Assembly (NCBI GenBank): GCA_016193315.1
Contig: JACPSJ010000001.1
Coordinates: 219,981-283,980 of the forward strand
DNA from: Candidatus Kerfeldbacteria bacterium
GTDB lineage: Bacteria; Patescibacteriota; Patescibacteriia; SBBC01; CAIJZX01
DNA: 64,000 nt
Reading direction: 5' to 3'
The notes below the pieces were generated by a model. It saw nothing but the letters and a program-made list of their open reading frames with translations, made no database searches and was not told where the DNA came from. This document shows positions 1 to 64,000 of the stretch, one piece after another; position 1 is the stretch's first letter, and the number at the start of each line of letters is the position of its first letter. The position numbers and the translations under genes were made by a program.

Positions 1-24
1 CCGGAAGATGGCCGCCGCCAGTCC

Positions 25-1428
25 GTGAAACGAGTTCTGCGAGCGATTCAACAATTCTTCCTCAACGAACGGGGCCAGCTGGTGTTTGCGGTGGCTTTGT
101 TGTTACTCATCCCCGGCGCCTTGGTGTTGAATACGCTTAGCTCGATCCAGTCGGCGCGGCGGAACATGGATATCGAACTGCAGCGCAAAGCGCTGCTGGC
201 GGAACGGGCTTTCCAAACCACCGTCCGCGATCTGCTCCGCGACCAGCCGCGGTTGCAGCAGGCGATTACTGATCTGCGCGCCTCGAGCGAGGAGGTCTGG
301 GGGGTGGACGTGCTGGTGCCACAGGGAGAACAGTTCTCGGTGCTTGCTAGCGCCGTTCCCGAGACCGCCGGCCGAACGATTACTGACCTCAACGCGGTCA
401 TCGCCTGGCACGAAGATGGAGCCATCGCCTACCAAACCGTGTCTTCCGATCGCGTCACCGTCGGGCAGGACGTCCGCCCGGGTGACCGGCAGCAACGGTT
501 CTGGGTGGTCATCAGTCCGATCAAGGACACCGCTGGGCAGAAGGTGGCCCTGGTCAGTATGAAATTTTCCTCGCAGGTGGTCGACGATCTGGTGGCCGCC
601 AGCATCGTCCGCGCCGTCTTCATTCTCTTCCTCAGCATTATCGTAGTGGTCCTGCTGCTGGCTTTGAACTCCAAACTATTCCAATACACCGTCCTCTTCC
701 GGAAACTGAAGGAAGTGGACCAAATGAAGGATGAGTTCATTTCCGTAGCCTCGCATGAATTACGGACGCCCATCACCGGCATTCGCGGCTATCTGGAGAT
801 GGTGCTCGACGGGAGTTTGGGTCCGGTGACCGAGCAGGTCAGAAAACCGTTGCAGGTTGTCAACCAGAGCGCCGAACGGTTGGGCGTACTGGTCGAAGAC
901 CTACTCAATGTGTCGCGAATTGAGCAGGGACGTCTGGATCTAGTCCTGACCGAGGTCAACCCATGGCCGGTCGTGCAGGAGGTCATCGCCGAACTGATAC
1001 CAATGGCCAGGGAGAAAAACTTGCCGCTTACGTACCAGGGTCCACCGCAGCTGCCAACCTTGAAGGTCAATCGAGATCGACTGAAACAAGTGCTCGTCAA
1101 CTTGGTTGGCAATGCGGTGAAGTACACCGCCAAGGGGAGCGTTTCCGTCCAGACTGAACAGCGCGAACAAGAACTTCGGCTCCGGATCGCCGATACCGGC
1201 ATCGGCATGAGTCCATCGGAAATGGAACGACTGTTCACGAAGTTCTATCGCATCCGCAACGACAAAACCCAAGAAATCAGCGGCACCGGCCTCGGTCTGT
1301 GGATCACGAAGCAGATCGTGGAGAAGATGAATGGGACGATTGAGGTCGAAAGCATTGAGGGTGTTGGGTCGCAGTTCATTGTCACCTTCCCGCTGGCGAT
1401 GCCGGGGAAAGTAAAACAGCAGAAGTAA
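25..1428 (+). CDS. Sensor histidine kinase (HisKA + HATPase_c) with N-terminal TM segment. The gene may extend upstream of the window, since there is no in-frame stop before the first start at 25.
   Basis: H-box SHELRTPITGIRGYLEMV; G2-box GTGLGLWITKQIVEKMNGTIEV; hydrophobic N-terminus and a second TM around residue 195. Confidence 0.85.
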   Translation: MKRVLRAIQQFFLNERGQLVFAVALLLLIPGALVLNTLSSIQSARRNMDIELQRKALLAERAFQTTVRDLLRDQPRLQQAITDLRASSEEVWGVDVLVPQGEQFSVLASAVPETAGRTITDLNAVIAWHEDGAIAYQTVSSDRVTVGQDVRPGDRQQRFWVVISPIKDTAGQKVALVSMKFSSQVVDDLVAASIVRAVFILFLSIIVVVLLLALNSKLFQYTVLFRKLKEVDQMKDEFISVASHELRTPITGIRGYLEMVLDGSLGPVTEQVRKPLQVVNQSAERLGVLVEDLLNVSRIEQGRLDLVLTEVNPWPVVQEVIAELIPMAREKNLPLTYQGPPQLPTLKVNRDRLKQVLVNLVGNAVKYTAKGSVSVQTEQREQELRLRIADTGIGMSPSEMERLFTKFYRIRNDKTQEISGTGLGLWITKQIVEKMNGTIEVESIEGVGSQFIVTFPLAMPGKVKQQK

Positions 1429-1577
1429 GTTCCGATCGCTCAGGATTCCTTTGGACTGGAGCCTTACCAGTGGTGTTGGATAACCGGATTTCTTCCCCGC
1501 CAAAAAAATGCTGCCTCGCCCTGAAGCCAATCGAGTATAGCTTGACTTGAGTCGGGGTTCTGGTAAGCTCGAAACGC

Positions 1578-2423
1578 TTGTTGTTCCCGCTCCTTCTCTC
1601 AATCTGCGGAGGGATGATGCTCAGCCAAGCATTTCGACGGTTGTTCCCCAGGCCGGCACCGATTATCGGCATGATCCACGTGTTCGAAGGCCCACCTGAA
1701 AAGCAGGAAGCTCTGGCAATCAGGGATCTGGCGATGATGGAGCATTCCGTCGACGGAGTCATTGTCGAGAATTATGGCTGGGGCGGCCAGGATTCGCTCC
1801 GGGCTACCGACCTGGCTCGTGACCGACTGCTTGGCCTGGCGCGGGCGGTGGCCGCGAGGGCCGACAGCTCGGGAGTGCGGGTCGGCGTGAATCTGCTGCC
1901 GAACGACTTCGAATACGCCCTCGACCTCACTCACCAGGCCGGGGCCAGCTTCGTCCAGCTCGATCACGTCACCGGGCAGTTCGTCGGAGACGAATCAGTC
2001 GATCCCACCAAGTACCGGCAGCATCGCCGGGCGCATCCCGGCATCGTAGTTCTCGGCGGCGTTCACCCGAAGTATTACCAGCTCCGGAATCCGAATACGC
2101 CGATTGGCCAATCAGCGCGTGTGGCGATGGAACTCTGCGACGCGATCGTCGTGACCGGTACGGCGACTGGCCAAGAAACCAGCCTCGACGATCTTCGGGC
2201 CGTTCGGTCAGCCGTGGGAGATTTTCCAATCTTAGTCGGCAGCGGATTGAACATCGATAACCTGCGTGAGCAGCTCGTGGTGGCTGACGGCGCCATTGTC
2301 GGTAGCGCTTTCAAGCCTGGCGGTGTCCAGCCAGGTTCACTGCTCAACCTGGCCAACATCACGGAATTCATGGCGGCGGTTAGAACGGTTCGTGCCGCTT
2401 CGTCCCCACCACGCGGCAGCTGA
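1578..2423 (+). CDS. BtpA/SgcQ family TIM-barrel protein
   Basis: The N-terminal region (IIGMIHVFEG ... DGVIVENYGWGG) resembles BtpA family proteins. Possible starts are TTG at 1578 or ATG at 1614. Confidence 0.65.
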   Translation: MLFPLLLSICGGMMLSQAFRRLFPRPAPIIGMIHVFEGPPEKQEALAIRDLAMMEHSVDGVIVENYGWGGQDSLRATDLARDRLLGLARAVAARADSSGVRVGVNLLPNDFEYALDLTHQAGASFVQLDHVTGQFVGDESVDPTKYRQHRRAHPGIVVLGGVHPKYYQLRNPNTPIGQSARVAMELCDAIVVTGTATGQETSLDDLRAVRSAVGDFPILVGSGLNIDNLREQLVVADGAIVGSAFKPGGVQPGSLLNLANITEFMAAVRTVRAASSPPRGS

Positions 2424-2509
2424 GATTCTCCGCCGCTTTTTTTATCGCTTGCCTCGGCGGCCCATCTGAGCTAGCCTGTGACCAGACTCTTATAGCGGAG
2501 GAATATGAT

Positions 2510-3187
2510 ATGGAACTGATCAGCACTTTTCCCGACCCCGAATACTTGGGTCGGCTAGCCCGGCACCTGAAGGACAAGATTGAACAACACCAGCAGGGCC
2601 AACCGCTCGAACAGCTGCTGATGAGTTGCAGCGCGGCCATGAACTGGATCGCCGATTTCCTGACCGATCCCAATGTCCGGTGGACCAAGCAGGAACTCCG
2701 GGTAGATGACTTGTGGCTGACCGGCACGAATCCGACTTGGAACGCCATCATCATCGATCGGTGTAAGCGTTCGCCGGCAGAGCTACGGGCCATACTCAGA
2801 TCCGATCCGCAAACCGCCGCCCTATTCGCCGAAGCAGAGTTTGACGAACTGCCGATCTTGGTGCGGGTCGATGACGGTAAGTACAAGGTGCTCGACGGCA
2901 TGCACCGGGTTATCGCCGCCATCCGCGATGGACGCGAATCGGTGACTGCTTTCGTCGCTCGGCTCGATGGTCAGCCACGGCCACAGTGCGAGCCGCATGT
3001 GGTCTATGATTTGCTGCGGGCCTACCACCGCGGCATCAATCGTGATCGCCAAGCACTCGTAGTAGCTCTCCGCTTTCTGCGCCACGCCTACGCCAACGTC
3101 GACCGGCTCCTTCGCGAACGCTTCTCCAAAGCCTGGGTTCCCGACGACGAGATGCAGGCCATCATCGCCGAGGCGTTGCAGGAGTAG
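2510..3187 (+). CDS. Hypothetical protein with a ParB/Srx-like nuclease-fold motif
   Basis: ILVRVDDGKYKVLDGMHRVIAAIRDGRESVTAFVA resembles the ParB-like N-terminal domain core (DGxHR). Confidence 0.35.
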   Translation: MELISTFPDPEYLGRLARHLKDKIEQHQQGQPLEQLLMSCSAAMNWIADFLTDPNVRWTKQELRVDDLWLTGTNPTWNAIIIDRCKRSPAELRAILRSDPQTAALFAEAEFDELPILVRVDDGKYKVLDGMHRVIAAIRDGRESVTAFVARLDGQPRPQCEPHVVYDLLRAYHRGINRDRQALVVALRFLRHAYANVDRLLRERFSKAWVPDDEMQAIIAEALQE

Positions 3188-3217
3188 AACATTCGCTCAC
3201 CATGGCAGCTGAAGACA

Positions 3218-4207
3218 TCAGCTGTTTTTCTTTTGGTGGCGGTTGCGGCCGTGATGTTTTTGGTAAATCTCTCGCAACCGTGGATTGGTAATGTGTGTGT
3301 AGATTTGTGTGGTTTGGATGGAAGCATGACCCAACATCGCCTGGACGCTGCGGATATCGGCACCGCCCATCAGTAGATCGGTGGCAAATGAATGGCGTAA
3401 GGTGTGCGGCGTTACTCGTTTCGTTATGCCGGCGGCCTTGGCATAGTGGTCGACCAGGCGCTGAACTGACCGGGCGGTCAGCGGTCGAAGATCGGCTGAT
3501 CGGCGACCAGCCCGGTCGTGTCGAACAAAGAGCCAGGGCGCCATGTCCCGACGTCGCTGCACGTATGCAGCCAGCGATTGCTTGGCCGCGGGTGACAGAA
3601 AGACAATCCGCAACTTATCACCTTTGCCACGAACCGTGAATTCATCTTTTTTGAGGTTGACCTGATCGCGCTTCAGTCCAACGAGTTCGGACACTCGTAA
3701 GCCTGAGGAAAAGAGAAGTTCGAGAATGGCCCGATCGCGCAGGGAAACAATGGACGAACTGCCGCCAGCGGCTGGCGCGCCAAGAAATCGCTCCAAATCA
3801 TCGCCCTCGAGAAAACTGACTTGCCGCTCGCCGGTCCTGGCCAGCTCGATTTTCTCCGCGGCCAATGTCCGGACATCGTTCTTGGCCAGGTATTTCAAGA
3901 ACGAACGCAAGGCGATGAGATAGTAATTCTGGGTCGATTTTTTGAGCGGTTGGCCGCGACGGTTCGTTTGGCGGTTGAGCCATAGCCGGAAATCGCGGAC
4001 GTCATCGAGGGTTATCCGACCGGGGGCAGTTAACTTCGTGACCGTCAGGAACGTAGACAAGTAGTGTTCATAGTTCCGGCGGGTGAGGAGACTCTTATTT
4101 TTCTCGACTTCGATGTACGTCAGGAAACGTTTTGTCCAGCGCTCCAACTCATTCACCGGGGTGTGGGGCATGAAATCATTGTACGACACTTTGCCTATAC
4201 CATTCAA
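3218..4207 (-). CDS. Tyrosine site-specific recombinase (XerC/XerD-like)
   Basis: C-terminal catalytic region HTLRHSFATDLLMGGADIRSVQAMLGHASIQTTQIYTH (the R..H..R..Y tetrad context); lower GC than the surroundings. Confidence 0.85.
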   Translation of the reverse strand: MNGIGKVSYNDFMPHTPVNELERWTKRFLTYIEVEKNKSLLTRRNYEHYLSTFLTVTKLTAPGRITLDDVRDFRLWLNRQTNRRGQPLKKSTQNYYLIALRSFLKYLAKNDVRTLAAEKIELARTGERQVSFLEGDDLERFLGAPAAGGSSSIVSLRDRAILELLFSSGLRVSELVGLKRDQVNLKKDEFTVRGKGDKLRIVFLSPAAKQSLAAYVQRRRDMAPWLFVRHDRAGRRSADLRPLTARSVQRLVDHYAKAAGITKRVTPHTLRHSFATDLLMGGADIRSVQAMLGHASIQTTQIYTHITNPRLREIYQKHHGRNRHQKKNS

Positions 4208-4222
4208 TGGTATACTTTGATC

Positions 4223-5152
4223 ATGGAAGAAACATACACTTCAGTTGCTCGTGAAGTGGTTGAGCGACTTGTCGTGAAAAGGGATAAACGTCTTGGCCAT
4301 GAGTCAATCAAACCCCTACTGCTCGTTCTCGGTGGCAGCATGCGCGGTCCGTACGGTGCTGGCGCCATTCACGCACTCTTCGACTTCGGCCTGGGCAAGG
4401 TATTCGAAACAGTCGTCGGGATCTCAACCGGTGCGGCAATTGGCGCTTACTTTTTAGCCGGTTCAGAAGAACAAATTCGTCTCGGTAGCTCACTCTATTT
4501 TGAAGAGTGTACCACCTCTCTTTTTTTTAATCCTTGGCGCTGGCGCAAGAAGGTTGATATTGACTGGCTGATTGAGGGGATCAAACACGGGCCTAAACGC
4601 CTTGACGTTGCGGCGATTCAAAAAAACCCAACCCAGTTCTTCGTTGCAGCGATTACGCGTCGCGGTCGACAAGAGTTGATTGACGCGAAGACAGCTTCAC
4701 CAGACATACTGACCGCTATCAGGGCTTCGATGGCCGTGCCGGGATTTTACGGACAGTGGGTTACCGTGAACGGCCAGCAGTATTGTGACGGCGGATTCAA
4801 CGATCCGTTTCCTCTCGGCAACGTTATCGACCGTTTTCATCCAACGGATATCTTGATTATCCCGAATCAGTCGTATGATGTTGCAGTCGGATATCGTCCC
4901 TCTTTGAGCGATGCCATCGCGGCTTTGATGGCGCTTCCTCAACTGGGGGCATTAAAGGCTGGAGAGATCTTTCGACGGAAAATGAAATTTCGAAAGGTGA
5001 TGGAATCATTGCCGAGTATCAAATCGGCGCGAATCTCTGTGTTATGGCCGCCGGCCTTGGGGCTTCACGAGGCTTCAAGAAATTCCACTATGCTACGTTC
5101 GGCATATAAACAGTCTCGAATGACTGCTAGCAAATTTCTCCATGGCGCGTAG
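4223..5152 (+). CDS. Patatin-like phospholipase
   Basis: Oxyanion motif GGSMRGPYGAG and nucleophile elbow GISTGA (GxSxG). The ORF-track start at 4064 overlaps xerC on the opposite strand, so an internal ATG at 4223 was chosen. About 49% GC. Confidence 0.75.
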   Translation: MEETYTSVAREVVERLVVKRDKRLGHESIKPLLLVLGGSMRGPYGAGAIHALFDFGLGKVFETVVGISTGAAIGAYFLAGSEEQIRLGSSLYFEECTTSLFFNPWRWRKKVDIDWLIEGIKHGPKRLDVAAIQKNPTQFFVAAITRRGRQELIDAKTASPDILTAIRASMAVPGFYGQWVTVNGQQYCDGGFNDPFPLGNVIDRFHPTDILIIPNQSYDVAVGYRPSLSDAIAALMALPQLGALKAGEIFRRKMKFRKVMESLPSIKSARISVLWPPALGLHEASRNSTMLRSAYKQSRMTASKFLHGA

Positions 5153-5197
5153 GAATTGCTGTGCTGGTCATACGTTCACTGACTCACTCGCCAGTTC

Positions 5198-5875
5198 ATG
5201 ATGACCCCCAAACAACGCTTGTGGTTGTCGGCCGGGCTGTTCACCGCTATCATCGGCGGCCTAGTGCTGGTTATCGTATTTTCTCCGCTTCGGCCGCTGC
5301 TGACATCACCGGAAAAATTGCGCGACGGTGTTCGACAGTTTGGTCTTTTGTCTCCGGCCATCAGCATCAGTCTGGAAGTGATGCAGGTGATTATCGCGCC
5401 CATCCCCGGGCAAGCCATCGACATCGCCAATGGCTATCTCTTCGGCTGGCCAGGCGTCTTCGTTTCGCTCGGCGGGATCGGTCTCGGTTCGACCTTAGCC
5501 ATCGGTCTGGCCCGCCGCTTTGGCCGGCCATTGGTTGAAGTCCTCATCACCCCGAAAGGTCTAGCTAGCATCCGGCCGTATGTGCGGCGCCGTAGCCAGT
5601 TGTTCTTTTTCATCCTTTTTCTCCTGCCCGGCACGCCGGATGATCTGCTGTGCTTTGCCATCGGCTTATCGTCGATCCCGTTCGGCCGAAGCGTTCTGAT
5701 CGCCCTGCTCGGTCGGGCGCCGGGCATTACCGCCGCCGTCTTATTCGGGGCCACCGGTAGCCGGTTAAACCCGCTTGCCTTCACCGGCATTGCGATCGCT
5801 GTTTCATTGCTGGCCGGGTGGCTGATCTGGCGCTCGCCGTTGGGAGAGAAGTTACAGCCTACCAAATCGCGCTGA
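5198..5875 (+). CDS. DedA/VTT-domain (TVP38/TMEM64-like) membrane protein
   Basis: Multi-TM protein with the LLPGTPDDLLCFAIGLS...GRAPG motif typical of the SNARE-associated/DedA family. Confidence 0.7.
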   Translation: MMTPKQRLWLSAGLFTAIIGGLVLVIVFSPLRPLLTSPEKLRDGVRQFGLLSPAISISLEVMQVIIAPIPGQAIDIANGYLFGWPGVFVSLGGIGLGSTLAIGLARRFGRPLVEVLITPKGLASIRPYVRRRSQLFFFILFLLPGTPDDLLCFAIGLSSIPFGRSVLIALLGRAPGITAAVLFGATGSRLNPLAFTGIAIAVSLLAGWLIWRSPLGEKLQPTKSR

Positions 5876-5992
5876 CCCAGCAACACTTTTGCCCCCCACC
5901 AATTTCCTGATCCTCTATTTCGGCGTAGAGTACATCGAGATCAGCGGCGCTTACGCGCCGCCAAGAAGATGACTGGCAAAAGTGGTGCTGGG

Positions 5993-6021
5993 TTGACATC
6001 CCTCGACGCCTCTGGTAAAAT
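5993..6021 (+). promoter_or_regulatory. Sigma70-like promoter upstream of rpsO
   Basis: TTGACA (5993-5998), a 17-nt spacer, then TAAAAT (6016-6021). A roughly 115-nt leader precedes the rpsO ATG at 6137. Confidence 0.5.
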
Positions 6022-6136
6022 CAGCACGTCTCAATAACCTAGGATCGGTATCTCGGATCGGCCGCCGGGGACACCAATTCCCGGACTTGCGGTACCAGCC
6101 GCAGACCCATCTTGGATACCGTCGCCGGAGCAATCC

Positions 6137-6421
6137 ATGCCACTGTCGAAGGAAGCCAAAGACAAGATCATCAAGAAATACAAACTCCATGAGTCCGATA
6201 CCGGTTCGAGTGAGGTCCAAATCGCCATCCTGACGGCCGAGATCGACCAACTGACCGCTCATCTTCAGACGCACAAGAAAGATTTCTCTTCGCGTCGCGG
6301 GCTGCTGAAGAAAGTCGGACAGCGTCATCACCTCCTCCGTTACCTCCGGCGAGAGAACCAGTCGGCCTTTGAGGACTTGATCAAGAAGTTGAAATTAAAA
6401 GTCGGTGACGAATCCCCATGA
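6137..6421 (+). CDS. rpsO: 30S ribosomal protein S15
   Basis: [53 protein letters not shown] is the canonical S15 sequence. Confidence 0.92.
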
Positions 6422-7029
6422 AGACCACCGATCAACGAGTGGGCGTGTTCGTCGACGTCGCCAACATGTACTACTCGGCCAAGAATATTCACGGGACGCG
6501 CGTCAATTTCGGAAAAATCCTTGAGGAAGCGTCGGATAATCGCCGCCTCGTCCGGGCCATCGCCTACGTTATTCGGGCCGACACACCGGAAGAGCAGAAG
6601 TTCTTCGACGCCCTGGGTAAGCAGGGGTTTGAAGTGAAGATGAAGGACCTCCAAGTCTTCCCGGGTGGGGCCAAGAAAGGTGATTGGGATGTCGGCATCA
6701 CTATTGATGCCATTCGCATGGCCGACCGTCTCGACACCATCGTCCTGGTGGCTGGTGATGGCGACTATGTGCCGCTGGTCCGCTACCTACAAGAAGCGAA
6801 GGGCTGTCGTGTCGAGGTGATGGCCTTTCAAGAATCAACGGCCATGAAGCTGCGCGAAGCGGCCGATGCTTTTGTTGATTTGTCGAGCGATAAGAAAAAA
6901 TATCTGCTGCCGATCCGGACCGGAATCCGTCCCCAGTTGTCGTCGATCCCGCGGCCGCGAATTTTCCCCGGCCGATCACGAGCACCGAATCCACCGTCGG
7001 CGATACCGCCGGCTGATGGCCAGACCTAA
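6418..7029 (+). CDS. NYN-domain (LabA-like, PIN-fold) putative RNase
   Basis: [15 protein letters not shown] ... [13 protein letters not shown] ... RVEVMAF is the NYN signature. Its start overlaps the rpsO stop (ATGA). Confidence 0.7.
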
Positions 7030-7032
7030 AGC

Positions 7033-7773
7033 ATGGACTCCGCTGGCTCGGGACCAGAATTACGCCTGGAACACTTGCGGCCCGCCGAACTCTTGCCAGT
7101 TGGCCGCTTTGATGCCGAGACGGCCGCCCGCCTGGCCTACCAAGAGCGCGGTTCAATCGGACTGACGATCCATCAAATGTTCGTCGAGGCTGATCAGCAA
7201 CCCTATGATTGGACGCCGCATGAGGACGATCATTTTTCGGTTGAGCGGTTTGGGACCGACGCTGAGGCCTACCGCGCTTTTTGGGAAAACATCCTGGCTC
7301 AGCTTAAAGGGAGCGAAGCGGTCCAGCACTTTCGCCAAAAAAAAGGCAACCTCGACTCGAAGCAAGAGATGGCCGGGGTGTTTCACGCCTTTGAACGATC
7401 GGTCGTGCGGGCCCTTGATCGCGTGCCGCTCAACGACCAGCAGCGAGCTAAATTCCGAGCGGTGTGGTCAGAACGTGATTTCGTCTTGCCGGCCATGGCC
7501 GTGGAGATGGCCGATCAATACGCGCGCGCCAAAGCCGCTGGTCGGGACTATGACGAGGACGGCGAACGCGCCGATCAGTTCGTCCCCCAGCACCATCCGT
7601 TCTTGAAGTTTGTCATCGGGAACCCCAGGATTCGGCCGCTTGATTACTGGGACTCGAAGGAGGCCCGCGCCTACCTTCGGCGCTACGGAGCGCTTGAGGC
7701 ATCGGCCACAGCTAGGCAGCAGCTGAAAAGCGACTTGGGTAGCTTGCGCGATATCAATCGCCAGGCCGCCTGA
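7033..7773 (+). CDS. Hypothetical protein
   Basis: Long ORF in the same orientation between NYN and pnp; no recognisable motif. Confidence 0.4.
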   Translation: MDSAGSGPELRLEHLRPAELLPVGRFDAETAARLAYQERGSIGLTIHQMFVEADQQPYDWTPHEDDHFSVERFGTDAEAYRAFWENILAQLKGSEAVQHFRQKKGNLDSKQEMAGVFHAFERSVVRALDRVPLNDQQRAKFRAVWSERDFVLPAMAVEMADQYARAKAAGRDYDEDGERADQFVPQHHPFLKFVIGNPRIRPLDYWDSKEARAYLRRYGALEASATARQQLKSDLGSLRDINRQAA

Positions 7774-7881
7774 GTTGCCGTTCAGATCGTGAACGGCTGA
7801 TTCAATCATTGGGCGATGGTGGTCGGACAGGCAGGCTGTTGAAGCAGTCTGAAGTCCGGCGGCCATCCGAAAGGAATATCT

Positions 7882-10015
7882 ATGGAACCTAAACGGTTCT
7901 CCATCGACATCGGTGGTCGTGAATTGTCCCTCGAGACCGGCCAGCTGGCTGGTCAAGCCAATGGTGCGGTCACCGTTCGCTATGGTGAGACGGTGGTTTT
8001 GGCCACCGCCACGATGAGCAAAAAACTGCGGGAAGGGATCGATTTCTTCCCGCTGCTGGTCGATTACGAAGAGCGGCTCTACGCCGCCGGCAAGATCAAG
8101 GGTTCACGCTTCATTAAGCGCGAGGGCCGAGCCAGCGACGACGCGATCTTAACGGCCCGCCTGGTCGATCGCTCGATTCGCCCACTGTTTGATCAAGCCA
8201 TGCGAAATGACATCCAGGTGGTGATTACCGTTCTGTCGTGGGACCAGGAAAACGACGCCGATGTGCTGGCCCTGATCGGCGCTTCCACGGCGCTGATGAT
8301 CTCAAATATTCCGTGGGCCGGTCCGATCGGCGCCATTCGGGTCGGTCGGATCAACGGCGAATGGGCGCTCAACCCGACCTATGCGGCGCGGGACAAGAGC
8401 GATCTCGACATGGTCTTGGCCGCCAAGCGTGACGAGCACATGATGATTGAGGCCAGCGCTGGCGAAATCGACGAAGCGGTCGTTCTTGAAGGGCTGGAAT
8501 TCGCCCATAAGCACATTCGTCAGGTCATCGACCTGATCGAACAGGTGACCGCCGCGGTCGGACAACCGAAGCTGGCGATCGATACCAACGTCCTGTCGCC
8601 AGAAGAGCAGGCGGCCCGGGAAAAGCTAAAAACTAAGGTGCTGACTTTCTCCAATGGCAAATTACGGCAGATCTGGAAAACCAAGGACAAGCTGGAGCGT
8701 GAAGAAGCGATTACTAAGTTGACGGAAGAGCTTGATCAAGTCCTCAAGGCGGACAATGAGGTCAGTAAAGAGCAGCGGCTGGACGGCAAACACTTGCTCG
8801 AACAGCACCTCGATGACGAGGCGAGGCAGATGGTGTTAGATGAGGGAGTCCGGGTCGACGGCCGGAAACTCGATGAAATCCGCCCGCTGTCGGCCATCGT
8901 CGGTCTGGTGCCGCGGACGCATGGATCCGGTCTCTTTCAGCGCGGTGAAACGCAAGTCCTGTCACTCGTAACGCTGGGCTCGCCGGGTGATGAGCAATTG
9001 CAAGACACGATGGAGCTGACCGGCAAGAAACGCTACATGCACCATTATAACTTTCCCGGCTTTTCGACTGGCGAGGTGGCGCCGATTCGGAGCCCAGGCC
9101 GGCGCGAGATCGGCCACGGCGCCCTAGCCGAAAAAGCGCTATTGCCAGTGCTGCCAGCCAAAGAACAATTCCCCTATACCATTCGGGTGGTGTCCGAGGT
9201 CCTATCGTCGAACGGTTCGACGTCGCAAGCGTCAGTCTGCGGCTCAAGCTTAGCCTTGATGGATGCCGGTGTACCGAGCCGCACGCATGTAGCCGGTATC
9301 GCCATGGGCCTGATCAGCGATCAGACCAGTCCCCGTCCGCATCTCGGCCGAAGCCCTGGCCGGAGCCAAGAAAGCACGGGCCCAGATTCTGGAAGTGATG
9401 GCCCAAGCGATCGCCACGCCACGACCGGAATTGTCGAAATACGCGCCGCGCATTATTGCCATCAAGATCGATCCGGAGAAAATCCGCGACGTCATCGGCC
9501 GCGGCGGTGAAACGATCAATGAGATCATCGACGAGTGCGGCGGTCCGGATGTGATGAAGATCGACATCGAGCAGGACGGGACGGTCTATATCACCTCGAC
9601 CAAAGCCGACATGGCTCAGAAGGCCAAGACTTGGATTGAGAATTTGGTCAAAGACCTGCAGGTCGGTGAGGTTTACGAAGGGACGGTGACCGAGATAATC
9701 CGCGACCGGATGCGTGGTAATGAGATCGGGGCTATTGTCGAGGTCCTACCCGGCAAGGATGGGATGGTCCACATTTCCAACATCTCCCACACCCACATCC
9801 CGAACGTCTCAGACGTCCTGAAGATCGGCGATAAAGTCAAAGTAAAAGTAATGGAAGTCGACAAGGAACGCGGCCGCGTCAGCTTATCGATGAAGGCGCT
9901 GCAGCCAGGACCAGAAGGCGCCTTCGGCCTGGAACAGCCCCGCCAACGCCCGGGCGGATTCCGCGGCGACCGCGGACACCGCGACCGCGGCCCGAGGCAT
10001 CGGACTCGATTCTAA
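7882..10015 (+). pseudogene. pnp: Polynucleotide phosphorylase (PNPase), disrupted in this sequence. Frame 1 covers 7882 to about 9349 and frame 2 runs from about 9314 to 10015. About 35 aa spanning the conserved catalytic motif of the second RNase PH domain is absent.
   Basis: The N-terminal RNase PH domains are intact through AGIAMGLIS...HLG in frame 1. Frame 2 then resumes at ...EALAGAKKARAQILEVMAQAI, followed by the KH domain (IIAIKIDPEKIRDVIGRGGETINEI) and S1 domain (VGEVYEGTVTEII...GRVSLSMKA). The DMDFKVAGT segment is not found in any frame. Confidence 0.8.
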
Positions 10016-10154
10016 CCACCATCGTATGTTTCGCGGCCCCGACTCTGTCGGGGCCGCCGTATTTGATGGCCCGGCTGACAGTTGTTTGGTCGTTTGGTAT
10101 ACTTTTCTTCGGTTCGTTCGTTATCGGTCCGGGGCTCATCCGTGGAGGTTCTAG

Positions 10155-10580
10155 ATGCCAGATCGCGATCCTACGCCGGCGCCAGCCGGTCACCTCGATC
10201 CGCCAGGCCGCGGACCCACCATCGGCCTAGCGATGCTAGACCAGCCAGCACCGCGCCAGCCGCCTGGCTTGGCCGACCGCTTTGGCCATGCCGCACTACT
10301 GACGTGGCGACGACTCATCCACCGGCAGCCTCAACCGCGGGTTCATGAAGTGCGGCCGGCGGTGGTCGAAGCACTGACCGCGCATGGGTCATTGTCCTCC
10401 GTCGAGTTGGCCTTACGCTCGTGCCGCTACTTCGAGGCCGAAGCCGAAGCCGCGGTGATTGGTCTGATCGCTGAAGGTCGAGTGGTGGTGGCGTATGAAG
10501 ACATGCGGCCTGGAGGATCATTGCCCCCGCGGCACGACTGTCCGGTTCGACTCAAGACGCTGTTCGACCCGGCCACCTAG
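10155..10580 (+). CDS. Hypothetical small protein (weak call)
   Basis: An ORF ending at a perfect 26-bp palindrome plus terminator. The Ala/Pro/Arg-rich composition could be a GC artefact. Confidence 0.25.
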   Translation: MPDRDPTPAPAGHLDPPGRGPTIGLAMLDQPAPRQPPGLADRFGHAALLTWRRLIHRQPQPRVHEVRPAVVEALTAHGSLSSVELALRSCRYFEAEAEAAVIGLIAEGRVVVAYEDMRPGGSLPPRHDCPVRLKTLFDPAT

Positions 10581-10637
10581 CTCAGGCTTAAGCCTGAGCT
10601 AGGCCTCAGCCTTCGCCCAGCCGAAGGCTGCTTTTCT
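10577..10637 (+). terminator. Tandem hairpins: a perfect palindrome CTAGCTCAGGCTTAAGCCTGAGCTAG, then CAGCCTTCG-N6-CGAAGGCTG followed by CTTTTCT
   Basis: Stem-loops followed by a U-tract, read directly from the sequence. Confidence 0.5.
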
Positions 10638-10912
10638 AACGTTTGCCGGTCTCTAGACTGTGCCGGGAGTCGGGAAATAATGTGCTGCAGAAGCCCTGGC
10701 GCTTGGGGGATGAGACTTGTTTGACCACCCCCGCATCACGCCTGGGGGGTGAAAAAATGGAAATTTCCTAGGCGCGAATCTCGCGAACAACATCTTGACA
10801 TTGGCGGCCATCATGCTAAGGTGGCCGCGTTTCGTTTACCCGTTCCTTCAATCCCCGCACCTGACCGGCGTGGTCGGTCAGTACGAGGCTCCGCCCAAGG
10901 AGGTGAAACGTC

Positions 10913-11491
10913 GTGCCCAATGCACGGTCGAGCGAAAACCGTTCGTGGCTGCTGGCCTTCAGCCTGCAGACCGCCGTGGTGATTCTCGAATGTTGGAGCG
11001 CCGGCCGGACCGGCAGTCGGGCCTTGTGGAGCGACTTTGCGCACAACGCCAACGACGTTTTACTCCTCATCCTGACTGCCTTGCCGACCTGGCAGCGCGG
11101 GTGGCGCCAGCCATCGCTGTGGGTCAACATCATCTCGCTTGAGCTGAGTGGGCTGGGAGCCGTGCTGTTCGGCTATCGCGCTCTCCACCAAGTAGGGTCG
11201 CCGGTCGACTACGAACATGCTTGGCCGGTGGCCGTCGTCAGCCTGGTGGCCAATCTGACCATCTACGGCATCGTTCGACCATATCGGCACCACCCGCACG
11301 TCCAGGTTTTCGGTTGGCACCAACTGTGGGATGTGGCGGCCGCGCTCAGTGCCGCCATTCTGCTTGGGGCTGGCTCAGCCCGGCCAACACTGCCCCTCGA
11401 TGCCATCGCCACCATCACCATCGGCTGCGCCATGATTCTCCACTGGCCGGTCACCAAGCTCTTTGAGCGAAACAATAACCACCCCCACTGA
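10913..11491 (+). CDS. Cation diffusion facilitator-like membrane protein, transmembrane domain only
   Basis: SDFAHNANDVLLLILTAL, a His-rich loop (HHPH) and LWDVAAALSAAILLG resemble CDF TM helices. The C-terminal cytoplasmic domain is missing. Confidence 0.35.
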   Translation: MPNARSSENRSWLLAFSLQTAVVILECWSAGRTGSRALWSDFAHNANDVLLLILTALPTWQRGWRQPSLWVNIISLELSGLGAVLFGYRALHQVGSPVDYEHAWPVAVVSLVANLTIYGIVRPYRHHPHVQVFGWHQLWDVAAALSAAILLGAGSARPTLPLDAIATITIGCAMILHWPVTKLFERNNNHPH

Positions 11492-11520
11492 CGAGCGCCA
11501 CGCTCGTTTTTCTTTTTCCG
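11491..11520 (+). terminator. Rho-independent terminator ACGAGCG-CCA-CGCTCGT followed by TTTTTCTTTTT
   Basis: Hairpin plus T-tract immediately after the stop at 11491. Confidence 0.55.
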
Positions 11521-11622
11521 GTCCGTCCGGTACACTTCCCACATGACCCCGTTAGAGCGTCCGTTTCAGGCCTCATCGAACTTCGGGCTTAAATGTCTTC
11601 GAATAAATAGCGTTCTAACGGT

Positions 11623-12297
11623 ATGATTATTACCATTTCCGGGTTGCCGGGATCAGGCAAGGGGACGGTCGGCCGGCTGCTGGCTCGCCAGCTAGGGTAT
11701 CGGTATTACTCAATTGGTGATCTGCGCCGCGCCATGGCTCGGGAGCGCGGTTTAACTCTCGAGGAGCTCAACACGCTGGGAGAACGCCAGCCATTCACTG
11801 ACCGCCAAGTTGATCGATGGCAAGCTACACTCGGTCGGACACGGGACAATCTCATCGTTGAAGGCCGGACATCGTTTTATTTCATCCCTCATTCGGTCAA
11901 GGTTTTTCTCAGCGTCAGTCGGCGTGAAGCAGGTCGGCGGATCGCCAGCGACCAGAATCATCTCCGCCGGTTCGAGGCCGGTAGCCACTTCACCAACATT
12001 AAAACTGTGATGGACGCCCTCAGTCGGCGCTTCGCGAGCGACACGAGACGTTATCGAAAGTATTACAGCCTCGATATTTTTGACCGCAAACACTACGATT
12101 TGTACCTAGCGACCACCCATAAGAGTCCAAAACAGGTGGCAAATGAAATCATGATGTTTTTAGCTAAGATTAGACAAAGAAAGCATCATGTTGAGAAAAC
12201 GAGGAAAAGTTCAAAACATTCCACAAGGGTCAGGTCGAAAAATGTGGATAAAAAACGACTTAAAATGGCTAAGGTTAGAGGATATAAATATCTTTGA
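11623..12297 (+). CDS. Cytidylate kinase-like (archaeal-type cmk / AAA_18 family) with a Lys/Arg-rich C-terminal tail
   Basis: P-loop ISGLPGSGKGTVGRLLARQLGYRYYSIGDLRR. The last roughly 55 aa are strongly basic and AT-rich. Confidence 0.65.
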   Translation: MIITISGLPGSGKGTVGRLLARQLGYRYYSIGDLRRAMARERGLTLEELNTLGERQPFTDRQVDRWQATLGRTRDNLIVEGRTSFYFIPHSVKVFLSVSRREAGRRIASDQNHLRRFEAGSHFTNIKTVMDALSRRFASDTRRYRKYYSLDIFDRKHYDLYLATTHKSPKQVANEIMMFLAKIRQRKHHVEKTRKSSKHSTRVRSKNVDKKRLKMAKVRGYKYL

Positions 12298-12339
12298 CAA
12301 AGACCTTTTTTCTTGCTATACTTGACCCTGTATTGATTT

Positions 12340-12742
12340 TTCACAAGATACTTGCCAGATAGTCAAGAAAGCAGCATAGCTGTCCTGAGCCCCCGACTTG
12401 GCGGGACGTAAGGAACTCCGTTCGGACAGATGGCTGTGTTCCCTTCTCGACTATCCGTTGGTGACCGAGCACCGACTTCATGAAACAAAAATTAAAGAGG
12501 TGGGTTCGGGTGACGAGTGATATCGGCCCGGATTGCACCGGAAGGACGGTCGAGAAGCGCTCTCTGACAGCTCGGTATCCATAGAGCACTGGATATACAG
12601 CATCATGCTGTGCGGTGCGGATTTCTGCCCCCGACAGTTCGGCGGTAGAAATCCGCGCCTGCACGGCTGGCGATATATCCCCCAGGCCAGACAGGCCACA
12701 TAACTTTTGTAATATGGGCCGCTCGTCTGGCCTTTCTTTATT
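12340..12742 (+). ncRNA. Unassigned, highly structured roughly 400-nt non-coding region (candidate structured RNA; strand tentative)
   Basis: No credible ORF on either strand. Perfect 10-bp stem GCGGATTTCT/AGAAATCCGC (12617-12656). A plus-strand terminator-like stem GGCCAGAC...GTCTGGCC is followed by TTTCTTTATT (12686-12742). It contains CCAGUGC, CAGAGAGC and two GUCGGGGGC motifs. Confidence 0.3.
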
Positions 12743-12763
12743 AAGAACGATATGTAATAATCA

Positions 12764-13162
12764 ATGTGGGAAACCATGCATTTCCGCCTCGTCATATCCA
12801 CCGTTCTGGCTATCGTGGTCCTAGCCGCTGGCTTAGTGTATTGGCAAACTCGAACTACCACCCCCACTACGACGTCGACGACGAACCGGACCGCCAGTGA
12901 CGAATACCAACCAGACGTGGCCGCCCTATCTCCGGTCAGCCAAGCGGTAATTGAGTTTGAAGCTGAAGATGCCGTGGTCGAACAGTTTGATGGCACGCTG
13001 GCCGACCTGGCCAGCGATGAGACAAGCGCCTCGACCGACACCGCTTCCCTTGATGCGGATCTCGAGTCTTTGTCGACGCTCGAAGGCATGGTCGCTGGAC
13101 AGGCGGACGATGACAACACCCTTGACGAATCTCTGGCCGCGACCGCCGACCTTGGCAACTAA
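12764..13162 (+). CDS. Small secreted or anchored acidic protein
   Basis: N-terminal hydrophobic segment, a Thr-rich linker and an acidic Asp/Glu-rich tail. The overlapping minus-strand ORF 12478-13158 was judged spurious. Confidence 0.35.
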   Translation: MWETMHFRLVISTVLAIVVLAAGLVYWQTRTTTPTTTSTTNRTASDEYQPDVAALSPVSQAVIEFEAEDAVVEQFDGTLADLASDETSASTDTASLDADLESLSTLEGMVAGQADDDNTLDESLAATADLGN

Positions 13163-13174
13163 GTAGGGAAACCT

Positions 13175-13963
13175 ATGCCTCGTTATCTTCTCACCACTGC
13201 CGTCCTCAGCCTGGGGCTGCTGTTGACTGCGATCATAACCCAAGCTCAAGGCACCAACGGCAATTTTAACCGGCCCGGCCTAAGCAACGACTGGCAGACC
13301 GCTATTGATGAACTCCGTAACGCGCGGCAGAACTTCCGCACCACCCGCCAGGAGGCCGCTCGCAACCTAGCCAACCGGGCCGTCAACGCTAGGCAGGAAT
13401 TACTCGCCCGGCGCTTCGAGCATCGGCAGGCGGCCATGCTCCGCCTGCTTGATGTCTACACCAGACATCTGGAGCGAACCAAAGATCGGGTCAACCGGAT
13501 GCCGATCATTTCTGATGAGGAGAAGGCCAACGCGGTGAGCAAGATTGACGAAGCCCTGGTGGCCGTGGCCGGCCTGCACAGCCAAGTCGAAGACGCCAGC
13601 GATGACGAGACCCTGAAATCGCTGATCCCGACCATTCGGGAACAGGTCCGCAACTACCATACTATCGTTCGGGGCATTGTTCGGTCGATTCACGCTTCAC
13701 GCATCAGTGCCTTTCTCGACCAGGCGAATGATCGGACCACGGATTTAGGTGCACGACTCGATGCACTGAAAGCCGCCGGCCACGATGTCAGCGCCTTGGA
13801 AACGAAGTTGACCGAAGCAGAGGACAAGCTGGCTCAAGCCGAAACGCAGCGGGCGAATGGTGAATACCGGCTGGCCATCCAATCCCTGAAAGATGTTTAC
13901 CAGCTGCTCCGTCAAGTCCTGCCAGGGATCAACGAGATAGGCGCCGGCGGCGCTACCGAATAG
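13175..13963 (+). CDS. Secreted coiled-coil protein
   Basis: Signal peptide MPRYLLTTAVLSLGLLLTAIITQAQG, then helical heptad-like sequence. Confidence 0.45.
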   Translation: MPRYLLTTAVLSLGLLLTAIITQAQGTNGNFNRPGLSNDWQTAIDELRNARQNFRTTRQEAARNLANRAVNARQELLARRFEHRQAAMLRLLDVYTRHLERTKDRVNRMPIISDEEKANAVSKIDEALVAVAGLHSQVEDASDDETLKSLIPTIREQVRNYHTIVRGIVRSIHASRISAFLDQANDRTTDLGARLDALKAAGHDVSALETKLTEAEDKLAQAETQRANGEYRLAIQSLKDVYQLLRQVLPGINEIGAGGATE

Positions 13964-13980
13964 GGTTTCCGGTCGCGGCC

Positions 13981-14421
13981 ATGAACCAGGGTGGCCGAGG
14001 ACGTATACAAGCCATAGTCCTGTGTTTGCTATTGTTGATCGCTGATCGCTGGTTGAAGCAACTCGCCTTAGCCGGCCGAAGTTTGACCATCGGTCCTTTG
14101 GACTTTGAGCTCTTCGCTAACCACTCGTTGGTTTTTAGCCTACCGTTTCCCGCCGCCGCCATCTTGACGCTGATGGTGGTGGCGACTATGGTGGTAGCGA
14201 TGCTCGTCGTCCGGTCGTGGCCCCGGGCGGGCTGGCCCTGGTTTGGATCGATGCTGATGCTCAGCGGAGCGACCAGCAACCTCGTTGACCGGCTAGGCCA
14301 CGGGTTTGTCATCGATTGGGGGTACCTCGGTCCGTGGTGGCCGGTTTTCAACCTCAGCGATGTCATGGTTGTGGTCGGTTTGGGGATCTACCTTTGGCCG
14401 CCTCCATTGACGTCCCGGTAG
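13981..14421 (+). CDS. lspA: Lipoprotein signal peptidase II
   Basis: SNLVDRL ... FVIDWGYLG ... FNLSDVMVVVG are conserved LspA motifs; 4 TM segments. Confidence 0.75.
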   Translation: MNQGGRGRIQAIVLCLLLLIADRWLKQLALAGRSLTIGPLDFELFANHSLVFSLPFPAAAILTLMVVATMVVAMLVVRSWPRAGWPWFGSMLMLSGATSNLVDRLGHGFVIDWGYLGPWWPVFNLSDVMVVVGLGIYLWPPPLTSR

Positions 14422-14471
14422 AGTCTTGCTAGGATTGGCGTGCCTGGTGGCTCGGCAGTCGCGCCGCCAAC

Positions 14472-15989
14472 TTGGTGTTGGCGATTTTTCCTATGCCTGC
14501 CACCATCCACAGCGCCGCCGTTTTCGGTCTCGAAGCGCGGCTGGTAACCGTTGAGGTCGATCTCCACTCCGGCCTACCAAAAATTATTGTCGTCGGGTTG
14601 CCCGACACTATCGTTCAAGAAGCCGGCGAGCGGATTCGTTCAGCCATCAAGAACGCCGGTTTTCGTTTTCCTTACGGTCGTGTCACCATCAACCTCTCGC
14701 CAGCCGACTGGCGGAAAGAGGGGTCGGGTTTTGACTTGCCAGTAGCGCTGGCGGTGTTGATGGCCAGTGGTCAACTACCGGATGCCTTTCAAGGTCTCAT
14801 TGTTGTCGGCCAGCTCGGTTTGACTAGCCAGGTCCGAGCAACGATTGGGGTGCTGGCGATGGCCACGTTGGCTCGTCGGCTCGGCCGCCCGCTCGTGGTG
14901 CCAGAAGACAACGCGGCCGAGGCGGCCCTCATCCGGGGCTTAACAGTCATCCCAGCCAACAATCTTCTGAGTCTGTCAGGCATCGTTCTTTCCCACCGAC
15001 CATGGCCGCGGTGGCGGACGGCAGCGGCCCGCCGGGCGCCGGTTCCGCACTGGGGGTACTGGCCGAGCATCATCGGCCAGCAGCAAGCCAAACGAGCGAT
15101 GGTTATCGCTGCCGCCGGGCACCACAACGTTCTGCTGATCGGCCCGCCGGGGGCCGGCAAGACACTCCTGGCGCACGCCACGGCCGAACTCTTGCCACCG
15201 CTGTCCGAACCCGAAGCCATTGAAGTGACGACCATCTACAGCGTGGCCAATCAACTGACGACCGGCGGCTTGATCACGCGACGGCCGTTTCGTCAGCCTC
15301 ACCACACGGCCTCGGTGGCCTCACTGGTCGGGGGCGGTCGATCGCCGAAACCTGGTGAGCTGTCACTGGCGCACCACGGGATTCTTTTCCTTGATGAGTT
15401 TCCAGAGTTCACCCGGGCGCACATTGAAGCGCTCCGCCAGCCATTGGAAGACGGTACGGTCACGGTCAGTAGGGTAGCCGGCAGCTTGGAGTTCCCAGCC
15501 GCCTGTTTGCTGATCGCGGCCATGAATCCTTGCCCCTGCGGTTGGCGGCATACCAGTGGACGTCAGTGCCGCTGCACGAACAGTCAGATTCAGCGCTACC
15601 AACGCCGTCTGTCTGGGCCGGTCCTCGATCGTTTCGATCTGTTCGTGCCGGTGCCGCCGGTGCCAGCGTCAGCGACCACCGCCCAAGCCAACGACGACCC
15701 ACGTCCGCTGGTAGTCGCGGCCCGCCAACGCCAACGCCAGCGGTATCAAGATGAACGGGTGACGAATAGTCGCATCCGCGGACGGCTCCTGACGGCCGCC
15801 GGTGTTCTCAGCCCGGCCGAACAAACGTTGCTTCAGCAGGCGATGGAAAGACTGCAGTTTTCCATGCGCGCCCACCAGCGGATTTTGCGAGTGGCGCGTA
15901 CCATTGCTGACTTAGCTGGCGCCGAGTGGATCGGCCGCGATCACTTGGCCGAAGCGCTGCACTATCGGCCACCGCCCTTGCTTGGCTAG
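14472..15989 (+). CDS. comM: YifB/ComM family Mg-chelatase-like AAA+ ATPase
   Basis: Walker A GPPGAGKTLLA, Walker B ILFLDEFPEF and the C-terminal CPCG/ChlI-like domain. Confidence 0.9.
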   Translation: MVLAIFPMPATIHSAAVFGLEARLVTVEVDLHSGLPKIIVVGLPDTIVQEAGERIRSAIKNAGFRFPYGRVTINLSPADWRKEGSGFDLPVALAVLMASGQLPDAFQGLIVVGQLGLTSQVRATIGVLAMATLARRLGRPLVVPEDNAAEAALIRGLTVIPANNLLSLSGIVLSHRPWPRWRTAAARRAPVPHWGYWPSIIGQQQAKRAMVIAAAGHHNVLLIGPPGAGKTLLAHATAELLPPLSEPEAIEVTTIYSVANQLTTGGLITRRPFRQPHHTASVASLVGGGRSPKPGELSLAHHGILFLDEFPEFTRAHIEALRQPLEDGTVTVSRVAGSLEFPAACLLIAAMNPCPCGWRHTSGRQCRCTNSQIQRYQRRLSGPVLDRFDLFVPVPPVPASATTAQANDDPRPLVVAARQRQRQRYQDERVTNSRIRGRLLTAAGVLSPAEQTLLQQAMERLQFSMRAHQRILRVARTIADLAGAEWIGRDHLAEALHYRPPPLLG

Positions 15990-17134
15990 AAGAAGGACAG
16001 CGGGTTCAGTGGTACACCGCGGGAACGGATTTCAAAATGGACGTGGGTGCCGGAACATCGTCCGGTACAACCCTGCATGGCAATGGTCTGTCCCTGGCTC
16101 ACTCGCTGGCCAGGACTAACAAAGACCTTGCTATCGTGAGAGTAGAGTGTCGAGTAGCCATTGCCGTGGTCGATGATGACGTGGAGACCGTAGCCGTTCC
16201 GACTGTAGGCAGCATACGTGACGGTGCCGCTGGCGGCCGCGTAGATGGGCGTGGTAGTCTCGCCATCGATGTCAATGCCGGTATGCCAGCGCCCGCGGAA
16301 GTACTGATTGATTCGGTGGCCGACCGTCGGCCAGATAAAGCGCGCGCCGCTGGCCGGCGCCGATGGCGGTGGGTTGTCAGACCGCGAGAAAACGCCAGCC
16401 AAGAACGTTCGCTGTGGCGGGGGAGCCGGCGGGGCCGGTGGTTCACCGCCGGGAATAATGATCTCTTGGCCGACTTCAATAGCTTCGGCCAATGGCACGT
16501 TGTTGGTCGCCAAGATTTCATCCTCGCGACCCTGGTAGCGGCTGGCGATGCTGCTGACCGTGTCTCCACTCTTGACGGTATAGAGGTAGCCGCTGACCGA
16601 AGGGATTTTCAGTACTTGGCCGGGCTTGATGAAATCAGTATCGCTCAAACCGTTAGCCCATAGAACGGTTCGACTGGAAATGCCAAATTGCTCGGCAATG
16701 GTACTGACCGTGTCGCCACCCTCGACGGTGTAGGTTTCTACGGTCCGCCGTTCGGTTACGACTTGACTGGCTCCGCCCACGGCCGGCGCGGCGTCAGACG
16801 TTGGGTTAGCCACGGTGCTGTCTGCGACGGGCGCTGAAACGAACAACTCCGGTCCGCCGACCGCGGCCAGGGCGACGTTGGACCGGCCGGTCTGGCCGGC
16901 GCCCGTTTCAACAATCAATTCGCTGTCGCCCTGGAAAAAGGAGTTCCACGGTGCGCCTTGCCCGATTTCATCCGGCCGGACCGTCCGGGCCAGCAGGTTA
17001 GTGGTCAAGCCAAAAATGCCCAAGGCGATTAGTCCCAAGTGGACGGCGTAGCGGTAGGAAAACTGGGTGACCGAGCGAATGCCAGCCAGCCGCGGGTGGA
17101 ATTTGATTTTCTGCTTGATCCGTACGTAGCGCAT
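15986..17134 (-). CDS. LysM-domain M23 family peptidoglycan endopeptidase with a signal-anchor
   Basis: Two LysM modules (YTVEGGDTVSTIAEQFGI and YTVKSGDTVSSIASRY) and M23 motifs (HTGIDIDG and GTHVHFEIR). The ORF-track start at 17485 would leave only 15 nt to leuS, so an internal Met was chosen. Confidence 0.8.
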   Translation of the reverse strand: MRYVRIKQKIKFHPRLAGIRSVTQFSYRYAVHLGLIALGIFGLTTNLLARTVRPDEIGQGAPWNSFFQGDSELIVETGAGQTGRSNVALAAVGGPELFVSAPVADSTVANPTSDAAPAVGGASQVVTERRTVETYTVEGGDTVSTIAEQFGISSRTVLWANGLSDTDFIKPGQVLKIPSVSGYLYTVKSGDTVSSIASRYQGREDEILATNNVPLAEAIEVGQEIIIPGGEPPAPPAPPPQRTFLAGVFSRSDNPPPSAPASGARFIWPTVGHRINQYFRGRWHTGIDIDGETTTPIYAAASGTVTYAAYSRNGYGLHVIIDHGNGYSTLYSHDSKVFVSPGQRVSQGQTIAMQGCTGRCSGTHVHFEIRSRGVPLNPLSFF

Positions 17135-17500
17135 GTAGAAGGGCAGCAGCAGTAGACGAAACACCCCGCGGCTGATCCAGCCGAGGGGCTTGAGCAGGGT
17201 TACCCGCAGGAGCAGGAGTAAACCCTTACCGGTCGCGGCCAGTCCACGGAGGACGTGGATGGCCAGGCGAACGATGGTTTGTTTGATCAGGATACTAATA
17301 GAGACTCCGTTCCACCCTATCGTCACCTTCCCCGGATCGCAACGAAACCACCATCCCAAGGCGTGGCGATAGGACTTAGTGTCGCCGAAATAGTGGGAGT
17401 GATAATACCAACTTGACCCAGACGTGTCAACGAAGATCTCCACAACTCGGCAATGTTTGTTTCGAAAACTTGTTACCTTAGCCAAAGGTTGGTACCCTGA

Positions 17501-20500
17501 ATGTCTATGGCTGCGTCAAAATACGACCATCAGGCAATCGAAAAGAAATGGCAGCAAAGCTGGGTGGAAGCGGGCGTATTTCGCCCACCTCTCCCCACCG
17601 GCGCTTCGCGCCACCCCCCCTCAACCCCCGCTGCTGCGGAGAGGGGAGGACGTTCTACGTACGTCCTCGACATGTTCCCCTACCCTTCGGCTGACGGACT
17701 GCACGTCGGCCACCCAGAAGGGTACACGGCCACGGATATCGTCAGTCGATATTTACGGATGAAAGGCATGACCGTGCTCCACCCAATGGGCTGGGATGCC
17801 TTCGGCCTTCCTACTGAGAACGCCGCGATCCAAAAAAAGATTCATCCCCGGATCGTGACCGAACAAAACGTCAAGAATTTCAAACGGCAAATTATGTCGC
17901 TTGGCTTTTCGTATGACTGGGGCCGTGAACTCAACACCACCGACCCGAAATACTACAAATGGACGCAGTGGATATTCCTGCAGCTGTTCAAAAAAGGGTT
18001 GGCCTACGAAGCGGAGTTACCGATTTGGTGGTGTCCGAAAGACAAAACTGGCTTGGCCAATGAAGAAGTGGTGGGCGGAGTCTGCGACCGGTGCGGGACG
18101 AAAGTCGAGCGGAAAATGCTGCGGCAGTGGGTCTTGAGAATTACTGCGTACGCCGAACGTCTGCTCAAAGGCTTGGATAAACTCAATTGGCCGGAGAACA
18201 TTAAGGCGCTGCAGCGGAATTGGATTGGGAAGAGCCAGGGGGCAGAGGTAGTGTTTGGGATAAAAACTCCGAGTGCGAAAAAGCCCCAACTTTTTATTAG
18301 CACGAAAAATCCAGCCAAGAAAAAGAGATATGTTCATATGTTTGCGCCGCTGGGGGTCGACATTGTTACCACTGATGATCTTGGAAAGTCTGTCACTGAT
18401 GTAGAAGTTGAGGAGGGAGAAGATATAAAAGAAAATGCCTTAAAGAAAGCACAGATTTTTCATCAAGCAACCGGCTTGCCGACGCTCGCTATTGATGAGG
18501 GCTTGATTATTGATACTTTTCCGGCCAACCAACAACCGGGCTCGCACGTTCGTCGTATCCCTGGCTTTTCTGGGCGCCCGACTGATGAAGATATGTCGAC
18601 GTATTACATCAATGAAGTGGTTAAACACGGAGGTGAAAGTCTGGTCCACTGGGAACACGCAATCGCTTATGTCGATGAATTCGGCGCGAAGGAGACACAG
18701 ATCAAGGTTACATCCAGTAAGATCGTAGCCACGAAAAGTAAAAAAGTAAAAGACGGATACCCCCTCGATTCACTTCTTATTGATTTGAAAACAGGAAAAT
18801 ACCGTTCCGAATTGACCCCCAAAGAAGATGAAGCTGCAATTCAGCCACTCACAGATGCACTAACCAGATTTGTCTCCGGGGCTTTATCAAAAAGCTCACA
18901 AGTCACGGTATTCACCACTCGTCCGGACACGCTCTTTGGCGCGACGTACCTGGTCTTGTCGCCAGAACACCCGCTGGTTGATGTGATTACCACTCCCGAA
19001 AAGAAGCCCGCTGTTGAGAAGTACAAGAAAGAGGTGGCCAGCAAGTCGGATCTTGAACGGACGGCGCTTGAAAAGGAAAAGACCGGCGTGTTCACGGGCG
19101 CGTACGCGATCAATCCGGTCAACAACGAAAAAATCCCAGTCTGGATCGCGGATTACGTTTTGATGTCGTATGGCACCGGCGCAATTATGGCTGTGCCGGC
19201 GCATGATGAGCGTGACTACGAATTTGCGAAGAAACACGAATTACCAATTCGGGAAGTTATTATTCCGTACCGCTATTACAAACCCAATCCGCCGCGGCCG
19301 GGGAAGAAAACGGTGGAACGAAGGAACATTCACCCCATCGTCAAGAACCCGAGAACCGGAAAGTTTTTGGCTCTTCGTTGGACAAAGCATCCATGGGTCA
19401 CGTTCCCGATGGGCGGCATCGACGGCAATGAAGACATCGTCAAAGCGGCCGAACGAGAAGTAGCCGAGGAAACGGGCTACACTGATCTGAAGTTTGAACG
19501 AGTCTTGGGCGGTCAGGTGAAGGCGGAATATTTTGCCGCTCACAAAAACGAAAACCGCGTAGCTTACACGCAGGCGGTAGTGTTTTCATTGCGCAGCGAG
19601 AAGAGAATTCCGGTTCCGGAGCATGAGCTGAAAGAACACGAAGTCATTTGGCTCGACCCCAAAGAACTCAATTCGCAGGTGATGGTTCATGCCGAACTTG
19701 ACGTCTGGCTCCATCGCTTAGCCAGAGATGAGCATGCATACACGGGCGAAGGAGCGCTGATTAACTCCGGTCAGTTCGACGGACTGACGAGCGAAGATGG
19801 GCGGAAGAAAATCGTGGAATGGCTTAAGACGCAAGGCAAAGCCAAACCAAAGGTGAATTATAAACTCCGCGACTGGGTGTTTTCGCGGCAGCGGTACTGG
19901 GGCGAACCGATTCCGCTGGTGCACTGCGAAAATTGTGCGAATATTGTCCAATCTACGAATTATACTCTCCATTTCTCTGATCGCGAGATTTGGGGAGATT
20001 TGTTGAGTGGCAAGAAAACGATTGAAACTCGGGCCCTTAACCCCGAAGAGCCCGAGCGGTATTTCGGCAATATCAAACCTGGACACGCTACACCCGAGTC
20101 GTACATCAAAGGCATCTTCAAGCCGACCGGCGAAGTCGCATACTTTCGCGTCAAAAGCGTAAGAATCTACAAATCGCTGCGAAAACTCTTTGTCGATAAG
20201 AAAGTTCACGCAAAGATTTGGCCCGATCGGACATTCAAGACCTTGGAAGAATTGCGCCAATCACATGACGAACTGACGCCTGGCAATGCCGCCAAGATCG
20301 ATAAGAACGGTCTGATTGCCTTTGAAATCAAGCACGTGTTACCTGGCATCATCCCACTCAAGGAAGATGAATTGCCGCTCGAACTCCCGGACGTTGAAAG
20401 ATACGAACCGACTGGGATTGGCGAATCACCGTTGGCCGCGATTAACGAATGGGTCAATGTGAAGTGCCGCGTTTGCGGTCATCCGGCCAAGCGCGAAACG

Positions 20501-21421
20501 AACACCATGCCGCAGTGGGCCGGATCGTGCTGGTATTACCTTCGGTTTACTGATCCGCACAACGATACAGCCATGGCCTCGCCTGAAGCGATGAAAGTCT
20601 GGTTGCCGGTAGATCTCTATGTCGGCGGCGCAGAACACGCCGTGCTCCACCTCCTGTACGCCCGTTTCTGGCACATGGTCCTCTATGATATAGGCGCAAT
20701 TCCGAAGGAGGTCGGCGGCGAGCCGTTCCTGAAATTGAAGAATCAAGGACTCATCCTCGGCCCGGACGGCGAAAAAATGTCCAAGTCGCGCGGGAATGTC
20801 ATCAACCCCGACGACATCGTGGCCAAGTACGGCGCCGATACCTTGCGGATGTACGAAATGTTCATGGGGCCGTTTGAAGATGCCAAACCATGGGATACAA
20901 ATGGGATTGTCGGGGTGCGGCGGTTTTTGGATAAGGTTTGGCGGGCGGCTGAACGTCTTGATAATTCGAAACCAAATGATCGGTGGCATAAGTATGCGAA
21001 TATGATTACTCGAGGCATTGAAGAGTTCAGGTTTAATACTTGTGTCAGCGATCTTATGAAGTGGGTGAATGAATGGGGCGCGAAGTCGGTGTCTAAGGAG
21101 GAAATTGAAGTGTTTTTGAAAGTCTTGTCACCATTCGCGCCGCATATGGCCGAAGAACTTTGGCAACAACTCGGACATGAAACAATGTTGGTTCAGGAAT
21201 CTTGGCCTGAGTTCGATCCAGATCTTCTGCGCGATGACACCGTTACAATTGCCGTACAGGTGAATGGAAAACATCGCGGGAATGTTATCGTTCCAACCGG
21301 CTCGAATGAGTCCGTCGTTCGCGAAGCGGCGCAAGCGGAAGCGAATGTGAAGAAGTATTTAACGAGCGAGCCTAAGAAAGTGATTTTTGTGAAGGATAGG
21401 CTGATTAATTTTGTAGTATAG
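17501..21421 (+). CDS. leuS: Leucyl-tRNA synthetase, 1306 aa, with three inserted accessory domains
   Basis: Class I motifs: HVGHPEGY (HIGH), TTRPDTLFGATY (editing domain), AVPAHDERDYEFA and KMSKS (EKMSKSRGNV). Insert 1 (about 18262-18900) resembles Ham1/ITPase: VDIVTTDDLG, LAIDEGLIID and PGSHVRRIPGFSG. Insert 2 (about 19264-19738) has the Nudix box GGIDGNEDIVKAAEREVAEETGY. Insert 3 (about 19948-20362) has the ASCH signature GKKTIETR (GxKxxExR). Confidence 0.9.
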   Translation: MSMAASKYDHQAIEKKWQQSWVEAGVFRPPLPTGASRHPPSTPAAAERGGRSTYVLDMFPYPSADGLHVGHPEGYTATDIVSRYLRMKGMTVLHPMGWDAFGLPTENAAIQKKIHPRIVTEQNVKNFKRQIMSLGFSYDWGRELNTTDPKYYKWTQWIFLQLFKKGLAYEAELPIWWCPKDKTGLANEEVVGGVCDRCGTKVERKMLRQWVLRITAYAERLLKGLDKLNWPENIKALQRNWIGKSQGAEVVFGIKTPSAKKPQLFISTKNPAKKKRYVHMFAPLGVDIVTTDDLGKSVTDVEVEEGEDIKENALKKAQIFHQATGLPTLAIDEGLIIDTFPANQQPGSHVRRIPGFSGRPTDEDMSTYYINEVVKHGGESLVHWEHAIAYVDEFGAKETQIKVTSSKIVATKSKKVKDGYPLDSLLIDLKTGKYRSELTPKEDEAAIQPLTDALTRFVSGALSKSSQVTVFTTRPDTLFGATYLVLSPEHPLVDVITTPEKKPAVEKYKKEVASKSDLERTALEKEKTGVFTGAYAINPVNNEKIPVWIADYVLMSYGTGAIMAVPAHDERDYEFAKKHELPIREVIIPYRYYKPNPPRPGKKTVERRNIHPIVKNPRTGKFLALRWTKHPWVTFPMGGIDGNEDIVKAAEREVAEETGYTDLKFERVLGGQVKAEYFAAHKNENRVAYTQAVVFSLRSEKRIPVPEHELKEHEVIWLDPKELNSQVMVHAELDVWLHRLARDEHAYTGEGALINSGQFDGLTSEDGRKKIVEWLKTQGKAKPKVNYKLRDWVFSRQRYWGEPIPLVHCENCANIVQSTNYTLHFSDREIWGDLLSGKKTIETRALNPEEPERYFGNIKPGHATPESYIKGIFKPTGEVAYFRVKSVRIYKSLRKLFVDKKVHAKIWPDRTFKTLEELRQSHDELTPGNAAKIDKNGLIAFEIKHVLPGIIPLKEDELPLELPDVERYEPTGIGESPLAAINEWVNVKCRVCGHPAKRETNTMPQWAGSCWYYLRFTDPHNDTAMASPEAMKVWLPVDLYVGGAEHAVLHLLYARFWHMVLYDIGAIPKEVGGEPFLKLKNQGLILGPDGEKMSKSRGNVINPDDIVAKYGADTLRMYEMFMGPFEDAKPWDTNGIVGVRRFLDKVWRAAERLDNSKPNDRWHKYANMITRGIEEFRFNTCVSDLMKWVNEWGAKSVSKEEIEVFLKVLSPFAPHMAEELWQQLGHETMLVQESWPEFDPDLLRDDTVTIAVQVNGKHRGNVIVPTGSNESVVREAAQAEANVKKYLTSEPKKVIFVKDRLINFVV

Positions 21422-21431
21422 ACTCTCTACT

Positions 21432-22385
21432 TTGCAACCCCTTGATAGAATTGATTACACGGGCGATATAAAGACATTACTTCAGAAGGTTTGTGGCTCA
21501 TTTGACATTGGCTTACTGCAAAAATATTCGTTGATAGAGACGGGTTACGAAGACTGCAATATTATCCTTGAAACAAAAGAAGGTAAGTTTTTATGTAAGA
21601 TTTTTTCAAAGAAAAGAACGCCAGCAGATGTTCAAAGGTACTCTGAAATAATGAAAAAAGTAGTTGAGGCTGGAGTGCGCCACCCTGAACTTCAAAAAAC
21701 TGAAAATCATCAAGTACTTTTTAGCCACAAAGCCCCAGCGCTTGTTTTGATGCGGTTTATCGAGGGCGAGACATTCCTCGAACTGGATCGACCACCGAAC
21801 AACTCTGAACGCAAGGACGTATTACAACAGGCGGCTATCATCAACGCCATTGATTTCACCCCACCGTACTTATTTGACTCTTGGGCCATCCCACATATTC
21901 ATACAATGTTTGATAAGGTCAAGAAGTATATTCAACCGGCGGACCGGCTACTGGTAAAACAAGCCATGGATCGATACGATGCTATCCCGGTCGCAAGCTT
22001 GCCCAAATGTTTCGTGCATGGTGATTTTACCAAGGCGAACATTCTCAAAGGGAACGACGGAAAGATTTATATTCTTGATTTCTCGGTCGCGAATCGATAC
22101 CCACGAATTCAAGAGTTAGCGGTCATCGCCGCCAATCTCATGTTTGAGAAGGGCAAGGATGGCTCGTTACCATCGACGTGTACGTCCCTTGCGACTGAAT
22201 ACAATTCATTCTTGCCGCTCACAAAAGACGAAATTGAGCATCTTTACCCCTATGCACTGGCCGGAGTGGCGATGGAATTTATGGGTGCTCATCAGGAGAA
22301 GTTTATCAACGGCAATGACACGGAAGAGACAAACTACTGGATGCATCTAGGTCGATCAGGTCTCAAGCAAGCACTAGGAAAATGA
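21432..22385 (+). CDS. Aminoglycoside/choline-kinase (APH/ChoK) family phosphotransferase
   Basis: Catalytic loop VHGDFTKANIL and metal-binding YILDFSVAN; about 42% GC. Confidence 0.7.
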   Translation: MQPLDRIDYTGDIKTLLQKVCGSFDIGLLQKYSLIETGYEDCNIILETKEGKFLCKIFSKKRTPADVQRYSEIMKKVVEAGVRHPELQKTENHQVLFSHKAPALVLMRFIEGETFLELDRPPNNSERKDVLQQAAIINAIDFTPPYLFDSWAIPHIHTMFDKVKKYIQPADRLLVKQAMDRYDAIPVASLPKCFVHGDFTKANILKGNDGKIYILDFSVANRYPRIQELAVIAANLMFEKGKDGSLPSTCTSLATEYNSFLPLTKDEIEHLYPYALAGVAMEFMGAHQEKFINGNDTEETNYWMHLGRSGLKQALGK

Positions 22386-22435
22386 TTTTCGTGGAGGATA
22401 ATCCGATTTGTATTTACCCTCAATGGATTTTCCGC

Positions 22436-22464
22436 TTGACTTCACCTTGGCAAGAGGATAGTAT
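22436..22464 (+). promoter_or_regulatory. Sigma70-like promoter TTGACT-17-TAGTAT, followed by two short GC hairpins in the 5-prime UTR
   Basis: TTGACT at 22436-41 and TAGTAT at 22459-64; hairpins GGTGGCGGACCACC and CCGCACCACGTCGGGTGCGG. Confidence 0.45.
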
Positions 22465-22506
22465 GGTCCTAACAAATTCTGGTGGCGGACCACCGCACCA
22501 CGTCGG

Positions 22507-22977
22507 GTGCGGGGCAAGATAACTATCTCTATGCGCCAAGAGCGTATTTCGACTAGGAAAAACATGAAAAAGTCGCTCCGGACCCTCGTTGAGGAAGGGT
22601 TTGGAAAAATAGGCATTCTTGAGAGCAAAGTGAACGGAGGGTTTGGGCGGGTCGCCAATCTCGAGAAAACGGTCAAGAAACTTGCGGCAACCATGCAGCA
22701 AGGCTTTCAGCGCATCGACCAACGCATGGACCGAGGCTTCATAAAAGTTCATGAGGATCACGAAGAATTGGCCAAGATGGTCAAGCAAGGGTTTGATGAT
22801 ATGGACGAACGGATCGACCAACGATTCAGTCATGTCGACCAACGGTTTGACACGGTCGATGCTGAAATTGGAGCAATCAATCGGCGGTTGGCTCAAGCCG
22901 TCTACCAAAACGAATTCGTGGCTCTTGAATCCCGGGTCACGACGTTGGAACGGCGGACGGGACTTTCGAAAAAGTAA
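22507..22977 (+). CDS. Hypothetical coiled-coil protein with internal short repeats (QGF.RIDQR.DRGF)
   Basis: Repeated Q-G-F/D-Q-R units; an alternative start is at 22564 (MKKSL). Confidence 0.4.
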   Translation: MRGKITISMRQERISTRKNMKKSLRTLVEEGFGKIGILESKVNGGFGRVANLEKTVKKLAATMQQGFQRIDQRMDRGFIKVHEDHEELAKMVKQGFDDMDERIDQRFSHVDQRFDTVDAEIGAINRRLAQAVYQNEFVALESRVTTLERRTGLSKK

Positions 22978-23015
22978 AAAAGCACCAAGACTGGCGCCAT
23001 CAAACGCTTTTTTGT

Positions 23016-23672
23016 TTGATTGAAATACGGTACAATCGGTGTGTGGTTGTTAGCAATAAAGCAAAATACATTCGGTCCGGTGAAGTTATTCTCTTTCCCA
23101 CCGAATCCTTCTACGCCCTTGGCGCGGACGCCACGAACGGGCGGGCGGTGAAAAAAATCTTTCGACTTAAGAGCCGTGCAAGAGGAAAACCGATCGCCGT
23201 CATGTGTGGCAGTTGGCGGCAAATAAAACAATACTTTGTCATGAACAAAACTGAGCGACAGTTCGCCCGTCAAAACTGGCCCGGGCCGGTGACGTTGTTA
23301 CTGAAACCAAGACGGCAGGTTGCGGCCGCGGCCTTGGCCCCGGTTGTCTCCTCACCCACCCTCTCCTCAGCGAGGAGAGGAAGTGGTGGAGGCCAAGGCC
23401 GCGGCCGGCACATTAGAATTGGCGTCCGTATTCCGGCCCACGCGCGAGCGAGAAAGCTCGCGCTGTCTGTGGGCGCGCCCATCACCGCCACCAGCGCTAA
23501 TCGGACAGGCAGACCGCCGACGAAATCCGCCGCTGCCGTCCGGCGAGCTTTTCCTGGTATGATGATTATGCCGGGGCGGTGCGGACGGCAGCGGCGGCCA
23601 TCGACCGTCATCGAAATTCGGCATGGTCAGATTGTCGTCTTGCGCCCGGGGGCACTGACATTGTCACCATGA
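23016..23672 (+). CDS. tsaC: L-threonylcarbamoyladenylate synthase (YrdC/Sua5 domain) carrying an in-frame palindromic insertion
   Basis: ILFPTESFYALGADATNGRAVKKIFRLKSRARGKPIAV and the C-terminal IRIGVRIPAH...TSANRTGRPP are YrdC motifs. The low-complexity segment AAAALAPVVSSPTLSSARRGSGGGQGRGR is encoded by an 86-bp inverted repeat. Confidence 0.7.
   Translation: MIEIRYNRCVVVSNKAKYIRSGEVILFPTESFYALGADATNGRAVKKIFRLKSRARGKPIAVMCGSWRQIKQYFVMNKTERQFARQNWPGPVTLLLKPRRQVAAAALAPVVSSPTLSSARRGSGGGQGRGRHIRIGVRIPAHARARKLALSVGAPITATSANRTGRPPTKSAAAVRRAFPGMMIMPGRCGRQRRPSTVIEIRHGQIVVLRPGALTLSP
23323..23408. repeat. 86-bp near-perfect palindromic element inserted in frame in tsaC
   Basis: Arms GCGGCCGCGGCCTTGGCC / GGCCAAGGCCGCGGCC (16/16 complementary) and an inner CTCTCCTC-AGC-GAGGAGAG. 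Confidence 0.55.
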
Positions 23673-23829
23673 TCCCGTTGGAAGTTTCCTTCTCCGACCG
23701 TCAGCAGTGTATCACGAACCAGCGCTTGGCTGGCTCTGCTTCTCACGGGATGATCCCGTCAGAGGGCTAACGAAGAAAGGAATTCGAATGCAAATTTTCC
23801 CGCTCGGTCCGCAATAACGCTCTCACGGG

Positions 23830-24984
23830 ATGATCCACTTTCCCCACCACTTTCCGCATTACTTCAAACAAAAGCTCAGTCTGCCGCTGGAAGAGCTGTA
23901 CTTGACGGCGGCGATGATGGATTTCGCCTCGGCGGCGATCACGCTCTTCGAGCCGATTTACCTCTGGACGCTCGGCTACCGGATTCCGCAGATCATGCTG
24001 TTTTACTTCATGGTCTACGGGGCGTACTATTTTCTCCTGCCGCTGGGCGGCAAGTTCGTGGCTCGAGTCGGACCTCAGCAGTCGATCTCGCTGTCCACCA
24101 TTTGGCTGGTGGCCTACATTGCCGCCTTGGTCGGCATCGCTTCAAATGGGGCGCTCTTTTTTGTGGCCCCCTTGCTGTTTGCTTTACAGAAGACTTTCTA
24201 CTGGCCAGCTTACCATTTCGAATTCATGCGGTTCTCGGTGCGGCAGGAGCGGGGGAGCGAGTTCTCGGGCTTGTGGACGGTGACAACGATGATGTATGTC
24301 CTGGGGCCGATCGTGGCCGGCGTGATCATCAAGTTCTTCGGTTTTCCGCCACTCTTCATCGGCGCGGCTGTAATCATCCTTTTTTCGAGCGCCCCCTTGT
24401 TTCACACGCCGCCGGCGCCGAAACGTGAAACGTATTCATACTGGCAGAGTTTCCTGTTGCCCTGGCGGCAACGTTACCGCCGCAGCACGGCCGGCTACCT
24501 CGGCACCGGCGAGGAGCTGATTGGCCTGACCGTGTGGCCGATCTTCATCCTGCTCATCTATGGCAACGTACTCAGTCTAGGACTATTGGTCGGGGCGAGC
24601 GCCCTGCTCACCTCAATCGCCACCCTGGCGGCCGGTAAGTGGGCTGATCGAAGCCAGAAGAAACGAATGCTATCAACCAGCAGCTTGATTCAGGCCGGGC
24701 TGTGGCTAGTGCGCCTCTTTGTTCGACATCCAGCCAGCGCCTTTGCCGTCGACACCGCTGGCCGCTCGATCCACAACGCCGTCTTTGTCAGCCAGTCAGC
24801 CATCACCTATGACCGAGCGCATCAGGATGACTACTCCTGGCATGGGGTCTACTATGAACAAGGATACGCCCTGGGCAAGTCCCTCATGGCGGCGGTGATC
24901 ATGATCCTGGCCAGTCTAATCGAGCCGTTTCAAGCCTCGTTTGTCATGGCCGCGCTGTTCAGCTTGTTCTATACGCTGTTCTAA
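23830..24984 (+). CDS. Polytopic membrane transporter, MFS-like
   Basis: About 12 predicted hydrophobic helices; no specific family motif confirmed. Confidence 0.45.
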   Translation: MIHFPHHFPHYFKQKLSLPLEELYLTAAMMDFASAAITLFEPIYLWTLGYRIPQIMLFYFMVYGAYYFLLPLGGKFVARVGPQQSISLSTIWLVAYIAALVGIASNGALFFVAPLLFALQKTFYWPAYHFEFMRFSVRQERGSEFSGLWTVTTMMYVLGPIVAGVIIKFFGFPPLFIGAAVIILFSSAPLFHTPPAPKRETYSYWQSFLLPWRQRYRRSTAGYLGTGEELIGLTVWPIFILLIYGNVLSLGLLVGASALLTSIATLAAGKWADRSQKKRMLSTSSLIQAGLWLVRLFVRHPASAFAVDTAGRSIHNAVFVSQSAITYDRAHQDDYSWHGVYYEQGYALGKSLMAAVIMILASLIEPFQASFVMAALFSLFYTLF

Positions 24985-25086
24985 TCCCGTTCGATGACTC
25001 GATGATCGTCCCAGGATGGCCCGGTCAGAGCGCCCACCTTCGAAGTCATGCGTTTTTCAAACCGCGGAACACAATGCCAGTAGCGC

Positions 25087-25911
25087 TTGAACGGAGTGAA
25101 TAGAGCCGAGGTCAAGCGACTGATCCGACACATCGGACTCCGTCCAGCGCGGGCCGCGGGGCAGCATTTCTTGCTCGACGATACGGTGGCCGAGGCCATG
25201 GTCGAAGCCGCTGGTGTCAAGCTGACGGACACGATTTTGGAAATCGGGCCGGGCCTGGGCGCGCTGACCACAAAACTGCTCGACCGTGGAGCCACGGTCA
25301 TGGCCGTTGAACTTGATCGCCGATTAGCTGGTTTCTTGCGACAGCGCTTCGCTGACCGGCCGCGCCTGACCATCATTCACCAAGACATTTTCCAAGTCAA
25401 CATTCCGCGCCTGTTCGATCAGCGACCATACAAAGTGGTGGCTAACCTGCCCTACGGCGCTACGTCGCTGGTCCTCCGTAACTTTCTATCGCTACCACCG
25501 CTCCCCTCGACCATGACCGTCATGGTCCAAAAGGAGGTGGCCCACAGAATGATCGCCCGGCCCGGCAGAATGAGCCAGTTGGGCGTGATGGTCCAATACT
25601 ACAGCCAGCCGCGGGTGTTGTTCGACGTGCCGCGGGCCAGTTTTTTCCCGGTCCCAGAAGTTGTTTCCACCGTGGTCCAATGCGCTGCGATTCGGCCGCG
25701 CGACACCACGGAGAGCGGCCAGCTCTTCCGCTTGACGAAAGCAGCGTTCGCGTCCAAACGGAAACAACTCCACAATGCGCTGCGGTCGATGGTCAAAGAT
25801 TCAGACCCGGATCTCCCGGCCGAACTGTTCCGACTGGGGATAAATCCTCAACTCCGTCCGCAAGATCTTAGCGTTGAAGATTGGCGAAGAATGGCTAAAA
25901 TGTTATTTTGA
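25087..25911 (+). CDS. rsmA: 16S rRNA (adenine1518/1519-N6)-dimethyltransferase
   Basis: GQHFLLD, the SAM motif ILEIGPGLGALT, and VVANLPYGATS. Confidence 0.9.
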   Translation: MNGVNRAEVKRLIRHIGLRPARAAGQHFLLDDTVAEAMVEAAGVKLTDTILEIGPGLGALTTKLLDRGATVMAVELDRRLAGFLRQRFADRPRLTIIHQDIFQVNIPRLFDQRPYKVVANLPYGATSLVLRNFLSLPPLPSTMTVMVQKEVAHRMIARPGRMSQLGVMVQYYSQPRVLFDVPRASFFPVPEVVSTVVQCAAIRPRDTTESGQLFRLTKAAFASKRKQLHNALRSMVKDSDPDLPAELFRLGINPQLRPQDLSVEDWRRMAKMLF

Positions 25912-26079
25912 CGTAGGGGCAAATCTGTGCTATAGTAAAAGCATATTTTTCGTTCCTCCGCCGATCGTTTCCACCGTCTTTTATCACCACAATTGGGCGC
26001 TCCTACTAGGGGGCCAACCGAATCAGCCGTCAAGAGAAGATTGTGTCTCCGGAGCAGCAGGTCTGAATAAACGCTTTTC

Positions 26080-26814
26080 ATGTTCGAAAACGACAAGTCG
26101 AAAGTCCGCCGGCCGGGGGTGGTCGATCGGCTGATCGATTTCCTCTCCGGTTCCGCCCCCGCCGCCTCGCTGGAAGGGCACCGGGCGTATCGGCTAGCGT
26201 TTTTTTTCGGCCTCCTTGGCCTGGGGTTAGGAGCTTGGCTCATCCGGCAAACCATTACGAGTCTTGGTCAGCAGCCTGTACCGTCGGTGACCAATGAGCA
26301 AACGCCGGTGGCCAAGCTGGCCGAGCTCAAAACGAAAGATACGGATGAGGACGGGTTATCCGACTTCGATGAACTCTACGGTAGCAAGACCAGCCCCTAC
26401 CTCCGCGATTCCGACAGCGACGGCGTGGCCGACGGGGACGAGCTGAGGCAAGGAACTGATCCGAACTGTCCCTCCGGAAAAGCGTGTGCCGGCATTGTCG
26501 GCGGGGGTCCAACCACCGACAGCGGCGGCCAACTGACGCCCGAGTTTCTTCGCCAAGCCCTTCGCGATTCCGGGGTGGCGCAGAACACGCTCGAGGGCCT
26601 GTCCGACGATCAATTACTCGGTCTCTACCAACAGGTCGTTCAGGGGGCCACGAACACCAATGCCTTGGCCAGCATCACGCTCGATGATCTCAAGAAACTG
26701 TCAGGCGACGAAGTGCGCCAGCTGCTCCAGGACAGCGGTATCAGTAGCGAGGAGTTGAGTAAACTCGATGACGCGACATTAAAAAAAATCTTTCAGCAAG
26801 CACTCGAGCAGTGA
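26080..26814 (+). CDS. Membrane-anchored protein with TSP3-like acidic Ca-binding repeats; first gene of the giant locus
   Basis: TM anchor AYRLAFFFGLLGLGLGAWLI, then DTDEDGLSDFDELYG...DSDSDGVADGDELRQGTDPNC. Its stop overlaps the next start (GTGA). Confidence 0.45.
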   Translation: MFENDKSKVRRPGVVDRLIDFLSGSAPAASLEGHRAYRLAFFFGLLGLGLGAWLIRQTITSLGQQPVPSVTNEQTPVAKLAELKTKDTDEDGLSDFDELYGSKTSPYLRDSDSDGVADGDELRQGTDPNCPSGKACAGIVGGGPTTDSGGQLTPEFLRQALRDSGVAQNTLEGLSDDQLLGLYQQVVQGATNTNALASITLDDLKKLSGDEVRQLLQDSGISSEELSKLDDATLKKIFQQALEQ

Positions 26815-29800
26815 ACGTCCAACATCCTAACCCGCGCCGCTTTCCGACCAGCCGTTTCCTGGCCGCACTGCTCGCCTTCCTGACGGTGGTGGTGGTGTTC
26901 CGCACCTTCCAGCCACGGCCGGCGGAAGCCATTCTGGGCGTTGGCGACGTATCCGTCACGGTCGGAGATATTCCGCGGATTATCTTCCAATTCGTCGACG
27001 CCGCCCGCAAGCGGGTAGGCGCGATCCTGAAGGTCGCCGGCGACATTGCCTTCAAGAACACGCTGGAGATCTACAATGCCAAGATCGCGCAAGAGATCCT
27101 GACACAAATCAGTACCGCCGGCCCGGGCCAGAAACCGCTGTTCCTGACGAATCCGAAAACTTTTTTCCGTGACGTGGCCAATTCGGCGGCCGGAGATTTC
27201 ATTGACGAATTCACCCGGGGATTGACCGGCGAACGGGGGCCGGGGACGGCCTTCAGCTCCGCCCGCCAGCGCTTCATTATTTCACGGATCTTGCGGATCG
27301 GAGTCGGCAGCCCGGTTGAACAGTGCCGCGATAGTTGTCGGTCCACCTATAGCGTCGGGAACATCGACCTGGCGGGAGTCAAAGAATACTCCGATGAGGA
27401 ATTCCGGCAGCTGACCCAGGCCAGTTTTCGGAATGAGTTTGAATGGCGGATTGTTAATGTCCAGCGGCGGATTGACACGGTGACAAAACCAGCCATCGAC
27501 CATCAGGAGAGCGAAATCGTCTGCCGTGACGTGGCGTTACCAGCCGGACCGCCGCTGCCGGGACAAAACTACCTGCCGTGGCAAATTCAGCTCGGTGCCT
27601 GCGGCGAGGCGGTGCCGCCGCCGGAGTGTACAACGGCTCCGCAAGAATGTTTGAACCGCCAGCAGGAGGCCATCAATACGGAACGAGCCTCGGCCCAACA
27701 GCTGACCAACCAGTGTCTGCGGGATTGTCAGAGTGGATTGGCCGGTCTGGCCTCGGACGCCATCAACCAGGCTACAGCCACCGACATCTTCAACGCCACC
27801 ATCGAGTTAGATACTCGTCAAGCGACTCGCGCCATTACCCAAGAATTGTCGCGCGACAACAGCGATATTGGCAAGACGCTCTACTCTTTTGCTCAGTTGT
27901 ACGATACGGTTCAGGAACAAATCACGGCCGCCAAGACCGAGTTGGAAGCCGGGGCCAAGCCCCGCACGTCGAAAGTCAGCGAGGTGGTGCTGGTGCCGAA
28001 GGAAGCCAACCAACAAAGCCTCTTCACCGCCCTGGTTGGCGGCGACGACGCCAAGAAGATTTACACCGGCACCACGGCCGCCGATATTATCAAGGGCGTG
28101 GCCGCTTTCATTAATAGCCCGCTGTTCAAGGTGCTGACCTTGTATTTTAAGCACCAGTGCGGACTCAACACCGAAGCCTGCCGCGGGCCGTCGCAGCCGA
28201 CCTCGACACTCGGGCAGCTGCTCTTCGGCTCCGGCGGGCCAACCGGCCTGGCCGGGGCCCGGCTGCAATTCTCGACCGTTGGTCAAACCAAGTTCCTGAC
28301 CGGTGACCCCGGCCGGAACGAAGTCGACATCCCCAATGAGTTGGCGTCGGCCGGACTGATTGACGCCCAATTTCGGAACGCGATCGAGGACCGTCTGACG
28401 GTTCAAGAAGCACTGGACAAAGGGACGCTCGACCCGCGGAAGACTTTTGGGTTTGACCGTAACGGCGTTCAGCCGCGCGACGGCTATCCGTTCCGCGCTC
28501 TCCAGTACCTGCGAAAGTACCGCGTCGTCCCGGTCGGCTGGGAACTGGCCGCCAACTTCAGCTTACAATTCGATCCCCGCGACCTCAGTTTCGGTTTTCT
28601 GACTAAGCAGTTCAACCTCTGCGGCCAGGACGAGACTCACCGAGTCTGTACGAATGACCCCAATACGAGCTGTCAGGCGGACGATGACTGCAGCGGCAAC
28701 CGCTGCGGCGCCAGCCCGTACTGCGGCCTGGTTGATCCGAACTGGGTGCTCAAAGCGCCGCAGACGTACTGCCGCCGGCAAGGTGCCGGCGAGGAAATCA
28801 TCACCAAGGAATTCGTCTGCGATGAGAATAATATCCGGTCCATCGACGGAGTAGTCATCAACCCAGCATTCCAAGACGCCGGTCCGGACGGCATTCCCAC
28901 TACCCCTGACGATCAAGACAATAATCCACCCAACTGCGTCAAGGACGAACTCCGGAATGTCCACCCCGACCTCGGTCGTTGGGTCGTCAGCCGAAACACC
29001 AACACCTGCGCCGATACCCAGTCGTGCATCGCTGAGAACGACGACGGCACGTGTATTGCTTTCGGCTATTGCGTCCAGGAACGCCAGCAATTCCGCTTCG
29101 ACGGCACCCAGTGCGACGCCGAGTTCGCCAGCTGCACCACCTATACCGACGATCAAGGACAACCAGCGTCGTACCTGGCCAGCACGCTTGACTTCCGCAA
29201 CTGCAACGCCGACGTGGCCGGCTGCCAGTGGTATTGTCAAAACTACGACGCCGAAGCGCAACGCTGGACCTGCGGCGAGCCGCCCGGCAACGATGATCCC
29301 AGCGTCGTCAATGACATCATTCGTTTCACCAGCAACGTTCAAGCCTGCAACCAAAGCCAGGCCGGCTGTCGGCAATTTGTCCGGACCTCGAACGGATCGA
29401 ACCTGCTGCCCAACGGCGGCTTTGAAATTTTCTCCGGCGCCGAGCTCGACAGCGGGTTGGTAGCCAACTATGACAGTTGGAACAAAATTGGCGGGATCGG
29501 AACGTTTCCGGTTTCGGCCAGCGACCCGGATGTCACATCAAGTAACCGGGCGGCTATCAAGTTGACGGGGGGTGCGGGCGATGAACTTAGCGCGACCATC
29601 GATACCGGCTATGCTCTCTACGAGCGATCGTTTTCGGCCTCCATTCGGGCCCGGGCCGATTCAAGTTGCACCGCCAGCCTGGAAATGGACACCGACGTGG
29701 TCAGCTCGGGACAAGTGGTAACGATCGGCCCGAGCTGGGCGACTCAGGCGTTGTCAATCGTCATCCCAGAGGAGGAGAGGGTTCGTTCGTTTAGCAATGC

Positions 29801-32396
29801 GTTAACATTTACCATCAAGGTCGAAGGCTGCGGCGGCGCCAACCTAGTAGTCGACAGTGCCCAGCTGGAAGAAAGCGGCCTAACCCAATTCAAAGACTAC
29901 GGCCAGATCAACGCCGTCTACCTTAACGGGACGCGGCGCTCATGTACCACCGCCGATGTCGGCTGCGAATCGTACACGCCGCTGGCTGGCGGATCGGCCA
30001 TCACGGCTCAAGTCCGCAACAGCAACCGTTGTACTGAAGACAAGGTTGGTTGCGCGACCTACACGCTTGAACCGCTGCCTGGTCCCATTCCGCGACCGGG
30101 CGGATCGGTCAACATCATCGCGCCAAAAGGCCAGTCCTGCTCCGCCAGCAACGTTGGTTGCGAAGAGTATACTAATCTCGACGAAGTCGCCCGGGGCGGG
30201 GAAGGGAAAGAATACTATCAGTCGGTCAAACAGTGCGTCCGACCTAAATCCGGCGATCCTAGCCAGGCCACCTACTACACTTGGGTCGGCGATGCTGCTC
30301 GTGGCTTTATCCTGCGGAGCCACACGCTCCTGAAATCGAACATCGACGCCAGCCCCTGTACCCACCCCACGGTTGGCGCGCCGCGGGACGAACCGGTTTG
30401 CGACGATGCCGGCCGGGTCGATACCTCGGCTATCTGTAATGCCGATACCTTATCCAGCAATCCAGACTGCGCCGAATTCTACGATTCGTCTTTCAGCGTC
30501 TACTACCGGCTACGCTCGCTAACCGTTTCGGTAACCGACGATTGTCATCCGTATCGGAACAGCGTTGATCAGACCGACGCCGATCCAGGTAACGACGACA
30601 ACATCTACTTCCTGGCGCCCAAGGAAAACGTGGCTTGCCCGGCCACCGCCGCTGGTTGTCGAGCCTATACCGGCAATGCCGGACGGTCGACGAGAACTAT
30701 CTTCAGCGATACCTATGAGAGCGGCACGACCGCCAACTGGGTTGGCGGGCTGCCGGTGACCGAATCAACTAGCCTCGGCGGGCACTCGATGCATATTCCA
30801 TTGCCTGGAGGAGCGCCACGTGCGGCGGCCTACACCGACACCGACGTGCTGCCGGGGAAACTGGCCGACGGCAAGAACTACGTGGTCACCTTCTGGGCGG
30901 CGGCGGCCAACAGCGCCAGCCACCTGGCGACGATCAAAGCCAGTTTCGGCTCCGTTACCGGTAGGTCCTATAACGAAGATCAAATATTCGGCAGCGGGCA
31001 GCTTCGCTGGAATGAGAGTATTACCCCGGCTGGGCCGGAGTGGCAGCGCTACACCCTCGGTCCGCTGCAGCTGATTGGCAACACCGCTCGGCTCGGCATT
31101 ACGGTCACGGGTGGCGAGGCCTACGTTGATAACGTCACCTTGACTGAGATCAACGACAGTCTCTATCTCGTCAGCTCAACCGTGCCGCTCTGTGAGGCGG
31201 CTGATGTTGGTTGCGCCGCCTACCGCGATCGGGCCGGCGCCCGACACTATCTCAAATCCTTCACCCGTCTCTGCGCCGAGCAGGTCGTCGGTTGCGAAGC
31301 GATGGTTGACACCCAAAACAGCAGCACCCCGTTTGCCCAAGTGGTGAAGAACGAATTGACACCGGAGGACGCGGTGGTGACCGCGGTAAATAACCGCGCC
31401 GCCTACTGTCCGGCGGCCACTAAGGGTTGCCAGGCGCTCGGTAAACCGACCTACACGAACGACCGAGTCATCACCGGCTACCAGACGGTCTACCTCAAGA
31501 ACGACCCCGATCAGCATGCCCGCGACTTGTGTCTGAACGAAGAGTTATTCTGCCGGGCCTATACTACCGCCAGCGGATCGGCCGCCTTCTTCAAAGACCC
31601 AGCCCACCAAACCTGCGAGTTTCGATCGAACGCCAGCGATGTCGGCGGCCAGTGGTACGTCAGCGGCACCAACATCTTTTGCCCGACGATTACCCCGCCA
31701 TTGTCCGGTCGCCCGCTCGGCCCATCGTGCAGCCCCACCTGTGAGACTACCCCTGACTCGCTCCGGGCTGGCAAAGCCTGCGTTCGGGACGTCGACTGTC
31801 CGAAGGATGGCGGCGGGAATGTCCGCTGTCTAGGCGATGCCAGCAAAGTCGGCAAGATCAAAGATAGCGGCGGTAACTTCGTCTTCGGGCAGTGTGCCAG
31901 TGACACCGACTGCGATCCGGTCACTGGTAACAAATGCCGCTACTTGGCGGGCCTCTGTCCGGACGAACAAAACGGCTGCAATGAGTATCGCGATCCGACC
32001 GATCCGGCTGGCTGTCGGAGCGAGTGTCCGTTGATTCAGGTCGGTGGCAGCCCGCTCTACGTTGACGCCACGTGCGCGACCACCCGCTGCTCCTACCAAT
32101 GTCTCGGCGGGACGTGCGAAGGAGGTCCGGATGACGGGCTGGCTTGCGGTAGCGACGCGGAGTGTAATGTTCATTCCGGCAACTGTCAGGCCAGTGAACA
32201 GTGTGGCCCGGGCGGGCAGTGTCTCGGCAGCAACGGCCTGACCACCACCGGTATCCCCGGCTGCCGCCCCTACTATTACCTCCGGCAGACGGTGGAGACC
32301 AATGCCGTTGATTGCAACGGCCAAGTCAACCTGGAAACTCGCTGCCGACCATTCAATGACACGTCGAAACCGATCCTTAACGTGCGTGGTGGATAA
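26811..32396 (+). CDS. Giant secreted cysteine-rich repeat protein (1861 aa)
   Basis: N-terminal signal-anchor; recurring VGC[AE]xYT/GCxAY motif (ADVGCESYTPLAG, DKVGCATYTLEP, SNVGCEEYTNLDE, AAGCRAYTGNAG, ADVGCAAYRDRAG, VVGCEAMVDTQ, TKGCQALGKPTY); very Cys-rich C-terminal quarter. Confidence 0.7.
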   Translation: MNVQHPNPRRFPTSRFLAALLAFLTVVVVFRTFQPRPAEAILGVGDVSVTVGDIPRIIFQFVDAARKRVGAILKVAGDIAFKNTLEIYNAKIAQEILTQISTAGPGQKPLFLTNPKTFFRDVANSAAGDFIDEFTRGLTGERGPGTAFSSARQRFIISRILRIGVGSPVEQCRDSCRSTYSVGNIDLAGVKEYSDEEFRQLTQASFRNEFEWRIVNVQRRIDTVTKPAIDHQESEIVCRDVALPAGPPLPGQNYLPWQIQLGACGEAVPPPECTTAPQECLNRQQEAINTERASAQQLTNQCLRDCQSGLAGLASDAINQATATDIFNATIELDTRQATRAITQELSRDNSDIGKTLYSFAQLYDTVQEQITAAKTELEAGAKPRTSKVSEVVLVPKEANQQSLFTALVGGDDAKKIYTGTTAADIIKGVAAFINSPLFKVLTLYFKHQCGLNTEACRGPSQPTSTLGQLLFGSGGPTGLAGARLQFSTVGQTKFLTGDPGRNEVDIPNELASAGLIDAQFRNAIEDRLTVQEALDKGTLDPRKTFGFDRNGVQPRDGYPFRALQYLRKYRVVPVGWELAANFSLQFDPRDLSFGFLTKQFNLCGQDETHRVCTNDPNTSCQADDDCSGNRCGASPYCGLVDPNWVLKAPQTYCRRQGAGEEIITKEFVCDENNIRSIDGVVINPAFQDAGPDGIPTTPDDQDNNPPNCVKDELRNVHPDLGRWVVSRNTNTCADTQSCIAENDDGTCIAFGYCVQERQQFRFDGTQCDAEFASCTTYTDDQGQPASYLASTLDFRNCNADVAGCQWYCQNYDAEAQRWTCGEPPGNDDPSVVNDIIRFTSNVQACNQSQAGCRQFVRTSNGSNLLPNGGFEIFSGAELDSGLVANYDSWNKIGGIGTFPVSASDPDVTSSNRAAIKLTGGAGDELSATIDTGYALYERSFSASIRARADSSCTASLEMDTDVVSSGQVVTIGPSWATQALSIVIPEEERVRSFSNALTFTIKVEGCGGANLVVDSAQLEESGLTQFKDYGQINAVYLNGTRRSCTTADVGCESYTPLAGGSAITAQVRNSNRCTEDKVGCATYTLEPLPGPIPRPGGSVNIIAPKGQSCSASNVGCEEYTNLDEVARGGEGKEYYQSVKQCVRPKSGDPSQATYYTWVGDAARGFILRSHTLLKSNIDASPCTHPTVGAPRDEPVCDDAGRVDTSAICNADTLSSNPDCAEFYDSSFSVYYRLRSLTVSVTDDCHPYRNSVDQTDADPGNDDNIYFLAPKENVACPATAAGCRAYTGNAGRSTRTIFSDTYESGTTANWVGGLPVTESTSLGGHSMHIPLPGGAPRAAAYTDTDVLPGKLADGKNYVVTFWAAAANSASHLATIKASFGSVTGRSYNEDQIFGSGQLRWNESITPAGPEWQRYTLGPLQLIGNTARLGITVTGGEAYVDNVTLTEINDSLYLVSSTVPLCEAADVGCAAYRDRAGARHYLKSFTRLCAEQVVGCEAMVDTQNSSTPFAQVVKNELTPEDAVVTAVNNRAAYCPAATKGCQALGKPTYTNDRVITGYQTVYLKNDPDQHARDLCLNEELFCRAYTTASGSAAFFKDPAHQTCEFRSNASDVGGQWYVSGTNIFCPTITPPLSGRPLGPSCSPTCETTPDSLRAGKACVRDVDCPKDGGGNVRCLGDASKVGKIKDSGGNFVFGQCASDTDCDPVTGNKCRYLAGLCPDEQNGCNEYRDPTDPAGCRSECPLIQVGGSPLYVDATCATTRCSYQCLGGTCEGGPDDGLACGSDAECNVHSGNCQASEQCGPGGQCLGSNGLTTTGIPGCRPYYYLRQTVETNAVDCNGQVNLETRCRPFNDTSKPILNVRGG

Positions 32397-32398
32397 CG

Positions 32399-35300
32399 AT
32401 GTCATCTCATCGCCAATCAATCATTACTTCTGCCTCCACATGGTCACTCGTCCTCGGCCTGGCGACGTGGCTGGTGGCGGTTATGGCCCCGAAACCGGTC
32501 TCCGGCCAAGCGGCCTGCAGATCGAACCCGGATTGTGCCGCGACCGACCAAGCCTGCGTCTCTCGCTTCTGTGAGGACAATTTCAACTTGACCTTTTCTC
32601 CGACCACGGTCACGGCCAGCGGTTATTCTCAAGGCGTCGGATCGGATTCAATCGGCAACTTCATCCTTTACCATTGTCTCGGCGGTAAGTCCATTTGCAG
32701 TGCCCAACCGACGACGAACACTGCCTTTTGGACGAAACGGACCGGCGCCGACAGCTATTCAGTGACGCGTTCGAACCTCCGCCCGAGCCGAACTTACAGT
32801 ACGACCTACATTGGCGAAGTGAACACTGTGCGTACCGACTACGAAGCCCGACAGGTGACCACCCTGCCTGGCTACCAACCGACGGCCACGGTCAGCGGCA
32901 TTACCGAAAACAGCGCTACAGTTTCGTGGACGACCAGATTCCTTAGTGACAGCACGATTTGGTATGGGCTGACGGAACCAGACGTCAGCGTTGAACAAAC
33001 GGTTGTGTCCCCCGAAGTGTTCACTGACGTCGACGCCTTGTCGAGCGGTGAAGCCTGGGCCGTCACAAGTTCCGGTCGGGCATTCCGTCGCAACACCAGC
33101 GGGGCCTGGTCCGAGGCTCTCACCGGCGAAGGATATTTCGATTCGGTCAGCGTGTTTGATGCCCAACACATTTGGTTGGGCGCCAACGCCGGAAAGGTGC
33201 TCTACACGACGGATGGCGGCTCGAGCTGGGTCCGCACCACCTTTGGTGCCCCGTCCGACGATATTTTTGACCTCTACGCCCCGACCGCGACGACCGCCTG
33301 GGCAGTCAGCCGGAACAAGAAAATTAGCCTGCTCGATCAGGCGGTTGATCCCAATAATTGGCAATTGAAATACACCGCCACTTTTACCATGAGCGATATT
33401 TATTCATTGGACAACAAGGAAATCTGGGCGGTCGGTTCGGGCGGGAGAATAGTCACCAGTCGAGACGGCGGCGCGACGTGGTCGGAAACGTTGGTCACCA
33501 GTTCGGGCGCCTCGCTGGGCACGATCACCACCGTTGATGGTCGGACGCTGTGGGTGGGTGGCAGCACCGGCAGTATTTACCGGTCTAACGACAGTGGCGT
33601 GTCGTGGTCCCCGATCGCTACCGGGTCGGTTACGGCGATCGATGAACTAACCCCCATCAATACGCTCGCCATCTGGTTTACACAATCCGACCGTCTCGGA
33701 TATTACGACGCGACCGGCGCCCCCAGTTTCACCTTCTACACCCAAGCCCGGGCAGATCTCGGTAGCCCGCTGACTGAGTTGGGCCAGATTAACGGGGGGC
33801 AAATGTTCCTCGCCAGCGACAACGGGAGGCTAGGTTTGTTCCGACAAGCAGGCTCCGTCCATACGGATCTGCCGCTGGTCACCAACCACTCCCACACCTT
33901 TCCCCCCGGCAGTCTCGTCCCCGGGACAGACTACTTTTTCTCGGTCATCTCTAGCGACGGCAACATCAGTGCCGGGGCGTTCGGGACATTCCGGACACTC
34001 GAGCCCGATCCGGTTCCGCCGGACATTAGTTTTGCCCCCGACCCACCCGCCTATACGAACGTCAGCCCGCTGACCGTCAGCGGCACGGCGACCGATAATA
34101 TCAGCCTGCAGTCGGTCACGGTGACGAACAATGGCGCGCCCCAGGTAGTGACCACCGCTCCGCCGCTGCCCGGACCCGCTTCGACGTCCTGGTCTTCGAC
34201 TAAGGGGCTGAACGTCGGCAGCAATCCGTTCAAGGCCACGGCCACCGACAGTTCAGGCAACACCAAGACAGTCACGGCCACCGTGTTCTATGATCCCAAT
34301 CCACCGGTCGTGGCCATCACCAACCCGTCGGATGGGGCGGTCGTGGCGACCAGCACCATTACTATCGACGGCACGGCCAATGATGACGACTGGGTCGACA
34401 GTATGGAATACGTGCTCAACGGGGGCCCGCGGAAACCGCTGACCATTACGCCTGGGGCGGGCGTCAATTGGTCTGACAATGCCGGCCCGCTAACGCCGGG
34501 GGCGAACACGCTAACCGTGTACGCCAAAGATCGGGCCGGCAACGAAGGCTCACAGACGGTGAACTTCGAGTATCGCGAACCAACCTTCACCCTCAGCGCC
34601 GATCCGATTGCGGCGGCTGGTAATGCCGGCGACGTCTTCACCTTTTCCATCACCGCCACCTCGGTTGACGGCTTTGCCGATGGAGTCACCTTCTCAGTCA
34701 GCGGCGAGCCGGCCGGCAGCAGCGTCACTTTCGCGCCTAATCCGCTCTTGGTGCCGGCTGGCGGGTCGGACAGCTCGACTATGACCATGACCACCAACCC
34801 GGCTACGACGGGCACTTTCGACATCACCATCACTGGCACGAGCGGGCCGAAAACGGCTACCACTTCGGTGAGCCTCAAACTCAGAACTCCTCCCGACTTC
34901 ACGCTGTCAGCCATTCCGGTTATCCAAAACATCGTCGCCGGAAATCCAACCAGTTACCAGATCACGGCCAATTCGAACGTGTCTTTCAATGACACCGTCA
35001 CCTTCAGCGTCAGCGGCTTACCGGCTCTGGCCACGAGTGGGTTCAGTCCGGGCTCACTGACGTTGCCGCCGAGCAGCAGCGGTACCACCGACCTGACGGT
35101 GACGACACAACCGGCGACGCCGGACGGCAGCTACACACTGACGATCACCGGCACCAGTCCCGGCCTAACCCGGACGGTCAATGTAACGCTGAATATCAGC
35201 GCGCCGCCCGACTTTAGCCTGACTGTAGTGCCGGCCGGGCAGACTGTAACCGCTGGCGGCTCGACCTCCTACAACGGCACCGTCAAAGCGCTCAACGGTT

Positions 35301-36499
35301 TTGCCGAGCCGGTCAACGTCACCGCCACCATTAATCCGCCGACGCCAGAAGTAACCTTGAGCATTGCGCCCAATCGTTTTACGCCGACGCCCGGCGGCAC
35401 TAGCTTTATCGCCAATGTCCAAACTACGGGCGCGACACCCAGCGATACCTACGCCATTACGGTCAAGGTCGAGAATGACGCCGCCACGATCAGTCACACC
35501 GTTGACGTCAGCCTCCAGGTTGACGCCGACGTCACGCCGCCGATCATTACCAATATTTCGGCCACGCCGAATTGGGACAGCGTCCGGGTCACGTGGGAGA
35601 CGAACGAACTGGCCGACTCGGAACTGGCCATCTACGCCGATGCCGGCCTTGGCACCTTAGTCGGCATCGTCAGCGATGCTGGCTACTGCCTGAGTGGCTG
35701 TCACGACCTCTTCTACACGCCCCTCAACCCCACCACCACCTACTACTTTACCGTTACCTCGGCCGATCAAGCCGTACCGACCCCGAATTCGACTACCCGC
35801 ACCAAGGAAGATGACGGCGTCACACCCTTACAGTTTACCACCCTCGACGAACCAGATAGCATGCCGCCCAGCGTCGTCATCGACGAGCCGGCTGACGGCG
35901 ATATCCTTAGTGGTTCAGCCACCATTCGCGGCACGGCTACTGACAACAAGAATGTTACCCAAGTCCGAGTCACCATCGCGCCAGTGGGTGATCCGGACAG
36001 CTTTGTCCTCGATCAGAACTTACTCTGTGCCGGGGCCAGTTGCTCGTTCAACACGATCTGGAATACCACGGCGGTGCCAAACGACAGCTACCTCATCACG
36101 GCGGTCGCGCGGGACACGGCCGGCAATTTGTCGACGCCCACCAGCATTTCCGTGGCGGTGGAGAATGACTTTACCCCACCGTTGCTCACCTGCGACGTCA
36201 CCCCCACACCGACACCAACCGGTGGCGAGGTTGACTGCGGCGGCGGGCAGTGTTGGGAAGCCGTCATCACCTGGTGCACCGATGACCCCAGCACCAGCGA
36301 AGTTGATTTCGGTACCAGCGTTTCTTGTGGCGGCGGCGTGTGCACGTACCCGCTTGGTCAGCGTTATGACGATCTGGCGCCAGCTGACCCCTCTCCCATT
36401 TACACCAATCACCGCGTCACCCTCCGACGACTCGACGCCAACCAACTCTACCACTACCGCATCACCAGCTGTAATGAAGGGGGATTCTGCACACACTAA
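32399..36499 (+). CDS. Giant secreted protein (1366 aa) with a BNR/Asp-box beta-propeller, tandem Ig-like repeats and an FN3-like domain
   Basis: Signal peptide; Asp-box motifs TTDGGSSWV, SRDGGATWS and SNDSGVSWS; roughly 95-aa tandem repeats beginning PDF[TS]L[ST] with conserved NGF..V.FS.SG.P; an FN3-like segment TPNWDSVRVTWETNELADSELAIYAD. Confidence 0.7.
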   Translation: MSSHRQSIITSASTWSLVLGLATWLVAVMAPKPVSGQAACRSNPDCAATDQACVSRFCEDNFNLTFSPTTVTASGYSQGVGSDSIGNFILYHCLGGKSICSAQPTTNTAFWTKRTGADSYSVTRSNLRPSRTYSTTYIGEVNTVRTDYEARQVTTLPGYQPTATVSGITENSATVSWTTRFLSDSTIWYGLTEPDVSVEQTVVSPEVFTDVDALSSGEAWAVTSSGRAFRRNTSGAWSEALTGEGYFDSVSVFDAQHIWLGANAGKVLYTTDGGSSWVRTTFGAPSDDIFDLYAPTATTAWAVSRNKKISLLDQAVDPNNWQLKYTATFTMSDIYSLDNKEIWAVGSGGRIVTSRDGGATWSETLVTSSGASLGTITTVDGRTLWVGGSTGSIYRSNDSGVSWSPIATGSVTAIDELTPINTLAIWFTQSDRLGYYDATGAPSFTFYTQARADLGSPLTELGQINGGQMFLASDNGRLGLFRQAGSVHTDLPLVTNHSHTFPPGSLVPGTDYFFSVISSDGNISAGAFGTFRTLEPDPVPPDISFAPDPPAYTNVSPLTVSGTATDNISLQSVTVTNNGAPQVVTTAPPLPGPASTSWSSTKGLNVGSNPFKATATDSSGNTKTVTATVFYDPNPPVVAITNPSDGAVVATSTITIDGTANDDDWVDSMEYVLNGGPRKPLTITPGAGVNWSDNAGPLTPGANTLTVYAKDRAGNEGSQTVNFEYREPTFTLSADPIAAAGNAGDVFTFSITATSVDGFADGVTFSVSGEPAGSSVTFAPNPLLVPAGGSDSSTMTMTTNPATTGTFDITITGTSGPKTATTSVSLKLRTPPDFTLSAIPVIQNIVAGNPTSYQITANSNVSFNDTVTFSVSGLPALATSGFSPGSLTLPPSSSGTTDLTVTTQPATPDGSYTLTITGTSPGLTRTVNVTLNISAPPDFSLTVVPAGQTVTAGGSTSYNGTVKALNGFAEPVNVTATINPPTPEVTLSIAPNRFTPTPGGTSFIANVQTTGATPSDTYAITVKVENDAATISHTVDVSLQVDADVTPPIITNISATPNWDSVRVTWETNELADSELAIYADAGLGTLVGIVSDAGYCLSGCHDLFYTPLNPTTTYYFTVTSADQAVPTPNSTTRTKEDDGVTPLQFTTLDEPDSMPPSVVIDEPADGDILSGSATIRGTATDNKNVTQVRVTIAPVGDPDSFVLDQNLLCAGASCSFNTIWNTTAVPNDSYLITAVARDTAGNLSTPTSISVAVENDFTPPLLTCDVTPTPTPTGGEVDCGGGQCWEAVITWCTDDPSTSEVDFGTSVSCGGGVCTYPLGQRYDDLAPADPSPIYTNHRVTLRRLDANQLYHYRITSCNEGGFCTH

Positions 36500-36500
36500 G

Positions 36501-39500
36501 ATGCTAACCCGACCGGCCATCTTCAAACACTCAACTCGGCCATGGCCCTTACTGCTGGCCATGTTGGTGTTGGTGGCAAGTCTGGTGGGGGAGCGCGCGG
36601 CGGTTGAAGCCCAGGGCGAACGACCGCCGCGCGTGATCTCGGTCACAACCGCGGTCACGGCTAACTCCGCGACCATCACCTTCACCACCGATGTCGAAGC
36701 CGAGGCGCGGATCCGTTATGGCCAGTCGGCGGCCTATGACCTGGAGTTCCCGATCGGTGGCACGTTTGTGGCCGCCGTAGCCGGCGAGTTCACCAAACAG
36801 CTGTCCCTGGCCGGGCTGAATCCGGGCACCACCTATCATTTCACCATTGAAACCAGGCGGGTTGGCAGCACCGACACCGCCTCCACCCCGGATCGAACAT
36901 TCACCACCGCCTCGGGCGCCGGCGGCGGGGCGGCGTTGACGATCAATGATATCGGTATGGATTGTATTGGCGCCAATTGTCGCCTAAGTTTCTCCACCAG
37001 CGTCGACGCCAATGTCCAGGTGCGGTGGGACACTTCGCCGCACGGATCTTTCTCGGACTATGTCCTTGGCGCGGCCGGGGAACCAGCCGGATTCTACTCC
37101 GCCGCACTCCGTTCTCTCGACTTGACCGGTCTGGCGCTCGGGACCACCTACCACTACATGATGCAAGGCACTGACCGCGGCGGCAGCACCTTTCTGACCG
37201 GCGACCTAACATTCACCACTGGCGCCGACGGCGATGACCGGACCTTCAGCACCGGCGCCTGTGCCGACGGTACGCCGATCGGCGGCTGTTCACGCGATGG
37301 CGGCTACTGCGAACCTGGCGGCGTGCTGGTCTACCGCTGCGACTCGATCTGCGGTTTCACTTGCCCGGTCGACCAAACGTGCAATGACAGCGGTCTATGT
37401 CTCGTTGACCCGCCGTTGACCGGTTCGCCCAACCAGTGCAACAACTCAAACTGCTACACCGAGAGCGGGGTGTTCAAAGCCATCGCCCCAGCCGGCTGTT
37501 TCCGCAGTTGGCCCCGCTGTAACGCCAACACCATCCTGAAAGTTCGGAAGGATCGGTCCTGCAACCTGTGGTTGAGCTGTGAAACGAGCCTCCAAACGCA
37601 ACCGAGCTCGTCCGCCCCGGCGGAAAACCTGTGCCTGTCCCTGGCCGCCTGCAACAGCCTGGGTCCGAACGGGCAGTGCAACCGCTTCCTGCCGTCGGGG
37701 CAATGCTCGAACAACCCGCTTCGTTTCTGTTCGACGGATGCTGATTGCGAGGCCGGCGGCAGCTGCAACGCCGTGCCGGCTGACGAACCGACGCGCTCGT
37801 TGCAAGACCTTCAATTTAGCACCCCAGACCAGATCTCCCAGATCGCCAATCTGTCCGGCAACGTCATCGCCGGCCTGGACTGGGATCAAGTGGCCGACGT
37901 GCCGGTTATTCGGGGCAACCTCCCGTGGCAGCTGATGCGGCAAATCGGCGGTGTGACGCAGGCCAAGAACGGCGACCTCGAATACCAGCCGCCGAACCCC
38001 GACCCTTGGATCTCCGCGCCGCCAGGCGAAGCACCGGTCGCCAAACTGGTCGTCGAATTCGAAGACCAGGACACCAGCCCCAACCATGTCCTCAAAGTCG
38101 ATCCGGCCAAAGATCCGGACACCGACAAGTATCTTCCGTTCTCCGGCGCGGCGACCGGCGAGTTCTCCGCCGCCCCGGGCGAATACTACTTTGCCGAAGC
38201 GCGGGTCCGGGCCGATGCCGGCAGCCCGCAACTCCGTTTCCAATTCGGCTATGAAGGGTATACGAAGTTTGTCGGCAACGATGACCCATTCGTCGCCTCC
38301 GCCGCCTGGCAGCGGGTGACCATCGGCCCGGTCAAGGGCTTGCGCGGGCAAACTCGCTTCGCCGTCGTTTGCCGCGATGAAGAAAAATGCGGCCCGTTCT
38401 GGATCGACGATGTCCAGATCAAGCCGGTGCTGCAGGTCAATACCACTCCCAGCTACGTCACCCCGACGTGCCGACTTTACCCCAAAGAGGATTCCCCCGC
38501 CTGTGACTATGTCGACAAGGATGGGGTACAGTATAGCGGTTGGCAAGGCTACTGCTTGGAACATGATTCGGTCACCGGCACCTGCCTGTCATGGTGGCCG
38601 GCGGACCTAATCAAGGGTCAAAGCAACATTTTCGGCTCCGAGACGCAGGCCGGTTATGACGGGCGATCCCCATTGTACCTCTGTCTCGAGGCGGCGGGCA
38701 ATAATCGCGGCGTCGTCGGGGAAGCGGGCACCCAGCCGTACGTCGTGGGCAAGGCGAATTACAACGTCGGCCGCGATTTTGAAGCTTTTTGTGGCGGGAC
38801 TCGCGGAGTTCAGTATACCATCGGTCAATGCTGTACCACTTGCATCGATGGCGCGCAGCGTGGCCTTGATCGTATCACCAAGGTGGACGCCAGCGGGCCC
38901 GAACTCAATCTTCATGAGGATGAGATTACCAAGGTCGTTTGGGTGCCGCAGCCGGTGCCAGGGGAAGACGTCAGGCTCAATCCAGGATTTGAAATCATCA
39001 ACAACGATAAGTTCAGATTTTCGTCGCGGGCGCTGCCGGCCGCCGAGGCGGACTACTGGGCTCACCATTACCGAGTTTGGCGCGATACCCCGCCCTACGA
39101 TTACCCTGACGAAGTGCAGGAGTCGGCGAATTATATCATCTGGCGGTGGGAGACCGATCCGGCTGAATGTCGAACGCACACTAACGGCAACTGCGTGACG
39201 GCCAGACTGTTCTTTGACAAGAACACGCGCGAGTTTAAGAAATACCATTTGATCGTGGACGATCAGACGGATGGCGGGGATGAGGAAATGCTGTATCGCG
39301 TTTACTTCTACACCCGGGAATCATGCCGGGCCGTGGCCCAAGTCGTCGACCCGGATGGCAACAGCGAGGTTTTCGCCGAGCGCGTCAAATCGAATTTCAT
39401 CGTGCCCGACCTCAACTACGGCTTGATCTCGGACCTGACGCCATTCGGCGGCGTCTTGCCCCCCAGCGAAGCCGGCGCCGAACCGGAAACATGGCCTCTC

Positions 39501-40433
39501 CTGCCGGTCGAATTCGTCAATACTACCGCCTTCGAATTCGGTCAAGCCCGCGGCGGCAGCCCCTACGCCTGCAACGGGAATTGCCAGGCGGTGATCTGCT
39601 CGGCGAACCACGGATTCAGTTGTCTCAAACCCGACGGCACCGCGGACGCCGCCGCGGTCAATCGGTGCCAAACGGTGCTCGATGTTGACGGTGACGGCCT
39701 GCCCGACGGGCAGTGCACTGGCGTCATCCCGCCGATCGCCAGTGCCCGCGGCCGGCAATCAGTCGGCGCCCATGACCCGACCGGAGTTGATCCGGACCTT
39801 GATCGAAACTACTTCGCCCAAGAGCGTATCCGCCGGCTGTTTGTTCGATCGTTGGGCGTTTGGCGATGGGAGAATAATAAGTATGTCCTTCAGCCCGGGC
39901 CAGGCTGGGAGCCGCCGGACGAACTATGTCCGGTCGATCCGGATGTACCCAGCCGGCGACGACGGCCAAGCTACCCCACTGATTACTGTGCCGTGCCGCC
40001 CGAAGCTGACAACGCGCAGTTCCTGAGCGGCACCAGCAAGCTGGCGACCATCACCGGCGGCAGCGGGGTGGTCGGCATTAAGTTCAACACCGCCGCCGAC
40101 GCCGAACAGGTACCGCTCAAGCAGATCATCATCGACTGGGGCGACACGCAAGATACGATTGCCTTCCCCTTCGCGCCGCGTAACGATCCGTCGAAGCCAC
40201 ACATCGTCAGCCACGTCTACATCGCCAACCCGGGCAATCCGGCCTGCCGTGGCGGCGCGGGCGGTCGCGTCTCCTGCGAATTCCGCATCAAGATCCAGGT
40301 TGAAGACAACTGGGGGTGGTGCAACGATGCCACGGCTGGCACCAAGTGCCACCGGACCATTGACGCGCGCACCGGCCGCTTCGACTCGAGCACCTGGTAC
40401 GATACGGACTTAACGGTGCGGGTCGAATCATGA
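36501..40433 (+). CDS. Giant secreted protein (1311 aa) with N-terminal FN3-like domains and a Cys-rich body
   Basis: Signal peptide MLTRPAIFKHSTRPWPLLLAMLVLVASLVG. Two FN3/PAP-N-like domains (GTTYHFTIETRR and GTTYHYMMQGTDRGG), then many Cys. The ORF-track 5-prime extension to 35694 overlaps the previous gene and was rejected. Confidence 0.65.
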   Translation: MLTRPAIFKHSTRPWPLLLAMLVLVASLVGERAAVEAQGERPPRVISVTTAVTANSATITFTTDVEAEARIRYGQSAAYDLEFPIGGTFVAAVAGEFTKQLSLAGLNPGTTYHFTIETRRVGSTDTASTPDRTFTTASGAGGGAALTINDIGMDCIGANCRLSFSTSVDANVQVRWDTSPHGSFSDYVLGAAGEPAGFYSAALRSLDLTGLALGTTYHYMMQGTDRGGSTFLTGDLTFTTGADGDDRTFSTGACADGTPIGGCSRDGGYCEPGGVLVYRCDSICGFTCPVDQTCNDSGLCLVDPPLTGSPNQCNNSNCYTESGVFKAIAPAGCFRSWPRCNANTILKVRKDRSCNLWLSCETSLQTQPSSSAPAENLCLSLAACNSLGPNGQCNRFLPSGQCSNNPLRFCSTDADCEAGGSCNAVPADEPTRSLQDLQFSTPDQISQIANLSGNVIAGLDWDQVADVPVIRGNLPWQLMRQIGGVTQAKNGDLEYQPPNPDPWISAPPGEAPVAKLVVEFEDQDTSPNHVLKVDPAKDPDTDKYLPFSGAATGEFSAAPGEYYFAEARVRADAGSPQLRFQFGYEGYTKFVGNDDPFVASAAWQRVTIGPVKGLRGQTRFAVVCRDEEKCGPFWIDDVQIKPVLQVNTTPSYVTPTCRLYPKEDSPACDYVDKDGVQYSGWQGYCLEHDSVTGTCLSWWPADLIKGQSNIFGSETQAGYDGRSPLYLCLEAAGNNRGVVGEAGTQPYVVGKANYNVGRDFEAFCGGTRGVQYTIGQCCTTCIDGAQRGLDRITKVDASGPELNLHEDEITKVVWVPQPVPGEDVRLNPGFEIINNDKFRFSSRALPAAEADYWAHHYRVWRDTPPYDYPDEVQESANYIIWRWETDPAECRTHTNGNCVTARLFFDKNTREFKKYHLIVDDQTDGGDEEMLYRVYFYTRESCRAVAQVVDPDGNSEVFAERVKSNFIVPDLNYGLISDLTPFGGVLPPSEAGAEPETWPLLPVEFVNTTAFEFGQARGGSPYACNGNCQAVICSANHGFSCLKPDGTADAAAVNRCQTVLDVDGDGLPDGQCTGVIPPIASARGRQSVGAHDPTGVDPDLDRNYFAQERIRRLFVRSLGVWRWENNKYVLQPGPGWEPPDELCPVDPDVPSRRRRPSYPTDYCAVPPEADNAQFLSGTSKLATITGGSGVVGIKFNTAADAEQVPLKQIIIDWGDTQDTIAFPFAPRNDPSKPHIVSHVYIANPGNPACRGGAGGRVSCEFRIKIQVEDNWGWCNDATAGTKCHRTIDARTGRFDSSTWYDTDLTVRVES

Positions 40434-43333
40434 TGACCGAGCGCCTGAAGCGCCATTTCCAGCGCCACGGCCGGAGCTATCTGGCTGGCTTAATCGTGGC
40501 CGTGGTCGTCGGTGGCGTTCTCCTCGCCGGCCAGGCCATGGCCCAGACGAGTGGCGGTATTTCCGGCGGCGCGGTCAAGCCGGCGACCTTCATCCAGAAG
40601 CTCTATGCCTTCCTGGGCGACATCGTCCTCGTCATCCTGCAGTTCGTGGCCAACCTGACGGCCATGGCGATTCACGTCATCATCATCGTTTCGCAGTACA
40701 ATCACTTCATTGACGTGCCGGTCGTCAAAACCGGCTGGACCATCGTCCGCGACATCACCAACATGTTCTTTATTATCGCCCTCTTGGTCATCGCGGCCGG
40801 GACGATTTTGCGGATCGAGAACTACCGTTACAACCGCCTGCTGGCGCGGGTGATCGTGATGGCTTTCCTGGTTAACTTCTCGCGCCTGATCGCCGGCTTT
40901 TTCATCCAGTCGGCCCAAGTGGTGATGCTGACTTTTGTCAACGCCTACAAAGACGCCTTCTTCGGTAATTTCGCCCATCTCTTCGGGCTTGATTCGGTCT
41001 TACGCTTTGCCAGCGAACCAGGTCCGGTGGTTGAGCGGGTCGTCGATTTCGGCATTATTCTAATTAGTCTCTTGGCCGGGTTGGCCCTGTTGGTGGTCTC
41101 CCTGGTGGTCTCCCTGGCCATCGCCATCATCCTGGCCATTCGCATTATCGCTCTCTGGATCTTGGTCATCTTTTCCCCGTTGGCGTATGCGCTGCGGATT
41201 CTGCCGAACACCGAAGGATTTTCCCGGCGTTGGTGGTCGGAGTTTGGGAAATACGTCACCGTTGGTCCGGTCATGGCCTTTATGCTGTGGCTATCCTTGG
41301 CGATTATCGTTTCCACCGGCGCGACTGCCGAACTCAGCGAACAGACGAGCGTCAAGGATCTAGCCAAACAATACGCCGGCGAAAACGTCAGCGGCAGCAG
41401 CCAGCCGTTTGTCAACGAACTGCTGTCGCTTGAGAACCTGACTTCCTTCCTGATCGGCATCATCTTCTTGGTCATGGGCTTGAGTTACGCGACGCAGCTC
41501 GGCGGCGCAGCTGGGCGGTTCGCCGGTTCGGCCACCACCGCCGCCACCGGCGCCGCGCTCGGCGCTTCGGGCGTGGCCTGGATGCGCGACCGGACCGTGG
41601 CGCCGGTCCAAGGGTGGTTACGCAATCGCCAAGCCGCGGCCCGCGCCCGGGTTGAGGAACGGACGCAAACGCTTGAGGCGGCCGGTGATCGGCTGCGGAC
41701 GGCCTTCCCCGGCGCCGGCGCCGAACGGTCGCGGGCCGCGGCCGCTGCCTACGAGCGGCAACGGACAGCCAGGCGGATTGCCGAGCGCGGTTATGAAGAT
41801 CGGAGCCACGATGAGTTGATGACTGAGTTTCAACATGGCCGCGGTCGCGGCCGGGTGGCAGCGATGGAGGTCCTGCGACGTCGCGGCGAGATCAACTTGA
41901 CGGATCCAAACCAGAACGCTGCCTTAAATCAAGTCCTGGCCTCGGGCCGGATGCCGCCAGGAGAACGGCGCAAGATCCGTCAAGAAATATTACAGGCCAA
42001 CGTCGGCAATATGGCTGATCCGGACGTGCGGGCGCGCTTGGCCGCGGCTGGTGATCGGGATGAACAAATCGTCCTGGCTCAGGAACTAGAGCGCCGTAAG
42101 GCCCTGAACGCCGAAAACGCCGGCGACCAGGCAATCATCAATGGACTGCGGGGGAATCTGGCCGAGGTTCCGGCCCGGCTGAAAGAATTCGATGACTCGT
42201 TGAAACGGAATAACCCGCGGATGGCCCTCGAGACGATCTATGAAGGCTTCACCAGGGGGGCGGCAAACGTTGACCAGCTGCTCAATGATATCCAGCAAGG
42301 GACGTATAACGCCGCCAATCTCAACGTCCGCGATGTGGCCACTATGACCCGGAGCCTTCGCAACGTCAGCGGCCTGGGTCGTGATGAGGCCCAAAGTTAC
42401 GTGGGCAACCAGATTCTGACGAACGCCCGGTCAAAAGAGGAATATGACCGCATCATGAACAGCATGCAGAGCGACACCCGCGACATTGCCCATAACGACC
42501 TCCAGGTGGCCGCGGCCATCCCGGCTGAACGACGGCGCTGGTTGGCTGACCAGGCCTACTTGGGCGAGGCCTACGCTGGCAATGATGCGGCCGCTGATTT
42601 CTATGTCCGCAACAATAGCGATAAGGTGCTCGAGAACCTGAAGAAGGAACGTATCTCGCGGCGGACCTGGCAAACCGACGCCATTGTCGAGTCGATAACG
42701 AATCAGGATCGCATCGGTATTAACGACCTGGCCGAGGCGGTCAGGAACACCCCGGCCGTTCGCAATCACGCCTCAGCCACGTTCAACCGTATCAGTCACC
42801 GGATCAATACCACGGCCACGGCCAACACCAACGACGCGACCCAGGAAGGTCGGCGACAAAATAAACTCCGGCGTTCGTTTGTGGCCGTCTCTGGCGGCGG
42901 AGATGTCAATGACCTCATGATGGGCCCGGTGCTCGGAGCGCCAGGCGCGCAAATCAGTTCGCTCCAAGCAGCTTTCCGAATGGGTGGTGCGGCTACGACC
43001 GCCGCTTTCACCACTGCCCGCCAGGGGCTTGAACGCACCATCGCCACGGTCGGTAACCGTCTGAACCGGCTGGATTTTGCTCGCTTGCATACCACGCCCC
43101 AAGGGCAAGTCATTGAGCGGGCGGTGGTGGAAAACTTAAAGGTTTCTCATTTGGCGGAAATCGATGAACGAAATCCTGGCTTAGCTCAAAACATCGTCCA
43201 ACAAATTCGTACCACGGCCGCGCTGCCCGCCGGCACCACCTACGCCGGTCGGCCGCTGACTGGTGACGACATCGACCGACTCAATGGCACGCTGAACCGG
43301 ATCCGCCGCAGCGATCGTTTGTCCTATCTCTAA
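40430..43333 (+). CDS. VirB6/TrbL-like polytopic membrane protein with a roughly 570-aa hydrophilic C-terminal extension
   Basis: Signal peptide plus 5-6 TM helices in the first roughly 400 aa, with a TrbL/VirB6-like topology. The start overlaps the upstream stop (ATGA). The Arg-rich, helical C-terminus has no assignable domain. Confidence 0.45.
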   Translation: MMTERLKRHFQRHGRSYLAGLIVAVVVGGVLLAGQAMAQTSGGISGGAVKPATFIQKLYAFLGDIVLVILQFVANLTAMAIHVIIIVSQYNHFIDVPVVKTGWTIVRDITNMFFIIALLVIAAGTILRIENYRYNRLLARVIVMAFLVNFSRLIAGFFIQSAQVVMLTFVNAYKDAFFGNFAHLFGLDSVLRFASEPGPVVERVVDFGIILISLLAGLALLVVSLVVSLAIAIILAIRIIALWILVIFSPLAYALRILPNTEGFSRRWWSEFGKYVTVGPVMAFMLWLSLAIIVSTGATAELSEQTSVKDLAKQYAGENVSGSSQPFVNELLSLENLTSFLIGIIFLVMGLSYATQLGGAAGRFAGSATTAATGAALGASGVAWMRDRTVAPVQGWLRNRQAAARARVEERTQTLEAAGDRLRTAFPGAGAERSRAAAAAYERQRTARRIAERGYEDRSHDELMTEFQHGRGRGRVAAMEVLRRRGEINLTDPNQNAALNQVLASGRMPPGERRKIRQEILQANVGNMADPDVRARLAAAGDRDEQIVLAQELERRKALNAENAGDQAIINGLRGNLAEVPARLKEFDDSLKRNNPRMALETIYEGFTRGAANVDQLLNDIQQGTYNAANLNVRDVATMTRSLRNVSGLGRDEAQSYVGNQILTNARSKEEYDRIMNSMQSDTRDIAHNDLQVAAAIPAERRRWLADQAYLGEAYAGNDAAADFYVRNNSDKVLENLKKERISRRTWQTDAIVESITNQDRIGINDLAEAVRNTPAVRNHASATFNRISHRINTTATANTNDATQEGRRQNKLRRSFVAVSGGGDVNDLMMGPVLGAPGAQISSLQAAFRMGGAATTAAFTTARQGLERTIATVGNRLNRLDFARLHTTPQGQVIERAVVENLKVSHLAEIDERNPGLAQNIVQQIRTTAALPAGTTYAGRPLTGDDIDRLNGTLNRIRRSDRLSYL

Positions 43334-43344
43334 ACTACTCCCAC

Positions 43345-44040
43345 ATGCCGGAACCGACCAATCCATTCGCCCAGCTCCCGAGTTTGATGCAGCAAGTGCT
43401 CAATCACGAAGAGAATATTGACGTCAACATGGCCATCGAACAATCAAACGGACTGACCGCCAAACAAGGCGATCAGATGATGGGCGTCATCCGCAAAATC
43501 ATCCTCAAGGTTATGAAGCCGGCCGAGCTCGTGGCGACCATCAAGCAAGATATCGTACTCGACGACGACCGGGCGAAAAAGCTGGCCCTCGATCTGCTCG
43601 GTCGGCGCTTTTTGCCGATGGAATGGTACATCGGCAAGGTCCAGCCACTGATTCACGAGCTCGGCGGCAACGTGGCCGAGTACCTGGCCGAGGTCAAAAA
43701 ACTTTATCCCGAAGTCTACGCCCCAGCCCAGGCCCCGACCACAGTCCCCTCACCAACCGACACCGAACATCCGCTGCTCCGTGATTTCGATCAGCGGGTC
43801 AGCAGCCTGAAGGGCAAAGGTGAGATATTACTGCGCCTCACCGGCTTGTCGAGTCAGGTCGAAGAAGCCGTCAAGGCTGAACAGCTAGAGCCTGATGCCG
43901 GTGAGCGGATGATGCAGGAACTCGACGCCATGAGCTACGCCGTCAACACCCAGGATCTTAATCCATTCGAGATCAACTCGCTGAAGCGAAAGTTGCGACG
44001 GATACTCAGCCAGCTGTCAGCGACCGCCCCGCCAGGATGA
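43345..44040 (+). CDS. Hypothetical soluble protein in the T4SS-like locus
   Basis: ORF in operon context; no motif. Confidence 0.35.
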   Translation: MPEPTNPFAQLPSLMQQVLNHEENIDVNMAIEQSNGLTAKQGDQMMGVIRKIILKVMKPAELVATIKQDIVLDDDRAKKLALDLLGRRFLPMEWYIGKVQPLIHELGGNVAEYLAEVKKLYPEVYAPAQAPTTVPSPTDTEHPLLRDFDQRVSSLKGKGEILLRLTGLSSQVEEAVKAEQLEPDAGERMMQELDAMSYAVNTQDLNPFEINSLKRKLRRILSQLSATAPPG

Positions 44041-44369
44041 GGATTGCGGTCAGCCGTCCGACCCAGCGGCCAAGCGTGGTTCTGCGTCGCGCCGGTTATA
44101 GCGAGTTCCACGACCGTCAGGCCAATCAGGTGTCGTACGTCCGCCGATTAGGAACGTATTACTACCCGCGTTTCCACCTGTACGTCGTTGATAGCGGGCA
44201 GGATCTGCAACTGAATCTTCACCTTGATCAGAAGCAGCCATCCTACGGCGTCGGTCACCAGCACAGTGGGGAGTATGACGGTTGGCAAATCGAGGCCGAG
44301 GCTGAACGGTTAAAACAATTTTTTCAACCCCTCCCGGATCAAAAGCACCCGACTACAGTACCCACTTGA
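44037..44369 (+). CDS. Hypothetical small protein
   Basis: ATGA overlap with the upstream gene. Confidence 0.3.
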   Translation: MRIAVSRPTQRPSVVLRRAGYSEFHDRQANQVSYVRRLGTYYYPRFHLYVVDSGQDLQLNLHLDQKQPSYGVGHQHSGEYDGWQIEAEAERLKQFFQPLPDQKHPTTVPT

Positions 44370-44399
44370 GAGCCGCGCAGATCAGGACCGGGTCACACG

Positions 44400-46094
44400 T
44401 TGCGAGTCGGGCCGATTTATGCCATAATTTCGTTACCGAAACAAATCTCAATGCCTGACATTTGGCAGCAATTCCATCAGCTCCCGCGGGCGATCCGCGA
44501 CACCGTAGCCTCCCCGCAGGCGCTGGCGGCCGTTGAACGACTGGAAAACCAGTACCCCCAACTTGATGCGGCGAACTTGATCATGCGGGTGATGACGAAA
44601 GAGGTGGCGATCCAGAACCTCGTCGATACCATTGCCTCCGAGGGTCGCCTCGGTTCAGAAGCCGCCGCATCGGTGGCCGACACTCTCCAGCGCGAGGTTT
44701 TTGGCGGTGTCCACGACTACCTTGGACTTGACCAACCAACCGAGGTCAAACCGTCACCCCGCCGGCCAGGATTTCGTCAAACAACATCGCCACCAGCCGC
44801 CGGGACCCAGCCGCCGGCGCAGCCAGCTGACTCTCCAGCCCCACCTCGACCTCCCCCGGTTCCGCCGGCACCGGCCGCACCATTCGCCATCCCGCCACCA
44901 CGCGTTCCACCCGCGCGCCAGGCGGCCACCGACTCTGTCGGTGGAGGAAAGCTGGAGCGCCCAGCCTCCGGTGCGGGGTTCCGCCCCACCCAGTATGTGG
45001 GAGAACCTCCAACTCCTCTTGGCGGGGCTCCACCGCCGGTGGTTGCCCCACCACCAGCGTCTGTCCCCGCGGTTGGTCCAGCCACCGTGACTCCACCCTC
45101 CGTGGCGACCCCCGCTCCGTCCGCTCAGCCCCAACCACCAGTTGGTCCAGTGGCGCCAACACAGGCTTATTCAGAGGAAGACGCACAGGAAATCGAGCGG
45201 CATGCGCAACGGCTGAAATCAATTCAGGCCAGCGCGGCCAGCCTCGATTTTGATGACGCTGCCCGAGCGGTTATAGCCCAGCACCAACTCGCCTTCGCCG
45301 GCGACTTGCTGCCGAAGCGAGCCTTGGCCATATTCAAAGCCCGGCTGAAAGACATACGCAACTCTGACGACACGCAAGTCATCCTGACTCGCGATCCAAA
45401 GGTCGGCGGCTTAGGACTGGATCCCGATTTGGCGGCTAATGTGGTCGCCAGTCTCGACGAGCTGAGCGGACAGTTGAAATCACGCGGTATGGTCCGTCCG
45501 CCCGCCCCCCCCAGTCCACCCCCGCCGCCGATCGTGCCGCGGGCCGAGTCACCGCGGCCGACTCCCCGTCCGCCGATCCGCCCGCTGCCAATCGAACCGG
45601 TTCAGGCCGCTCCGGCCGTGACGGCCGCCGTCCCGACCGGACCACCCGAAATCAAGCCGCCGTCGCCGAATGTTCCCATTCGGCCCACGGCCCCGGCCGG
45701 GCCAGCGATGGTCCAACGCCGTCGGGTGATCGATCGACCGACCGTGGCCGACGTCACGAAACCATCACGCACCTACGGGCCGGCGGAAGAAATGCGCAGT
45801 TTGACGGTCGCTGATTTCCGCCGTCTCGGCCAAGGAGCCAATGATTCGGCCGCCCACCTGCTCGGCAAATTTCAGCATTTGCAACAAGAGTCATTCCGTT
45901 TGTGGAGCGAGGCCCTGGCCGGCTGGCGTCAGAGCGAAATTCATCAGCTGTACTTGGCCATGGGCCGTCAAAGTCTCGACGAGAACATCCCCATCCGCGA
46001 AGTGGTTCAACGTCGGGCTCGGAATAACCAGCCCTATCTGTCGGAACATGAGTTTACCGCCCTGGCCGACCTCAACCGCCAGTTGCAGCCGTAG
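44400..46094 (+). CDS. Proline-rich low-complexity protein
   Basis: Extended PPxP/PAP runs (PPRPPPVPPAPAAPFAIPPPRVPP; PPAPPSPPPPPIVP) between an N-terminal helical domain and a C-terminal domain. Confidence 0.4.
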   Translation: MRVGPIYAIISLPKQISMPDIWQQFHQLPRAIRDTVASPQALAAVERLENQYPQLDAANLIMRVMTKEVAIQNLVDTIASEGRLGSEAAASVADTLQREVFGGVHDYLGLDQPTEVKPSPRRPGFRQTTSPPAAGTQPPAQPADSPAPPRPPPVPPAPAAPFAIPPPRVPPARQAATDSVGGGKLERPASGAGFRPTQYVGEPPTPLGGAPPPVVAPPPASVPAVGPATVTPPSVATPAPSAQPQPPVGPVAPTQAYSEEDAQEIERHAQRLKSIQASAASLDFDDAARAVIAQHQLAFAGDLLPKRALAIFKARLKDIRNSDDTQVILTRDPKVGGLGLDPDLAANVVASLDELSGQLKSRGMVRPPAPPSPPPPPIVPRAESPRPTPRPPIRPLPIEPVQAAPAVTAAVPTGPPEIKPPSPNVPIRPTAPAGPAMVQRRRVIDRPTVADVTKPSRTYGPAEEMRSLTVADFRRLGQGANDSAAHLLGKFQHLQQESFRLWSEALAGWRQSEIHQLYLAMGRQSLDENIPIREVVQRRARNNQPYLSEHEFTALADLNRQLQP

Positions 46095-46140
46095 CCGCGC
46101 CCCTCGGTTCTTTAGTCTTTAACTCTAAATCTCCAACGGG

Positions 46141-46626
46141 ATGGCCCAGCAATTCATCGTTCCCCAGTTCATCGAGGTCGAGGACAAAATCATTGGTCCG
46201 ATTACCGTCCGCCAATTCGTTATTATCTTAGCCGGCACGGCGCTGATCGTTGGCTCGTATCAGCTGTTGGTCAAACTGGCCAATCAAAGCGGCGCATTTT
46301 TGTTCTCCGCTTTCGGCATTCTGGTGGCCATGGTGGCCTTCGCCTTCGTCAAAGTCAACGGCCGTCCGTTCCACACCTTTCTCCTCAACGTCCTCCAGCA
46401 TCTCAAGAATCCCCGGATGCGCCTGTGGAACAACCAAATCGGCGAACGGCTCCAGTATCGCCGGGAACCTCCGCCGCCGTCGCCGATTCCGACTAAGCGA
46501 CCGCTCAGCAGCACCAAGTTGGCTCAACTGGCTCTACTGGTTGATACCGGCGGCGCTTACCACGAAGATGAAGAACTCCTCTACTGGGGGCAGGCGCTGC
46601 CAAATCAGGTGAGCCGGCGCCGATAA
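46141..46626 (+). CDS. Small two-TM membrane protein, VirB3/PrgI-like by position and topology
   Basis: Two hydrophobic helices (VRQFVIILAGTALIVGSYQLL and FLFSAFGILVAMVAFAFV), located just upstream of VirB4. Confidence 0.4.
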   Translation: MAQQFIVPQFIEVEDKIIGPITVRQFVIILAGTALIVGSYQLLVKLANQSGAFLFSAFGILVAMVAFAFVKVNGRPFHTFLLNVLQHLKNPRMRLWNNQIGERLQYRREPPPPSPIPTKRPLSSTKLAQLALLVDTGGAYHEDEELLYWGQALPNQVSRRR

Positions 46627-46636
46627 CGCTGACCGC

Positions 46637-47365
46637 TTGTCCATGGCCATAACCAAAACAAAGGAGAAGACCCGGCGGGCTAAGGCCGCCATCCCCACCC
46701 AGCAATACCTAGATATTCTGGAGATTCGTGACGATACCGTCGTCCTGCGCGACGGGACATTGCGCGCGGTGCTCCTCGTCTCGTCGATCAACTTCTCGCT
46801 CAAGTCCGAAGAGGAGCAAAACGCCGTCATCCAGGCCTACACCGAGTTCCTCAATACCATTGACTTCCCACTCCAAATCGTTATCCAATCGCGCCGACTC
46901 GACATCGATCACTACCTGGCTGAGCTCGAGCAGCTGGAAAAGCAGCAAACCAATGAGCTCCTACAGTTGCAAACCCGGGACTACCGCCAGTTCGTGGCCG
47001 AACTGGTACAGATTGCCGACATCATGACCAAACGCTTTTATGTGGTCGTCCCGTATTCACCAAAAGTCGACCGCCCGGCTCGTTTCTTCCGCCGCCTCTT
47101 CGACGTCTTCTCTCCGACGGCCACGATCCACCTCAAACAGAAACAATTCGAGACCTTCCGCCAGGAACTATTCAAGCGCGTCGACAACACCACCAACGCG
47201 CTCGACGCGGCCGGTTTGAAGTCGATCGTGGTCGACACCCAAAGTTTGATTGAGTTGTACTACAATTCATACAATCCCGAAACCGCTCGCCAACAGAAAC
47301 TCCAGGCCGTCGATAAAGTGTCGCTCGAGGACGTTTCGAGTATTAAGGAGGACGAACGTCCGTAA
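46637..47365 (+). CDS. Hypothetical protein resembling a VirB4/TrbE N-terminal (CagE_TrbE_VirB-like) domain
   Basis: The pattern IPTQQYLDILEIRDDTVVLRDGTLRAVLLVSSINFSLKSEEEQNAVIQAYTEFLNTIDFPLQIVIQS resembles the N-terminal entry region of VirB4-family ATPases. Confidence 0.3.
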   Translation: MSMAITKTKEKTRRAKAAIPTQQYLDILEIRDDTVVLRDGTLRAVLLVSSINFSLKSEEEQNAVIQAYTEFLNTIDFPLQIVIQSRRLDIDHYLAELEQLEKQQTNELLQLQTRDYRQFVAELVQIADIMTKRFYVVVPYSPKVDRPARFFRRLFDVFSPTATIHLKQKQFETFRQELFKRVDNTTNALDAAGLKSIVVDTQSLIELYYNSYNPETARQQKLQAVDKVSLEDVSSIKEDERP

Positions 47366-47429
47366 CGATTGGTGTTGCCGTTTCCCATGATTACCCCCCT
47401 TCATTCTTACTTGATGAATCTCTAACCGG

Positions 47430-49355
47430 ATGCCAGACATCAATCTCTCGAGCCCGAAAGTTTTTCGCCCCGAACCGGTGGCGTCGGTCCGCGGCGAGCA
47501 ACCGCGGCCGTCCGACGAGCGGGCGCTGATTGAGGCCGAACGGATCTATCGCCGCGGCGTAGTCACTGTCCGCGACCTGATTGCGCCGGCGGCCCTGAAA
47601 GTCGATCCGACGGCCCTGATCCTCAATGGCAAGTACGTCCGCACGCTGTTCGTCATCACCTACCCGCGATACATCTCGGTCGGCTGGTTTGCCCCGATCA
47701 TCAATTTCAACGCCCCGCTCGACGTCGCCATGTTCTTCTATCCCATCCAGTCCGACATCATCCTCAAGCAGTTGAAGAACAAAGTCGGCGCCCTCGAAGC
47801 CCAGCTGTCGGCCGATATCCAAAAGGGCGCGCCCCGTGATCCGATGCGTGAAACCGCGCTGCGCGATATTGAGAAGCTGCGGGACGACTTGACGCAAGGG
47901 ACCGAGAAATTCTTCCAGTTTGCCCTCTACGTGACGCTCTACGCCGACAAGCTCGAACAGCTGAACGAAATGACCAGCAAGATCGAGTCACATTTCGGCT
48001 CGCGCCTGGTCTATTCCAAGCGGGCCTTCTTTCAAACCGAGCAGGGTTTCACCTCGACCTTGCCGATCGGCCTCGACCAGCTCCAAGTGACGTTCAACAT
48101 GAATTCGTCGCCGATCGCCTCCAGCTTCCCGTTCGTCTCGGCCGACTTGTCGAGCGATAGCGGCGTGCTGTACGGCATTAATCGGCACAATAATTCGCTC
48201 ATCCTGTTCGACCGCTTCTCGCTCCAGAACGCTAACTATACGGTTTTCGCCAGCGCCGGCGCTGGCAAGTCATACGCGGTGAAATTGGAGATTATCCGCA
48301 GCATGATGTTCGGTACCGAGATCATCGTCATCGACCCGGAACACGAATACAAGTATTTGTCCGACGCGGTCGGCGGCACCTACATCAACGTCTCGCTCAA
48401 CTCGGAGAGCAAGATCAACCCCTTTGACTTGCCGAAGCCGATCAGCGGCGAGGAAACGACGTCGGACATCATCCGCTCGGCGGTCATCACGCTCAAGTCG
48501 GTGTTCCGCCTGATGCTCGGCGATCTGACCCACGAAGAGGATTCGATCCTCGATCGGGCCCTGCTCGAGACGTACGCCAAGAAAGACATCACTCCGGACG
48601 CCGATCTGCAGAACGTCGAAGTGCCGGTGATGTCCGACTTCGAAGATGTTCTCGGCGGCATGACTGGGGCCGAACGCATGGCTGAACGGCTGAAAAAATA
48701 CACCCAGGGCACGTTCGCCGGCCTGTTCAACAGCCCGACGAACATCGAGCTCAATAATCAGCTGGTCGTCTTCTCGGTCCGCGATCTGGAAGACGAGCTG
48801 CGGCCGATCGGCATCTCCATCATCATCAGCTACATCTGGAACGTTGCCCGCTCGAGCCTGAAGAAGCGGTTGCTGATTATTGACGAGGCCTGGTGGCTAA
48901 TGCAACACGAAGATTCGGCCAAGTTCATCTACGGCCTGGTCAAGCGCTCGCGAAAATACTACCTCGGAGTGACGACTATTACCCAGGACGTCAACGACTT
49001 CTTGCTCTCACCATACGGCCAAGCGATCATCAATAACTCGGCCTTGACGCTACTGATGAAGCAGTCGCCGGCGGCCATCGACATTGTCAGCAAGACCTTT
49101 CTCCTGACCCAGCAGGAACGTTATTTGCTGCTCGAAGCCGGCGTGGGCGAAGGGATTTTCTTCGCCGGCCCGAAGCACGCCGCCATCAAGGTCGTCGCCT
49201 CCTACGGCGAACACCAAATCGTGACCACCAATCCGGCCGAGCTGCTGGAGATTGAACGAGCCAAGAAGGAGTTCGAGCAATCAGTCGCCTCTGGCACCGC
49301 CACCAATGTCGGCTCGGCCATCGCCGACGTCCGTGAGTTAGAAACAGTGACCTAA
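47430..49355 (+). CDS. VirB4/TrbE/TraC-family type IV secretion ATPase
   Basis: Gram-positive-type VirB4 N-terminal motif KYVRTLFVITYPRYISVGWFAPIINF, Walker A SAGAGKSY and Walker B LLIIDEAWWLM (DEAW). Confidence 0.85.
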   Translation: MPDINLSSPKVFRPEPVASVRGEQPRPSDERALIEAERIYRRGVVTVRDLIAPAALKVDPTALILNGKYVRTLFVITYPRYISVGWFAPIINFNAPLDVAMFFYPIQSDIILKQLKNKVGALEAQLSADIQKGAPRDPMRETALRDIEKLRDDLTQGTEKFFQFALYVTLYADKLEQLNEMTSKIESHFGSRLVYSKRAFFQTEQGFTSTLPIGLDQLQVTFNMNSSPIASSFPFVSADLSSDSGVLYGINRHNNSLILFDRFSLQNANYTVFASAGAGKSYAVKLEIIRSMMFGTEIIVIDPEHEYKYLSDAVGGTYINVSLNSESKINPFDLPKPISGEETTSDIIRSAVITLKSVFRLMLGDLTHEEDSILDRALLETYAKKDITPDADLQNVEVPVMSDFEDVLGGMTGAERMAERLKKYTQGTFAGLFNSPTNIELNNQLVVFSVRDLEDELRPIGISIIISYIWNVARSSLKKRLLIIDEAWWLMQHEDSAKFIYGLVKRSRKYYLGVTTITQDVNDFLLSPYGQAIINNSALTLLMKQSPAAIDIVSKTFLLTQQERYLLLEAGVGEGIFFAGPKHAAIKVVASYGEHQIVTTNPAELLEIERAKKEFEQSVASGTATNVGSAIADVRELETVT

Positions 49356-49366
49356 CATACATCCCT

Positions 49367-49936
49367 ATGCCCCGTCGACTGCTCATCATCTTGATCGCCT
49401 TGGCGGCCCTGATCATCCCGGTGCTGATCGTCTTGATTGCGGTCGATCGCAGCCCGCAGCTCCAAAATACGGTCCTCAAGTTGTCGAACACCAACCAGGC
49501 AGCCAGTAATACCAATGCCCCGGCGGCGAATGGCAACACCAACGCGGCCACGCCCGAAACCGCCGAAGCCACCGCCATCCGTTTCGTGGCCCGGAACTTC
49601 ACTGAAACGTACGGCAGCGGCACGAACCAGAACGATTACGTCCACCTAACGGCCGCGAAATCATGGGGGACAAAAAGTTTCAACGATTTTCTCGATCGCT
49701 CGGCCGCCCAGCAGCGTTTGACCACCGCCACGCAGCCGTTCCACGGGATCGTCACCAAAGCGCTAGTCTTGACCATCAGCCAACAGTCCTCCCAAACCGC
49801 TTCGTTGACCGTCAGCACCCAGCGGAAGGAAACGATCGATCAAAAGACCGAAGTCTACTACCAAGATTTGTATCTTGATCTAGTTAAGGAGGGTGATGAT
49901 TGGAAGGTAAACGCCGCCTCGTGGTCTCCCCGTTAG
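49367..49936 (+). CDS. Bitopic protein with an N-terminal TM and NTF2-like periplasmic domain, VirB8-like (tentative)
   Basis: TM LLIILIALAALIIPVLIVLIAV, an Asn/Ala-rich linker, and a roughly 120-aa globular domain ending WKVNAASWSP. Confidence 0.3.
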   Translation: MPRRLLIILIALAALIIPVLIVLIAVDRSPQLQNTVLKLSNTNQAASNTNAPAANGNTNAATPETAEATAIRFVARNFTETYGSGTNQNDYVHLTAAKSWGTKSFNDFLDRSAAQQRLTTATQPFHGIVTKALVLTISQQSSQTASLTVSTQRKETIDQKTEVYYQDLYLDLVKEGDDWKVNAASWSPR

Positions 49937-49948
49937 ACTATTCGGACC

Positions 49949-50494
49949 ATGGCCATCGCTGAACAAGAATACCTGGAGGACCCCGAAGATCAGCGCCAAG
50001 CTGAACGTGCCCTTGAACAGCAGCGTTTGTCCGCGCAACGACAGGAACGGGTCAGCCAAGCCCAACCCCGACGTCAGGCGGTTCCGAGCCAGGCTCGAGC
50101 CGCGGCCGAAGCAGCCGAAGGGGCGGCTGAGTTAGCCACGCGGCAGGCCAGACTACGGGCCTGGCAACTGTGGCAGGAGGGGGCGGAAGATGCGGCCATC
50201 GCCTTTGAGGATTTCATGCTCTTCACCGGTCCCTGGGCGACTGGGCTCTATGCCTTCCGGCTCGTTTTCGGCACCCTGCTTCACGTTCCGGGAGTGCCCG
50301 GCTATTCCTGGGCCGAAGGCATCTACCGGACGCCGAAGATTCTGTGGATTATTCTTGTCACGACGGCCATCTACAGCGCTTTGTTCCTGGTGGCCTACTT
50401 CATTTTCCACCCAACTGAAATCATCGTTTTTGGCGTCAACACAGCGTCCGGGTTTTTCTTTGACGTCATCAAGTATTTTAGTCTCGGCACATGA
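49949..50494 (+). CDS. Membrane protein with a charged coiled-coil N-terminus and two C-terminal TM helices
   Basis: QRQ/ER-rich N-terminus; TM segments IILVTTAIYSALFLVAYFIF. Confidence 0.35.
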   Translation: MAIAEQEYLEDPEDQRQAERALEQQRLSAQRQERVSQAQPRRQAVPSQARAAAEAAEGAAELATRQARLRAWQLWQEGAEDAAIAFEDFMLFTGPWATGLYAFRLVFGTLLHVPGVPGYSWAEGIYRTPKILWIILVTTAIYSALFLVAYFIFHPTEIIVFGVNTASGFFFDVIKYFSLGT

Positions 50495-51573
50495 AACTGC
50501 GGTTTCTTATTGTAATGCTGGCCATCGTGGCCGCCCTGTCCGGCCCGGTGATCGCGCAATCGAGCGATACCTCGACGAGCAAGCCGATCGAATTCACGCC
50601 GGAAGTGGAATTGCCGGGCATATTCAGCGGCAAGCAAACCGTCGATCGGAATTTTATCGGCACCTATCTGCGGGCGATTTACGTCTATTTCATCTGGGCG
50701 GTCGGCGCGATGGCCACGGTGATGATCGTCTACGGCGGGATCAAGTGGGTGGCCGCGGCGGGCAACCCCGGCCGCATCCAAGACGCCCGCGACGTCATTA
50801 ACAACGCCATCATCGGCATTATTATTGCCTTAACCTCGGTTGTCCTGCTCAACCTCATCAGCCCGCGGTTTACGATTTTCAGCCTGCCGGATTTGCAGCC
50901 GGTCGAGGCCAAACCTTTTCTCGGGAAGTATAATGCCGCTTACGACTGCTACGAGGAGATCGCTTGTCCCAAGAACTATACTCAAACCCTCGGCGGCCAG
51001 TGTGGATCAGGTGGAGTCTGGGCACATGTCAACCCCGGTCAAATTCCTTGTGGTACCAGGAATGGTGTCTATGCCATTTGCTGCCGGAGGAACGACGGCT
51101 CCGAATGCCGCGGCTATACTTCAGTCAATGGGCGGCAAACATACAGTGGGGAATGCTTCAACGTGACCTCAACTCCGTCTTACACCATCGCCTGCCAAGA
51201 CAGTACTCCGTGCGGACAGGTGAATGGGCGTGATTCGTGTCGGGGCATCTATTGCGGCGCCGACCAAGTCTGCTACCTCAAAGCTCAAACGAGCGGAGTC
51301 TGTATCAACCCTGGCGCTCCTGGAGCCAGCACACGGTATACCTTCACTGGGCTTGAGTGCGGCTCGGGCACAGGTACCATGTTCTTCACCAACGGCATTG
51401 ACTGTGGGCGGCACGCCTCGGGCGAGTTCGAAGGCAGCCCGATCACTGTTTGGGGCACCAAGTCCAGTTGTCCAGCTGGGCAATACTGTAAGGTGCAGCC
51501 GCCGGCCAAGGGTGCAGGCAGTGAGTGTGTGGTTGTTCAGGGAACCGTTTGCTCTCCACTCAATGTTCTTTAA
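50491..51573 (+). CDS. Pilin-like (VirB2/TrbC-like topology) module fused to a roughly 230-aa cysteine-rich extracellular domain
   Basis: Signal peptide, then two hydrophobic helices (YLRAIYVYFIWAVGAMATVMIVYGGIKWVAAAGNPGRIQDARDVINNAIIGIIIALTSVVLLNLISPR), then more than 25 Cys. ATGA overlap with the upstream gene. Confidence 0.5.
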   Translation: MKLRFLIVMLAIVAALSGPVIAQSSDTSTSKPIEFTPEVELPGIFSGKQTVDRNFIGTYLRAIYVYFIWAVGAMATVMIVYGGIKWVAAAGNPGRIQDARDVINNAIIGIIIALTSVVLLNLISPRFTIFSLPDLQPVEAKPFLGKYNAAYDCYEEIACPKNYTQTLGGQCGSGGVWAHVNPGQIPCGTRNGVYAICCRRNDGSECRGYTSVNGRQTYSGECFNVTSTPSYTIACQDSTPCGQVNGRDSCRGIYCGADQVCYLKAQTSGVCINPGAPGASTRYTFTGLECGSGTGTMFFTNGIDCGRHASGEFEGSPITVWGTKSSCPAGQYCKVQPPAKGAGSECVVVQGTVCSPLNVL

Positions 51574-51582
51574 GACTCGGTT

Positions 51583-52827
51583 ATGACCCCCACCCTCCGC
51601 CGCATACTCCTGATCGCCGCTTTCGTCCTCGTGACCCTGGCGTTCTTCTACGTCATTTACCTCGTGTTCTTCAAGCCGACGCCGATTGTGCCGGTCAACA
51701 ATGGAGTGGGGAACGTCAACGGCTTGCCGACGGTTGGCAACGGCAACGTCAATCGGGTCGGCTTGCCGAACGCTAATGCCCTGCCAATCGTCAATGCCGT
51801 ACCCCCTGGCCAGCAGCCTTCCAACGTGGCTGAAGGCGGGCTGACCATCACCGACACGGTCGTGCCCGGGGCGTCGAGCGATCTGACCGTCGGCGGCAAA
51901 GGCTTGCGGTTCTACGACCGCGACCGCGGGCAGTTTTACGAACTCAGTCCGGACGGCACGACCAAGACGCTCTTGACGGACGACGTCTATCGCAGCGTCA
52001 GCGATATCGATTGGTCGCCCAACGGGCAACAAGCCATCCTGTCCTTTCCCGATAACTCAAAGGTGCTCTATGACTTCGAAGCCAAAAAGCAAACCACCCT
52101 GCCTCGTGAACTCAACGATTTCTTCTTCTCACCGCAATCGGACCAGATCGTCTCCAAGTTTTTGAACCCGACCAACGCCGACGATCAGTGGCTGCTGGTC
52201 AGTCGACCGGACGGGTCGCAGTCGGAAACGGTCGAGCACCTGGGGGAAAACGCCAGCCGCGTGACGACCGCCTGGTCGCCGAATAACCAAATCATCGCCA
52301 CCTACCGAAGGTCGACGACCGGAGAGCTATCGGAAATCATTTTTTTGGGCGCCAAGGGCGAGAATTTCCGTTCCGCCACCATCGAGGGCAAAGGGTTCAC
52401 GCCGCTCTGGTCACCGGATGGTCGCCGCCTGCTGTACAGTGCCTACAGCCCGAATACGAATGACAATCCCCACCTCTACATCATGGACGGTTCGCCGGAC
52501 AGTCTGGGCACAAACCTGGTCGATCTTGGCCTCGATACCACCGCTGACAAATGCGCCTTCTCGCAAAGCGCCTACACGATCTACTGCGCCGTGCCGTATT
52601 ACTTGAACGCCGGTTCCGGGCCGCAGCCGGAGCTGTCGGCCGGGGTGCCCGACAACATTTACCGTGTTGATCTGCTCAGCGGCTCAGCCGAAATTATTGC
52701 TCGGCCGGTGGATCGGAACGGCAACCAGCGCTTCAGCGCCGCGAACCTGCGATTGTCTCCCCGAGAAGATCTGCTGTATTTCGTTGACGCCGCGACCGGA
52801 ACGATTCAGAAAATTCAACTCCGCTAG
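51583..52827 (+). CDS. N-terminally anchored TolB-like (PD40/WD40-type) beta-propeller protein
   Basis: TM ILLIAAFVLVTLAFFYVIYLVFF and repeated WSP[ND]G motifs (WSPNGQQAILSF, WSPNNQIIATY, WSPDGRRLLYSA). Confidence 0.5.
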   Translation: MTPTLRRILLIAAFVLVTLAFFYVIYLVFFKPTPIVPVNNGVGNVNGLPTVGNGNVNRVGLPNANALPIVNAVPPGQQPSNVAEGGLTITDTVVPGASSDLTVGGKGLRFYDRDRGQFYELSPDGTTKTLLTDDVYRSVSDIDWSPNGQQAILSFPDNSKVLYDFEAKKQTTLPRELNDFFFSPQSDQIVSKFLNPTNADDQWLLVSRPDGSQSETVEHLGENASRVTTAWSPNNQIIATYRRSTTGELSEIIFLGAKGENFRSATIEGKGFTPLWSPDGRRLLYSAYSPNTNDNPHLYIMDGSPDSLGTNLVDLGLDTTADKCAFSQSAYTIYCAVPYYLNAGSGPQPELSAGVPDNIYRVDLLSGSAEIIARPVDRNGNQRFSAANLRLSPREDLLYFVDAATGTIQKIQLR

Positions 52828-52829
52828 CG

Positions 52830-53756
52830 ATGGGTCGCTGGCTGATCGTCCTGTGGCTGGCCGGTTGGGCGACCGGGGTGACCGCTCAGTCCGACATACC
52901 GCTCGTTCCCGAACCAAAAGCCATTGATTTCAAGCCGGAGGTGCCGCTGCCGACATTTGCCGGCGGACCGATCAGCGCCGCCACCTTTGCCGAGTACATC
53001 CGCGCGGTGTTTGTGGCTTTTGTCTGGATCGTCGGTATTCTAGCCGTGGTGATGGTCGTCTACGGCGGGGTCAAGTGGGTGGCCGCCGCCGGCAATCCCG
53101 GGCGGATCACCGACGCGCGGGAAACAGTCAACAGCGCCATCATCGGGCTGATCATTGCCTTGGTATCAGTCGTGCTGCTCAACCTGATCAGCCCCCGCCT
53201 GACCCAATTTCCCGGTCTGACCCTGTTGTCGGTCAAAGGAACGCCCTTAGAATTTGACAACGTCGTCGGCATCCACGGCGAAGGCCAAGCTGGGCAGGCG
53301 TGCAACTTGCATACCGACAAATCCTGCCAGCTATTCAATGTGACGATGAGCTGGCCGGTTAGTAACGTCACGGAGCGCGGGATTAGCAGCCCGATCGGGC
53401 CCCGGCGGGTCGTGGGCGCAGCCAGCGCCTCGTCCTGCCACCCGGGCACCGATTTTAAGACCGATCGTCAAACCGGCAAAGAAGTTCGAGCCATGCACAG
53501 CGGAACGATTCGTCTCGATCCCAGGCGGCCGTGTAATGAAGCGGCACTGTTTGTGGACGGCGATGGGTTCTCCACGCGCTACGTTCACATCTCCAGTGTG
53601 GCGGTGCGGGAAGGTCAAAAGGTCCGCCCGGGTGATCTAATCGGTTACAGTGGCGGCGACCCCAAAGTGGCCGGCAACTGCAGTTCCGCGCCGCACCTGC
53701 ACGTCGAGCTCTACATTCTCAACCGGCTGGCTGATGTCGCGGCCTGTATTGACTAG
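52830..53756 (+). CDS. Pilin-like module, paralogous to 50491-51573, fused to an M23 (LytM) peptidase domain
   Basis: N-module about 80% identical to the paralog (VYGGVKWVAAAGNPGRITDARETVNSAIIGLIIALVSVVLLNLISPR). M23 motifs CHPGTDFKTD (HxxxD) and SAPHLHVELY (HxH). Confidence 0.6.
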   Translation: MGRWLIVLWLAGWATGVTAQSDIPLVPEPKAIDFKPEVPLPTFAGGPISAATFAEYIRAVFVAFVWIVGILAVVMVVYGGVKWVAAAGNPGRITDARETVNSAIIGLIIALVSVVLLNLISPRLTQFPGLTLLSVKGTPLEFDNVVGIHGEGQAGQACNLHTDKSCQLFNVTMSWPVSNVTERGISSPIGPRRVVGAASASSCHPGTDFKTDRQTGKEVRAMHSGTIRLDPRRPCNEAALFVDGDGFSTRYVHISSVAVREGQKVRPGDLIGYSGGDPKVAGNCSSAPHLHVELYILNRLADVAACID

Positions 53757-53917
53757 AACTCATTTCAAAACCTCATTTTGGCTGCCAGGCCCGGTTTCGG
53801 GCTGCGGCTGGCGGCTCGGGCTCAGTGTATCTCCAATACATTTCACCCTCCGCCGCAGCGCCTCGCCCGCGAAACCGACCATTTCACCATGAAAGCAGGT
53901 TTTGAAATGAGTTCTAG
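53753..53917. repeat. 165-bp element bounded by perfect 21-bp inverted repeats, placed exactly between two convergent stop codons
   Basis: CTAGAACTCATTTCAAAACCT (53753-53773) and AGGTTTTGAAATGAGTTCTAG (53897-53917) are perfect reverse complements. Both arms include the TAG of the adjacent gene (52830-53756 on the plus strand; recG on the minus strand). The interior has the GCCCGGTTTCGGGC hairpin and direct repeats. Confidence 0.55.
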
Positions 53918-53919
53918 GC

Positions 53920-55989
53920 CTATTCGCGGTGGAAGGCGAGACCATGATGGTCGGAGTTCGGAATCAACTGTGGGACAAGGCCCGAACGGTGGGCGATGAT
54001 ATCGCGCGCGGCCAGGCGCGCCGCCTCCATCAGCGCCGTGTCTAGCAAGGTGGCCAACTGCCAATCCGGCAGCCCGGACTGGCGTAACCCGTAAAGGTCG
54101 CCGCCGCCGCGCAGCTCAAGATCTAATTCGGCCAAGCGATAGCCGTCGTCGATCTTAGCTACCCGATGCAAACGATCGAGCATGGCTTCACTTGTCTGGT
54201 CGGTGACGAGAAAACAGCGACTCGGTCGAGAGCCGCGTCCGACCCGGCCGCGAAGTTGATGGAGCTGGGCCAACCCGAATCGTTCCGCCCCTTCGATGAT
54301 CATCAGCGTCGCGTTGGGGACGTCAATGCCGACCTCAATGACCGTGGTGCTGACCAGGAGGTCAAGCTGGTGTTGTCGAAACCGTTGCAGGATCTGGAGA
54401 CGCTCGTTGGCCGGCAATGATCCGTGGAGTAGGCCGATCCGCAGTTTCGGCCAGGCGGCGGTCAGCCGTTCGGCCTCGCTGGTGGCGGCTCGGACTCCGA
54501 GCGCATCCGATTCGACGATCAGGGGAGTAATGACGAAGACCTGCTCACCGCGGCCGACGGTTTCCGTGGTCACTCGATCGACCTGGGCTCGACCAGCCGG
54601 TCCGATGACCGTGGTCGGGATCGGCTGGCGACCAACCGGTTTGTGTCGGAGCGCGGAAATGCTGAGCTGACCGGTTAAAAACAAAGCCAGCGTTCGGGGG
54701 ATGGGCGTGGCGGTCAGACTGAGGAAGTGCGGCATTGGCTGGCCGGCGGCAATTTGCCGTTCCAGAAGTTGTTGACGCTGCTGAACCCCAAACCGCTGCT
54801 GTTCGTCAATGATCACCAAGCCGAGACGGTGCCAGCCAACAGTTTCCGCTAGCAGGGCGTGGGTGGCGACGACGAGATTGATGGTGCCGGACTGCAATCG
54901 CGCGGTGAAATCCGACCGACTGATCGGGCCACGCTGGCCGGCGAGGCGCAGCCCGCTGCTTGACAGGAACCCAACGCTCGCGTGTTCAGCCGGCAACAAC
55001 GTGCTCAGGGTTTGCCAATGCTGTTCAGCCAGCACCACCGTCGGCGCCAGCCAGGCGACCTGCCAGCCGCCAAGAACGGCGTTGAAGGCGGCCATCGCCG
55101 CCACCAAGGTTTTCCCCGAGCCGACGTCGCCTTGGAGCAGTCGGGCCATCGGTTCGGTCCGCTGCAGGTCCTGAAGTATTTGCCAGGCCGCTAAACGCTG
55201 GTCATGGGTGAGGGGAAACGGCAATTGGCGGACAAAGGCCCGGATGTCTGCCTGGCGGAAGGGAATGGTTGGCGCGGGGTGGCGCTGGCTGAGCGTCGCC
55301 GCATGCTGCCAGCGCAGCTGCCAGGCCAGGAGCTCATCGAATTTCAAACGGCGAACCGCCGCCGCGGCGGCTTCGGGCGAGGTGGGAAAATGAATTTGCC
55401 TGAGCGCCTCGGCTCGCTCGCTCAAGTCAAGTGACTGGCGTATGTCAGCCGGCAGCGTCTCCGGCACCAGGCTGATGAGGGCTACGGCCTGCTTCATCAC
55501 CCGGCGGATTTGCCATTGCGATAGCCCAGCTGTCGACGGGTAGACTGGTACCAGTTTCTCGTGGCTGGGATTAGCGGTCGGTCGTTCGTAGAACGGGTTT
55601 TGGAGTTGGAGTTTGCCTTGCTTGGTCCGGCTGACGCGACCGGATAAATACAACCACTGCCCGATTTTGAACCAGGTCGCTAAGTACGGCTGGTTGAACC
55701 AGACCACGGCCAGCCGCCCGCCGGTACGGTCGGTGACCACGGCTTCAGTCACGTTCATCCGCCGGCGCCAAGCCGGTCTGGCCTTGATCGAACTGATTTG
55801 CCCGACCACCGTCACTTCCTGGCCGACGGTCAGCCGGTCAATGCTCACCCGCTGGCGAAAATCCTGGTGGCGGATTGGAAAATGAAACAGGGCATCTTGC
55901 AGAGTGGTTAAACCCAAGGACGTGAATTTCTCGGCGATCTCTGGACGGACGCCGCGCAATGACTTGATTGGTGTCAGGAGCGAGGGCAT
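53920..55989 (-). CDS. recG: ATP-dependent DNA helicase RecG
   Basis: Wedge domain, helicase motif I DVGSGKTLVA, motif II IIDEQQRFGV, motif VI QLRGRVGRG and the C-terminal TRG region. The start was chosen at MPSLLTPIKSL. Confidence 0.9.
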   Translation of the reverse strand: MPSLLTPIKSLRGVRPEIAEKFTSLGLTTLQDALFHFPIRHQDFRQRVSIDRLTVGQEVTVVGQISSIKARPAWRRRMNVTEAVVTDRTGGRLAVVWFNQPYLATWFKIGQWLYLSGRVSRTKQGKLQLQNPFYERPTANPSHEKLVPVYPSTAGLSQWQIRRVMKQAVALISLVPETLPADIRQSLDLSERAEALRQIHFPTSPEAAAAAVRRLKFDELLAWQLRWQHAATLSQRHPAPTIPFRQADIRAFVRQLPFPLTHDQRLAAWQILQDLQRTEPMARLLQGDVGSGKTLVAAMAAFNAVLGGWQVAWLAPTVVLAEQHWQTLSTLLPAEHASVGFLSSSGLRLAGQRGPISRSDFTARLQSGTINLVVATHALLAETVGWHRLGLVIIDEQQRFGVQQRQQLLERQIAAGQPMPHFLSLTATPIPRTLALFLTGQLSISALRHKPVGRQPIPTTVIGPAGRAQVDRVTTETVGRGEQVFVITPLIVESDALGVRAATSEAERLTAAWPKLRIGLLHGSLPANERLQILQRFRQHQLDLLVSTTVIEVGIDVPNATLMIIEGAERFGLAQLHQLRGRVGRGSRPSRCFLVTDQTSEAMLDRLHRVAKIDDGYRLAELDLELRGGGDLYGLRQSGLPDWQLATLLDTALMEAARLAARDIIAHRSGLVPQLIPNSDHHGLAFHRE

Positions 55990-56135
55990 ACCTGTATTGT
56001 AGCAAAAGCACCGCGAAAGACCCTGCCTCAACCTTGTTTTTTTGGTCGACTTCTGGTACAATAGCGCGGTTAGAATTACGGTCTGACCCCCGCGGAGTAT
56101 CAGGAGTAGCATTAGTGGTCAGAATCATGACTCAC

Positions 56136-56170
56136 GCGCCCGTAGCTCAGTCCGGATAGAGCATCACCCC
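56136..56170 (+). other. tRNA 5-prime fragment (acceptor + D-arm), D-arm identical to the downstream tRNA-Arg. Its acceptor is perfectly complementary to a 3-prime fragment at 56411-56448.
   Basis: GCGCCCG-TA-GCTCAGTCCGGATAGAGC-A-TCACC...; no complementary anticodon-stem partner is found nearby. Confidence 0.4.
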
Positions 56171-56287
56171 GTAATGACTCGTCAAGACAAGCTTGACTCG
56201 TCCACGGGGCACGGCTTGCGGACCCCGTACAACCTCGCTACGTTCAGTCTACGGGGCCAGGCGGAAGAAGACCCTTTTTCGCTGAGC

Positions 56288-56362
56288 GTCCCTATAGCTC
56301 AGTCCGGATAGAGCGTCAGCTTGCGGAGCTGAAGGTCGCAGGTTCAAATCCTGCTGGGGACG
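56288..56362 (+). tRNA. tRNA-Arg-like, anticodon read as GCG; embedded in a 13-bp leader/trailer extension of the acceptor stem
   Basis: GTCCCTA TA GCTC AGTCCGGAT AGAGC G TCAGC TTGCGGA GCTGA AGGTC GCAGG TTCAAAT CCTGC TGGGGAC G. Flanks TTTTTCGCTGAGC / GCTCAGCGAAAAA are complementary. Confidence 0.8.
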
Positions 56363-56410
56363 CTCAGCGAAAAAAGAGGCAGGCTTGTCCCGTGGATTCT
56401 AGCGGAGCGA

Positions 56411-56448
56411 GGATCTATAGGGGATTCAAATCCTGTCGGGCGCGCCAG
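56411..56448 (+). other. tRNA 3-prime fragment (T-loop-like TTCAAAT + acceptor CGGGCGC + G + CCA), complementary to the 5-prime fragment at 56136
   Basis: CGGGCGC is the exact complement of GCGCCCG; the T-stem pairing is imperfect. Confidence 0.35.
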
Positions 56449-56449
56449 G

Positions 56450-56476
56450 GAAGGGTGGCCGAGTGGGTTGCGGCGG
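56450..56476 (+). other. tRNA-Ser-type 5-prime fragment (acceptor GGAAGGG + class II D-arm), followed by long GC hairpins
   Basis: GGAAGGG TG GCC GAGTGGGTTGC GGC, similar to the 5-prime end of tRNA-Ser(GCT); its 3-prime partner is at 56748-56810. Confidence 0.4.
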
Positions 56477-56622
56477 GGTGCGAACGCAAAGCAAATGAAC
56501 TGCTTCATTTGCGTCCCGCCGCAACGGGCGCGGCCATGTTCCGGAGGAACGAACGCGCCCAGGAAGAAAAATTTGGATTGAACCGGCGACCTTAAAAAAC
56601 GATCAACCGAGCAGCTCCTGGC

Positions 56623-56712
56623 GGAGAGGTGGCCGAGTGGCTGAAGGCAGCGGTTTGCTAAACCGTTATATGGTCAAAAGCCGTATCGTGGGTTCGAATC
56701 CCACCCTCTCCG
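56623..56712 (+). tRNA. tRNA-Ser(GCT), CCA encoded, flanked by 11-12-bp leader/trailer complementarity
   Basis: GGAGAGG TG GCC GAGTGGCTGAA GGC A GCGGT TTGCTAA ACCGT [long variable arm] GTGGG TTCGAAT CCCAC CCTCTCC G CCA. Confidence 0.85.
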
Positions 56713-56747
56713 CCAGGAGCTGGTGGATAATACTGAATGTATTAGGG

Positions 56748-56810
56748 ACGGTTTGCTAAACCTTGGTGCCGCAAGGCGCCTCGTGGGTTCGAATCCCACC
56801 CCTTCCGCCA
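56748..56810 (+). other. tRNA-Ser(GCT)-like 3-prime portion (anticodon arm ACGGT-TTGCTAA-ACCTT, variable arm, T-arm, acceptor CCCTTCC-G-CCA), complementary to the 5-prime fragment at 56450
   Basis: CCCTTCC is the exact complement of GGAAGGG. A further truncated copy, GAATCCCACCCCTTCCGCCA, lies at 56964-56983. Confidence 0.4.
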
Positions 56811-57098
56811 CGACCAACGAAGGTGAGGAGTGGCGACCTGTGCGCCGAAGGGCGCACGCGGAATGCGGCGGGATTCGAAGGGTTGGAGCGAGCTAGTCGC
56901 GTCGGGCGCGACGCGGCGAGCGATCGACGAGCCGCCGGTGGCGGGTCGTCGCAACCCAGGAAAGAATCCCACCCCTTCCGCCAGTTCGTATGTAGCGCGG
57001 AGCCGCGCGATAGTGGTTGGATCGGGCAGCCTTGTCCCGCCGATGGCGGAGAGTTGGCTGAGTGGTTTAAGGCGGCGGTCTCGTCACCGCACCGGAGC

Positions 57099-57185
57099 GG
57101 AGGGGTGGCTGAGTGGTCGAAAGCGACGGTCTTGAAAACCGTTAGACCTTCACGGGTCTCGTGAGTTCGAATCTCACCCCCTCCG
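57099..57185 (+). tRNA. tRNA-Ser(TGA)
   Basis: GGAGGGG TG GCT GAGTGGTCGAAA GCG A CGGT(C) CTTGAAA ACCG [variable arm GACCTTCACGGGTC] GTGAG TTCGAAT CTCAC CCCCTCC G. A degenerate 5-prime partial copy lies immediately upstream (57044-57098). Confidence 0.85.
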
Positions 57186-57520
57186 CCCTGGTGCGGGATC
57201 CCGTCTATTTTCTTTGATATTATAGGGGCGGGAAAAACCGCTAAACCTGCAAAGGTTTCGTAGGTTCGAATCCTAACGCCTCCGCTCCCGTCATGAGTCT
57301 TGTCCCTCAGAGCCGGATCCGGCTTCGCCGTAAAAACCGTCAGTCATGAAAAGGTCTCGTGGGTTCTCCGCCTCCGTTCTCCCTGCAACATCGGGCGGAT
57401 CCGCCGCAGCTTAAAAAAAAAGCGGAGGCGGAGAATCTCACCCCTCTGCTTTGTTCGCGGATCCCGCTAACCTTTGATTCTCTAAAATAAGAAGCGGGGA
57501 AAACCGTAAAAACATACAGG
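57186..57520. repeat. Degenerate tRNA-derived repeat region with GGATCC-centred GC palindromes
   Basis: Repeated tRNA 3-prime-end-like pieces (GGTTCGAATCCTAACGCCTCCGC, GGGTTCTCCGCCTCCG, GAATCTCACCCCTCT). Palindromes GCGGGATCCCG, GCCGGATCCGGC, GGGCGGATCCGCC and GCGGATCCCGC. 10-bp inverted repeat TCCGCCTCCG/CGGAGGCGGA. Confidence 0.4.
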
Positions 57521-57682
57521 GACAACTGAACTACTAATCCCTTTTTCCACAATTTATAAATCGAATGTCTAAGATCCCAGATGACCACGAAGCGAGTCCT
57601 TCGGGACAACCGCCTCCGCAAAAAACTGGCGTTGTGCGTCACGAAATCGATGCGAGAGATGTCAACCTAGTTTGACGGCTCG

Positions 57683-58591
57683 ATGACCAGAATTGTGGTG
57701 ACGCAGAATCTTGGCCTTAGTCTCGATCAGGTTGGGCGCTTGAGAAAATTAGGCCAAGTTAAGACTTACGATCGTCTGGCCAAGTCGCCGGAGGAGTGGT
57801 TGAAACGTTGCGCCGGCGCGGACATTATTTGTACCGGGAAATTTGGGCTGCGCGACAAAATTTACGAACTCCAGAACGTCTTTATAGCGGTCCCGTTCGT
57901 TGGCGTCGGGTGGATAGACCAAGAAAAAATCAAACAACGCAACATCAAAGTCGCGAACGCACCCGGGAGCAACAAGGACGCCGTGGCTGAATGGATAACA
58001 TACATGATACTCAGTCTTTTCAGGCGGTTCCCGGTATTTGTCAATGCGAAGAAGCGGCAATGGGGCGACATTCCAGACGCCACGAGCAGCCTAACCGGCA
58101 AAACGGTAACGATTCTTGGACGGGGGAATATCGGCACTCGGGTCGGCAAGCTCTGCCAAGTCTTCGACATGGACGTGAAGTACTTTACCCGGGGAGAAAA
58201 TCTCTACCACGTCATTCGTGACGCTGATGTCGTTGTCGACTGCCTTAGTCTTAACCCCAGCACCAGGGGGCTGCTTGATAGAGAATTCTTCCAGCACATG
58301 AAGCGCGGCGCCTTTTTCATCACCCCCACCGGTAAAGAAATTTGGGATGTAGACGCATTATTTGAGGCCTTGGATAAGGGCCCCCTCAAGGGCGCGGCGA
58401 CTGATGCTGGGAGCGTGCAAGTGGGCAATATCGAGGACGATTTCTACCAGCGGCTGCTCAGCCATCCTAAGTTATTGGTTACACCGCACATCGCGTACAA
58501 TACGGACATCACCAACCGGGTTGGCGGCGACATGATGATCAGCAATATTAGGGCTTGGCTAAATGGCAAACCCACTAACCTATACACATAG
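57683..58591 (+). CDS. D-isomer-specific 2-hydroxyacid dehydrogenase family (NAD-binding)
   Basis: Rossmann motif ILGRGNIGTRVG, catalytic region including HIAYNT; about 50% GC. Confidence 0.8.
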   Translation: MTRIVVTQNLGLSLDQVGRLRKLGQVKTYDRLAKSPEEWLKRCAGADIICTGKFGLRDKIYELQNVFIAVPFVGVGWIDQEKIKQRNIKVANAPGSNKDAVAEWITYMILSLFRRFPVFVNAKKRQWGDIPDATSSLTGKTVTILGRGNIGTRVGKLCQVFDMDVKYFTRGENLYHVIRDADVVVDCLSLNPSTRGLLDREFFQHMKRGAFFITPTGKEIWDVDALFEALDKGPLKGAATDAGSVQVGNIEDDFYQRLLSHPKLLVTPHIAYNTDITNRVGGDMMISNIRAWLNGKPTNLYT

Positions 58592-58622
58592 TCGTTTTTG
58601 ACATCGACTCGCATCGATCGAA

Positions 58623-59144
58623 ATGGCGAAGTCAGTTCTCGTAACCGGCATTTCTGGCTCAGGTAAGTCATCTATTTGCCACGAACTCCTCAGGCGTGGC
58701 TTCTCGGCCATGAGCTTGGATGCTGTGCCGGGCCTGTGTTACGCCCGGGACAGAACCACCGGACGAATCATTCATCAACCACGCAATGACTTGGTGTCTG
58801 TCATGCAGCGGGACTGGATTTGCGATCGAGGGCGTCTACAGAAACTGATTGGCCAGACTCTGCGGGACCCAACTTTCTATTGCGGAATCGCTTCCAACAT
58901 GAATGAACTTCTGTCACTGTTTGACCAAGTATTCTTGCTGGTCGCCAGCCCAAAAACCATTCGACTTCGATTAGCGATGCGAACCAATAATGATTTTGGT
59001 CATGATCCGGCAGTTCAAGATTGGATTGTCGGCTGGAAAGATTCATGGGAAGGTCAAGTCCAGAAGAACGGGGCGGTTAGCACCAATGCCGATCGGCCGG
59101 TTGATCGAGTCGCGGATGAAATTATTCAAAACAGCAAGCCGTGA
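58623..59144 (+). CDS. P-loop NTPase/kinase (AAA_33-like)
   Basis: Walker A VTGISGSGKSS. Confidence 0.5.
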   Translation: MAKSVLVTGISGSGKSSICHELLRRGFSAMSLDAVPGLCYARDRTTGRIIHQPRNDLVSVMQRDWICDRGRLQKLIGQTLRDPTFYCGIASNMNELLSLFDQVFLLVASPKTIRLRLAMRTNNDFGHDPAVQDWIVGWKDSWEGQVQKNGAVSTNADRPVDRVADEIIQNSKP

Positions 59145-59264
59145 GCCGACGCACCGATAATACACAACCAGGCCAGTTTAGGGCCGTGATGTTGTTTTGA
59201 ACGGGAGGTTTCATCAGCGGCCGAAAGCCATCGACAACAGTCTCCCAGGGCGTCGAGCTTCCGG

Positions 59265-59783
59265 TTGGTGGGGCCTGTATGCTATCATGCTGTCATGCCC
59301 GACCCCCACCCCCGCGGCGACATCCTGATGAGCTGGACGTTTCCGGAGTTCGACCAGCACCAACGCAGTCGCGCCTGGTACTTGTGGTTCATGGCGGCCG
59401 TTATCGCCTTCTTGGGCTACGCCATCTGGGCGGCTAATTACACCTTTGCCTTTATCATTTTCTTGGCCGCCTTCATTCTGGTTGTCCGCTTGCGTCGTCG
59501 ACCCCTGCCGGTGACGGTAGCCATTCGCGAAGAGGGAATTGAGGTCGGCCAGCGTTTTTGGACGTGGCGCGAGCTGAAAGAGTATTGGATCATCTACCGT
59601 CCGCCGGAAACAAGAAAGCTGTACCTCGAGTTCAAAGGCGCCTTTCGCCCGGCGCTTGACATCTCGCTCGAGACTCAGAACCCGCTCAAGATCCGACAAG
59701 TACTAAATGAGTTCCTGCTCGAGAACACCAAGCGCGAAGAAGAGCCAGTCAGCGACCAATGGTCGCGGGCCCTGAAAATCTAG
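59265..59783 (+). CDS. Hypothetical membrane protein
   Basis: Two TM helices (WYLWFMAAVIAFLGYAIWAANYTFAFIIFLAAFILVV). Confidence 0.35.
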   Translation: MVGPVCYHAVMPDPHPRGDILMSWTFPEFDQHQRSRAWYLWFMAAVIAFLGYAIWAANYTFAFIIFLAAFILVVRLRRRPLPVTVAIREEGIEVGQRFWTWRELKEYWIIYRPPETRKLYLEFKGAFRPALDISLETQNPLKIRQVLNEFLLENTKREEEPVSDQWSRALKI

Positions 59784-59791
59784 ACGGGCGT

Positions 59792-60430
59792 TCAGCCTTT
59801 CGCTAAGGCGCAGGCGAAAACATACCGCGCGCCGCGCCGGCGCAAGGCTTGGGCACAGGCGGTCATGGTCGCGCCGGTGGTGATGACATCGTCAACCAGC
59901 AGCCAGGTGTCGGTCGGTAGCTCGGCCACGGCCGTGAAAGCATCGGCCACGTTCTTCTGACGTTCATCGGCCGACAGGGCGGTTTGGGTCTCGGTGTCTC
60001 TCGTGCGTCGCAAAACCGGCACCAGCGGGCGACCGGTTATCTTTCCAACCGCTCGGGCGATGAGTTCGGACTGGTTAAAACCGCGGGCTCGCTGCCGGCG
60101 CGGATGGAGCGGCACCGGCACGATGGTGCTTGTTTTTGGTAACCTCGCCAAGTCCGATTCGAGCGGTCGGAGCAGCTCGCCAAGCAGTTCTTCGGCCGCC
60201 GTCCAGTTCGAGTACTTAAGACGTTGAATGAATGCTTTGAGCGGCGGGCAATCGTAGCCGGCTCGAATGTAGACCGACTGGCAGCCGACCAGTTTGACGG
60301 CCTCGACCGTCGGCGCCATTGCCAGCTGCTGATGTGCCGCTTGACACAACCACTGTCCCTCATGGGAACAATGAACGCACAGCGGTGGGAGTAGCCAGTT
60401 CATGAGTTGGTTGGGGAGGCTGGTTAACAT
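59792..60430 (-). CDS. comFC: ComF-family phosphoribosyltransferase-domain protein
   Basis: N-terminal Cys cluster (CVHCSHEGQWLCQ) and the PRTase motif LLVDDVITTGATM. Confidence 0.75.
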   Translation of the reverse strand: MLTSLPNQLMNWLLPPLCVHCSHEGQWLCQAAHQQLAMAPTVEAVKLVGCQSVYIRAGYDCPPLKAFIQRLKYSNWTAAEELLGELLRPLESDLARLPKTSTIVPVPLHPRRQRARGFNQSELIARAVGKITGRPLVPVLRRTRDTETQTALSADERQKNVADAFTAVAELPTDTWLLVDDVITTGATMTACAQALRRRGARYVFACALAKG

Positions 60431-60490
60431 AAAAGAGAGTCGCCTGACCTCGAGTCAGGTGGAGTAGAGTCCGGCCAAGCCTGGCAATAT

Positions 60491-63076
60491 CTACGCTGCC
60501 CGTCGAGTTTGTTTCTCGATCACGACGGCTTTGTTCTTTACCCCAATCCGGACCGCCTGTCCATTCTTGACCCGGCCGTCAAGCAACATCCCGGCCAGAG
60601 GAGTTTCCACTTGTTCCTGGATGATGCGACTGATCGCGCGGGCCCCGTAATCAGGACTGAAACCAAGCTCGGCGATCTTAGCCCGCGCTTGGGCTGTCAG
60701 TTTCAAGCGGATGGCCTGTTCATCAAGCCGGCGCTGGAGATCAGCTATTTGCAGTTCAACGATCCGTTCAACGGCCGCCTGATCGAGCGGTCGGTAGACG
60801 ACAATCTTGTCGATGCGGTTCAAGAATTCCGGTCGGAAGGTGCGGTCGACTTCAGCCAGCACCCGCTCCTTCAGTTGTTCATAACGCTGTTTCAATTCTT
60901 GTCGCTGGCCATGATCGCGAGCTTCAAAGCCGATTGACTGCGCTTGGTTGAAGCTCTGCAAACCGATGTTCGAGGTCATGATGATGATGGCGTTCTTGAA
61001 ATTGATGGTCTTGCCGACGGCGTCGGTGAGGTGACCTTCGTCAAGCACTTGGAGCAGGAGGTTGAACAGATCGGGGTGGGCTTTTTCGATTTCATCGAAC
61101 AGCACTACCGCGTACGGTTTCCGCTTGACGGCGTCGGTTAGCTTAGCTCCCTCTTTGTAGCCGACGTAACCGGCCGGGGCGCCGATCAGCTTGCTGATGT
61201 TGAAACTTTCTTGAAACTCGGACATGTCGATCCGGATCAAAGCGCTGTCGTCTTCGAACACCGTCCGGGCGATGACCTTGGCGGTTTCGGTTTTGCCAAC
61301 CCCCGACGGGCCGAGGAAAAGGAACGAACCGATCGGCCGGTTGGGGTTGCTCAAGCCGACCCGCGAGCGGCGAATGGAATTGGCGATCATGCGAATGGCG
61401 TCGTCTTGGCCGACGATCCGTTGCTTGAGCAGATCTTCTAGGTGGAGCAAGCGGTCGCGCTCGGCCTTGACTAAGTCGTGCAACGGCACGCCGGTCATCC
61501 GGGCCACCACTTCCGCCACCTCACGCTGACCGATGGCGCCGATGAAGGTCAGCGGTTGCTTTGCTTCGCGCTCGCGGAACTTGGCCAACTTGTGCTGAAT
61601 CGCCAACTCTTGGTTTTTCAGCTGCAGCGCCTGATCGAACTGCTCTTGCTGGACCGCCTGGTGTTTGCGCTGGCGGAGCTGATCGAGATCTTTCTCCAGG
61701 GCCCGAAGATGACGGAACGCGGCCGATCCGCCGCGGCCGACCTTGACTTTTGAGGCCGCTTCGTCAATCAGGTCGATGGCTTTATCGGGCAGGAAACGAT
61801 CTTGGATGTACCGCACGGACAGCCGCACCGACGCCTCCAACGCCTCATCATTGACGCGAACGGCGTGGAACTGTTCATAGTTGGCTTTGATGCCCCGCAG
61901 GATCTGCAGCGTTTCCTCGGCGCTCGGTTCGTTAACCACAATCGGCTGGAAGCGGCGTTCCAGGGCCGGGTCGGATTCGACGTGCTTCTTATATTCTTCG
62001 AGCGTGGTGGCGCCGATGGCACGGATCTGACCTTTGGCCAGCGCCGGCTTCAATAGGTTGGCGGCGTCCATCGACCCGGAGGCCGAACCAGCGCCGATGA
62101 TGGTATGCAGCTCGTCGATGAAGAGAATGATGTTCGGGTCGGCTTTGATTTCCTCGACGATTTGCTTCAGCCGCGATTCGAATTCGCCGCGGTAAATGGT
62201 CCCGGCCACCACCAGCCCGAGGTCCAGGGCCAGCACCCGCTTGCGCAGCAGCGTTTCCGGCACCTGCTCCTGAATGATTCGCTTGGCCAAGCCCTCGACG
62301 ATGGCCGTCTTGCCCACCCCCGGATCGCCGATCAGGACCGGGTTGCTCTTCGTCCGCCGGCTGAGGATGTGGATCAGTCGGTCGATTTCGGCCTGGCGGC
62401 CAATGACCGGATCGATAGATTTTTGAACCACCTCATCGGTCAAATCGGTGGTGAAGAAATCAAGGGCCGGCGTTTTGTCGCCGCGCGGGCGGCCCGGAGC
62501 CGAGGGCACGGCCACGGTTTCTTCGGCGCCGGCCTTGGCCTGGTCGAAGAAGCTAGAGATGTCGGGAAAACGGGTGGTGTTTTTCAGCACCATCAACAAC
62601 TGTCGTCGGGCCTCCCGGACATTCAGTTGATTCTCTTTCATGATTTGTTCGAGCGTCGGATCGCCGATCTCCAGCAAACCCCAGAACAGGTGTTCGGTGC
62701 CGACGTATTTGTGGTGGTAATTGGCGGCCACCAGCACGGATTTTTCCAGCGCCCGCTTGGCCGGTAGAGAAAACTTCAATTCGTCGGCCCGTAGGTTGAG
62801 CCCCGGCTTGAGGACCGGCTCGTTACGCAGACTGATTAGGTCGCGCAGGGTATCGAGCTTGATGCCGCTCTTGCGGAGAATCTCGTAGGCCACACCGCCC
62901 TTAGTCTCAGCCAATCCGAACAGCAGATGTTCCGGATTAATGTAGCGATTCTTTAATTCGACGCTCAACTCAGCCGCGAAGTTAATGGCACTCCGTAGAT
63001 GGGTGGTGAACTTTTGGAGTATTTCCGGCTTTAGATCGTCCATGGAGTGGCGGAGATTAGGCTGTAGTGTAGCCAC
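60491..63076 (-). CDS. clpC: ATP-dependent Clp protease ATP-binding subunit ClpC (class I Clp/Hsp100)
   Basis: Two Clp_N repeats; AAA-1 Walker A GDPGVGKT; a short UVR-like middle domain; AAA-2 GPSGVGKT; sensor motifs. The M-domain is too short for ClpB. Confidence 0.9.
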
Positions 63077-63234
63077 TCTTGAAGGACGTTGTCAATAACG
63101 TGCCGGAGGACAAGATAGTCTTCGCGCTGCGCTTCACCTCCGGCCAGCCGTTAACCTAAACCCGAAATCCTAAATCCTGGACTGACTGGTACCGTCCGTC
63201 GCCATCGATGAAGCGCGTCGTCGACTGATCGACG

Positions 63235-64000
63235 CTACGAATCAACACCCCCCATTGCCCGCAGCGCCGCCACTCGTTCCGGAATCGGCGGGTGAGTCGA
63301 GAATAACTTGGCCAGGCCGCGGACGCTCGGACCGAACGGATTGCTGATAAAGAGGTGGGCGGTGGCGTTGTTAGCGCGGCTCAGCGGCTCGGTCGTCTGG
63401 GCAATTTTCTCCAACGCCCGGGCCAAGCCTTCTGGATATCGTGTCAGCAAGGCGCCGGCGGCGTCAGCCAGGAACTCCCTGCGCCGGGACACGGCGAACT
63501 GGAGGAGTCGGGCAATGATCGGTGCTAGGATTAGCAGGACTAGGCCGATCAGAAGCAGTATGGCCTGAACCTGACCAGCGGAACGATTTCCGCCGCGACG
63601 ACCGCCGCCGAGCCAGCGGGTCCGCCAGAACAGGTCGCCGAACATGATGATGATGCCGACCAAGACGGTAACCAGGGTCATGAAGCGGATATCGAGGTTC
63701 CGGACGTGCGACAACTCGTGGGCCAGCACCCCTTCGAGTTCTTCGTTCTCGAGTCGCTCGACTGCACCAGTCGTGACGGCCACCGAGGCATGCTTCAGAT
63801 CTCGTCCAGTAGCAAAGGCGTTGATCTGCGGGCTATCGATCAGGTAGATCTGCGGCACCGGCAGGCCAGCGGTGATGGATAGGTTCTCGACCATTCGCCA
63901 CAGATAGGGATTGTCCTGACGGTCGATCGGCCCGTGGGCCCCGCTAGTGACCAAGGCCAGCCGGTCCCCGCCAAAGTAGCCACCGACGGCCATGCCGACG
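63235..64000 (-). CDS. htpX: HtpX-like M48 zinc metalloprotease; the N-terminus probably lies beyond the window end
   Basis: HELSHVRNLD (HExxH), a downstream EFLADAAGA glutamate ligand, and two C-terminal TM helices. Confidence 0.8.
   Translation of the reverse strand, partial: VGMAVGGYFGGDRLALVTSGAHGPIDRQDNPYLWRMVENLSITAGLPVPQIYLIDSPQINAFATGRDLKHASVAVTTGAVERLENEELEGVLAHELSHVRNLDIRFMTLVTVLVGIIIMFGDLFWRTRWLGGGRRGGNRSAGQVQAILLLIGLVLLILAPIIARLLQFAVSRRREFLADAAGALLTRYPEGLARALEKIAQTTEPLSRANNATAHLFISNPFGPSVRGLAKLFSTHPPIPERVAALRAMGGVDS

Follow-up and report, generated by a model that had tools for sequence, protein, structure and literature searches.

A secreted giant protein with two-cysteine hairpin modules encoded in a conserved type IV secretion operon of Patescibacteria

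The locus and the protein family

We analysed a 64-kb window (the whole stretch of DNA under study) from an ultra-small bacterium of the Patescibacteria (CPR), in which genes for large secreted proteins precede those for components of a type IV secretion system (T4SS), namely:

26080..26814, + strand: small membrane-anchored partner protein, 244 aa (Pfam TSP3_bac, E 1.2e-4; TM helix)
26811..32396, + strand: giant ORF (GTG start, 1861 aa, 81 Cys)
32399..36499, + strand: d1, secreted 1366-aa protein (Pfam, signal peptide)
36501..40433, + strand: d2, secreted and Cys-rich, 1310 aa with 49 Cys and fn3 at the N-terminus (blastp, Pfam fn3)
40430..43333, + strand: d3, polytopic (8 TM) VirB6/TrbL-like T4SS channel protein (TM prediction, Pfam TrbL)
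44400..46094, + strand: d5, cytoplasmic Pro-rich 564-aa conserved cluster protein (tblastn in related loci)
46141..46626, + strand: PrgI (VirB3-like) membrane protein (Pfam PrgI, E 3.6e-11, 43.9 bits, cut-off 27)
46637..47365, + strand: TrsD-like protein resembling the VirB4 N-terminus (Pfam)
47430..49355, + strand: VirB4 ATPase (Pfam)
50491..51573, + strand: T4SS pilin-domain protein with a 20-Cys C-terminal domain (Pfam PF18895)
51583..52827, + strand: PD40 beta-propeller protein between the two pilin-domain genes (Pfam PD40)
52830..53756, + strand: T4SS pilin-domain protein fused to an M23 peptidase (Pfam PF18895, Peptidase_M23)

The coordinates and length of the giant agree with those in an earlier note on this DNA, and the protein is identical (100%) to HYY50_01360, a hypothetical protein from a Candidatus Kerfeldbacteria MAG at NCBI. 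Its signal peptide features a basic N-region, a hydrophobic core (residues 16-34) and an AEA motif, and an N-terminal Sec signal peptide with an AxA-type site was present in 37/37 proteins (the giant and 36 homologues); the giant is therefore a Sec-exported, extracellular protein. The placement at the cell surface suggested earlier holds to this extent, although no cell-wall or membrane anchor is recognisable in the giant besides the signal peptide.

The small protein encoded upstream combines a TM helix (residues 37-55), thrombospondin-type-3 Ca-binding repeats and a helical repeat tail, and the stop of its gene overlaps the GTG start of the giant by 4 nt (GTGA). Further downstream, a single nucleotide separates d1 from d2, whose stop codon overlaps the start of d3. 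Junctions are tight or overlapping over the whole stretch between the small TSP3 gene and the VirB6-like gene d3, with the giant, d1 and d2 inside it. Pfam TrbL was detected in 3/15 members of the d3 family (best E 5.8e-5), tblastn matches of d5 in related loci fall between the VirB6-like gene and TrsD/VirB4, and the TrsD/VirB4 stretch (46637..49355) matched TraC_F_IV, P-loop_TraG (E 1e-26) and AAA_10. The T4SS_pilin domain PF18895 scored E 2e-8 and 9e-11 in the two pilin-domain proteins. A LysM-M23 gene is also found upstream in the window.

A phmmer search with residues 40-860 returned 1105 clusters at 50% identity (a family of ~1,100 clusters). Members were found in at least 592 species genomes, all of Patescibacteria by record title save apparently mislabelled MAGs. 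The family has so far been met only in Patescibacteria and is unannotated. Most members are 2,400-3,600 aa long, and these long homologues align to the giant only up to ~residue 1730 before continuing into d2-like sequence, and the residues of the giant beyond ~1735 occur in the short, split form alone. Conversely, d2 residues ~322-1280 match the C-terminal parts of long homologues (blastp, E down to 1e-87). By this homology to the final ~1000 aa of the long members, d2 is the other, C-terminal half of one ancestral protein, which is split here into the giant ORF and the downstream d2 (36501-40433). Between the two halves lies d1, which carries BNR/Sortilin-like repeats, Big_7, Glucodextran_B and fn3-like domains (Pfam) and was found in the Kerfeld-like clade only (20/82 related loci).

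Cysteine-hairpin modules

The giant begins with a signal peptide and a helical N-terminal domain of ~700 aa. An all-beta region of ~1100 aa follows, with about 12 modules and two CBM4/CBM22-like jelly rolls in alternation, and the protein ends in a Cys-knot-rich tail:

26811..26930, + strand: Sec signal peptide, residues 1-40 (translation and hydrophobicity)
26931..29000, + strand: N-terminal domain, mostly helical, residues 41-730 (alignments, AF2 model)
29007..29390, + strand: Cys-hairpin cluster 1, residues 733-860 (Cys invariant in 94 homologues; recurrent DSSP signature)
29421..29900, + strand: CBM4-like beta-jelly-roll 1, residues ~871-1030 (family profile against PDB, AF2, Foldseek)
29925..30221, + strand: Cys-hairpin cluster 2, residues 1039-1137 (module listing, alignments, profile cross-detection)
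30222..30689, + strand: middle beta-rich region with paired Cys (AF2 DSSP, Cys covariation, module listing)
30690..31175, + strand: CBM22/CBM4_9-like beta-jelly-roll 2, residues ~1294-1455 (PDB profile, Foldseek)
31176..31610, + strand: Cys-hairpin cluster 3, residues 1456-1600 (Cys 99-100% conserved; profile cross-detection; DSSP)
31611..32396, + strand: Cys-dense C-terminal region, residues 1601-1861 (Cys density, sequence)

A recurring Cys motif had been noticed previously and proved to be real, far above chance when counts were set against 5000 shuffles. The strict pattern of the earlier note, [VILMFA]GC[AE].Y[TR], has 4 matches (shuffle mean 0.002), GC..[YFW] has 9 (mean 0.58, maximum 4) and C.{6}C..[YFW] has 10 (mean 0.28); with Cys positions kept fixed, C.{5}GC..[YFW] still occurs 8 times for 0.12 expected, and adjacent Cx6C pairs number 16 for 2.7 expected. 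The motif recurs as described, but in the fuller form C-x6-C-x2-[YF]-[TR], where G mostly precedes the second Cys, the consensus of 973 instances being C-[SP]-A-x-x-[VA]-G-C-[EQR]-[AE]-[YF]-[TI]. The profile of one module position detects others in register at 10-16 bits (500-shuffle maximum 3.8-5.4), that of position 1045 for example matching 1108-1122 (15.9 bits) and 1461-1475 (13.2 bits; 500-shuffle maximum 3.8). No tandem repeat was detected at the DNA level in the gene; the modules are therefore old and diverged.

The twelve in-register modules span residues 768-1723, with first Cys at 768/798/846, at 1045/1074/1110 plus 1276, and at 1461/1488/1533/1574 plus 1716. Cluster 1 includes the Cx5C hairpins 733/739 and 748/754 in addition to modules 768/775, 798/805 and 846/853; cluster 2 is a tandem of 1045/1052, 1074/1081 and 1110/1117, the last containing the most conserved stretch, VGCEEYTNLD; the middle region has Cys 1142, 1183/1197, 1209, 1220 and 1245 and one module, 1276/1283; and cluster 3 comprises 1461/1468, 1488/1495, 1533/1540 and 1574/1581. 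The C-terminus is Cys-dense, as had been claimed (26 Cys in residues 1601-1861, or 10%), and carries CxxDxDC-type mini-knots and the last module, 1716/1723 (NGCNEYRDP).

In the AlphaFold model (pLDDT 83.9, pTM 0.71), small strand / Cys-loop / strand hairpin units are seen, and one DSSP signature is common to 11/12 modules: in ~25-30 aa, a strand, a turn, Cys, a six-residue loop with one 3-10 turn, Gly-Cys and a strand (xxY[TR]). The earlier interpretation is thus supported in part. Instead of pervading the protein every 30-60 aa, the motif forms three clusters with irregular spacing (27-48 aa inside clusters, 142-199 aa over intervening domains), and the hairpin units are interspersed with the jelly rolls and further beta domains rather than arranged in a beta-solenoid or regular array. 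Nor is the protein uniformly built of repeats, its first ~730 residues being a separate helical domain; residues 1-730 contain 0/12 in-register modules, with isolated Cx6C pairs at 273 and 450. The impression that the repeat could not be placed is borne out: neither the motif nor the modules gave a clear match to a known repeat family in Pfam, NCBIfam or PDB sequences, with weak Pfam noise from the disulfide-knot families Dickkopf and EB and one TRAF at E 1.7. The two-cysteine hairpin module is previously undescribed.

The hairpin repeats of Elapor1, a eukaryotic Cys-rich ectodomain, are of the furin-like/GCC2_GCC3 type. Elapor1 (9vqm) is the top PDB Foldseek match of the giant (E 1.7e-8) and both are extracellular, but the TM-score is 0.09-0.12, Pfam detects none of those repeat families in the giant, and the giant's simple two-Cys, six-residue-loop signature is not described for Elapor1-type repeats. 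The resemblance is probably convergent.

The Cx6C cysteines are 99-100% conserved among 94 homologues, down to ~24% identity, with the exception of a few misalignment-like positions, and variable Cys come and go pairwise (r 0.95-1.0), as do 1183/1197 (r 0.95). Pairs that are conserved or that appear and vanish together behave like disulfide partners, in line with the disulfide stabilisation predicted earlier, and the two Cys of each module would form a local disulfide stapling the hairpin. Paired conservation, gain and loss are equally expected for metal ligands, and the paired Cys could instead bind Zn or Fe in metal-stabilised knuckles, possibly redox-sensitive in anoxic habitats: no Dsb/VKOR-type oxidoreductase gene was seen within the 64-kb window, and many homologue source samples are, by record title, MAGs from groundwater or sediment, which are often anoxic. 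We nevertheless regard metal binding as very improbable, because a module offers just two Cys, which close a six-residue loop inside one hairpin, because a tetrahedral site needs two paired modules yet single modules exist (1276, 1716), because the giant is Sec-exported, and because the Pfam noise, save TRAF, points to disulfide knots rather than zinc fingers.

CBM-like jelly rolls and the N-terminal domain

The two ~160-aa jelly rolls match CBM4/CBM22 domains (PF02018; 1gui, 4xun/4xup) at the profile and fold levels. With the family profile against PDB, jelly roll 1 retrieved the CBM4 of laminarinase 16A (1gui, E 4.3e-5) and xylanase CBM4-2 entries (E 5e-4 to 8e-3); it is all-beta in the AF2 model (pLDDT >90), with CBM matches in Foldseek. 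The Cys-free jelly roll 2 retrieved the CBM22 of Xyn10C (4xun/4xup, E 2e-3; Foldseek probability 1.0 for 4xup). Pfam CBM_4_9 (PF02018) is precomputed for many homologues, while on the giant itself it falls below threshold (E 0.24, 12.2 vs 25.9 bits). Unlike the CBM4/CBM22 of laminarinases and xylanases, these domains sit between Cys-hairpin modules and have no recognisable glycoside hydrolase attached.

Foldseek also matched the giant to BFVD models of phage tail/host-specificity proteins with CBM-cenC (E 1e-12 to 1e-8). These are large receptor-binding proteins, all-beta in fold, whose CBM-type jelly rolls face the bacterial surface. TM-scores of ~0.1 indicate that only the jelly rolls align, and the giant differs in having neither tail-fibre/baseplate domains nor phage context, its gene being chromosomal and vertically conserved.

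The N-terminal domain is defined across the family by the invariant motifs GPGQKPLF, GDFID, PVGWELAA and LVDPNWVLKAP. Its AF2 model (pLDDT 67.6) has just two confident stretches, residues 170-310 and 510-650, and no match to a known fold (Foldseek against PDB, best E 0.9) or to Pfam/NCBIfam families was found. One might see in it a novel catalytic module, the giant then being an enzyme exported to break down polysaccharides or cell walls, directed by its CBM-like domains to the host or own cell wall and acting as the VirB1-like 'hole puncher' of the T4SS. The invariant polar/acidic residues Q107, E578 and D642 would suit such a role, the CBM4/CBM22 of the PDB matches are appended to glycoside hydrolases, and VirB1 homologues are rarely near virB4 in most Patescibacteria classes (PMC12102498). 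The mostly helical, partly low-confidence prediction, the lack of a hydrolase fold or Pfam/NCBIfam match, and the M23 peptidase-pilin fusion and upstream LysM-M23 gene already available make an enzyme unlikely.

Genomic context and candidate function

The genomic context, absent from the earlier note, provides the main clue to function. The gene order small TM/TSP3 protein, giant, VirB6-like, PrgI, TrsD, VirB4, pilins is kept among related loci: with enough flank, the small TSP3 gene lies directly upstream of the giant on the same strand in 64/65 loci and the VirB6-like gene downstream in 40/45. Anchoring on the VirB6-like gene, the giant is upstream in 27/29 loci and VirB4, sought within 10 kb downstream of the matched segment, was found in 27/34 (7/34 lack it there); all three are collinear in 15 loci. 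The giant's gene is a conserved member of a Patescibacteria type IV secretion operon.

The same synteny also holds the unrelated housekeeping genes LeuRS, Sua5, MFS and KsgA and, as the genomes are reduced, gene order is weaker evidence of functional linkage than usual. The giant could accordingly be a general cell-envelope or S-layer-like structural protein whose adjacency to the T4SS is frozen gene order, a view that also draws on the absence of a recognisable T4SS domain and on the family's apparent occurrence as one conserved gene at each locus in hundreds of species. It seems an unlikely one, given that junctions are tight or overlapping toward the VirB6-like gene whereas a 168-nt gap with untranslated sequence separates KsgA from the small TSP3 gene, and that two CBM-like domains suggest ligand binding and not lattice formation. 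The 81 Cys, moreover, are nearly invariant, and the known S-layer proteins are, to our knowledge, typically Cys-poor.

In pCF10, PrgA/PrgB/PrgC are encoded 5' in the T4SS operon, before the homologues of VirB6 (PrgH), VirB3 (PrgI) and VirB4 (PrgJ). The layout around the giant is the same, and these MPF-FATA surface proteins, which serve cell-cell contact for the secretion channel, are likewise Sec-exported. The giant, however, has no sequence or domain similarity to them and no LPXTG sortase signal, is several times larger and Cys-rich, and has CBM-like jelly rolls in place of the adhesin and Ig-like domains of PrgB.

Patescibacteria T4SS are widespread, chromosomal, without relaxases and phylogenetically closest to the MPF-FATA class, and the TrsD+VirB4 pairing is known for them (PMC12102498). 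One Saccharibacterium cannot grow epibiotically without its T4SS (PMC10633639, PMC12857230). The S. epibionticum cluster SEML1_0006-0019, the sole genetically studied patescibacterial one, contains no gene of 2-3 kaa, so the giant is not a universal part of the T4SS machine.

A gene heading a T4SS operon and encoding a secreted protein with hairpin modules and sugar-binding-like domains is a candidate for an adhesin. From architecture and gene neighbourhood only, we propose, with a probability of about one half, that the giant serves the patescibacterial T4SS as a disulfide-stapled adhesin or stalk for host contact, in a role matching that of PrgA/B/C-type surface proteins of Gram-positive conjugation. 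The stapled hairpins would form a stiff extracellular rod, resistant to proteases and shear, from which the two CBM-like domains would bind glycans or wall polymers of the host; the giant would be made with, and probably docked by, the upstream small Ca-binding membrane protein and the downstream VirB6-like channel protein. The survey of Patescibacteria reported that 'no adhesins, such as PrgB, were detected' (PMC12102498). If our proposal is true, the giant would supply the adhesin previously undetected for the T4SS that Patescibacteria are thought to use on host cells.

A repeated two-cysteine module in a giant exported protein

The protein analyzed here, termed the giant, is encoded by the following open reading frame, and residue numbers refer to it unless stated otherwise.

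26811-32396, + strand: giant, GTG start, 1861 aa

The giant contains 81 cysteines (4.4%), and a Candidatus Kerfeldbacteria MAG encodes the identical sequence under the label "hypothetical protein". The earlier note had described a recurring G-C-[AE]-x-Y-[TR] motif preceded by a hydrophobic residue, and the recurrence is real, with four matches to the strict pattern and nine to a relaxed GC..[YFW]; the Cys-dense C-terminus that it had pointed out is equally evident, cysteine making up 10% of the final 261 residues. The full signature of the underlying module is C-x6-C-x2-[YF]-[TR], the second cysteine being mostly preceded by glycine. A chance origin was rejected by comparison with shuffles: 16 adjacent Cx6C pairs were observed versus 2.7 expected, and Cx6Cxx[YFW] occurs 10 times versus 0.28 expected, a count reached by none of 5000 shuffles. 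When Cys positions were kept fixed, C-x5-G-C-x2-aromatic was found 8 times versus 0.12 expected. Twelve in-register modules fall into three clusters, with first cysteines at 768, 798 and 846, at 1045, 1074 and 1110 plus 1276, and at 1461, 1488, 1533 and 1574 plus 1716; none lies in residues 1-730.

HMMs built from one module position each across 23 orthologues detected other modules of the same protein. The HMM of position 1045 matches 1108 (15.9 bits) and 1461 (13.2 bits) in exact register, and that of position 1461 matches 766, 1039, 1109 and 1275 at 10.5-13.4 bits, compared with top scores of 3.8-5.4 bits among 500 shuffled proteins. Over 973 instances in 94 homologues, the module consensus reads C-[SP]-A-x-x-[VA]-G(79%)-C-[EQR]-[AE]-[YF](80%)-[TI]. 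An AlphaFold2 (AF2) model of residues 700-1861, computed with a family alignment as input, is all-beta (pLDDT 83.9, pTM 0.71), and 11 of the 12 modules share a common DSSP string in it (strand, turn, Cys, two residues, 3-10 turn, G-Cys, strand). Three lines of evidence, namely motif statistics, cross-detection by HMMs and the AF2 prediction, thus support the module as a repeat. The model predicts a small hairpin unit rather than a solenoid coil, and a beta-solenoid or regular tandem repeat was rejected: module-to-module spacing is uneven (15-199 aa), no tandem repeat was found at the DNA level, and other domains, two jelly rolls among them, lie between the AF2 hairpins. This two-Cys hairpin module is previously undescribed, and C-x5-G-C-x2-[YF] can serve as its annotation signature.

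A Sec-type signal peptide stands at the N-terminus of all 37 proteins first retrieved, one of which is the giant. Nearly all cysteines are invariant among the 23 orthologues, and those of the Cx6C pairs are 99-100% conserved in 94 non-redundant members down to ~24% identity, the few exceptions resembling misalignment. Variable cysteines are gained and lost pairwise (450/457, r 1.0; 809/821, r 0.97; 1183/1197, r 0.95; and 670/709, 1723/1739, 172/280 and 176/302, r 0.98), with the reservation that phylogeny inflates r and that covariation is informative for variable pairs only, the Cx6C pairs being almost invariant. Such pairwise gain and loss is the behavior expected of disulfide partners. Export to an oxidizing compartment is here combined with strictly paired, conserved cysteines, and on this sequence evidence each module probably carries a disulfide staple. 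Metal binding by the cysteines in place of disulfides is less consistent with the presence of two cysteines per module. The disulfide-stabilized surface modules envisaged in the earlier note agree with cysteine behavior and export, while the beta-solenoid fold it had suggested for them does not hold.

Jelly rolls, N-terminal region and placement among known families

Both jelly rolls are beta domains of ~160 aa with profile matches to carbohydrate-binding modules (CBM_4_9/CBM22). When the family profile was compared with the PDB, the first (~871-1030) matched the CBM4 of laminarinase 16A (1gui, E 4.3e-5) as well as xylanase CBM4-2 entries, and the second (~1294-1455) the CBM22 of Xyn10C (4xun, E 1.7e-3, and 4xup, both ~2e-3). 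A Foldseek search with the C-terminal model retrieved 4xup with probability 1.0, along with other CBM-bearing proteins and, in BFVD, phage CBM-cenC tail/host-specificity proteins; TM-scores are just ~0.1 because the alignment covers the jelly rolls only. PF02018 is precomputed for 13 of 37 homologues, and the giant's own CBM_4_9 Pfam score is 12.2 bits, under the 25.9 cut-off. Aromatic residues W890, W976, W1310, Y1357 and W1411 are invariant. The top PDB Foldseek match of this model, the Cys-rich ectodomain of Elapor1 (E 1.7e-8, TM 0.09-0.12), bears no sequence relationship to the giant.

For the N-terminal 730 residues, whose invariant motifs are the most specific to the family, the predicted model is mostly helical; its pLDDT is 67.6, with confident parts at 170-310 and 510-650 only. 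This region has no Pfam or NCBIfam family match, and its model found no fold match in the PDB with Foldseek (best E 0.9). A secreted wall- or glycan-degrading enzyme whose novel catalytic domain lies in this N-terminal part is less consistent with the data, no hydrolase-like fold having been found.

The earlier note could not place the repeat in any family, and our searches lead to the same result. An hmmscan of the whole giant against Pfam and NCBIfam gave nothing over threshold, with CBM_4_9 as the sole sub-threshold hit. Twenty-four three-module segments searched against Pfam returned scattered noise alone (E >= 3.5e-4, 1-5 members). A three-module profile gave no match among PDB sequences at E <= 10, and in a protein search it picked up only five short fragments, which probably belong to this very family. 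Known adhesin and surface repeats (Big, cadherin-like, FIVAR, RTX, SdrD-B, Myxococcus Cys-rich repeat) were dismissed for want of a significant Pfam or NCBIfam match; the clear match to a known repeat family that would have spoken against the note appeared in neither these databases nor the PDB. PrgB/aggregation substance features an LPXTG anchor and adhesin/Ig domains, whereas the giant ends in ...RPFNDTSKPILNVRGG, with neither LPXTG nor TM segment, and has no Pfam match. Devoid of LPXTG and of a domain match, the giant is outside the PrgA/B/C families; we take the pCF10 PrgA/B/C proteins of Gram-positive conjugation to be its counterpart in operon position and putative role.

Operon context and distribution of the family

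The giant is encoded at the head of a T4SS operon, a context that the earlier note had missed. The neighboring genes are as follows.

Genes around the giant, with strand where recorded
26080-26814, + strand: small TSP3 protein (TM and thrombospondin-type-3 repeats), 244 aa; stop overlaps the giant's GTG
32399-36499, + strand: d1; 2-nt gap after the giant
36501-40433, + strand: d2; 1-nt gap after d1
40430-43333, + strand: 8-TM VirB6-like protein; overlaps the d2 stop; family matches Pfam TrbL/VirB6
44400-46094, + strand: d5, 564 aa, cytoplasmic, proline-rich; conserved N- and C-terminal blocks, e.g. GPVEEL...FRRL...IKAWR
46141-46626: PrgI/VirB3 (E 3.6e-11)
46637-49355: TrsD-like protein (resembles the VirB4 N-terminus; TraC_N) and VirB4, consecutive after PrgI
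50491-51573: PF18895 T4SS-pilin protein with a ~230-aa C-terminal extension containing 20 Cys
52830-53756: PF18895 T4SS-pilin protein fused to an M23 peptidase

The window has two genes between the VirB6-like gene and PrgI, d5 being one of them; d5, which could be assigned to no family, is placed likewise, after the VirB6-like gene and before PrgI/TrsD/VirB4, in many other genomes. VirB4, TrsD, PrgI/VirB3, VirB6 and VirB2-like PF18895 pilins are found close together at 40430-53756. Quinonero-Coronel et al. (2025, PMC12102498) describe such a gene set for the Patescibacteria-clade T4SS and report the pairing of TrsD with VirB4 as typical of Patescibacteria. Both pilin fusions are unusual, and a PD40 beta-propeller protein gene separates them. 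A "novel pilus" preprint was discarded as an experimental source, as it deals with unrelated Pam pilins.

In 64 of 65 loci the giant is immediately preceded by the small TSP3 gene, and the VirB6-like gene is downstream of the giant in 40 of 45 genome loci. With the VirB6-like TM domain as bait, 80 metagenome loci were fetched; counting only loci with enough flank, the giant precedes the bait in 27/29 and VirB4 follows it in 27/34. The order giant, VirB6-like, VirB4 is collinear in 15 loci, so membership of the giant in the T4SS cluster of other genomes is consistent, yet not universal. Synteny reaches further upstream (LeuRS-Sua5-MFS-KsgA) and must be read with caution, since gene order is conserved here even among unrelated functions. 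That caution leaves room for a general envelope or S-layer-like protein passively adjacent to the T4SS, a reading less consistent with the tight operon junctions and the cysteine content. Tn-seq tables list no 2-3-kaa gene in the T4SS cluster of S. epibionticum, which indicates that the giant is lineage-restricted and not a universal T4SS part.

Cargo of a mobile element was rejected as an explanation, the locus being vertically conserved beside housekeeping genes and the sole tyrosine recombinase being distant (3218-4207). This Phage_integrase ORF (- strand) shares sequence with the beginning of an oppositely oriented ORF for a patatin-like phospholipase (4064-5152, + strand), which it overlaps, and a patatin gene is also found between LeuRS and Sua5 in the related locus L001. 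The LeuRS of the window (17501-21421, 1306 aa) carries inserted Ham1 (ITPase-like, 265-444) and NUDIX (615-726) domains; among syntenic LeuRS of other genomes, that of locus L004 (950 aa) has NUDIX only, that of L002 (1046 aa) an alpha/beta-hydrolase and that of L005 (765 aa) no insert, so LeuRS looks like a hotspot of domain insertion into an essential enzyme. An APH-family kinase gene (21432-22385) sits in a GC trough (0.43-0.47 versus ~0.58 around) and is lacking there in 80 of 82 related loci, probably having been inserted recently into the otherwise conserved LeuRS-Sua5 junction.

Conservation of the family extends over much of the Patescibacteria. A phmmer search with residues 40-860 against 1.84 billion representatives gave 1105 clusters at 50% identity with E <= 1e-3, of which 1015 reach <= 1e-10 and 351 reach <= 1e-30; almost every match is 1600-3600 aa long with the matched part N-terminal, and at least 592 GTDB species genomes encode a relative. 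Record titles of the best 77 loci include Kerfeld-, Falkow- and Uhrbacteria, Parcubacteria, a Microgenomatus and "Patescibacteria group". Many TPA_asm MAG records with the locus (L006, L007, L014, L015 and others) are titled "uncultured Gammaproteobacteria" and a few Planctomycetota, Pirellulales, Bdellovibrionales or Tangfeifania, all other titled carriers being Patescibacteria lineages; wrong taxonomic labels or contaminated bins are the most likely explanation of these titles. Members are named "hypothetical", "carbohydrate binding domain-containing" or "dockerin" at source, and we found no description of the family in the literature on Cys-rich giant Patescibacteria proteins.

Most members are 2400-3600 aa long. 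The C-terminal ~1000 residues of the long members are homologous to residues ~322-1280 of d2 (blastp, E down to 1e-87), and their match to the giant ends near residue 1730, which suggests that an ancestral protein was split into the giant and d2 in the Kerfeld-like clade. There, d1 (secreted, BNR/Big_7/Glucodextran_B) is inserted between the two; it is clade-specific and found in 20 of 82 loci. The Cx6C module is absent from d1 and d2, which have only CxxDxDC-type mini-motifs in common with the giant, and d2 contains 49 cysteines. The long forms may instead have arisen by fusion of the giant and d2; under either fission or fusion, this homology argues that the two are parts of one functional unit. 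Fission of one ~2,400-3,600-aa protein into two genes with an inserted third would independently tie d2 to the same function.

A candidate host-contact element

Much of bacterial diversity belongs to the Patescibacteria, which seem to live in attachment to other microbes. In S. epibionticum, the only member amenable to genetics, the chromosomal T4SS is essential (PMC10633639, PMC12857230), and no adhesin of the Patescibacteria T4SS emerged from a systematic survey (PMC12102498). The giant is an extracellular protein in which a new two-Cys hairpin module occurs together with a pair of CBM-like jelly rolls and a predicted helical N-domain. This unannotated, Sec-exported family at the head of the T4SS operon has features expected of a host-contact element, namely a putatively rigid Cys-stapled scaffold and two domains of glycan-binding type.

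We propose that the disulfide-stapled modules would together build a rigid scaffold, that the CBM-like domains may bind host-surface glycans or wall polymers, and that the giant and d2, probably with the small Ca-binding membrane protein, could act as a T4SS host-contact adhesin or stalk. In its most specific form, to which we give roughly one chance in five, these three proteins would be the missing extracellular part of the T4SS, a rigid, envelope-spanning, disulfide-stapled stalk. Its CBM-like domains would recognize glycans of the host surface, and the stalk would either position the conduit to the host or be one of its components. The giant is a candidate surface adhesin-like T4SS accessory built on an undescribed module, and this work supplies targets in the form of domains for expression, partner proteins and a module signature. 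If true, the stalk model would mean that a monoderm T4SS achieves cell-to-cell contact through a structure of a new type, based on an undescribed two-Cys hairpin.

Follow-up and report, generated by a model that had tools for sequence, protein, structure and literature searches.

A conserved pilin-like hairpin carries a predicted peptidoglycan hydrolase and a cysteine-rich domain in a type IV secretion operon of Candidatus Kerfeldbacteria

The closing part of a type IV secretion system (T4SS) operon from Candidatus Kerfeldbacteria, an ultrasmall bacterium of the CPR, encodes two paralogs, A and B, in which one N-terminal module (a signal peptide followed by a PF18895 helical hairpin) is joined to entirely different C-terminal domains: a cysteine-rich domain in A and an M23 peptidase in B. 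The fusion of a pilin-like hairpin to a hydrolase is lineage-typical and recurrent rather than a one-off, with hydrolases and cysteine-rich domains being exchanged on a constant hairpin. On balance, we favor as probable the reading that the shared hairpin is a T4SS assembly module presenting exchangeable extracytoplasmic cargo, with B as the equivalent of VirB1 or PrgK.

The stretch of DNA analyzed (64 kb, hereafter the window) belongs to a Kerfeldbacteria chromosome (MAG) represented in NCBI by a contig of 857 kb. The operon reads, in order, PrgI, TraC-N/TrsD, CD1110-type VirB4, p189, p181, A, propeller and B on the plus strand, and the intergenic gaps along it of 46, 10, 64, 11, 12, −4, 9 and 2 nt indicate a tight operon of which B is the last gene. 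PrgI, a VirB3-like protein (46141–46626), was recognized by Pfam PF12666 (43.9 bits). VirB4 is split (46637–49355) into a TraC-N/TrsD-like part of 242 aa (46637–47365) and an ATPase part of 641 aa (47430–49355), as it is in every related locus examined; NCBIfam conju_CD1110 matched with 347 bits (cutoff 325), and Pfam P-loop_TraG matched as well. The first-pass annotation, made from the sequence alone, had placed A and B at a T4SS-like machine, and PrgI and the CD1110-type VirB4 in the adjoining genes bear this out. Two small membrane proteins of 189 and 181 aa (49367–50494, plus strand) lie at a conserved position between VirB4 and A, the latter overlapping gene A by 4 nt. They are possible candidates for VirB8-like (p189) and VirB6-like (p181) parts; neither gave a significant family match to Pfam or NCBIfam profiles, and a search of p189 as a VirB8-like protein returned no significant match. 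Between A and B lies a membrane-anchored TolB/PD40-like β-propeller of 414 aa (51583–52827, plus strand; weak matches to Pfam PD40 and NCBIfam TolB; PDB TolB 7mx5, E = 9e-6). The convergent neighbor of B is a RecG-like helicase gene (53920–56112, minus strand) that is kept in related loci, as supported by phmmer synteny and by RecG_wedge, DEAD and Helicase_C domains called in three of them (L001–L003). Likewise, recG adjoins T4SS loci of ABY1 (PMC12102498). Neither a coupling protein nor a relaxase was found within the 64-kb window, and a mobile-element origin was rejected because both are missing, housekeeping genes surround the operon and the locus is chromosomal. A promoter and terminator scan of 43–54 kb gave terminator-like sites at background and promoter-like sites modestly above it, and did not define the operon ends.

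Gene A (50491–51573, plus strand) encodes a protein of 360 aa; the NCBI entry HYY50_01420, a hypothetical protein by annotation, matches it with 100% identity. Its signal peptide (aa 1–22; 50491–50556) has a predicted signal peptidase I cleavage site after VIA and is followed by a helix-loop-helix hairpin with the loop AGNP (aa 55–123; 50653–50859), delimited by AF2 helices, hydropathy peaks and the Pfam match. The remainder is a cysteine-rich β-domain (aa 136–360; 50896–51570). It contains 20 cysteines, all at residues 153–354, rather than the 25 or more first reported; among ten orthologs, 13 of these are invariant and 5 nearly so. The predicted topology puts this domain outside the membrane, in line with the extracellular location originally proposed. 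Fold and sequence searches detected no relative of known fold and no sequence relative, and a binding role is for that reason a guess, a binding or contact domain being the most likely assignment.

Gene B (52830–53756, plus strand) encodes a 308-aa protein that is 100% identical to an NCBI entry named ‘peptidoglycan DD-metalloendopeptidase family protein’. The hairpin (aa 52–120; 52983–53189), located by its Pfam match and aligning to that of A, is connected through a linker of ~45 residues to the M23 catalytic domain (53331–53717), which contains six cysteines. The domain matched Pfam Peptidase_M23 (PF01551) with 56.3 bits (cutoff 28.7). Alignment to Campylobacter jejuni Pgp3 (6jmx, E = 5e-12) showed that the zinc residues H204 and D208 (HxxxD, in HPGTD) and H289 and H291 (HxH, in HLH), together with the catalytic His of YVHIS, are conserved. 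B thus looks like an active M23 peptidoglycan endopeptidase, as the first reading had it. Since a LysM+M23 protein is also encoded in the window (15986–17485, minus strand), B is not its sole M23 enzyme.

Both the ORFs and the common module initially described are real. The N-modules of A and B are 53% identical (75/142 residues, E = 2e-39 by BLASTP). The roughly 80% identity claimed for the whole helix-loop-helix applies only to its most conserved 50 residues (A76–125 and B73–122, 40/50), while the full helix-loop-helix is 70% identical (50/71). Both proteins scored above the curated PF18895 (T4SS_pilin) gathering cutoff of 26.6 bits (A, 34.6 bits over aa 56–123; B, 42.1 bits over aa 52–120). 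The signal peptides are of the signal peptidase I type with AxA-type cleavage motifs (VIA↓QS and VTA↓QS), and the two hydrophobic helices expected after them were found by hydropathy and by an AlphaFold2 model of the module (helices at 25–58 and 63–93, pLDDT 80.5). A search of the window that included a broadened HMM found two copies of the module, those of A and B; a third, weak match (63235–63993, minus strand) proved to be the HtpX M48 protease.

The full cassette is kept in at least 13 related loci. Gene order is the same in L001–L013 and L016, N-module genes occupy the same slots in L017–L019 and L021, and the propeller gene always lies between the two paralogs (L001–L014, L016–L019 and L021, E down to 1e-181). 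The catalytic domain in the last slot varies: M23 in the window and in L001/L008, L004 and L005; SLT, the commonest type among relatives of B, in L002, L006, L007 and L009–L013; and M15_4 in L003. Fusions of the hairpin to VanY also occur (P0056), and public data contain 16 PF18895+M23 clusters in addition to SLT, M15_4 and VanY versions. Because these non-homologous enzymes all act on peptidoglycan, their exchange suggests that selection on the last slot is for wall cleavage. In the first paralog, four or more mutually unrelated cysteine-rich domains occur, and which of them is present is independent of the hydrolase type. Each of the 96 close relatives extends by 163 residues or more beyond the hairpin, and some (P0004, P0109, P0118 and P0127) have large cysteine-rich, β-helix or Ig-like domains between signal peptide and hairpin; an N-out/C-out topology fits cargo on either end.

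The two hairpins have evolved in concert. Hairpin cores of paralogs within a genome are 74% identical, compared to 61% and 66% for orthologs between genomes, and none of 10,000 permutations reached the observed within-genome likeness, which suggests that both hairpins fit one and the same assembly. Recent gene conversion is not supported, as the two are 72% identical at the DNA level and share no identical stretch longer than 16 nt. Identical synonymous codons are in modest excess (29 observed versus 20.8 expected, P about 0.008); this excess is compatible with either old conversion or protein-level co-evolution and does not separate the two.

How closely the module resembles established pilins was assessed at several levels. 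Its size and layout resemble those of classical TrbC/VirB2 (PF04956) and F-type TraA, with a leader that is cleaved off and two long hydrophobic helices joined by a short basic loop, and VirB3 and VirB4 genes likewise accompany it. In contrast to A and B, the 120 VirB2 homologs listed span 102–193 aa, all but one being shorter than 130 aa, and none has a cargo domain of comparable size. Profile similarity to TrbC/VirB2, proposed at the outset, was not found: PF04956 did not match A or B at E ≤ 1, and a 40-sequence module profile compared by hhalign to 119 VirB2 sequences reached a probability of 0.3%, below the reversed controls (3.2–3.4%). A sequence link to solved pilins was also rejected, as the module HMM produced only chance HtrII matches among PDB sequences (E 0.16–0.8). 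A fold search with the hairpin model returned thousands of matches to generic helices, which were uninformative. Of the VirB2/TrbC-like designation, the assignment to the T4SS pilin family stands, whereas homology to classical VirB2 is not detectable; the putative connection to genuine pilins comes from the Pfam family name and the genomic context.

Closer counterparts are the VirB2-like pilin (PF18895) genes that adjoin virB4 in patescibacterial T4SS loci (PMC12102498, Quinonero-Coronel et al. 2025; PMC10633639, Wang et al. 2023). These share with A and B the family, the build of signal peptide plus two hydrophobic helices, and the chromosomal site beside PrgI/VirB3 and an MPF-FATA-like VirB4, without a relaxase. 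Typical PF18895 members are about 100–150 aa long with almost nothing after helix 2, whereas A and B carry C-terminal domains of 180–230 residues, one of them catalytic. PF18895 ORFs in other CPR classes have a median length of 136 aa (117/142 are ≤160 aa), a small stand-alone format to which neither A nor B conforms. A published supplementary table lists such proteins plainly as VirB2, and hydrolase fusions are absent from the text (PMC12102498). The architecture had been called unusual; the literature we searched indeed does not mention the hydrolase fusion or the cargo swapping, but VirB2-like pilins beside virB4 were already known and the fusion itself is recurrent.

B was also compared to the wall-degrading enzymes of other T4SSs. 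PrgK (pCF10), TraG (pIP501), TcpG (pCW3) and VirB1 (Agrobacterium) are likewise encoded in T4SS operons and modular with varied catalytic domains, and PrgK also contains a LytM/M23-type domain. Known T4SS hydrolases have a single N-terminal transmembrane anchor or a plain signal peptide, and none is known to have a VirB2-like hairpin as its base. SLT or CHAP domains of the VirB1/TrsG/CD419 type were not matched in B by Pfam, although proteins in the orthologous slot elsewhere carry SLT. Two-domain SLT+CHAP hydrolases have been described (PMC12102498), whereas B has M23 only. The peptidase and lysozyme genes of Southlakia, by comparison, are separate genes downstream of virB4 and are essential (PMC12102498, PMC10633639).

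In our preferred reading, A and B would both belong, as accessory subunits, to a T4SS of monoderm type (MPF-FATA-like) encoded on the chromosome of Kerfeldbacteria (Patescibacteria, class ABY1). After export by Sec and cleavage of the signal peptide, the mature proteins would sit in the membrane as PF18895 hairpins whose two termini lie outside the cytoplasm, while the short basic loop is cytoplasmic. A constant assembly module of this kind may place A and B in or on the T4SS, leaving the C-terminal domain as exchangeable extracytoplasmic cargo; the effector-like nature and delivery first proposed for these domains are putative. B would then supply the wall-opening activity provided by VirB1, PrgK or TraG in other T4SSs, tethered by a pilin-like hairpin where those enzymes have one transmembrane anchor or a signal peptide only, and A would contribute a disulfide-rich β-domain with a putative role in binding. 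The hydrolase could target the wall of a host rather than that of the producer, an option that the swapping of catalytic types fits equally well.

An alternative that we regard as unlikely is that PF18895 hairpins polymerize into a VirB2-type filament, with A and B as minor or tip subunits that bring an adhesin-like domain and a wall-degrading enzyme out to the surface of a host bacterium, whose wall the enzyme breaches. VirB2-type pilins have both termini outside in the F- and T-pilus structures, as predicted for A and B, and the concerted evolution of the hairpins fits subunits packed in one polymer. The rapid swapping of hydrolase type and cysteine-rich domain resembles host-range determinants, and the short plain PF18895 members that L011 and L013 have close to the cassette could be major subunits. 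In Saccharibacteria, as in other CPR classes, short members (~130 aa) also occur as arrays of up to nine genes; these go by the name of pilins, and Southlakia requires them (PMC12857230, PMC10633639). Against a filament, the 64-kb window holds no short member, no homology to structurally characterized pilins was detected, and cargo of 170 to over 580 residues at one end of the hairpin or at both would be hard to pack except in rare or terminal subunits; such bulk constrains models of A and B as ordinary major pilins. In addition, a pilus has never been demonstrated for any monoderm T4SS, a review granting the possibility only (PMC12857230), and no filament has been shown for PF18895 family members (PMC12857230, PMC10633639). 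Were this reading true, an epibiont-type bacterium would possess a T4SS-filament ‘drill’ that turns a peptidoglycan cutter and a variable disulfide-rich adhesin against the wall of its host bacterium, and the interchangeable M23, SLT and M15_4 heads and at least four kinds of adhesin would suit the chemistry of that wall.

It is improbable, in our view, that the hairpin merely routes A and B to the T4SS or the membrane and that the C-terminal domains are then cut off as soluble effectors or toxins acting on neighboring cells. The disulfide-rich C-terminal domains (20 cysteines in A and 6 in B) are typical of extracellular proteins, the linker in B separates hairpin and enzyme, and the cargo diversity resembles polymorphic toxin systems. 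Release is opposed by the segment just past helix 2, which is conserved and type-specific, by the lack of a conserved protease site or dedicated protease gene identified in the cassette, and by the gene after B, which is the convergent RecG rather than a small immunity-like gene. That the module is a generic signal-anchor found on unrelated genes was raised with the first-pass annotation. We consider very improbable, and disfavor, such a view, in which the T4SS neighborhood would be incidental, B a housekeeping wall remodeler and A an unrelated surface protein, because PF18895 scores above threshold in both proteins, both copies in the window lie in the operon, the same two operon slots are used in at least 13 loci of divergent genomes whose outer flanks differ, and a separate housekeeping-type LysM+M23 enzyme is present.

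In the single patescibacterial species tested, epibiotic growth requires the T4SS, yet the function of patescibacterial T4SSs has been called completely unknown (PMC11665869), and it is open whether they form pili (PMC12857230). With the hairpin as assembly module, B becomes a candidate ‘missing VirB1’ for such systems, the wall hydrolase of the ABY1 lineage being fused to a VirB2-like module. The cassette can be viewed as a natural Rosetta-stone fusion that ties a pilin-like hairpin functionally to wall cleavage and a variable surface domain, and cargo swapping on a constant, co-evolving hairpin yields testable predictions on hydrolase specificity (own versus host peptidoglycan) and cargo localization.

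A further resemblance is to Mycoplasma ICEs. The ‘Mbov_0395 family pilin-like conjugal transfer protein’ model (NF045849) did not match A; it aligned to the B hairpin over positions 9–76 of 80 (E = 1e-4) at 21.9 bits, below its 40-bit cutoff, and proteins of that family are short, unlike A and B. The VirB4 next to the cassette also matches the Mycoplasma ICE VirB4 model.

Gene A (50491-51573, plus strand, 360 aa) and gene B (52830-53756, plus strand, 308 aa) encode proteins identical over their full lengths to the NCBI entries 'hypothetical protein HYY50_01420' and 'peptidoglycan DD-metalloendopeptidase family protein', respectively. Pairwise alignment of their N-terminal parts gave 53% identity across 142 residues (E 2e-39). 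The first-pass annotation had assigned both a signal peptide and two hydrophobic helices, and this held: Sec-type signal peptides, ending ..VIA ahead of QS in A and ..VTA ahead of QS in B, are followed by a conserved F-x-P-E-x-x-x-P and then by a pair of long hydrophobic helices with the loop AAAGNPGR between them. This helix-loop-helix, or hairpin, had been put at about 80% identity, a figure that applies to A76-125 and B73-122 (40/50), while the whole 71 residues are 70% identical. The Cys-rich domain of A has 20 cysteines instead of the 25 or more first counted, all within residues 153-354 and largely invariant among orthologs. B has the M23 endopeptidase domain ascribed to it, with HPGTD as the HxxxD motif and HLH as the HxH motif (Pfam Peptidase_M23, 56.3 bits), and in an alignment with the solved M23 enzyme Pgp3 (6jmx) the zinc ligands and catalytic histidine were all present. 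A separate 499-aa LysM+M23 protein (15986-17485, minus strand) is encoded outside the T4SS operon and looks like a conventional wall-remodelling enzyme independent of it.

The hairpin belongs to PF18895 ('Type IV secretion system pilin'), matched by A with 34.6 bits and by B with 42.1 bits (curated cutoff 26.6). The family is very large: a profile of 40 trimmed modules, searched against 1.84 billion representative proteins, matched 51,260 clusters at E<=1e-3. Members in Saccharibacteria, Peregrinibacteria and Gracilibacteria are short (median 136 aa; 117 of 142 ORFs at most 160 aa) and are often arrayed in groups of five to nine genes. The patescibacterial T4SS and its VirB2-like genes are known; 'VirB2-like pilins' adjoining virB4 have been described (PMC12102498) and are essential in Southlakia epibionticum (PMC10633639; PMC12857230). 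The label 'VirB2/TrbC-like' initially given to A and B found no support at the sequence level, as neither matched PF04956 (TrbC/VirB2) at E<=1, an HMM search of PDB sequences with the module returned no pilin among its matches, and hhalign of the module profile against 119 VirB2 sequences gave a probability of 0.3%, below the reversed-sequence controls. The match of B to the Mycoplasma ICE 'pilin-like conjugal transfer protein' model was sub-threshold (21.9 bits, cutoff 40). 'Pilin-like', as applied to A and B, therefore denotes PF18895 membership, topology and gene context, and not a demonstrated kinship with structurally known pilins. Several metagenomic proteins, including P0165 (1147 aa) and P0098 (552 aa), contain up to 11 tandem PF18895 hairpins per polypeptide and resemble pilin arrays merged into one chain.

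A and B lie at the end of a plus-strand operon whose genes are tightly packed, at spacings of 46, 10, 64, 11, 12, -4, 9 and 2 nt. Its genes encode, in order, a Pro-rich protein (564 aa), the VirB3-like PrgI, a TraC-N/TrsD-like protein (242 aa), a VirB4 ATPase (641 aa) assigned to the monoderm CD1110 type at 347 bits against a cutoff of 325, a pair of small membrane proteins of 189 and 181 aa, A, a TolB/PD40-like beta-propeller with a membrane anchor, and B. The TraC-N/TrsD-like protein and the ATPase represent a split VirB4 (46637-49355, plus strand), and the same split was seen in every related locus examined. A convergent RecG gene lies 3' of the operon, followed by three tRNA genes (56288-57188). 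No relaxase or coupling protein was found in the 64-kb window. This context agrees with what has been published for class ABY1, including the adjacency of recG and T4SS genes (PMC12102498); Kerfeldbacteria belong to this class (supplement of PMC12102498).

The window proteins were mapped onto related loci, comprising three contexts obtained by exact protein look-up and 78 loci from species-representative genomes. Close relatives of A and B occur paired on the same contigs, and the order PrgI, TraC-N, VirB4, p189, p181-like, hairpin+Cys-rich, propeller, hairpin+hydrolase, with RecG convergent, is conserved: loci L001-L013 and L016 have the same order as the window, and L017-L019 and L021 carry hairpin genes in the same slots. 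The hydrolase itself is swapped. The last cassette gene encodes M23 in the window, L001/L008, L004 and L005, SLT in L002, L006, L007 and L009-L013, and Peptidase_M15_4 in L003; a hairpin-VanY fusion also exists (P0056). A domain census of 61 further representatives found nine with SLT, four with M23 and three with M15_4. The Cys-rich domain of the first paralog is of at least four unrelated kinds, which combine freely with the hydrolase types. The hairpin-hydrolase fusion recurs in public data and is visible in precomputed domain annotations; in the literature searched, we found no mention of pilin-like hairpins fused to peptidoglycan hydrolases or of the swapping of hairpin cargo domains, and the key survey records such proteins simply as VirB2 (PMC12102498). 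In L002, the hairpin-SLT gene and RecG are separated by a RadA/Sms-like gene (11151-12527, plus strand), which fits the published neighborhood of ABY1 T4SS loci with recombination and competence genes (PMC12102498). L004, L008, L011, L013, L014 and others come from TPA metagenome assemblies titled 'uncultured Gammaproteobacteria bacterium' despite their Patescibacteria-type cassette, and these titles are probably taxonomic mislabels.

The two hairpins of a genome evolve in concert, a pattern of which the literature searched makes no mention. Over a 66-residue core in the 14 genomes having both paralogs, the pair inside one genome averaged 74% identity, compared to 61% (first gene) and 66% (second gene) for orthologs between genomes and 61% for cross-type pairs between genomes; 10,000 permutations never yielded a within-genome value as high as the one observed. 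The paralogs are mutual nearest neighbors in five genomes, with up to 92% identity in L001. The segment before helix 1 shows the opposite, type-specific pattern. Recent gene conversion is not supported, since the A and B hairpins of the window are only 72% identical in DNA and their identical synonymous codons exceed expectation only modestly (29 versus 20.8 expected, P about 0.008). The likeness may stem from older conversion or from co-evolution at the protein level. In either case, the two hairpins seem to be under constraint to remain similar, which would fit a pair of parts in equivalent positions of one assembly.

The best-supported reading, which we consider on balance probable, is that the hairpin would serve as a common T4SS assembly module and the C-terminal domains as exchangeable cargo outside the cytoplasm. 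At least 163 residues follow the hairpin in all 96 close relatives, and several relatives have an additional large Cys-rich, beta-helix or Ig-like domain between signal peptide and hairpin (for example, P0109, 935 aa, and P0118, 1006 aa). Large domains on either side of the hairpin fit only a topology with both ends outside the cytoplasm, which we infer for A and B. B would then be the functional counterpart of VirB1/PrgK/TraG, a putative wall hydrolase held at the T4SS machine, whichever wall it may cut, and A would display a disulfide-rich domain, probably for binding. A recognisable VirB1 is missing from most patescibacterial genomes that have VirB2 homologues, and its role may fall to other hydrolases (PMC12102498); such a function of B would account for this. 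The cassette bears on the open questions of what replaces VirB1 in patescibacterial T4SSs and whether patescibacterial 'pilins' really form pili. If the hairpins do polymerize, A and B could be minor or tip subunits that bring cargo to a host cell. Short plain PF18895-type ORFs (109-110 aa) just past RecG in L011 (11779-12111, minus strand) and L013 (15398-15727, plus strand) could provide the major subunits, but the 64-kb window has no such ORF, and we regard this main rival as unlikely. Release of the cargo by proteolysis seems more doubtful still, and a generic anchor with no relation to the T4SS is highly improbable.

Directly upstream of the cassette are four giant co-oriented ORFs (26811-43333, plus strand; 1861, 1366, 1579 and 967 aa), which likely encode surface proteins linked to the T4SS. 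Those of 1366 and 1579 aa have Ig-like (Big_7), fn3 or BNR-type Pfam matches, those of 1861 and 967 aa matched no family, and L003 has a 1639-aa gene at the same place. Two of them, as listed at 32399-36499 and 35694-40433, share about 800 nt, and one or both starts have probably been misassigned. The remainder of the window consists of housekeeping genes, among them that of the LysM+M23 enzyme and a leucyl-tRNA synthetase ORF (17501-21421, plus strand, 1306 aa) with extra Ham1p_like (aa 265-444) and NUDIX (aa 615-726) Pfam matches that fall between its synthetase domains, insertions unusual for this enzyme.

Follow-up and report, generated by a model that had tools for sequence, protein, structure and literature searches.

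Complete tRNA genes nested within broken tRNA genes of the same anticodon in Candidatus Kerfeldbacteria

Element-borne tRNA genes that complement a disrupted cognate tRNA gene of the host have been documented (Guerrero-Bustamante & Hatfull 2024, PMC10865867). The locus described here, from Candidatus Kerfeldbacteria (a CPR bacterium with a small genome), resembles this tRNA-dependent lysogeny in that a resident, probably single-copy tRNA gene appears to have been disrupted by inserted DNA and not rebuilt; in the known system, only a short common core of ca. 10 bp is needed (PMC10865867). However, the elements of tRNA-dependent lysogeny are full prophages that encode a tyrosine integrase and use a single fixed attB, whereas the inserts described here are 200-280 bp long, have a tRNA as their sole gene, and lie at varying break points. 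Unlike those of the prophages, the nested tRNAs are wrapped in palindromes, and the host is a CPR bacterium, not an actinobacterium.

In canonical integration at tRNA genes (Reiter 1989 and Williams 2002, cited in PMC9897764; for tycheposons, 10.1101/2020.12.28.424599), earlier integrations can be recognised by the partial tRNA copies they left, and successive events pile up fragments beside the tRNA. Part of our locus fits this pattern, namely a 20-nt repeat (56791/56964) and an array of tRNA-Ser 3' fragments, but canonical integration rebuilds its target and leaves 3' fragments only, whereas here matched 5' and 3' halves surround a complete foreign copy. Split, multi-intron, and permuted tRNA genes of archaea and algae (PMC3978253, PMC4090602) likewise have separated halves with complementary acceptor strands; however, they are sole copies with complete exons, bulge-helix-bulge motifs, and a splicing endonuclease, which is not the case here. 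The group I tRNA introns of Patescibacteria (10.1101/2025.07.03.662931) come from the same phylum, interrupt the anticodon loop, and are missed by annotation tools. In contrast, our locus matches no group I model, its intervening DNA contains a tRNA, and its exons are damaged. In our literature searches on interrupted or nested tRNA genes of bacteria, no account of such a layout turned up.

Quasipalindrome, or fold-back template-switch, mutagenesis creates perfect inverted repeats that are seeded at a short stem and are independent of sequence. It is known for corrections of a few bases; extensions of 11-60 bp around whole tRNA genes, or nesting, are not known to arise from it.

Three nested tRNA genes and their plain counterparts

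ARAGORN and Rfam searches found exactly three intact tRNAs in the window (the whole 64-kb stretch of DNA that was analysed). These encode tRNA-Arg(GCG), tRNA-Ser(GCT), and tRNA-Ser(TGA), are located between recG and a dehydrogenase gene, and each lie between the 5' piece and the 3' piece of a further tRNA gene whose anticodon is identical (Table 1). The original prediction, which described two nested cases, was right about the nesting but overlooked Ser(TGA), the third; its argument that seeing the same architecture twice speaks against chance is right, there being three instances at this locus and more in other CPR genomes. In its Arg case, both pieces are present with exactly complementary 7-nt acceptor strands (GCGCCCG / CGGGCGC), but the T stem of the proposed 3' piece (56411-56448) is not intact, since an extra GGA separates ATAGG from the T loop. 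In its Ser(GCT) case, the GGAAGGG-TG-GCC-GAGTGG piece and the 3' piece were also recovered, although the gene starts at 56449 rather than 56450 and the supposedly complete anticodon arm has one C.T mismatch.

Relatives identified by a RecG-based scan were only 34-44% identical among genome contigs and no more than 46% identical among metagenome contigs; useful ones were obtained via a large protein index and contig retrieval. In the CPR relatives L048, L001, L004, L006, L096, L100, and L102, the order recG-Arg(GCG)-Ser(GCT)-Ser(TGA) is kept as plain genes. At the sites of the outer pieces, L096, L102, and L100 have uninterrupted, intact Arg-Ser-Ser genes, and the order and spacing of the outer pieces are those of the relatives' plain tRNA genes. 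The outer Ser(GCT) gene begins 1 nt after the outer Arg CCA, an arrangement also seen in L096, where Arg and Ser(GCT) stand in tandem. Counting from a conserved putative promoter, the outer Arg 5' piece comes first among the tRNA sequences; the promoter was not called by a consensus scan and is proposed on grounds of conservation. The outer pieces are homologous to the relatives' genes and occupy the same positions. They are damaged, whereas the nested genes are intact (61-69 bits, Rfam tRNA model). ORFs between 51.5 and 63 kb encode RecG, the dehydrogenase, a kinase-like protein, DUF5673, a ComF-like protein, ClpB, and a pilin/M23 protein; the dehydrogenase and kinase-like genes are extra, being missing at the relatives' loci. 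The nested layout is not an assembly artefact, as the first junctions are reproduced by two independent read-level assemblies: Logan contigs L103 and L104, from other runs, match the locus base for base from 56136 onwards, the former extending into the inner tRNA (ca. 56340) and the latter ending within the outer 5' piece (ca. 56162).

Over 63 nt, the outer Arg pieces are unchanged relative to the relatives' tRNAs (31/31, 9/9, and 23/23 identities), and thus are not chance matches. The outer Arg gene is nevertheless damaged: a 47-nt palindrome sits at position 31/32, positions 41-55 are garbled, and the T arm has the extra GGA. An attempt to read 56399-56424 as decayed tRNA positions 33-55 was set aside as uncertain, because this stretch also makes up the loop and 3' arm of a hairpin that is conserved with L101. 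The nested Arg body (positions 8-67) is 95% identical to that of L098, including a clade-specific D loop. Between the nested and outer Arg genes, 4/7 acceptor pairs differ, three of these being changed on both strands. The direct repeats at the Arg junctions are 8-10 nt long and imperfect (CTTGCGGAcC / CTaGCGGAgC). The outer Ser(GCT) 3' piece (56744-56810) holds the mismatched anticodon arm, a 6-bp variable arm, the T arm, and CCCTTCC-G-CCA; relative to it, the nested gene has compensated changes in 2/7 acceptor pairs and an unrelated variable arm. Two nested genes lack an encoded CCA, which is present in the outer pieces and in all of the Kerfeldbacteria relatives.

Beyond the three outer pairs, fragments were found at 56964-56983, 57048-57093, 57333-57384, 57421-57450, and 57609-57619. 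The first of these repeats 56791-56810 at 20/20 positions, an att-like duplication of the tRNA 3' end. The tRNA-Ser 3' fragments form a decaying array whose members begin at the anticodon arm or the T loop, with decay rising with distance. The CTTG/TCCC junction recurs three times in the region.

Table 1. Features of the tRNA locus (positions in the window)
Feature	Position	Strand	Basis or remark
Putative tRNA operon promoter (TTGTTT, 17 nt, TACAAT)	56034-56062	+	Read from sequence; motif also aligns ahead of the first tRNA(-like) sequence in L096, L098, L102
Outer (ancestral) tRNA-Arg(GCG), positions 1-31	56136-56166	+	31/31 identical to L098 tRNA-Arg; promoter-proximal place of the intact gene in L096, L102
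Palindromic insert CCCCGTAATG...CCACGGGG + CACG, splitting the outer Arg anticodon stem	56167-56213		Hairpin type confined to the locus within the window
Outer tRNA-Arg, positions 32-40, GCTTGCGGA, anticodon GCG	56214-56222	+	9/9 identical to all Kerfeldbacteria Arg(GCG) genes
Left arm of ca. 60-bp imperfect inverted repeat around inner Arg	56223-56287		Contains CCCCGTACAACC...TACGGGG hairpin, common to L098
Intact nested tRNA-Arg(GCG), CCA not encoded	56288-56362 (or 56363)	+	Rfam 69.3 bits; ARAGORN
Right arm of inverted repeat around inner Arg	56363-56424		Pair ladder; alignment with L101
Outer tRNA-Arg, positions 56-78, T loop to CCA, TTCAAATCCTGTCGGGCGC-G-CCA	56425-56447	+	23/23 identical to L097 tRNA-Arg
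Outer tRNA-Ser(GCT) 5' piece: acceptor, D stem, D loop start	56449-56466	+	89% identical to inner gene
Two strong palindromes after the Ser(GCT) 5' piece	56467-56560		Inverted-repeat search
Inverted relic of tRNA-Arg variable/T-arm region	56578-56593	-	94% complementary to 56332-56347
Intact nested tRNA-Ser(GCT) (56623-56715) in perfect 18-bp leader/trailer palindrome	56612-56722	+	Rfam 61.1 bits; arms 100% complementary; 94.6% identical to L102 Ser(GCT)
Outer tRNA-Ser(GCT) 3' piece, end of D stem to CCA	56744-56810	+	Repeat analysis; joined constructs
153-nt hairpin-rich insert and perfect 20-nt repeat (56964-56983) of Ser 3' end, att-like duplication	56811-56983		
Outer (L102-type) tRNA-Ser(TGA) 5' half, broken after CTTG of anticodon loop	56999-57034	+	89% identical to L102 positions 9-36
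Second tRNA-Ser 5' piece, 51-nt tandem with intact gene	57048-57093	+	Repeat analysis
Intact nested tRNA-Ser(TGA) (57099-57185; ends called 57098/9, 57185/8), then CCC not CCA, in 19-bp palindrome 89% complementary	57087-57196	+	Rfam 63.1 bits
Outer (L102-type) tRNA-Ser(TGA) 3' half	57233-57285	+	92% identical to L102 positions 37-88
Two more decayed tRNA-Ser 3' fragments (57333-57384, 57421-57450), ca. 99-nt tandem units	57333-57450	+	Each spacer with GGATCC-centred palindrome
Isolated 11-nt tRNA-Ser acceptor 3' fragment ACCGCCTCCGC	57609-57619	+	Repeat analysis

Palindromes, insert sequences, and recurrence in other genomes

Each intact tRNA is enclosed by a leader/trailer palindrome of 18-19 bp. 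Perfect leader/trailer palindromes of at least 11 bp were found for the nested Arg (13 bp), the nested Ser(GCT) (11 bp), and the Arg of L097 (16 bp); the other surveyed tRNAs show a background of 0-5 bp. Outside the locus, long leader/trailer palindromes are confined to one related genome (L097), which also has fragments. Each leader is the exact reverse complement of the discriminator(+CCA) plus trailer, with its start precisely at +1 of the tRNA. From one cassette to the next the arms are unrelated in sequence, which makes the palindromes unlike transposase-recognised terminal repeats. A perfect 18-bp stem surrounds the inner Arg (56275-56292 / 56357-56374), and its discriminator G56362, the final tRNA base, also pairs in the inverted repeat. 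The count of 5 G.U pairs and 0 A.C mismatches in the long Arg stem had prompted the idea of selection on sense-strand RNA, which we rejected: by folding energy, the sense and antisense strands fold about equally, the antisense being equal or better in several loci.

No further copy of the locus hairpins or inserts was found elsewhere in the 64 kb. For comparison with MITEs or other small transposons, which have conserved terminal inverted repeats, target duplications of fixed length, and several genomic copies, the candidate insert ends are TCCCGCC...GGCGGGA (57035/57227) and CCCC...GGGG (56223/56424); the Ser(GCT) insert is without such ends. Hairpins of the form yCCCG...CGGGr were discarded as a defined family, since they are common by chance in GC-rich DNA (125 in 1.17 Mb), as was the arm-site-like motif YCCCGYRGAY, which shows no window-wide enrichment (5 found vs 3.7 expected).

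No integrase, transposase, or reverse transcriptase was found in or near the inserts (ORFs 51.5-63 kb). Next to these tRNAs, relatives have a large serine recombinase as well as a ParB-like island and a Y1-transposase-like ORF. As regards REP/RAYT or IS200-IS605 hairpin elements, which have a Y1 transposase and many dispersed hairpin copies, L102 has a weak Y1_Tnp ORF within its tRNA cluster; a tblastn search with this Y1 transposase gave no match in the window, where the hairpins are confined to the tRNA locus. Searching a phage collection with the whole locus returned ordinary tRNA matches only. In a viral-contig pattern scan, the nested Arg 5' end had no match, and the only match of the Arg body was in a jumbo-phage tRNA array, where the acceptor stem is unrelated. 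Direct repetition of a tRNA 3' part, the mark of att duplication, is seen in sub-features only (the 20/20 repeat and the Ser 3' array). Canonical integration would have rebuilt a hybrid target and left no 5' fragment; here 5' fragments are present in all three genes, and the nested genes have their own matched acceptor strands, unlike the outer ones. As in tRNA-dependent lysogeny, the target tRNA is disrupted and rebuilt at neither junction, and the nested tRNA is cognate in 3/3 nests (Arg(GCG), Ser(GCT), Ser(TGA)), but the locus shows no prophage with a tyrosine integrase and a ca. 10-bp attP/attB core.

Similar layouts occur on four other Kerfeldbacteria contigs and at a Paceibacteria tRNA-Glu. 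L098, L097, and L107 carry 5' pseudo-fragments with hairpins upstream of Arg, L101 carries a 3' pseudo-fragment with hairpins, and L033 (Paceibacteria) has the nested tRNA-Glu; plain 3' fragments are found in L004 and L036. Hairpins follow CAGTCCGGA at the same position in L097, L098, and, twice, L107; their sequences differ and the derived flank GTGCCGCATCAG is common to them. L097 also has a possible 7-nt repeat at positions 26-32. The stretch 56375-56437 is ca. 83% identical to one that follows tRNA-Arg in L101, and hairpin-bearing fragments can be aligned between genomes whose RecG proteins are only 56-62% identical (56% for L101). Many close relatives (L096, L099, L100, L102) lack the modules.

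Origin of the nests

The original prediction held that the outer halves could be spliced into a second tRNA across an intron containing another tRNA, and named ARAGORN's intron mode and the orthologous locus as checks. Functional split genes of this kind, transcribed and spliced across the nested tRNA, would account for the perfect complementarity of the outer acceptor strands and for the joined outer Ser(GCT), which ARAGORN called as tRNA-Ser(GCT) in 131/196 constructs, albeit with a weak D stem and one anticodon-stem mismatch. The other two genes could not be restored: joined outer Arg was called at 1/35 junction choices in each of two construct series, and joined outer Ser(TGA) at 0/240. 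The bulge-helix-bulge motif (3-nt bulges around a 4-bp helix; background at random places 0.04-0.53 per pair) had 0 matches at five junction pairs, with outer helices of 2 or 3 bp, and an Rfam search of 54000-64000 (E<=1) matched no group I, group II, or ribozyme model. ARAGORN's intron mode found no outer gene, and its single minus-strand call at a lowered threshold was spurious. In all three cases, the outer anticodon is redundant with that of an intact nested gene, and the relatives carry simple, uninterrupted tRNAs at the same positions, contrary to the split-gene idea; in addition, splicing of D-loop introns is not known from bacteria. We see hardly any chance that the outer halves act as split genes. 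The alternatives offered by the prediction fared better: both insertion of tRNA-carrying hairpin elements into tRNA genes and relics of att duplication fit the palindrome-rich inserts, the complete cognate tRNAs, and the perfect 20-nt att-like repeat.

We lean, to a degree slightly beyond even, towards the view that the outer halves are dead remains of an ancestral Arg-Ser-Ser operon, and that tRNA-carrying DNA inserted into the cognate genes. Each ancestral gene would have been cut by ca. 200-280 bp of palindrome-rich DNA bearing an entire tRNA gene of the same anticodon, within the anticodon loop of Arg and Ser(TGA) and the D loop of Ser(GCT). The incoming copy would supply the function of the gene it destroyed, such that the insertion would be tolerated and afterwards could not be lost, while the split halves decayed; the nested genes would then be those in use. 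The logic would be that of tRNA-dependent lysogeny with no integrase remaining, and because only a tRNA and short palindromic flanks are left, the carriers may have been whittled-down integrative elements or small non-autonomous cassettes. That insertion, not local duplication, made the nests is suggested by the compensated acceptor-pair changes, the variable arm, and the CCA, which indicate that the nested and outer genes are not simple copies. Also in favour are the palindromes that accompany the nests, the recurrence of the layout in other genomes, and signs of past integrative elements at the locus: the 20-nt duplication around a 153-nt insert, the decaying Ser 3' array, the two extra genes, and the recombinase, ParB-like, and Y1-like sequences next to the tRNAs of relatives. 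Several observations count against insertion. The inserts are tiny, so all three carriers would need to have been deleted to ca. 200 bp, and no mobility gene (integrase, transposase, reverse transcriptase) lies in or near them. The varying break points (D loop, anticodon loop, the repeat at 26-32 in L097) are ill-suited to one site-specific integrase, and the direct repeats at the junctions are short and imperfect, or absent. The 95% similarity of the nested Arg body to the local clade, D loop included, fits a local origin too, and plain decay does not predict hairpin fragments that align across distant genomes.

Local replication or repair errors, without any mobile element, are an unlikely competitor to insertion. 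In tRNA genes, which are heavily transcribed, fold-back synthesis and switching of templates at the stems would produce partial direct and inverted duplications, of which one copy remains functional and the rest decay. Priming by a folded-back acceptor stem would give leaders that exactly reverse complement discriminator(+CCA) and trailer from +1, and the unrelated cassette arms, the inverted Arg relic at 56578-56593, the tandem partial repeats of 51 nt and ca. 99 nt, and the clade-specific D loop of the nested Arg body all agree with such errors, as does the similar folding of both strands, by which the palindromes look like DNA-level features. However, a copy should start out identical to its parent, whereas the outer Arg matches the relatives without change over 63 nt and the nested Arg differs at 4/7 acceptor pairs and is without CCA; the variable arms of the two Ser(GCT) genes are unrelated, and the same hairpin-bearing modules occur in distant genomes. 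It is rather improbable that the locus holds ordinary integrase scars only, left when repeated canonical integration at tRNA 3' parts duplicated att cores and the elements were then deleted, the 5' pieces being incidental. The perfect 20-nt 3'-end duplication around the 153-nt insert, the Ser 3' fragments that start at two classic crossover places (anticodon arm or T loop), and the plain 3' fragments of L004 and L036 are what such scars would look like, and relics of this type are common in prokaryotes (PMC9897764; 10.1101/2020.12.28.424599). Yet canonical integration never leaves a free upstream 5' fragment and rebuilds a hybrid tRNA, whereas the 5' fragments are systematic (all three genes here, as well as L097, L098, L107, and L033) and the acceptor strands of the nested genes are self-matched and differ from the outer ones.

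That the fragment-plus-hairpin modules are kept for a function, either as decoy landing sites diverting tRNA-targeting elements or as a scaffold for processing the operon transcript, strikes us as very unlikely. The hairpins recurring at one position in L097, L098, and L107 (twice), with differing sequences and a common derived flank, would suit a function, as would the ca. 83% identity of 56375-56437 to L101 despite a RecG identity of only 56% and the 5 G.U pairs without A.C in the long Arg stem. However, folding energy shows no strand bias across loci, the modules are absent altogether from L096, L099, L100, and L102, and recent spread of one element family explains the similarity equally well. 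A doubtful but more specific form of insertion is that CPR bacteria harbour tiny, gene-less homing tRNA cassettes, in which a palindrome-wrapped tRNA is guided by cargo-target homology into a gene for the same tRNA, killing and replacing it. The palindrome might arise if the acceptor stem snaps back and primes its own synthesis, on a copy of a 5'-matured, 3'-extended precursor or on single-stranded DNA, and the cassette would be a selfish tRNA gene that enforces its own retention. Such homing would explain the same-anticodon rule (3/3 here and the Glu of L033), leaders that reverse complement the trailers from +1, and the stacked 5' and 3' relics.

If the insertion reading is true, essential single-copy tRNA genes in streamlined CPR genomes are turned over by destroy-and-replace insertions, which would provide a route for horizontal exchange of tRNA genes, possibly as addictive selfish DNA; few mobile elements are known from this lineage. 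Palindromes abutting tRNA +1, together with hairpin fragments common to distant genomes, point to a DNA (or cDNA) process undescribed for tRNA genes. Halves of tRNA genes in Patescibacteria should be checked for a nested intact copy before they are called split or intron-containing. The contigs of L097, L098, L101, L104, and L107 all terminate inside such loci; thus, short-read assemblies break there, and the phenomenon is probably under-reported.

A tRNA locus built of genes within broken genes

The whole tRNA locus lies in a gene-free stretch of 1.5 kb between recG and an ORF resembling 2-hydroxyacid dehydrogenases, where ARAGORN and Rfam identified three intact plus-strand tRNAs, each surrounded by pieces of tRNA genes. 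The original prediction had described two such nests, in which an intact Arg or Ser(GCT) gene lies between the 5' and 3' pieces of another ("outer") tRNA gene. Both are present, with coordinates that shift by a few bases at most, and the outer acceptor strands are, as claimed, exactly complementary in Arg (GCGCCCG/CGGGCGC) and Ser(GCT) (GGAAGGG/CCCTTCC); a third nest, Ser(TGA), was absent from that list. Two Logan contigs from independent sequencing runs match the window from the promoter region on, L103 past the outer Arg 5' piece and the hairpins as far as the nested tRNA, L104 only until it ends within the outer Arg 5' piece; thus, the layout is not a mis-assembly.

Features of the tRNA locus and its borders
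Feature	Position	Strand	Remarks
recG	53920-55992	minus	borders tRNA stretch
Outer Arg, positions 1-31	56136-56166		31/31 identical to L098 tRNA-Arg
Outer Arg, positions 32-40	56214-56222		9/9 identical
Nested tRNA-Arg(GCG)	56288-56362	plus	ARAGORN, Rfam; inverted repeat 18 bp, perfect
Outer Arg, positions 56-78	56425-56447		23/23 identical to L097 tRNA-Arg
Inverted relic of tRNA-Arg T arm	56578-56593
Nested tRNA-Ser(GCT)	56623-56715	plus	ARAGORN, Rfam; inverted repeat 18 bp, perfect
Outer Ser(TGA), 5' half	56999-57034		89% identical to L102 gene
Nested tRNA-Ser(TGA)	57099-57185	plus	ARAGORN, Rfam; inverted repeat 19 bp, 89% complementary
Outer Ser(TGA), 3' half	57233-57285		92% identical to L102 gene
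GGATCC-centred palindromes	57194-57207, 57311-57324, 57394-57405, 57456-57467
2-Hydroxyacid dehydrogenase-like ORF	57683-58591		other border of tRNA stretch

In the outer Arg gene, a 47-nt palindrome separates positions 31 and 32, and about 200 nt containing the nested gene separate position 40 from the T loop; the region due to encode positions 41-55 is garbled, with an additional GGA before the T loop. The outer Ser(TGA) gene is broken after the CTTG of its anticodon loop, and its halves enclose the intact gene together with another Ser 5' piece. The outer Arg 5' piece is the first tRNA sequence 3' of a promoter-like motif (TTGTTT, 17 nt, TACRAT) that is conserved before the first tRNA in Kerfeldbacteria-like loci; outer Ser(GCT) starts 1 nt after the outer Arg CCA, and beyond the outer Ser(GCT) region comes the outer Ser(TGA) half. 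All three outer genes thus stand in the order of the ancestral operon (promoter, Arg, Ser(GCT), Ser(TGA)), and their sequences identify them as the probable resident genes, now broken.

The main idea of the original prediction, that the outer halves are spliced into a second tRNA, found no support. A direct scan of five junction pairs found no bulge-helix-bulge motif, Rfam (E<=1) found no group I/II intron or ribozyme in 54-64 kb, and the intron mode of ARAGORN found nothing. Outer and intact nested genes share their anticodon in every case, which would make any spliced product redundant. When the outer halves were joined in silico, ARAGORN called 131 of 196 Ser(GCT) constructs as the expected tRNA, with a weak D stem and one anticodon-stem mismatch; only one of 35 Arg constructs was called Arg(GCG) (another series of 35 gave one Ala call), and none of the 240 Ser(TGA) constructs was called as expected. 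Relatives with simple tandem tRNAs likewise speak against a split gene: Arg and Ser(GCT) are simple, 33 nt apart and oriented as in the window in contig L096, and the loci of the Kerfeldbacteria-like L100 and L102 are simple too. The RecG of the window is 100% identical to a protein annotated as Candidatus Kerfeldbacteria and shares no more than 62% identity with those of the next relatives. Many CPR genomes keep recG, Arg(GCG), Ser(GCT) and Ser(TGA) in this order as uninterrupted genes (L048, L001, L004, L006).

Nested genes, palindromes and their recurrence

The nested genes are canonical (61-69 bits, Rfam). The body of nested Arg (positions 8-67) is 95% identical to the L098 tRNA, while four of its seven acceptor pairs differ, three of them changed on both strands. 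Nested and outer Ser(GCT) differ at two acceptor pairs and have unrelated variable arms, and the encoded CCA, present in the outer pieces and in all Kerfeldbacteria relatives, is absent from nested Arg and nested Ser(TGA). Judged from these differences, the nested genes are not copies of the outer genes. Around each runs an inverted repeat that starts exactly at tRNA position +1, such that the leader is the reverse complement of the discriminator (+CCA) and trailer; at nested Arg it extends imperfectly to about 60 bp. Of the tRNAs whose flanks were long enough, surveyed over all loci fetched, just three have perfect extensions of 11 bp or more: nested Arg, nested Ser(GCT) and the L097 Arg, whose locus likewise has tRNA fragments. 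In all others the extension is 0-5 bp. The sequences of the palindrome arms are unlike from cassette to cassette.

Further relics are scattered over the locus. The 3' end of outer Ser is repeated perfectly over 20 nt (56791-56810 and 56964-56983), bracketing a 153-nt hairpin-rich insert, and three increasingly decayed Ser 3' fragments follow Ser(TGA) in units of about 99 nt. Every spacer or unit after Ser(TGA) holds a short GGATCC-centred palindrome, e.g. GCCGGATCCGGC. The junction CTTG/TCCC occurs three times in the 1.4-kb locus versus four times in the other 62 kb.

Related layouts were found in several relatives. In L098 (RecG 61%), GGGCGCCCGTAGCTC and a hairpin are followed by CAGTCCGGA, another hairpin that starts with CCCCGTACAACC (15/15 identical to window 56220-56234), CAGGTGCCGCATCAG and lastly an intact Arg; L097 (62%) has a more decayed version followed by Arg in a 14-bp palindrome, and L107 (59%) carries a tandem pair of such 5' pseudo-fragments. 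After the Arg of L101 (56%) come AGGCTTG, a hairpin, TTCAAAT, a hairpin and GCCGGGCGCACCA, a stretch ca. 83% identical to window 56375-56437. The same layout is shared by a different tRNA from a different CPR class: in L033 (Ca. Paceibacteria, 8690-9046), tRNA-Glu(TTC) has a 5' pseudo-fragment with a hairpin of 33 nt (TCCCG...CGGGA) before it and, 175 nt after it, a perfect 3' fragment of 18 nt, within a very highly structured region (z = -8). The L033 hairpin junction also reads AGGATCCCG, comparable to the GGATCC-centred palindromes of the window. Several of these contigs stop within the locus, as is expected of short-read assemblies, which break at repeats. Two surveys of 56 tRNAs showed upstream 5' fragments only in L098, L033 and the window, and plain 3' fragments in L004 and L036.

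Origin of the nests

The best-supported reading is that DNA carrying its own copy of the same tRNA split each resident gene; the incoming copy would have made good the loss, leaving the halves as relics. The carriers may have been either integrative elements that were later deleted or independent small cassettes. That an element-borne copy can complement a destroyed tRNA is already known: in tRNA-dependent lysogeny, a phage integrates in a single-copy tRNA gene via a core of ca. 10 bp, and the gene is not rebuilt, the cognate tRNA being supplied by the phage (PMC10865867). The logic is the same here, since an inserted cognate tRNA covers for the destroyed gene; however, the window locus has no integrase or prophage, its inserts are merely 200-280 bp, its break points vary, and a palindrome surrounds every nested gene. 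Our literature searches turned up no description of three adjacent cognate nests of a gene within a dead gene, of palindromes abutting tRNA position +1, or of hairpin-bearing half-tRNA modules common to CPR lineages.

The main rival is that local fold-back or template-switch synthesis made the nests, which accounts for perfect palindromes that start at position +1 and are unrelated in sequence, for the inverted relic and tandem partial repeats, and for antisense strands that fold as well as the sense strands, but leaves unexplained why compensated changes separate the nested from the outer genes when the outer pieces show no change from relatives. Partial tRNA genes left by integration are commonplace (PMC9897764; 10.1101/2020.12.28.424599), and ordinary att-site scars would explain part of the pattern, namely the 3' fragments, but not the 5' fragments. 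The hairpin-bearing fragments might also be maintained for a function, as they are conserved between distant genomes.

Neighbouring genes and elements

Directly after the array of Ser 3' fragments lie the dehydrogenase and an AAA_18 kinase-like ORF (57683-59144), which may be cargo of an old island because both are missing at the equivalent place in L094, L100 and L102; no integrase or transposase was seen at the locus. In L094 (177-1700), a large serine recombinase gene adjoins tRNA-Ser(TGA), 15 nt after which GGAGGCG repeats the 7 nt that begin this tRNA. The L094 junction CAATCTTTTATCGGAG is also present after Ser(GCT) in L096, and together these features suggest elements targeting the 5' start of tRNA-Ser. 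The tRNA cluster of L102 contains, between its Ser genes and Arg, an ORF (3121-3702) with a weak match to Y1 transposases (PF01797); the window has no counterpart of this ORF. Relative to recG, tRNA-Arg(GCG) points one way in L094, L101, L048 and L001 and the opposite way in the window, L096-L100 and L102; thus, the gene was inverted in place at least once.

A match to the Yersinia sRNA Ysr141 within the recG coding sequence (54964-55192) was rejected as chance, scoring 49 bits in Rfam against a gathering score of 196. The gap that separates a pilin/M23 ORF from the stop codon of recG holds an inverted repeat (53753-53917) with arms of 26 nt, 92% complementary, around 113 nt; it may be either a bidirectional terminator or a small mobile element.
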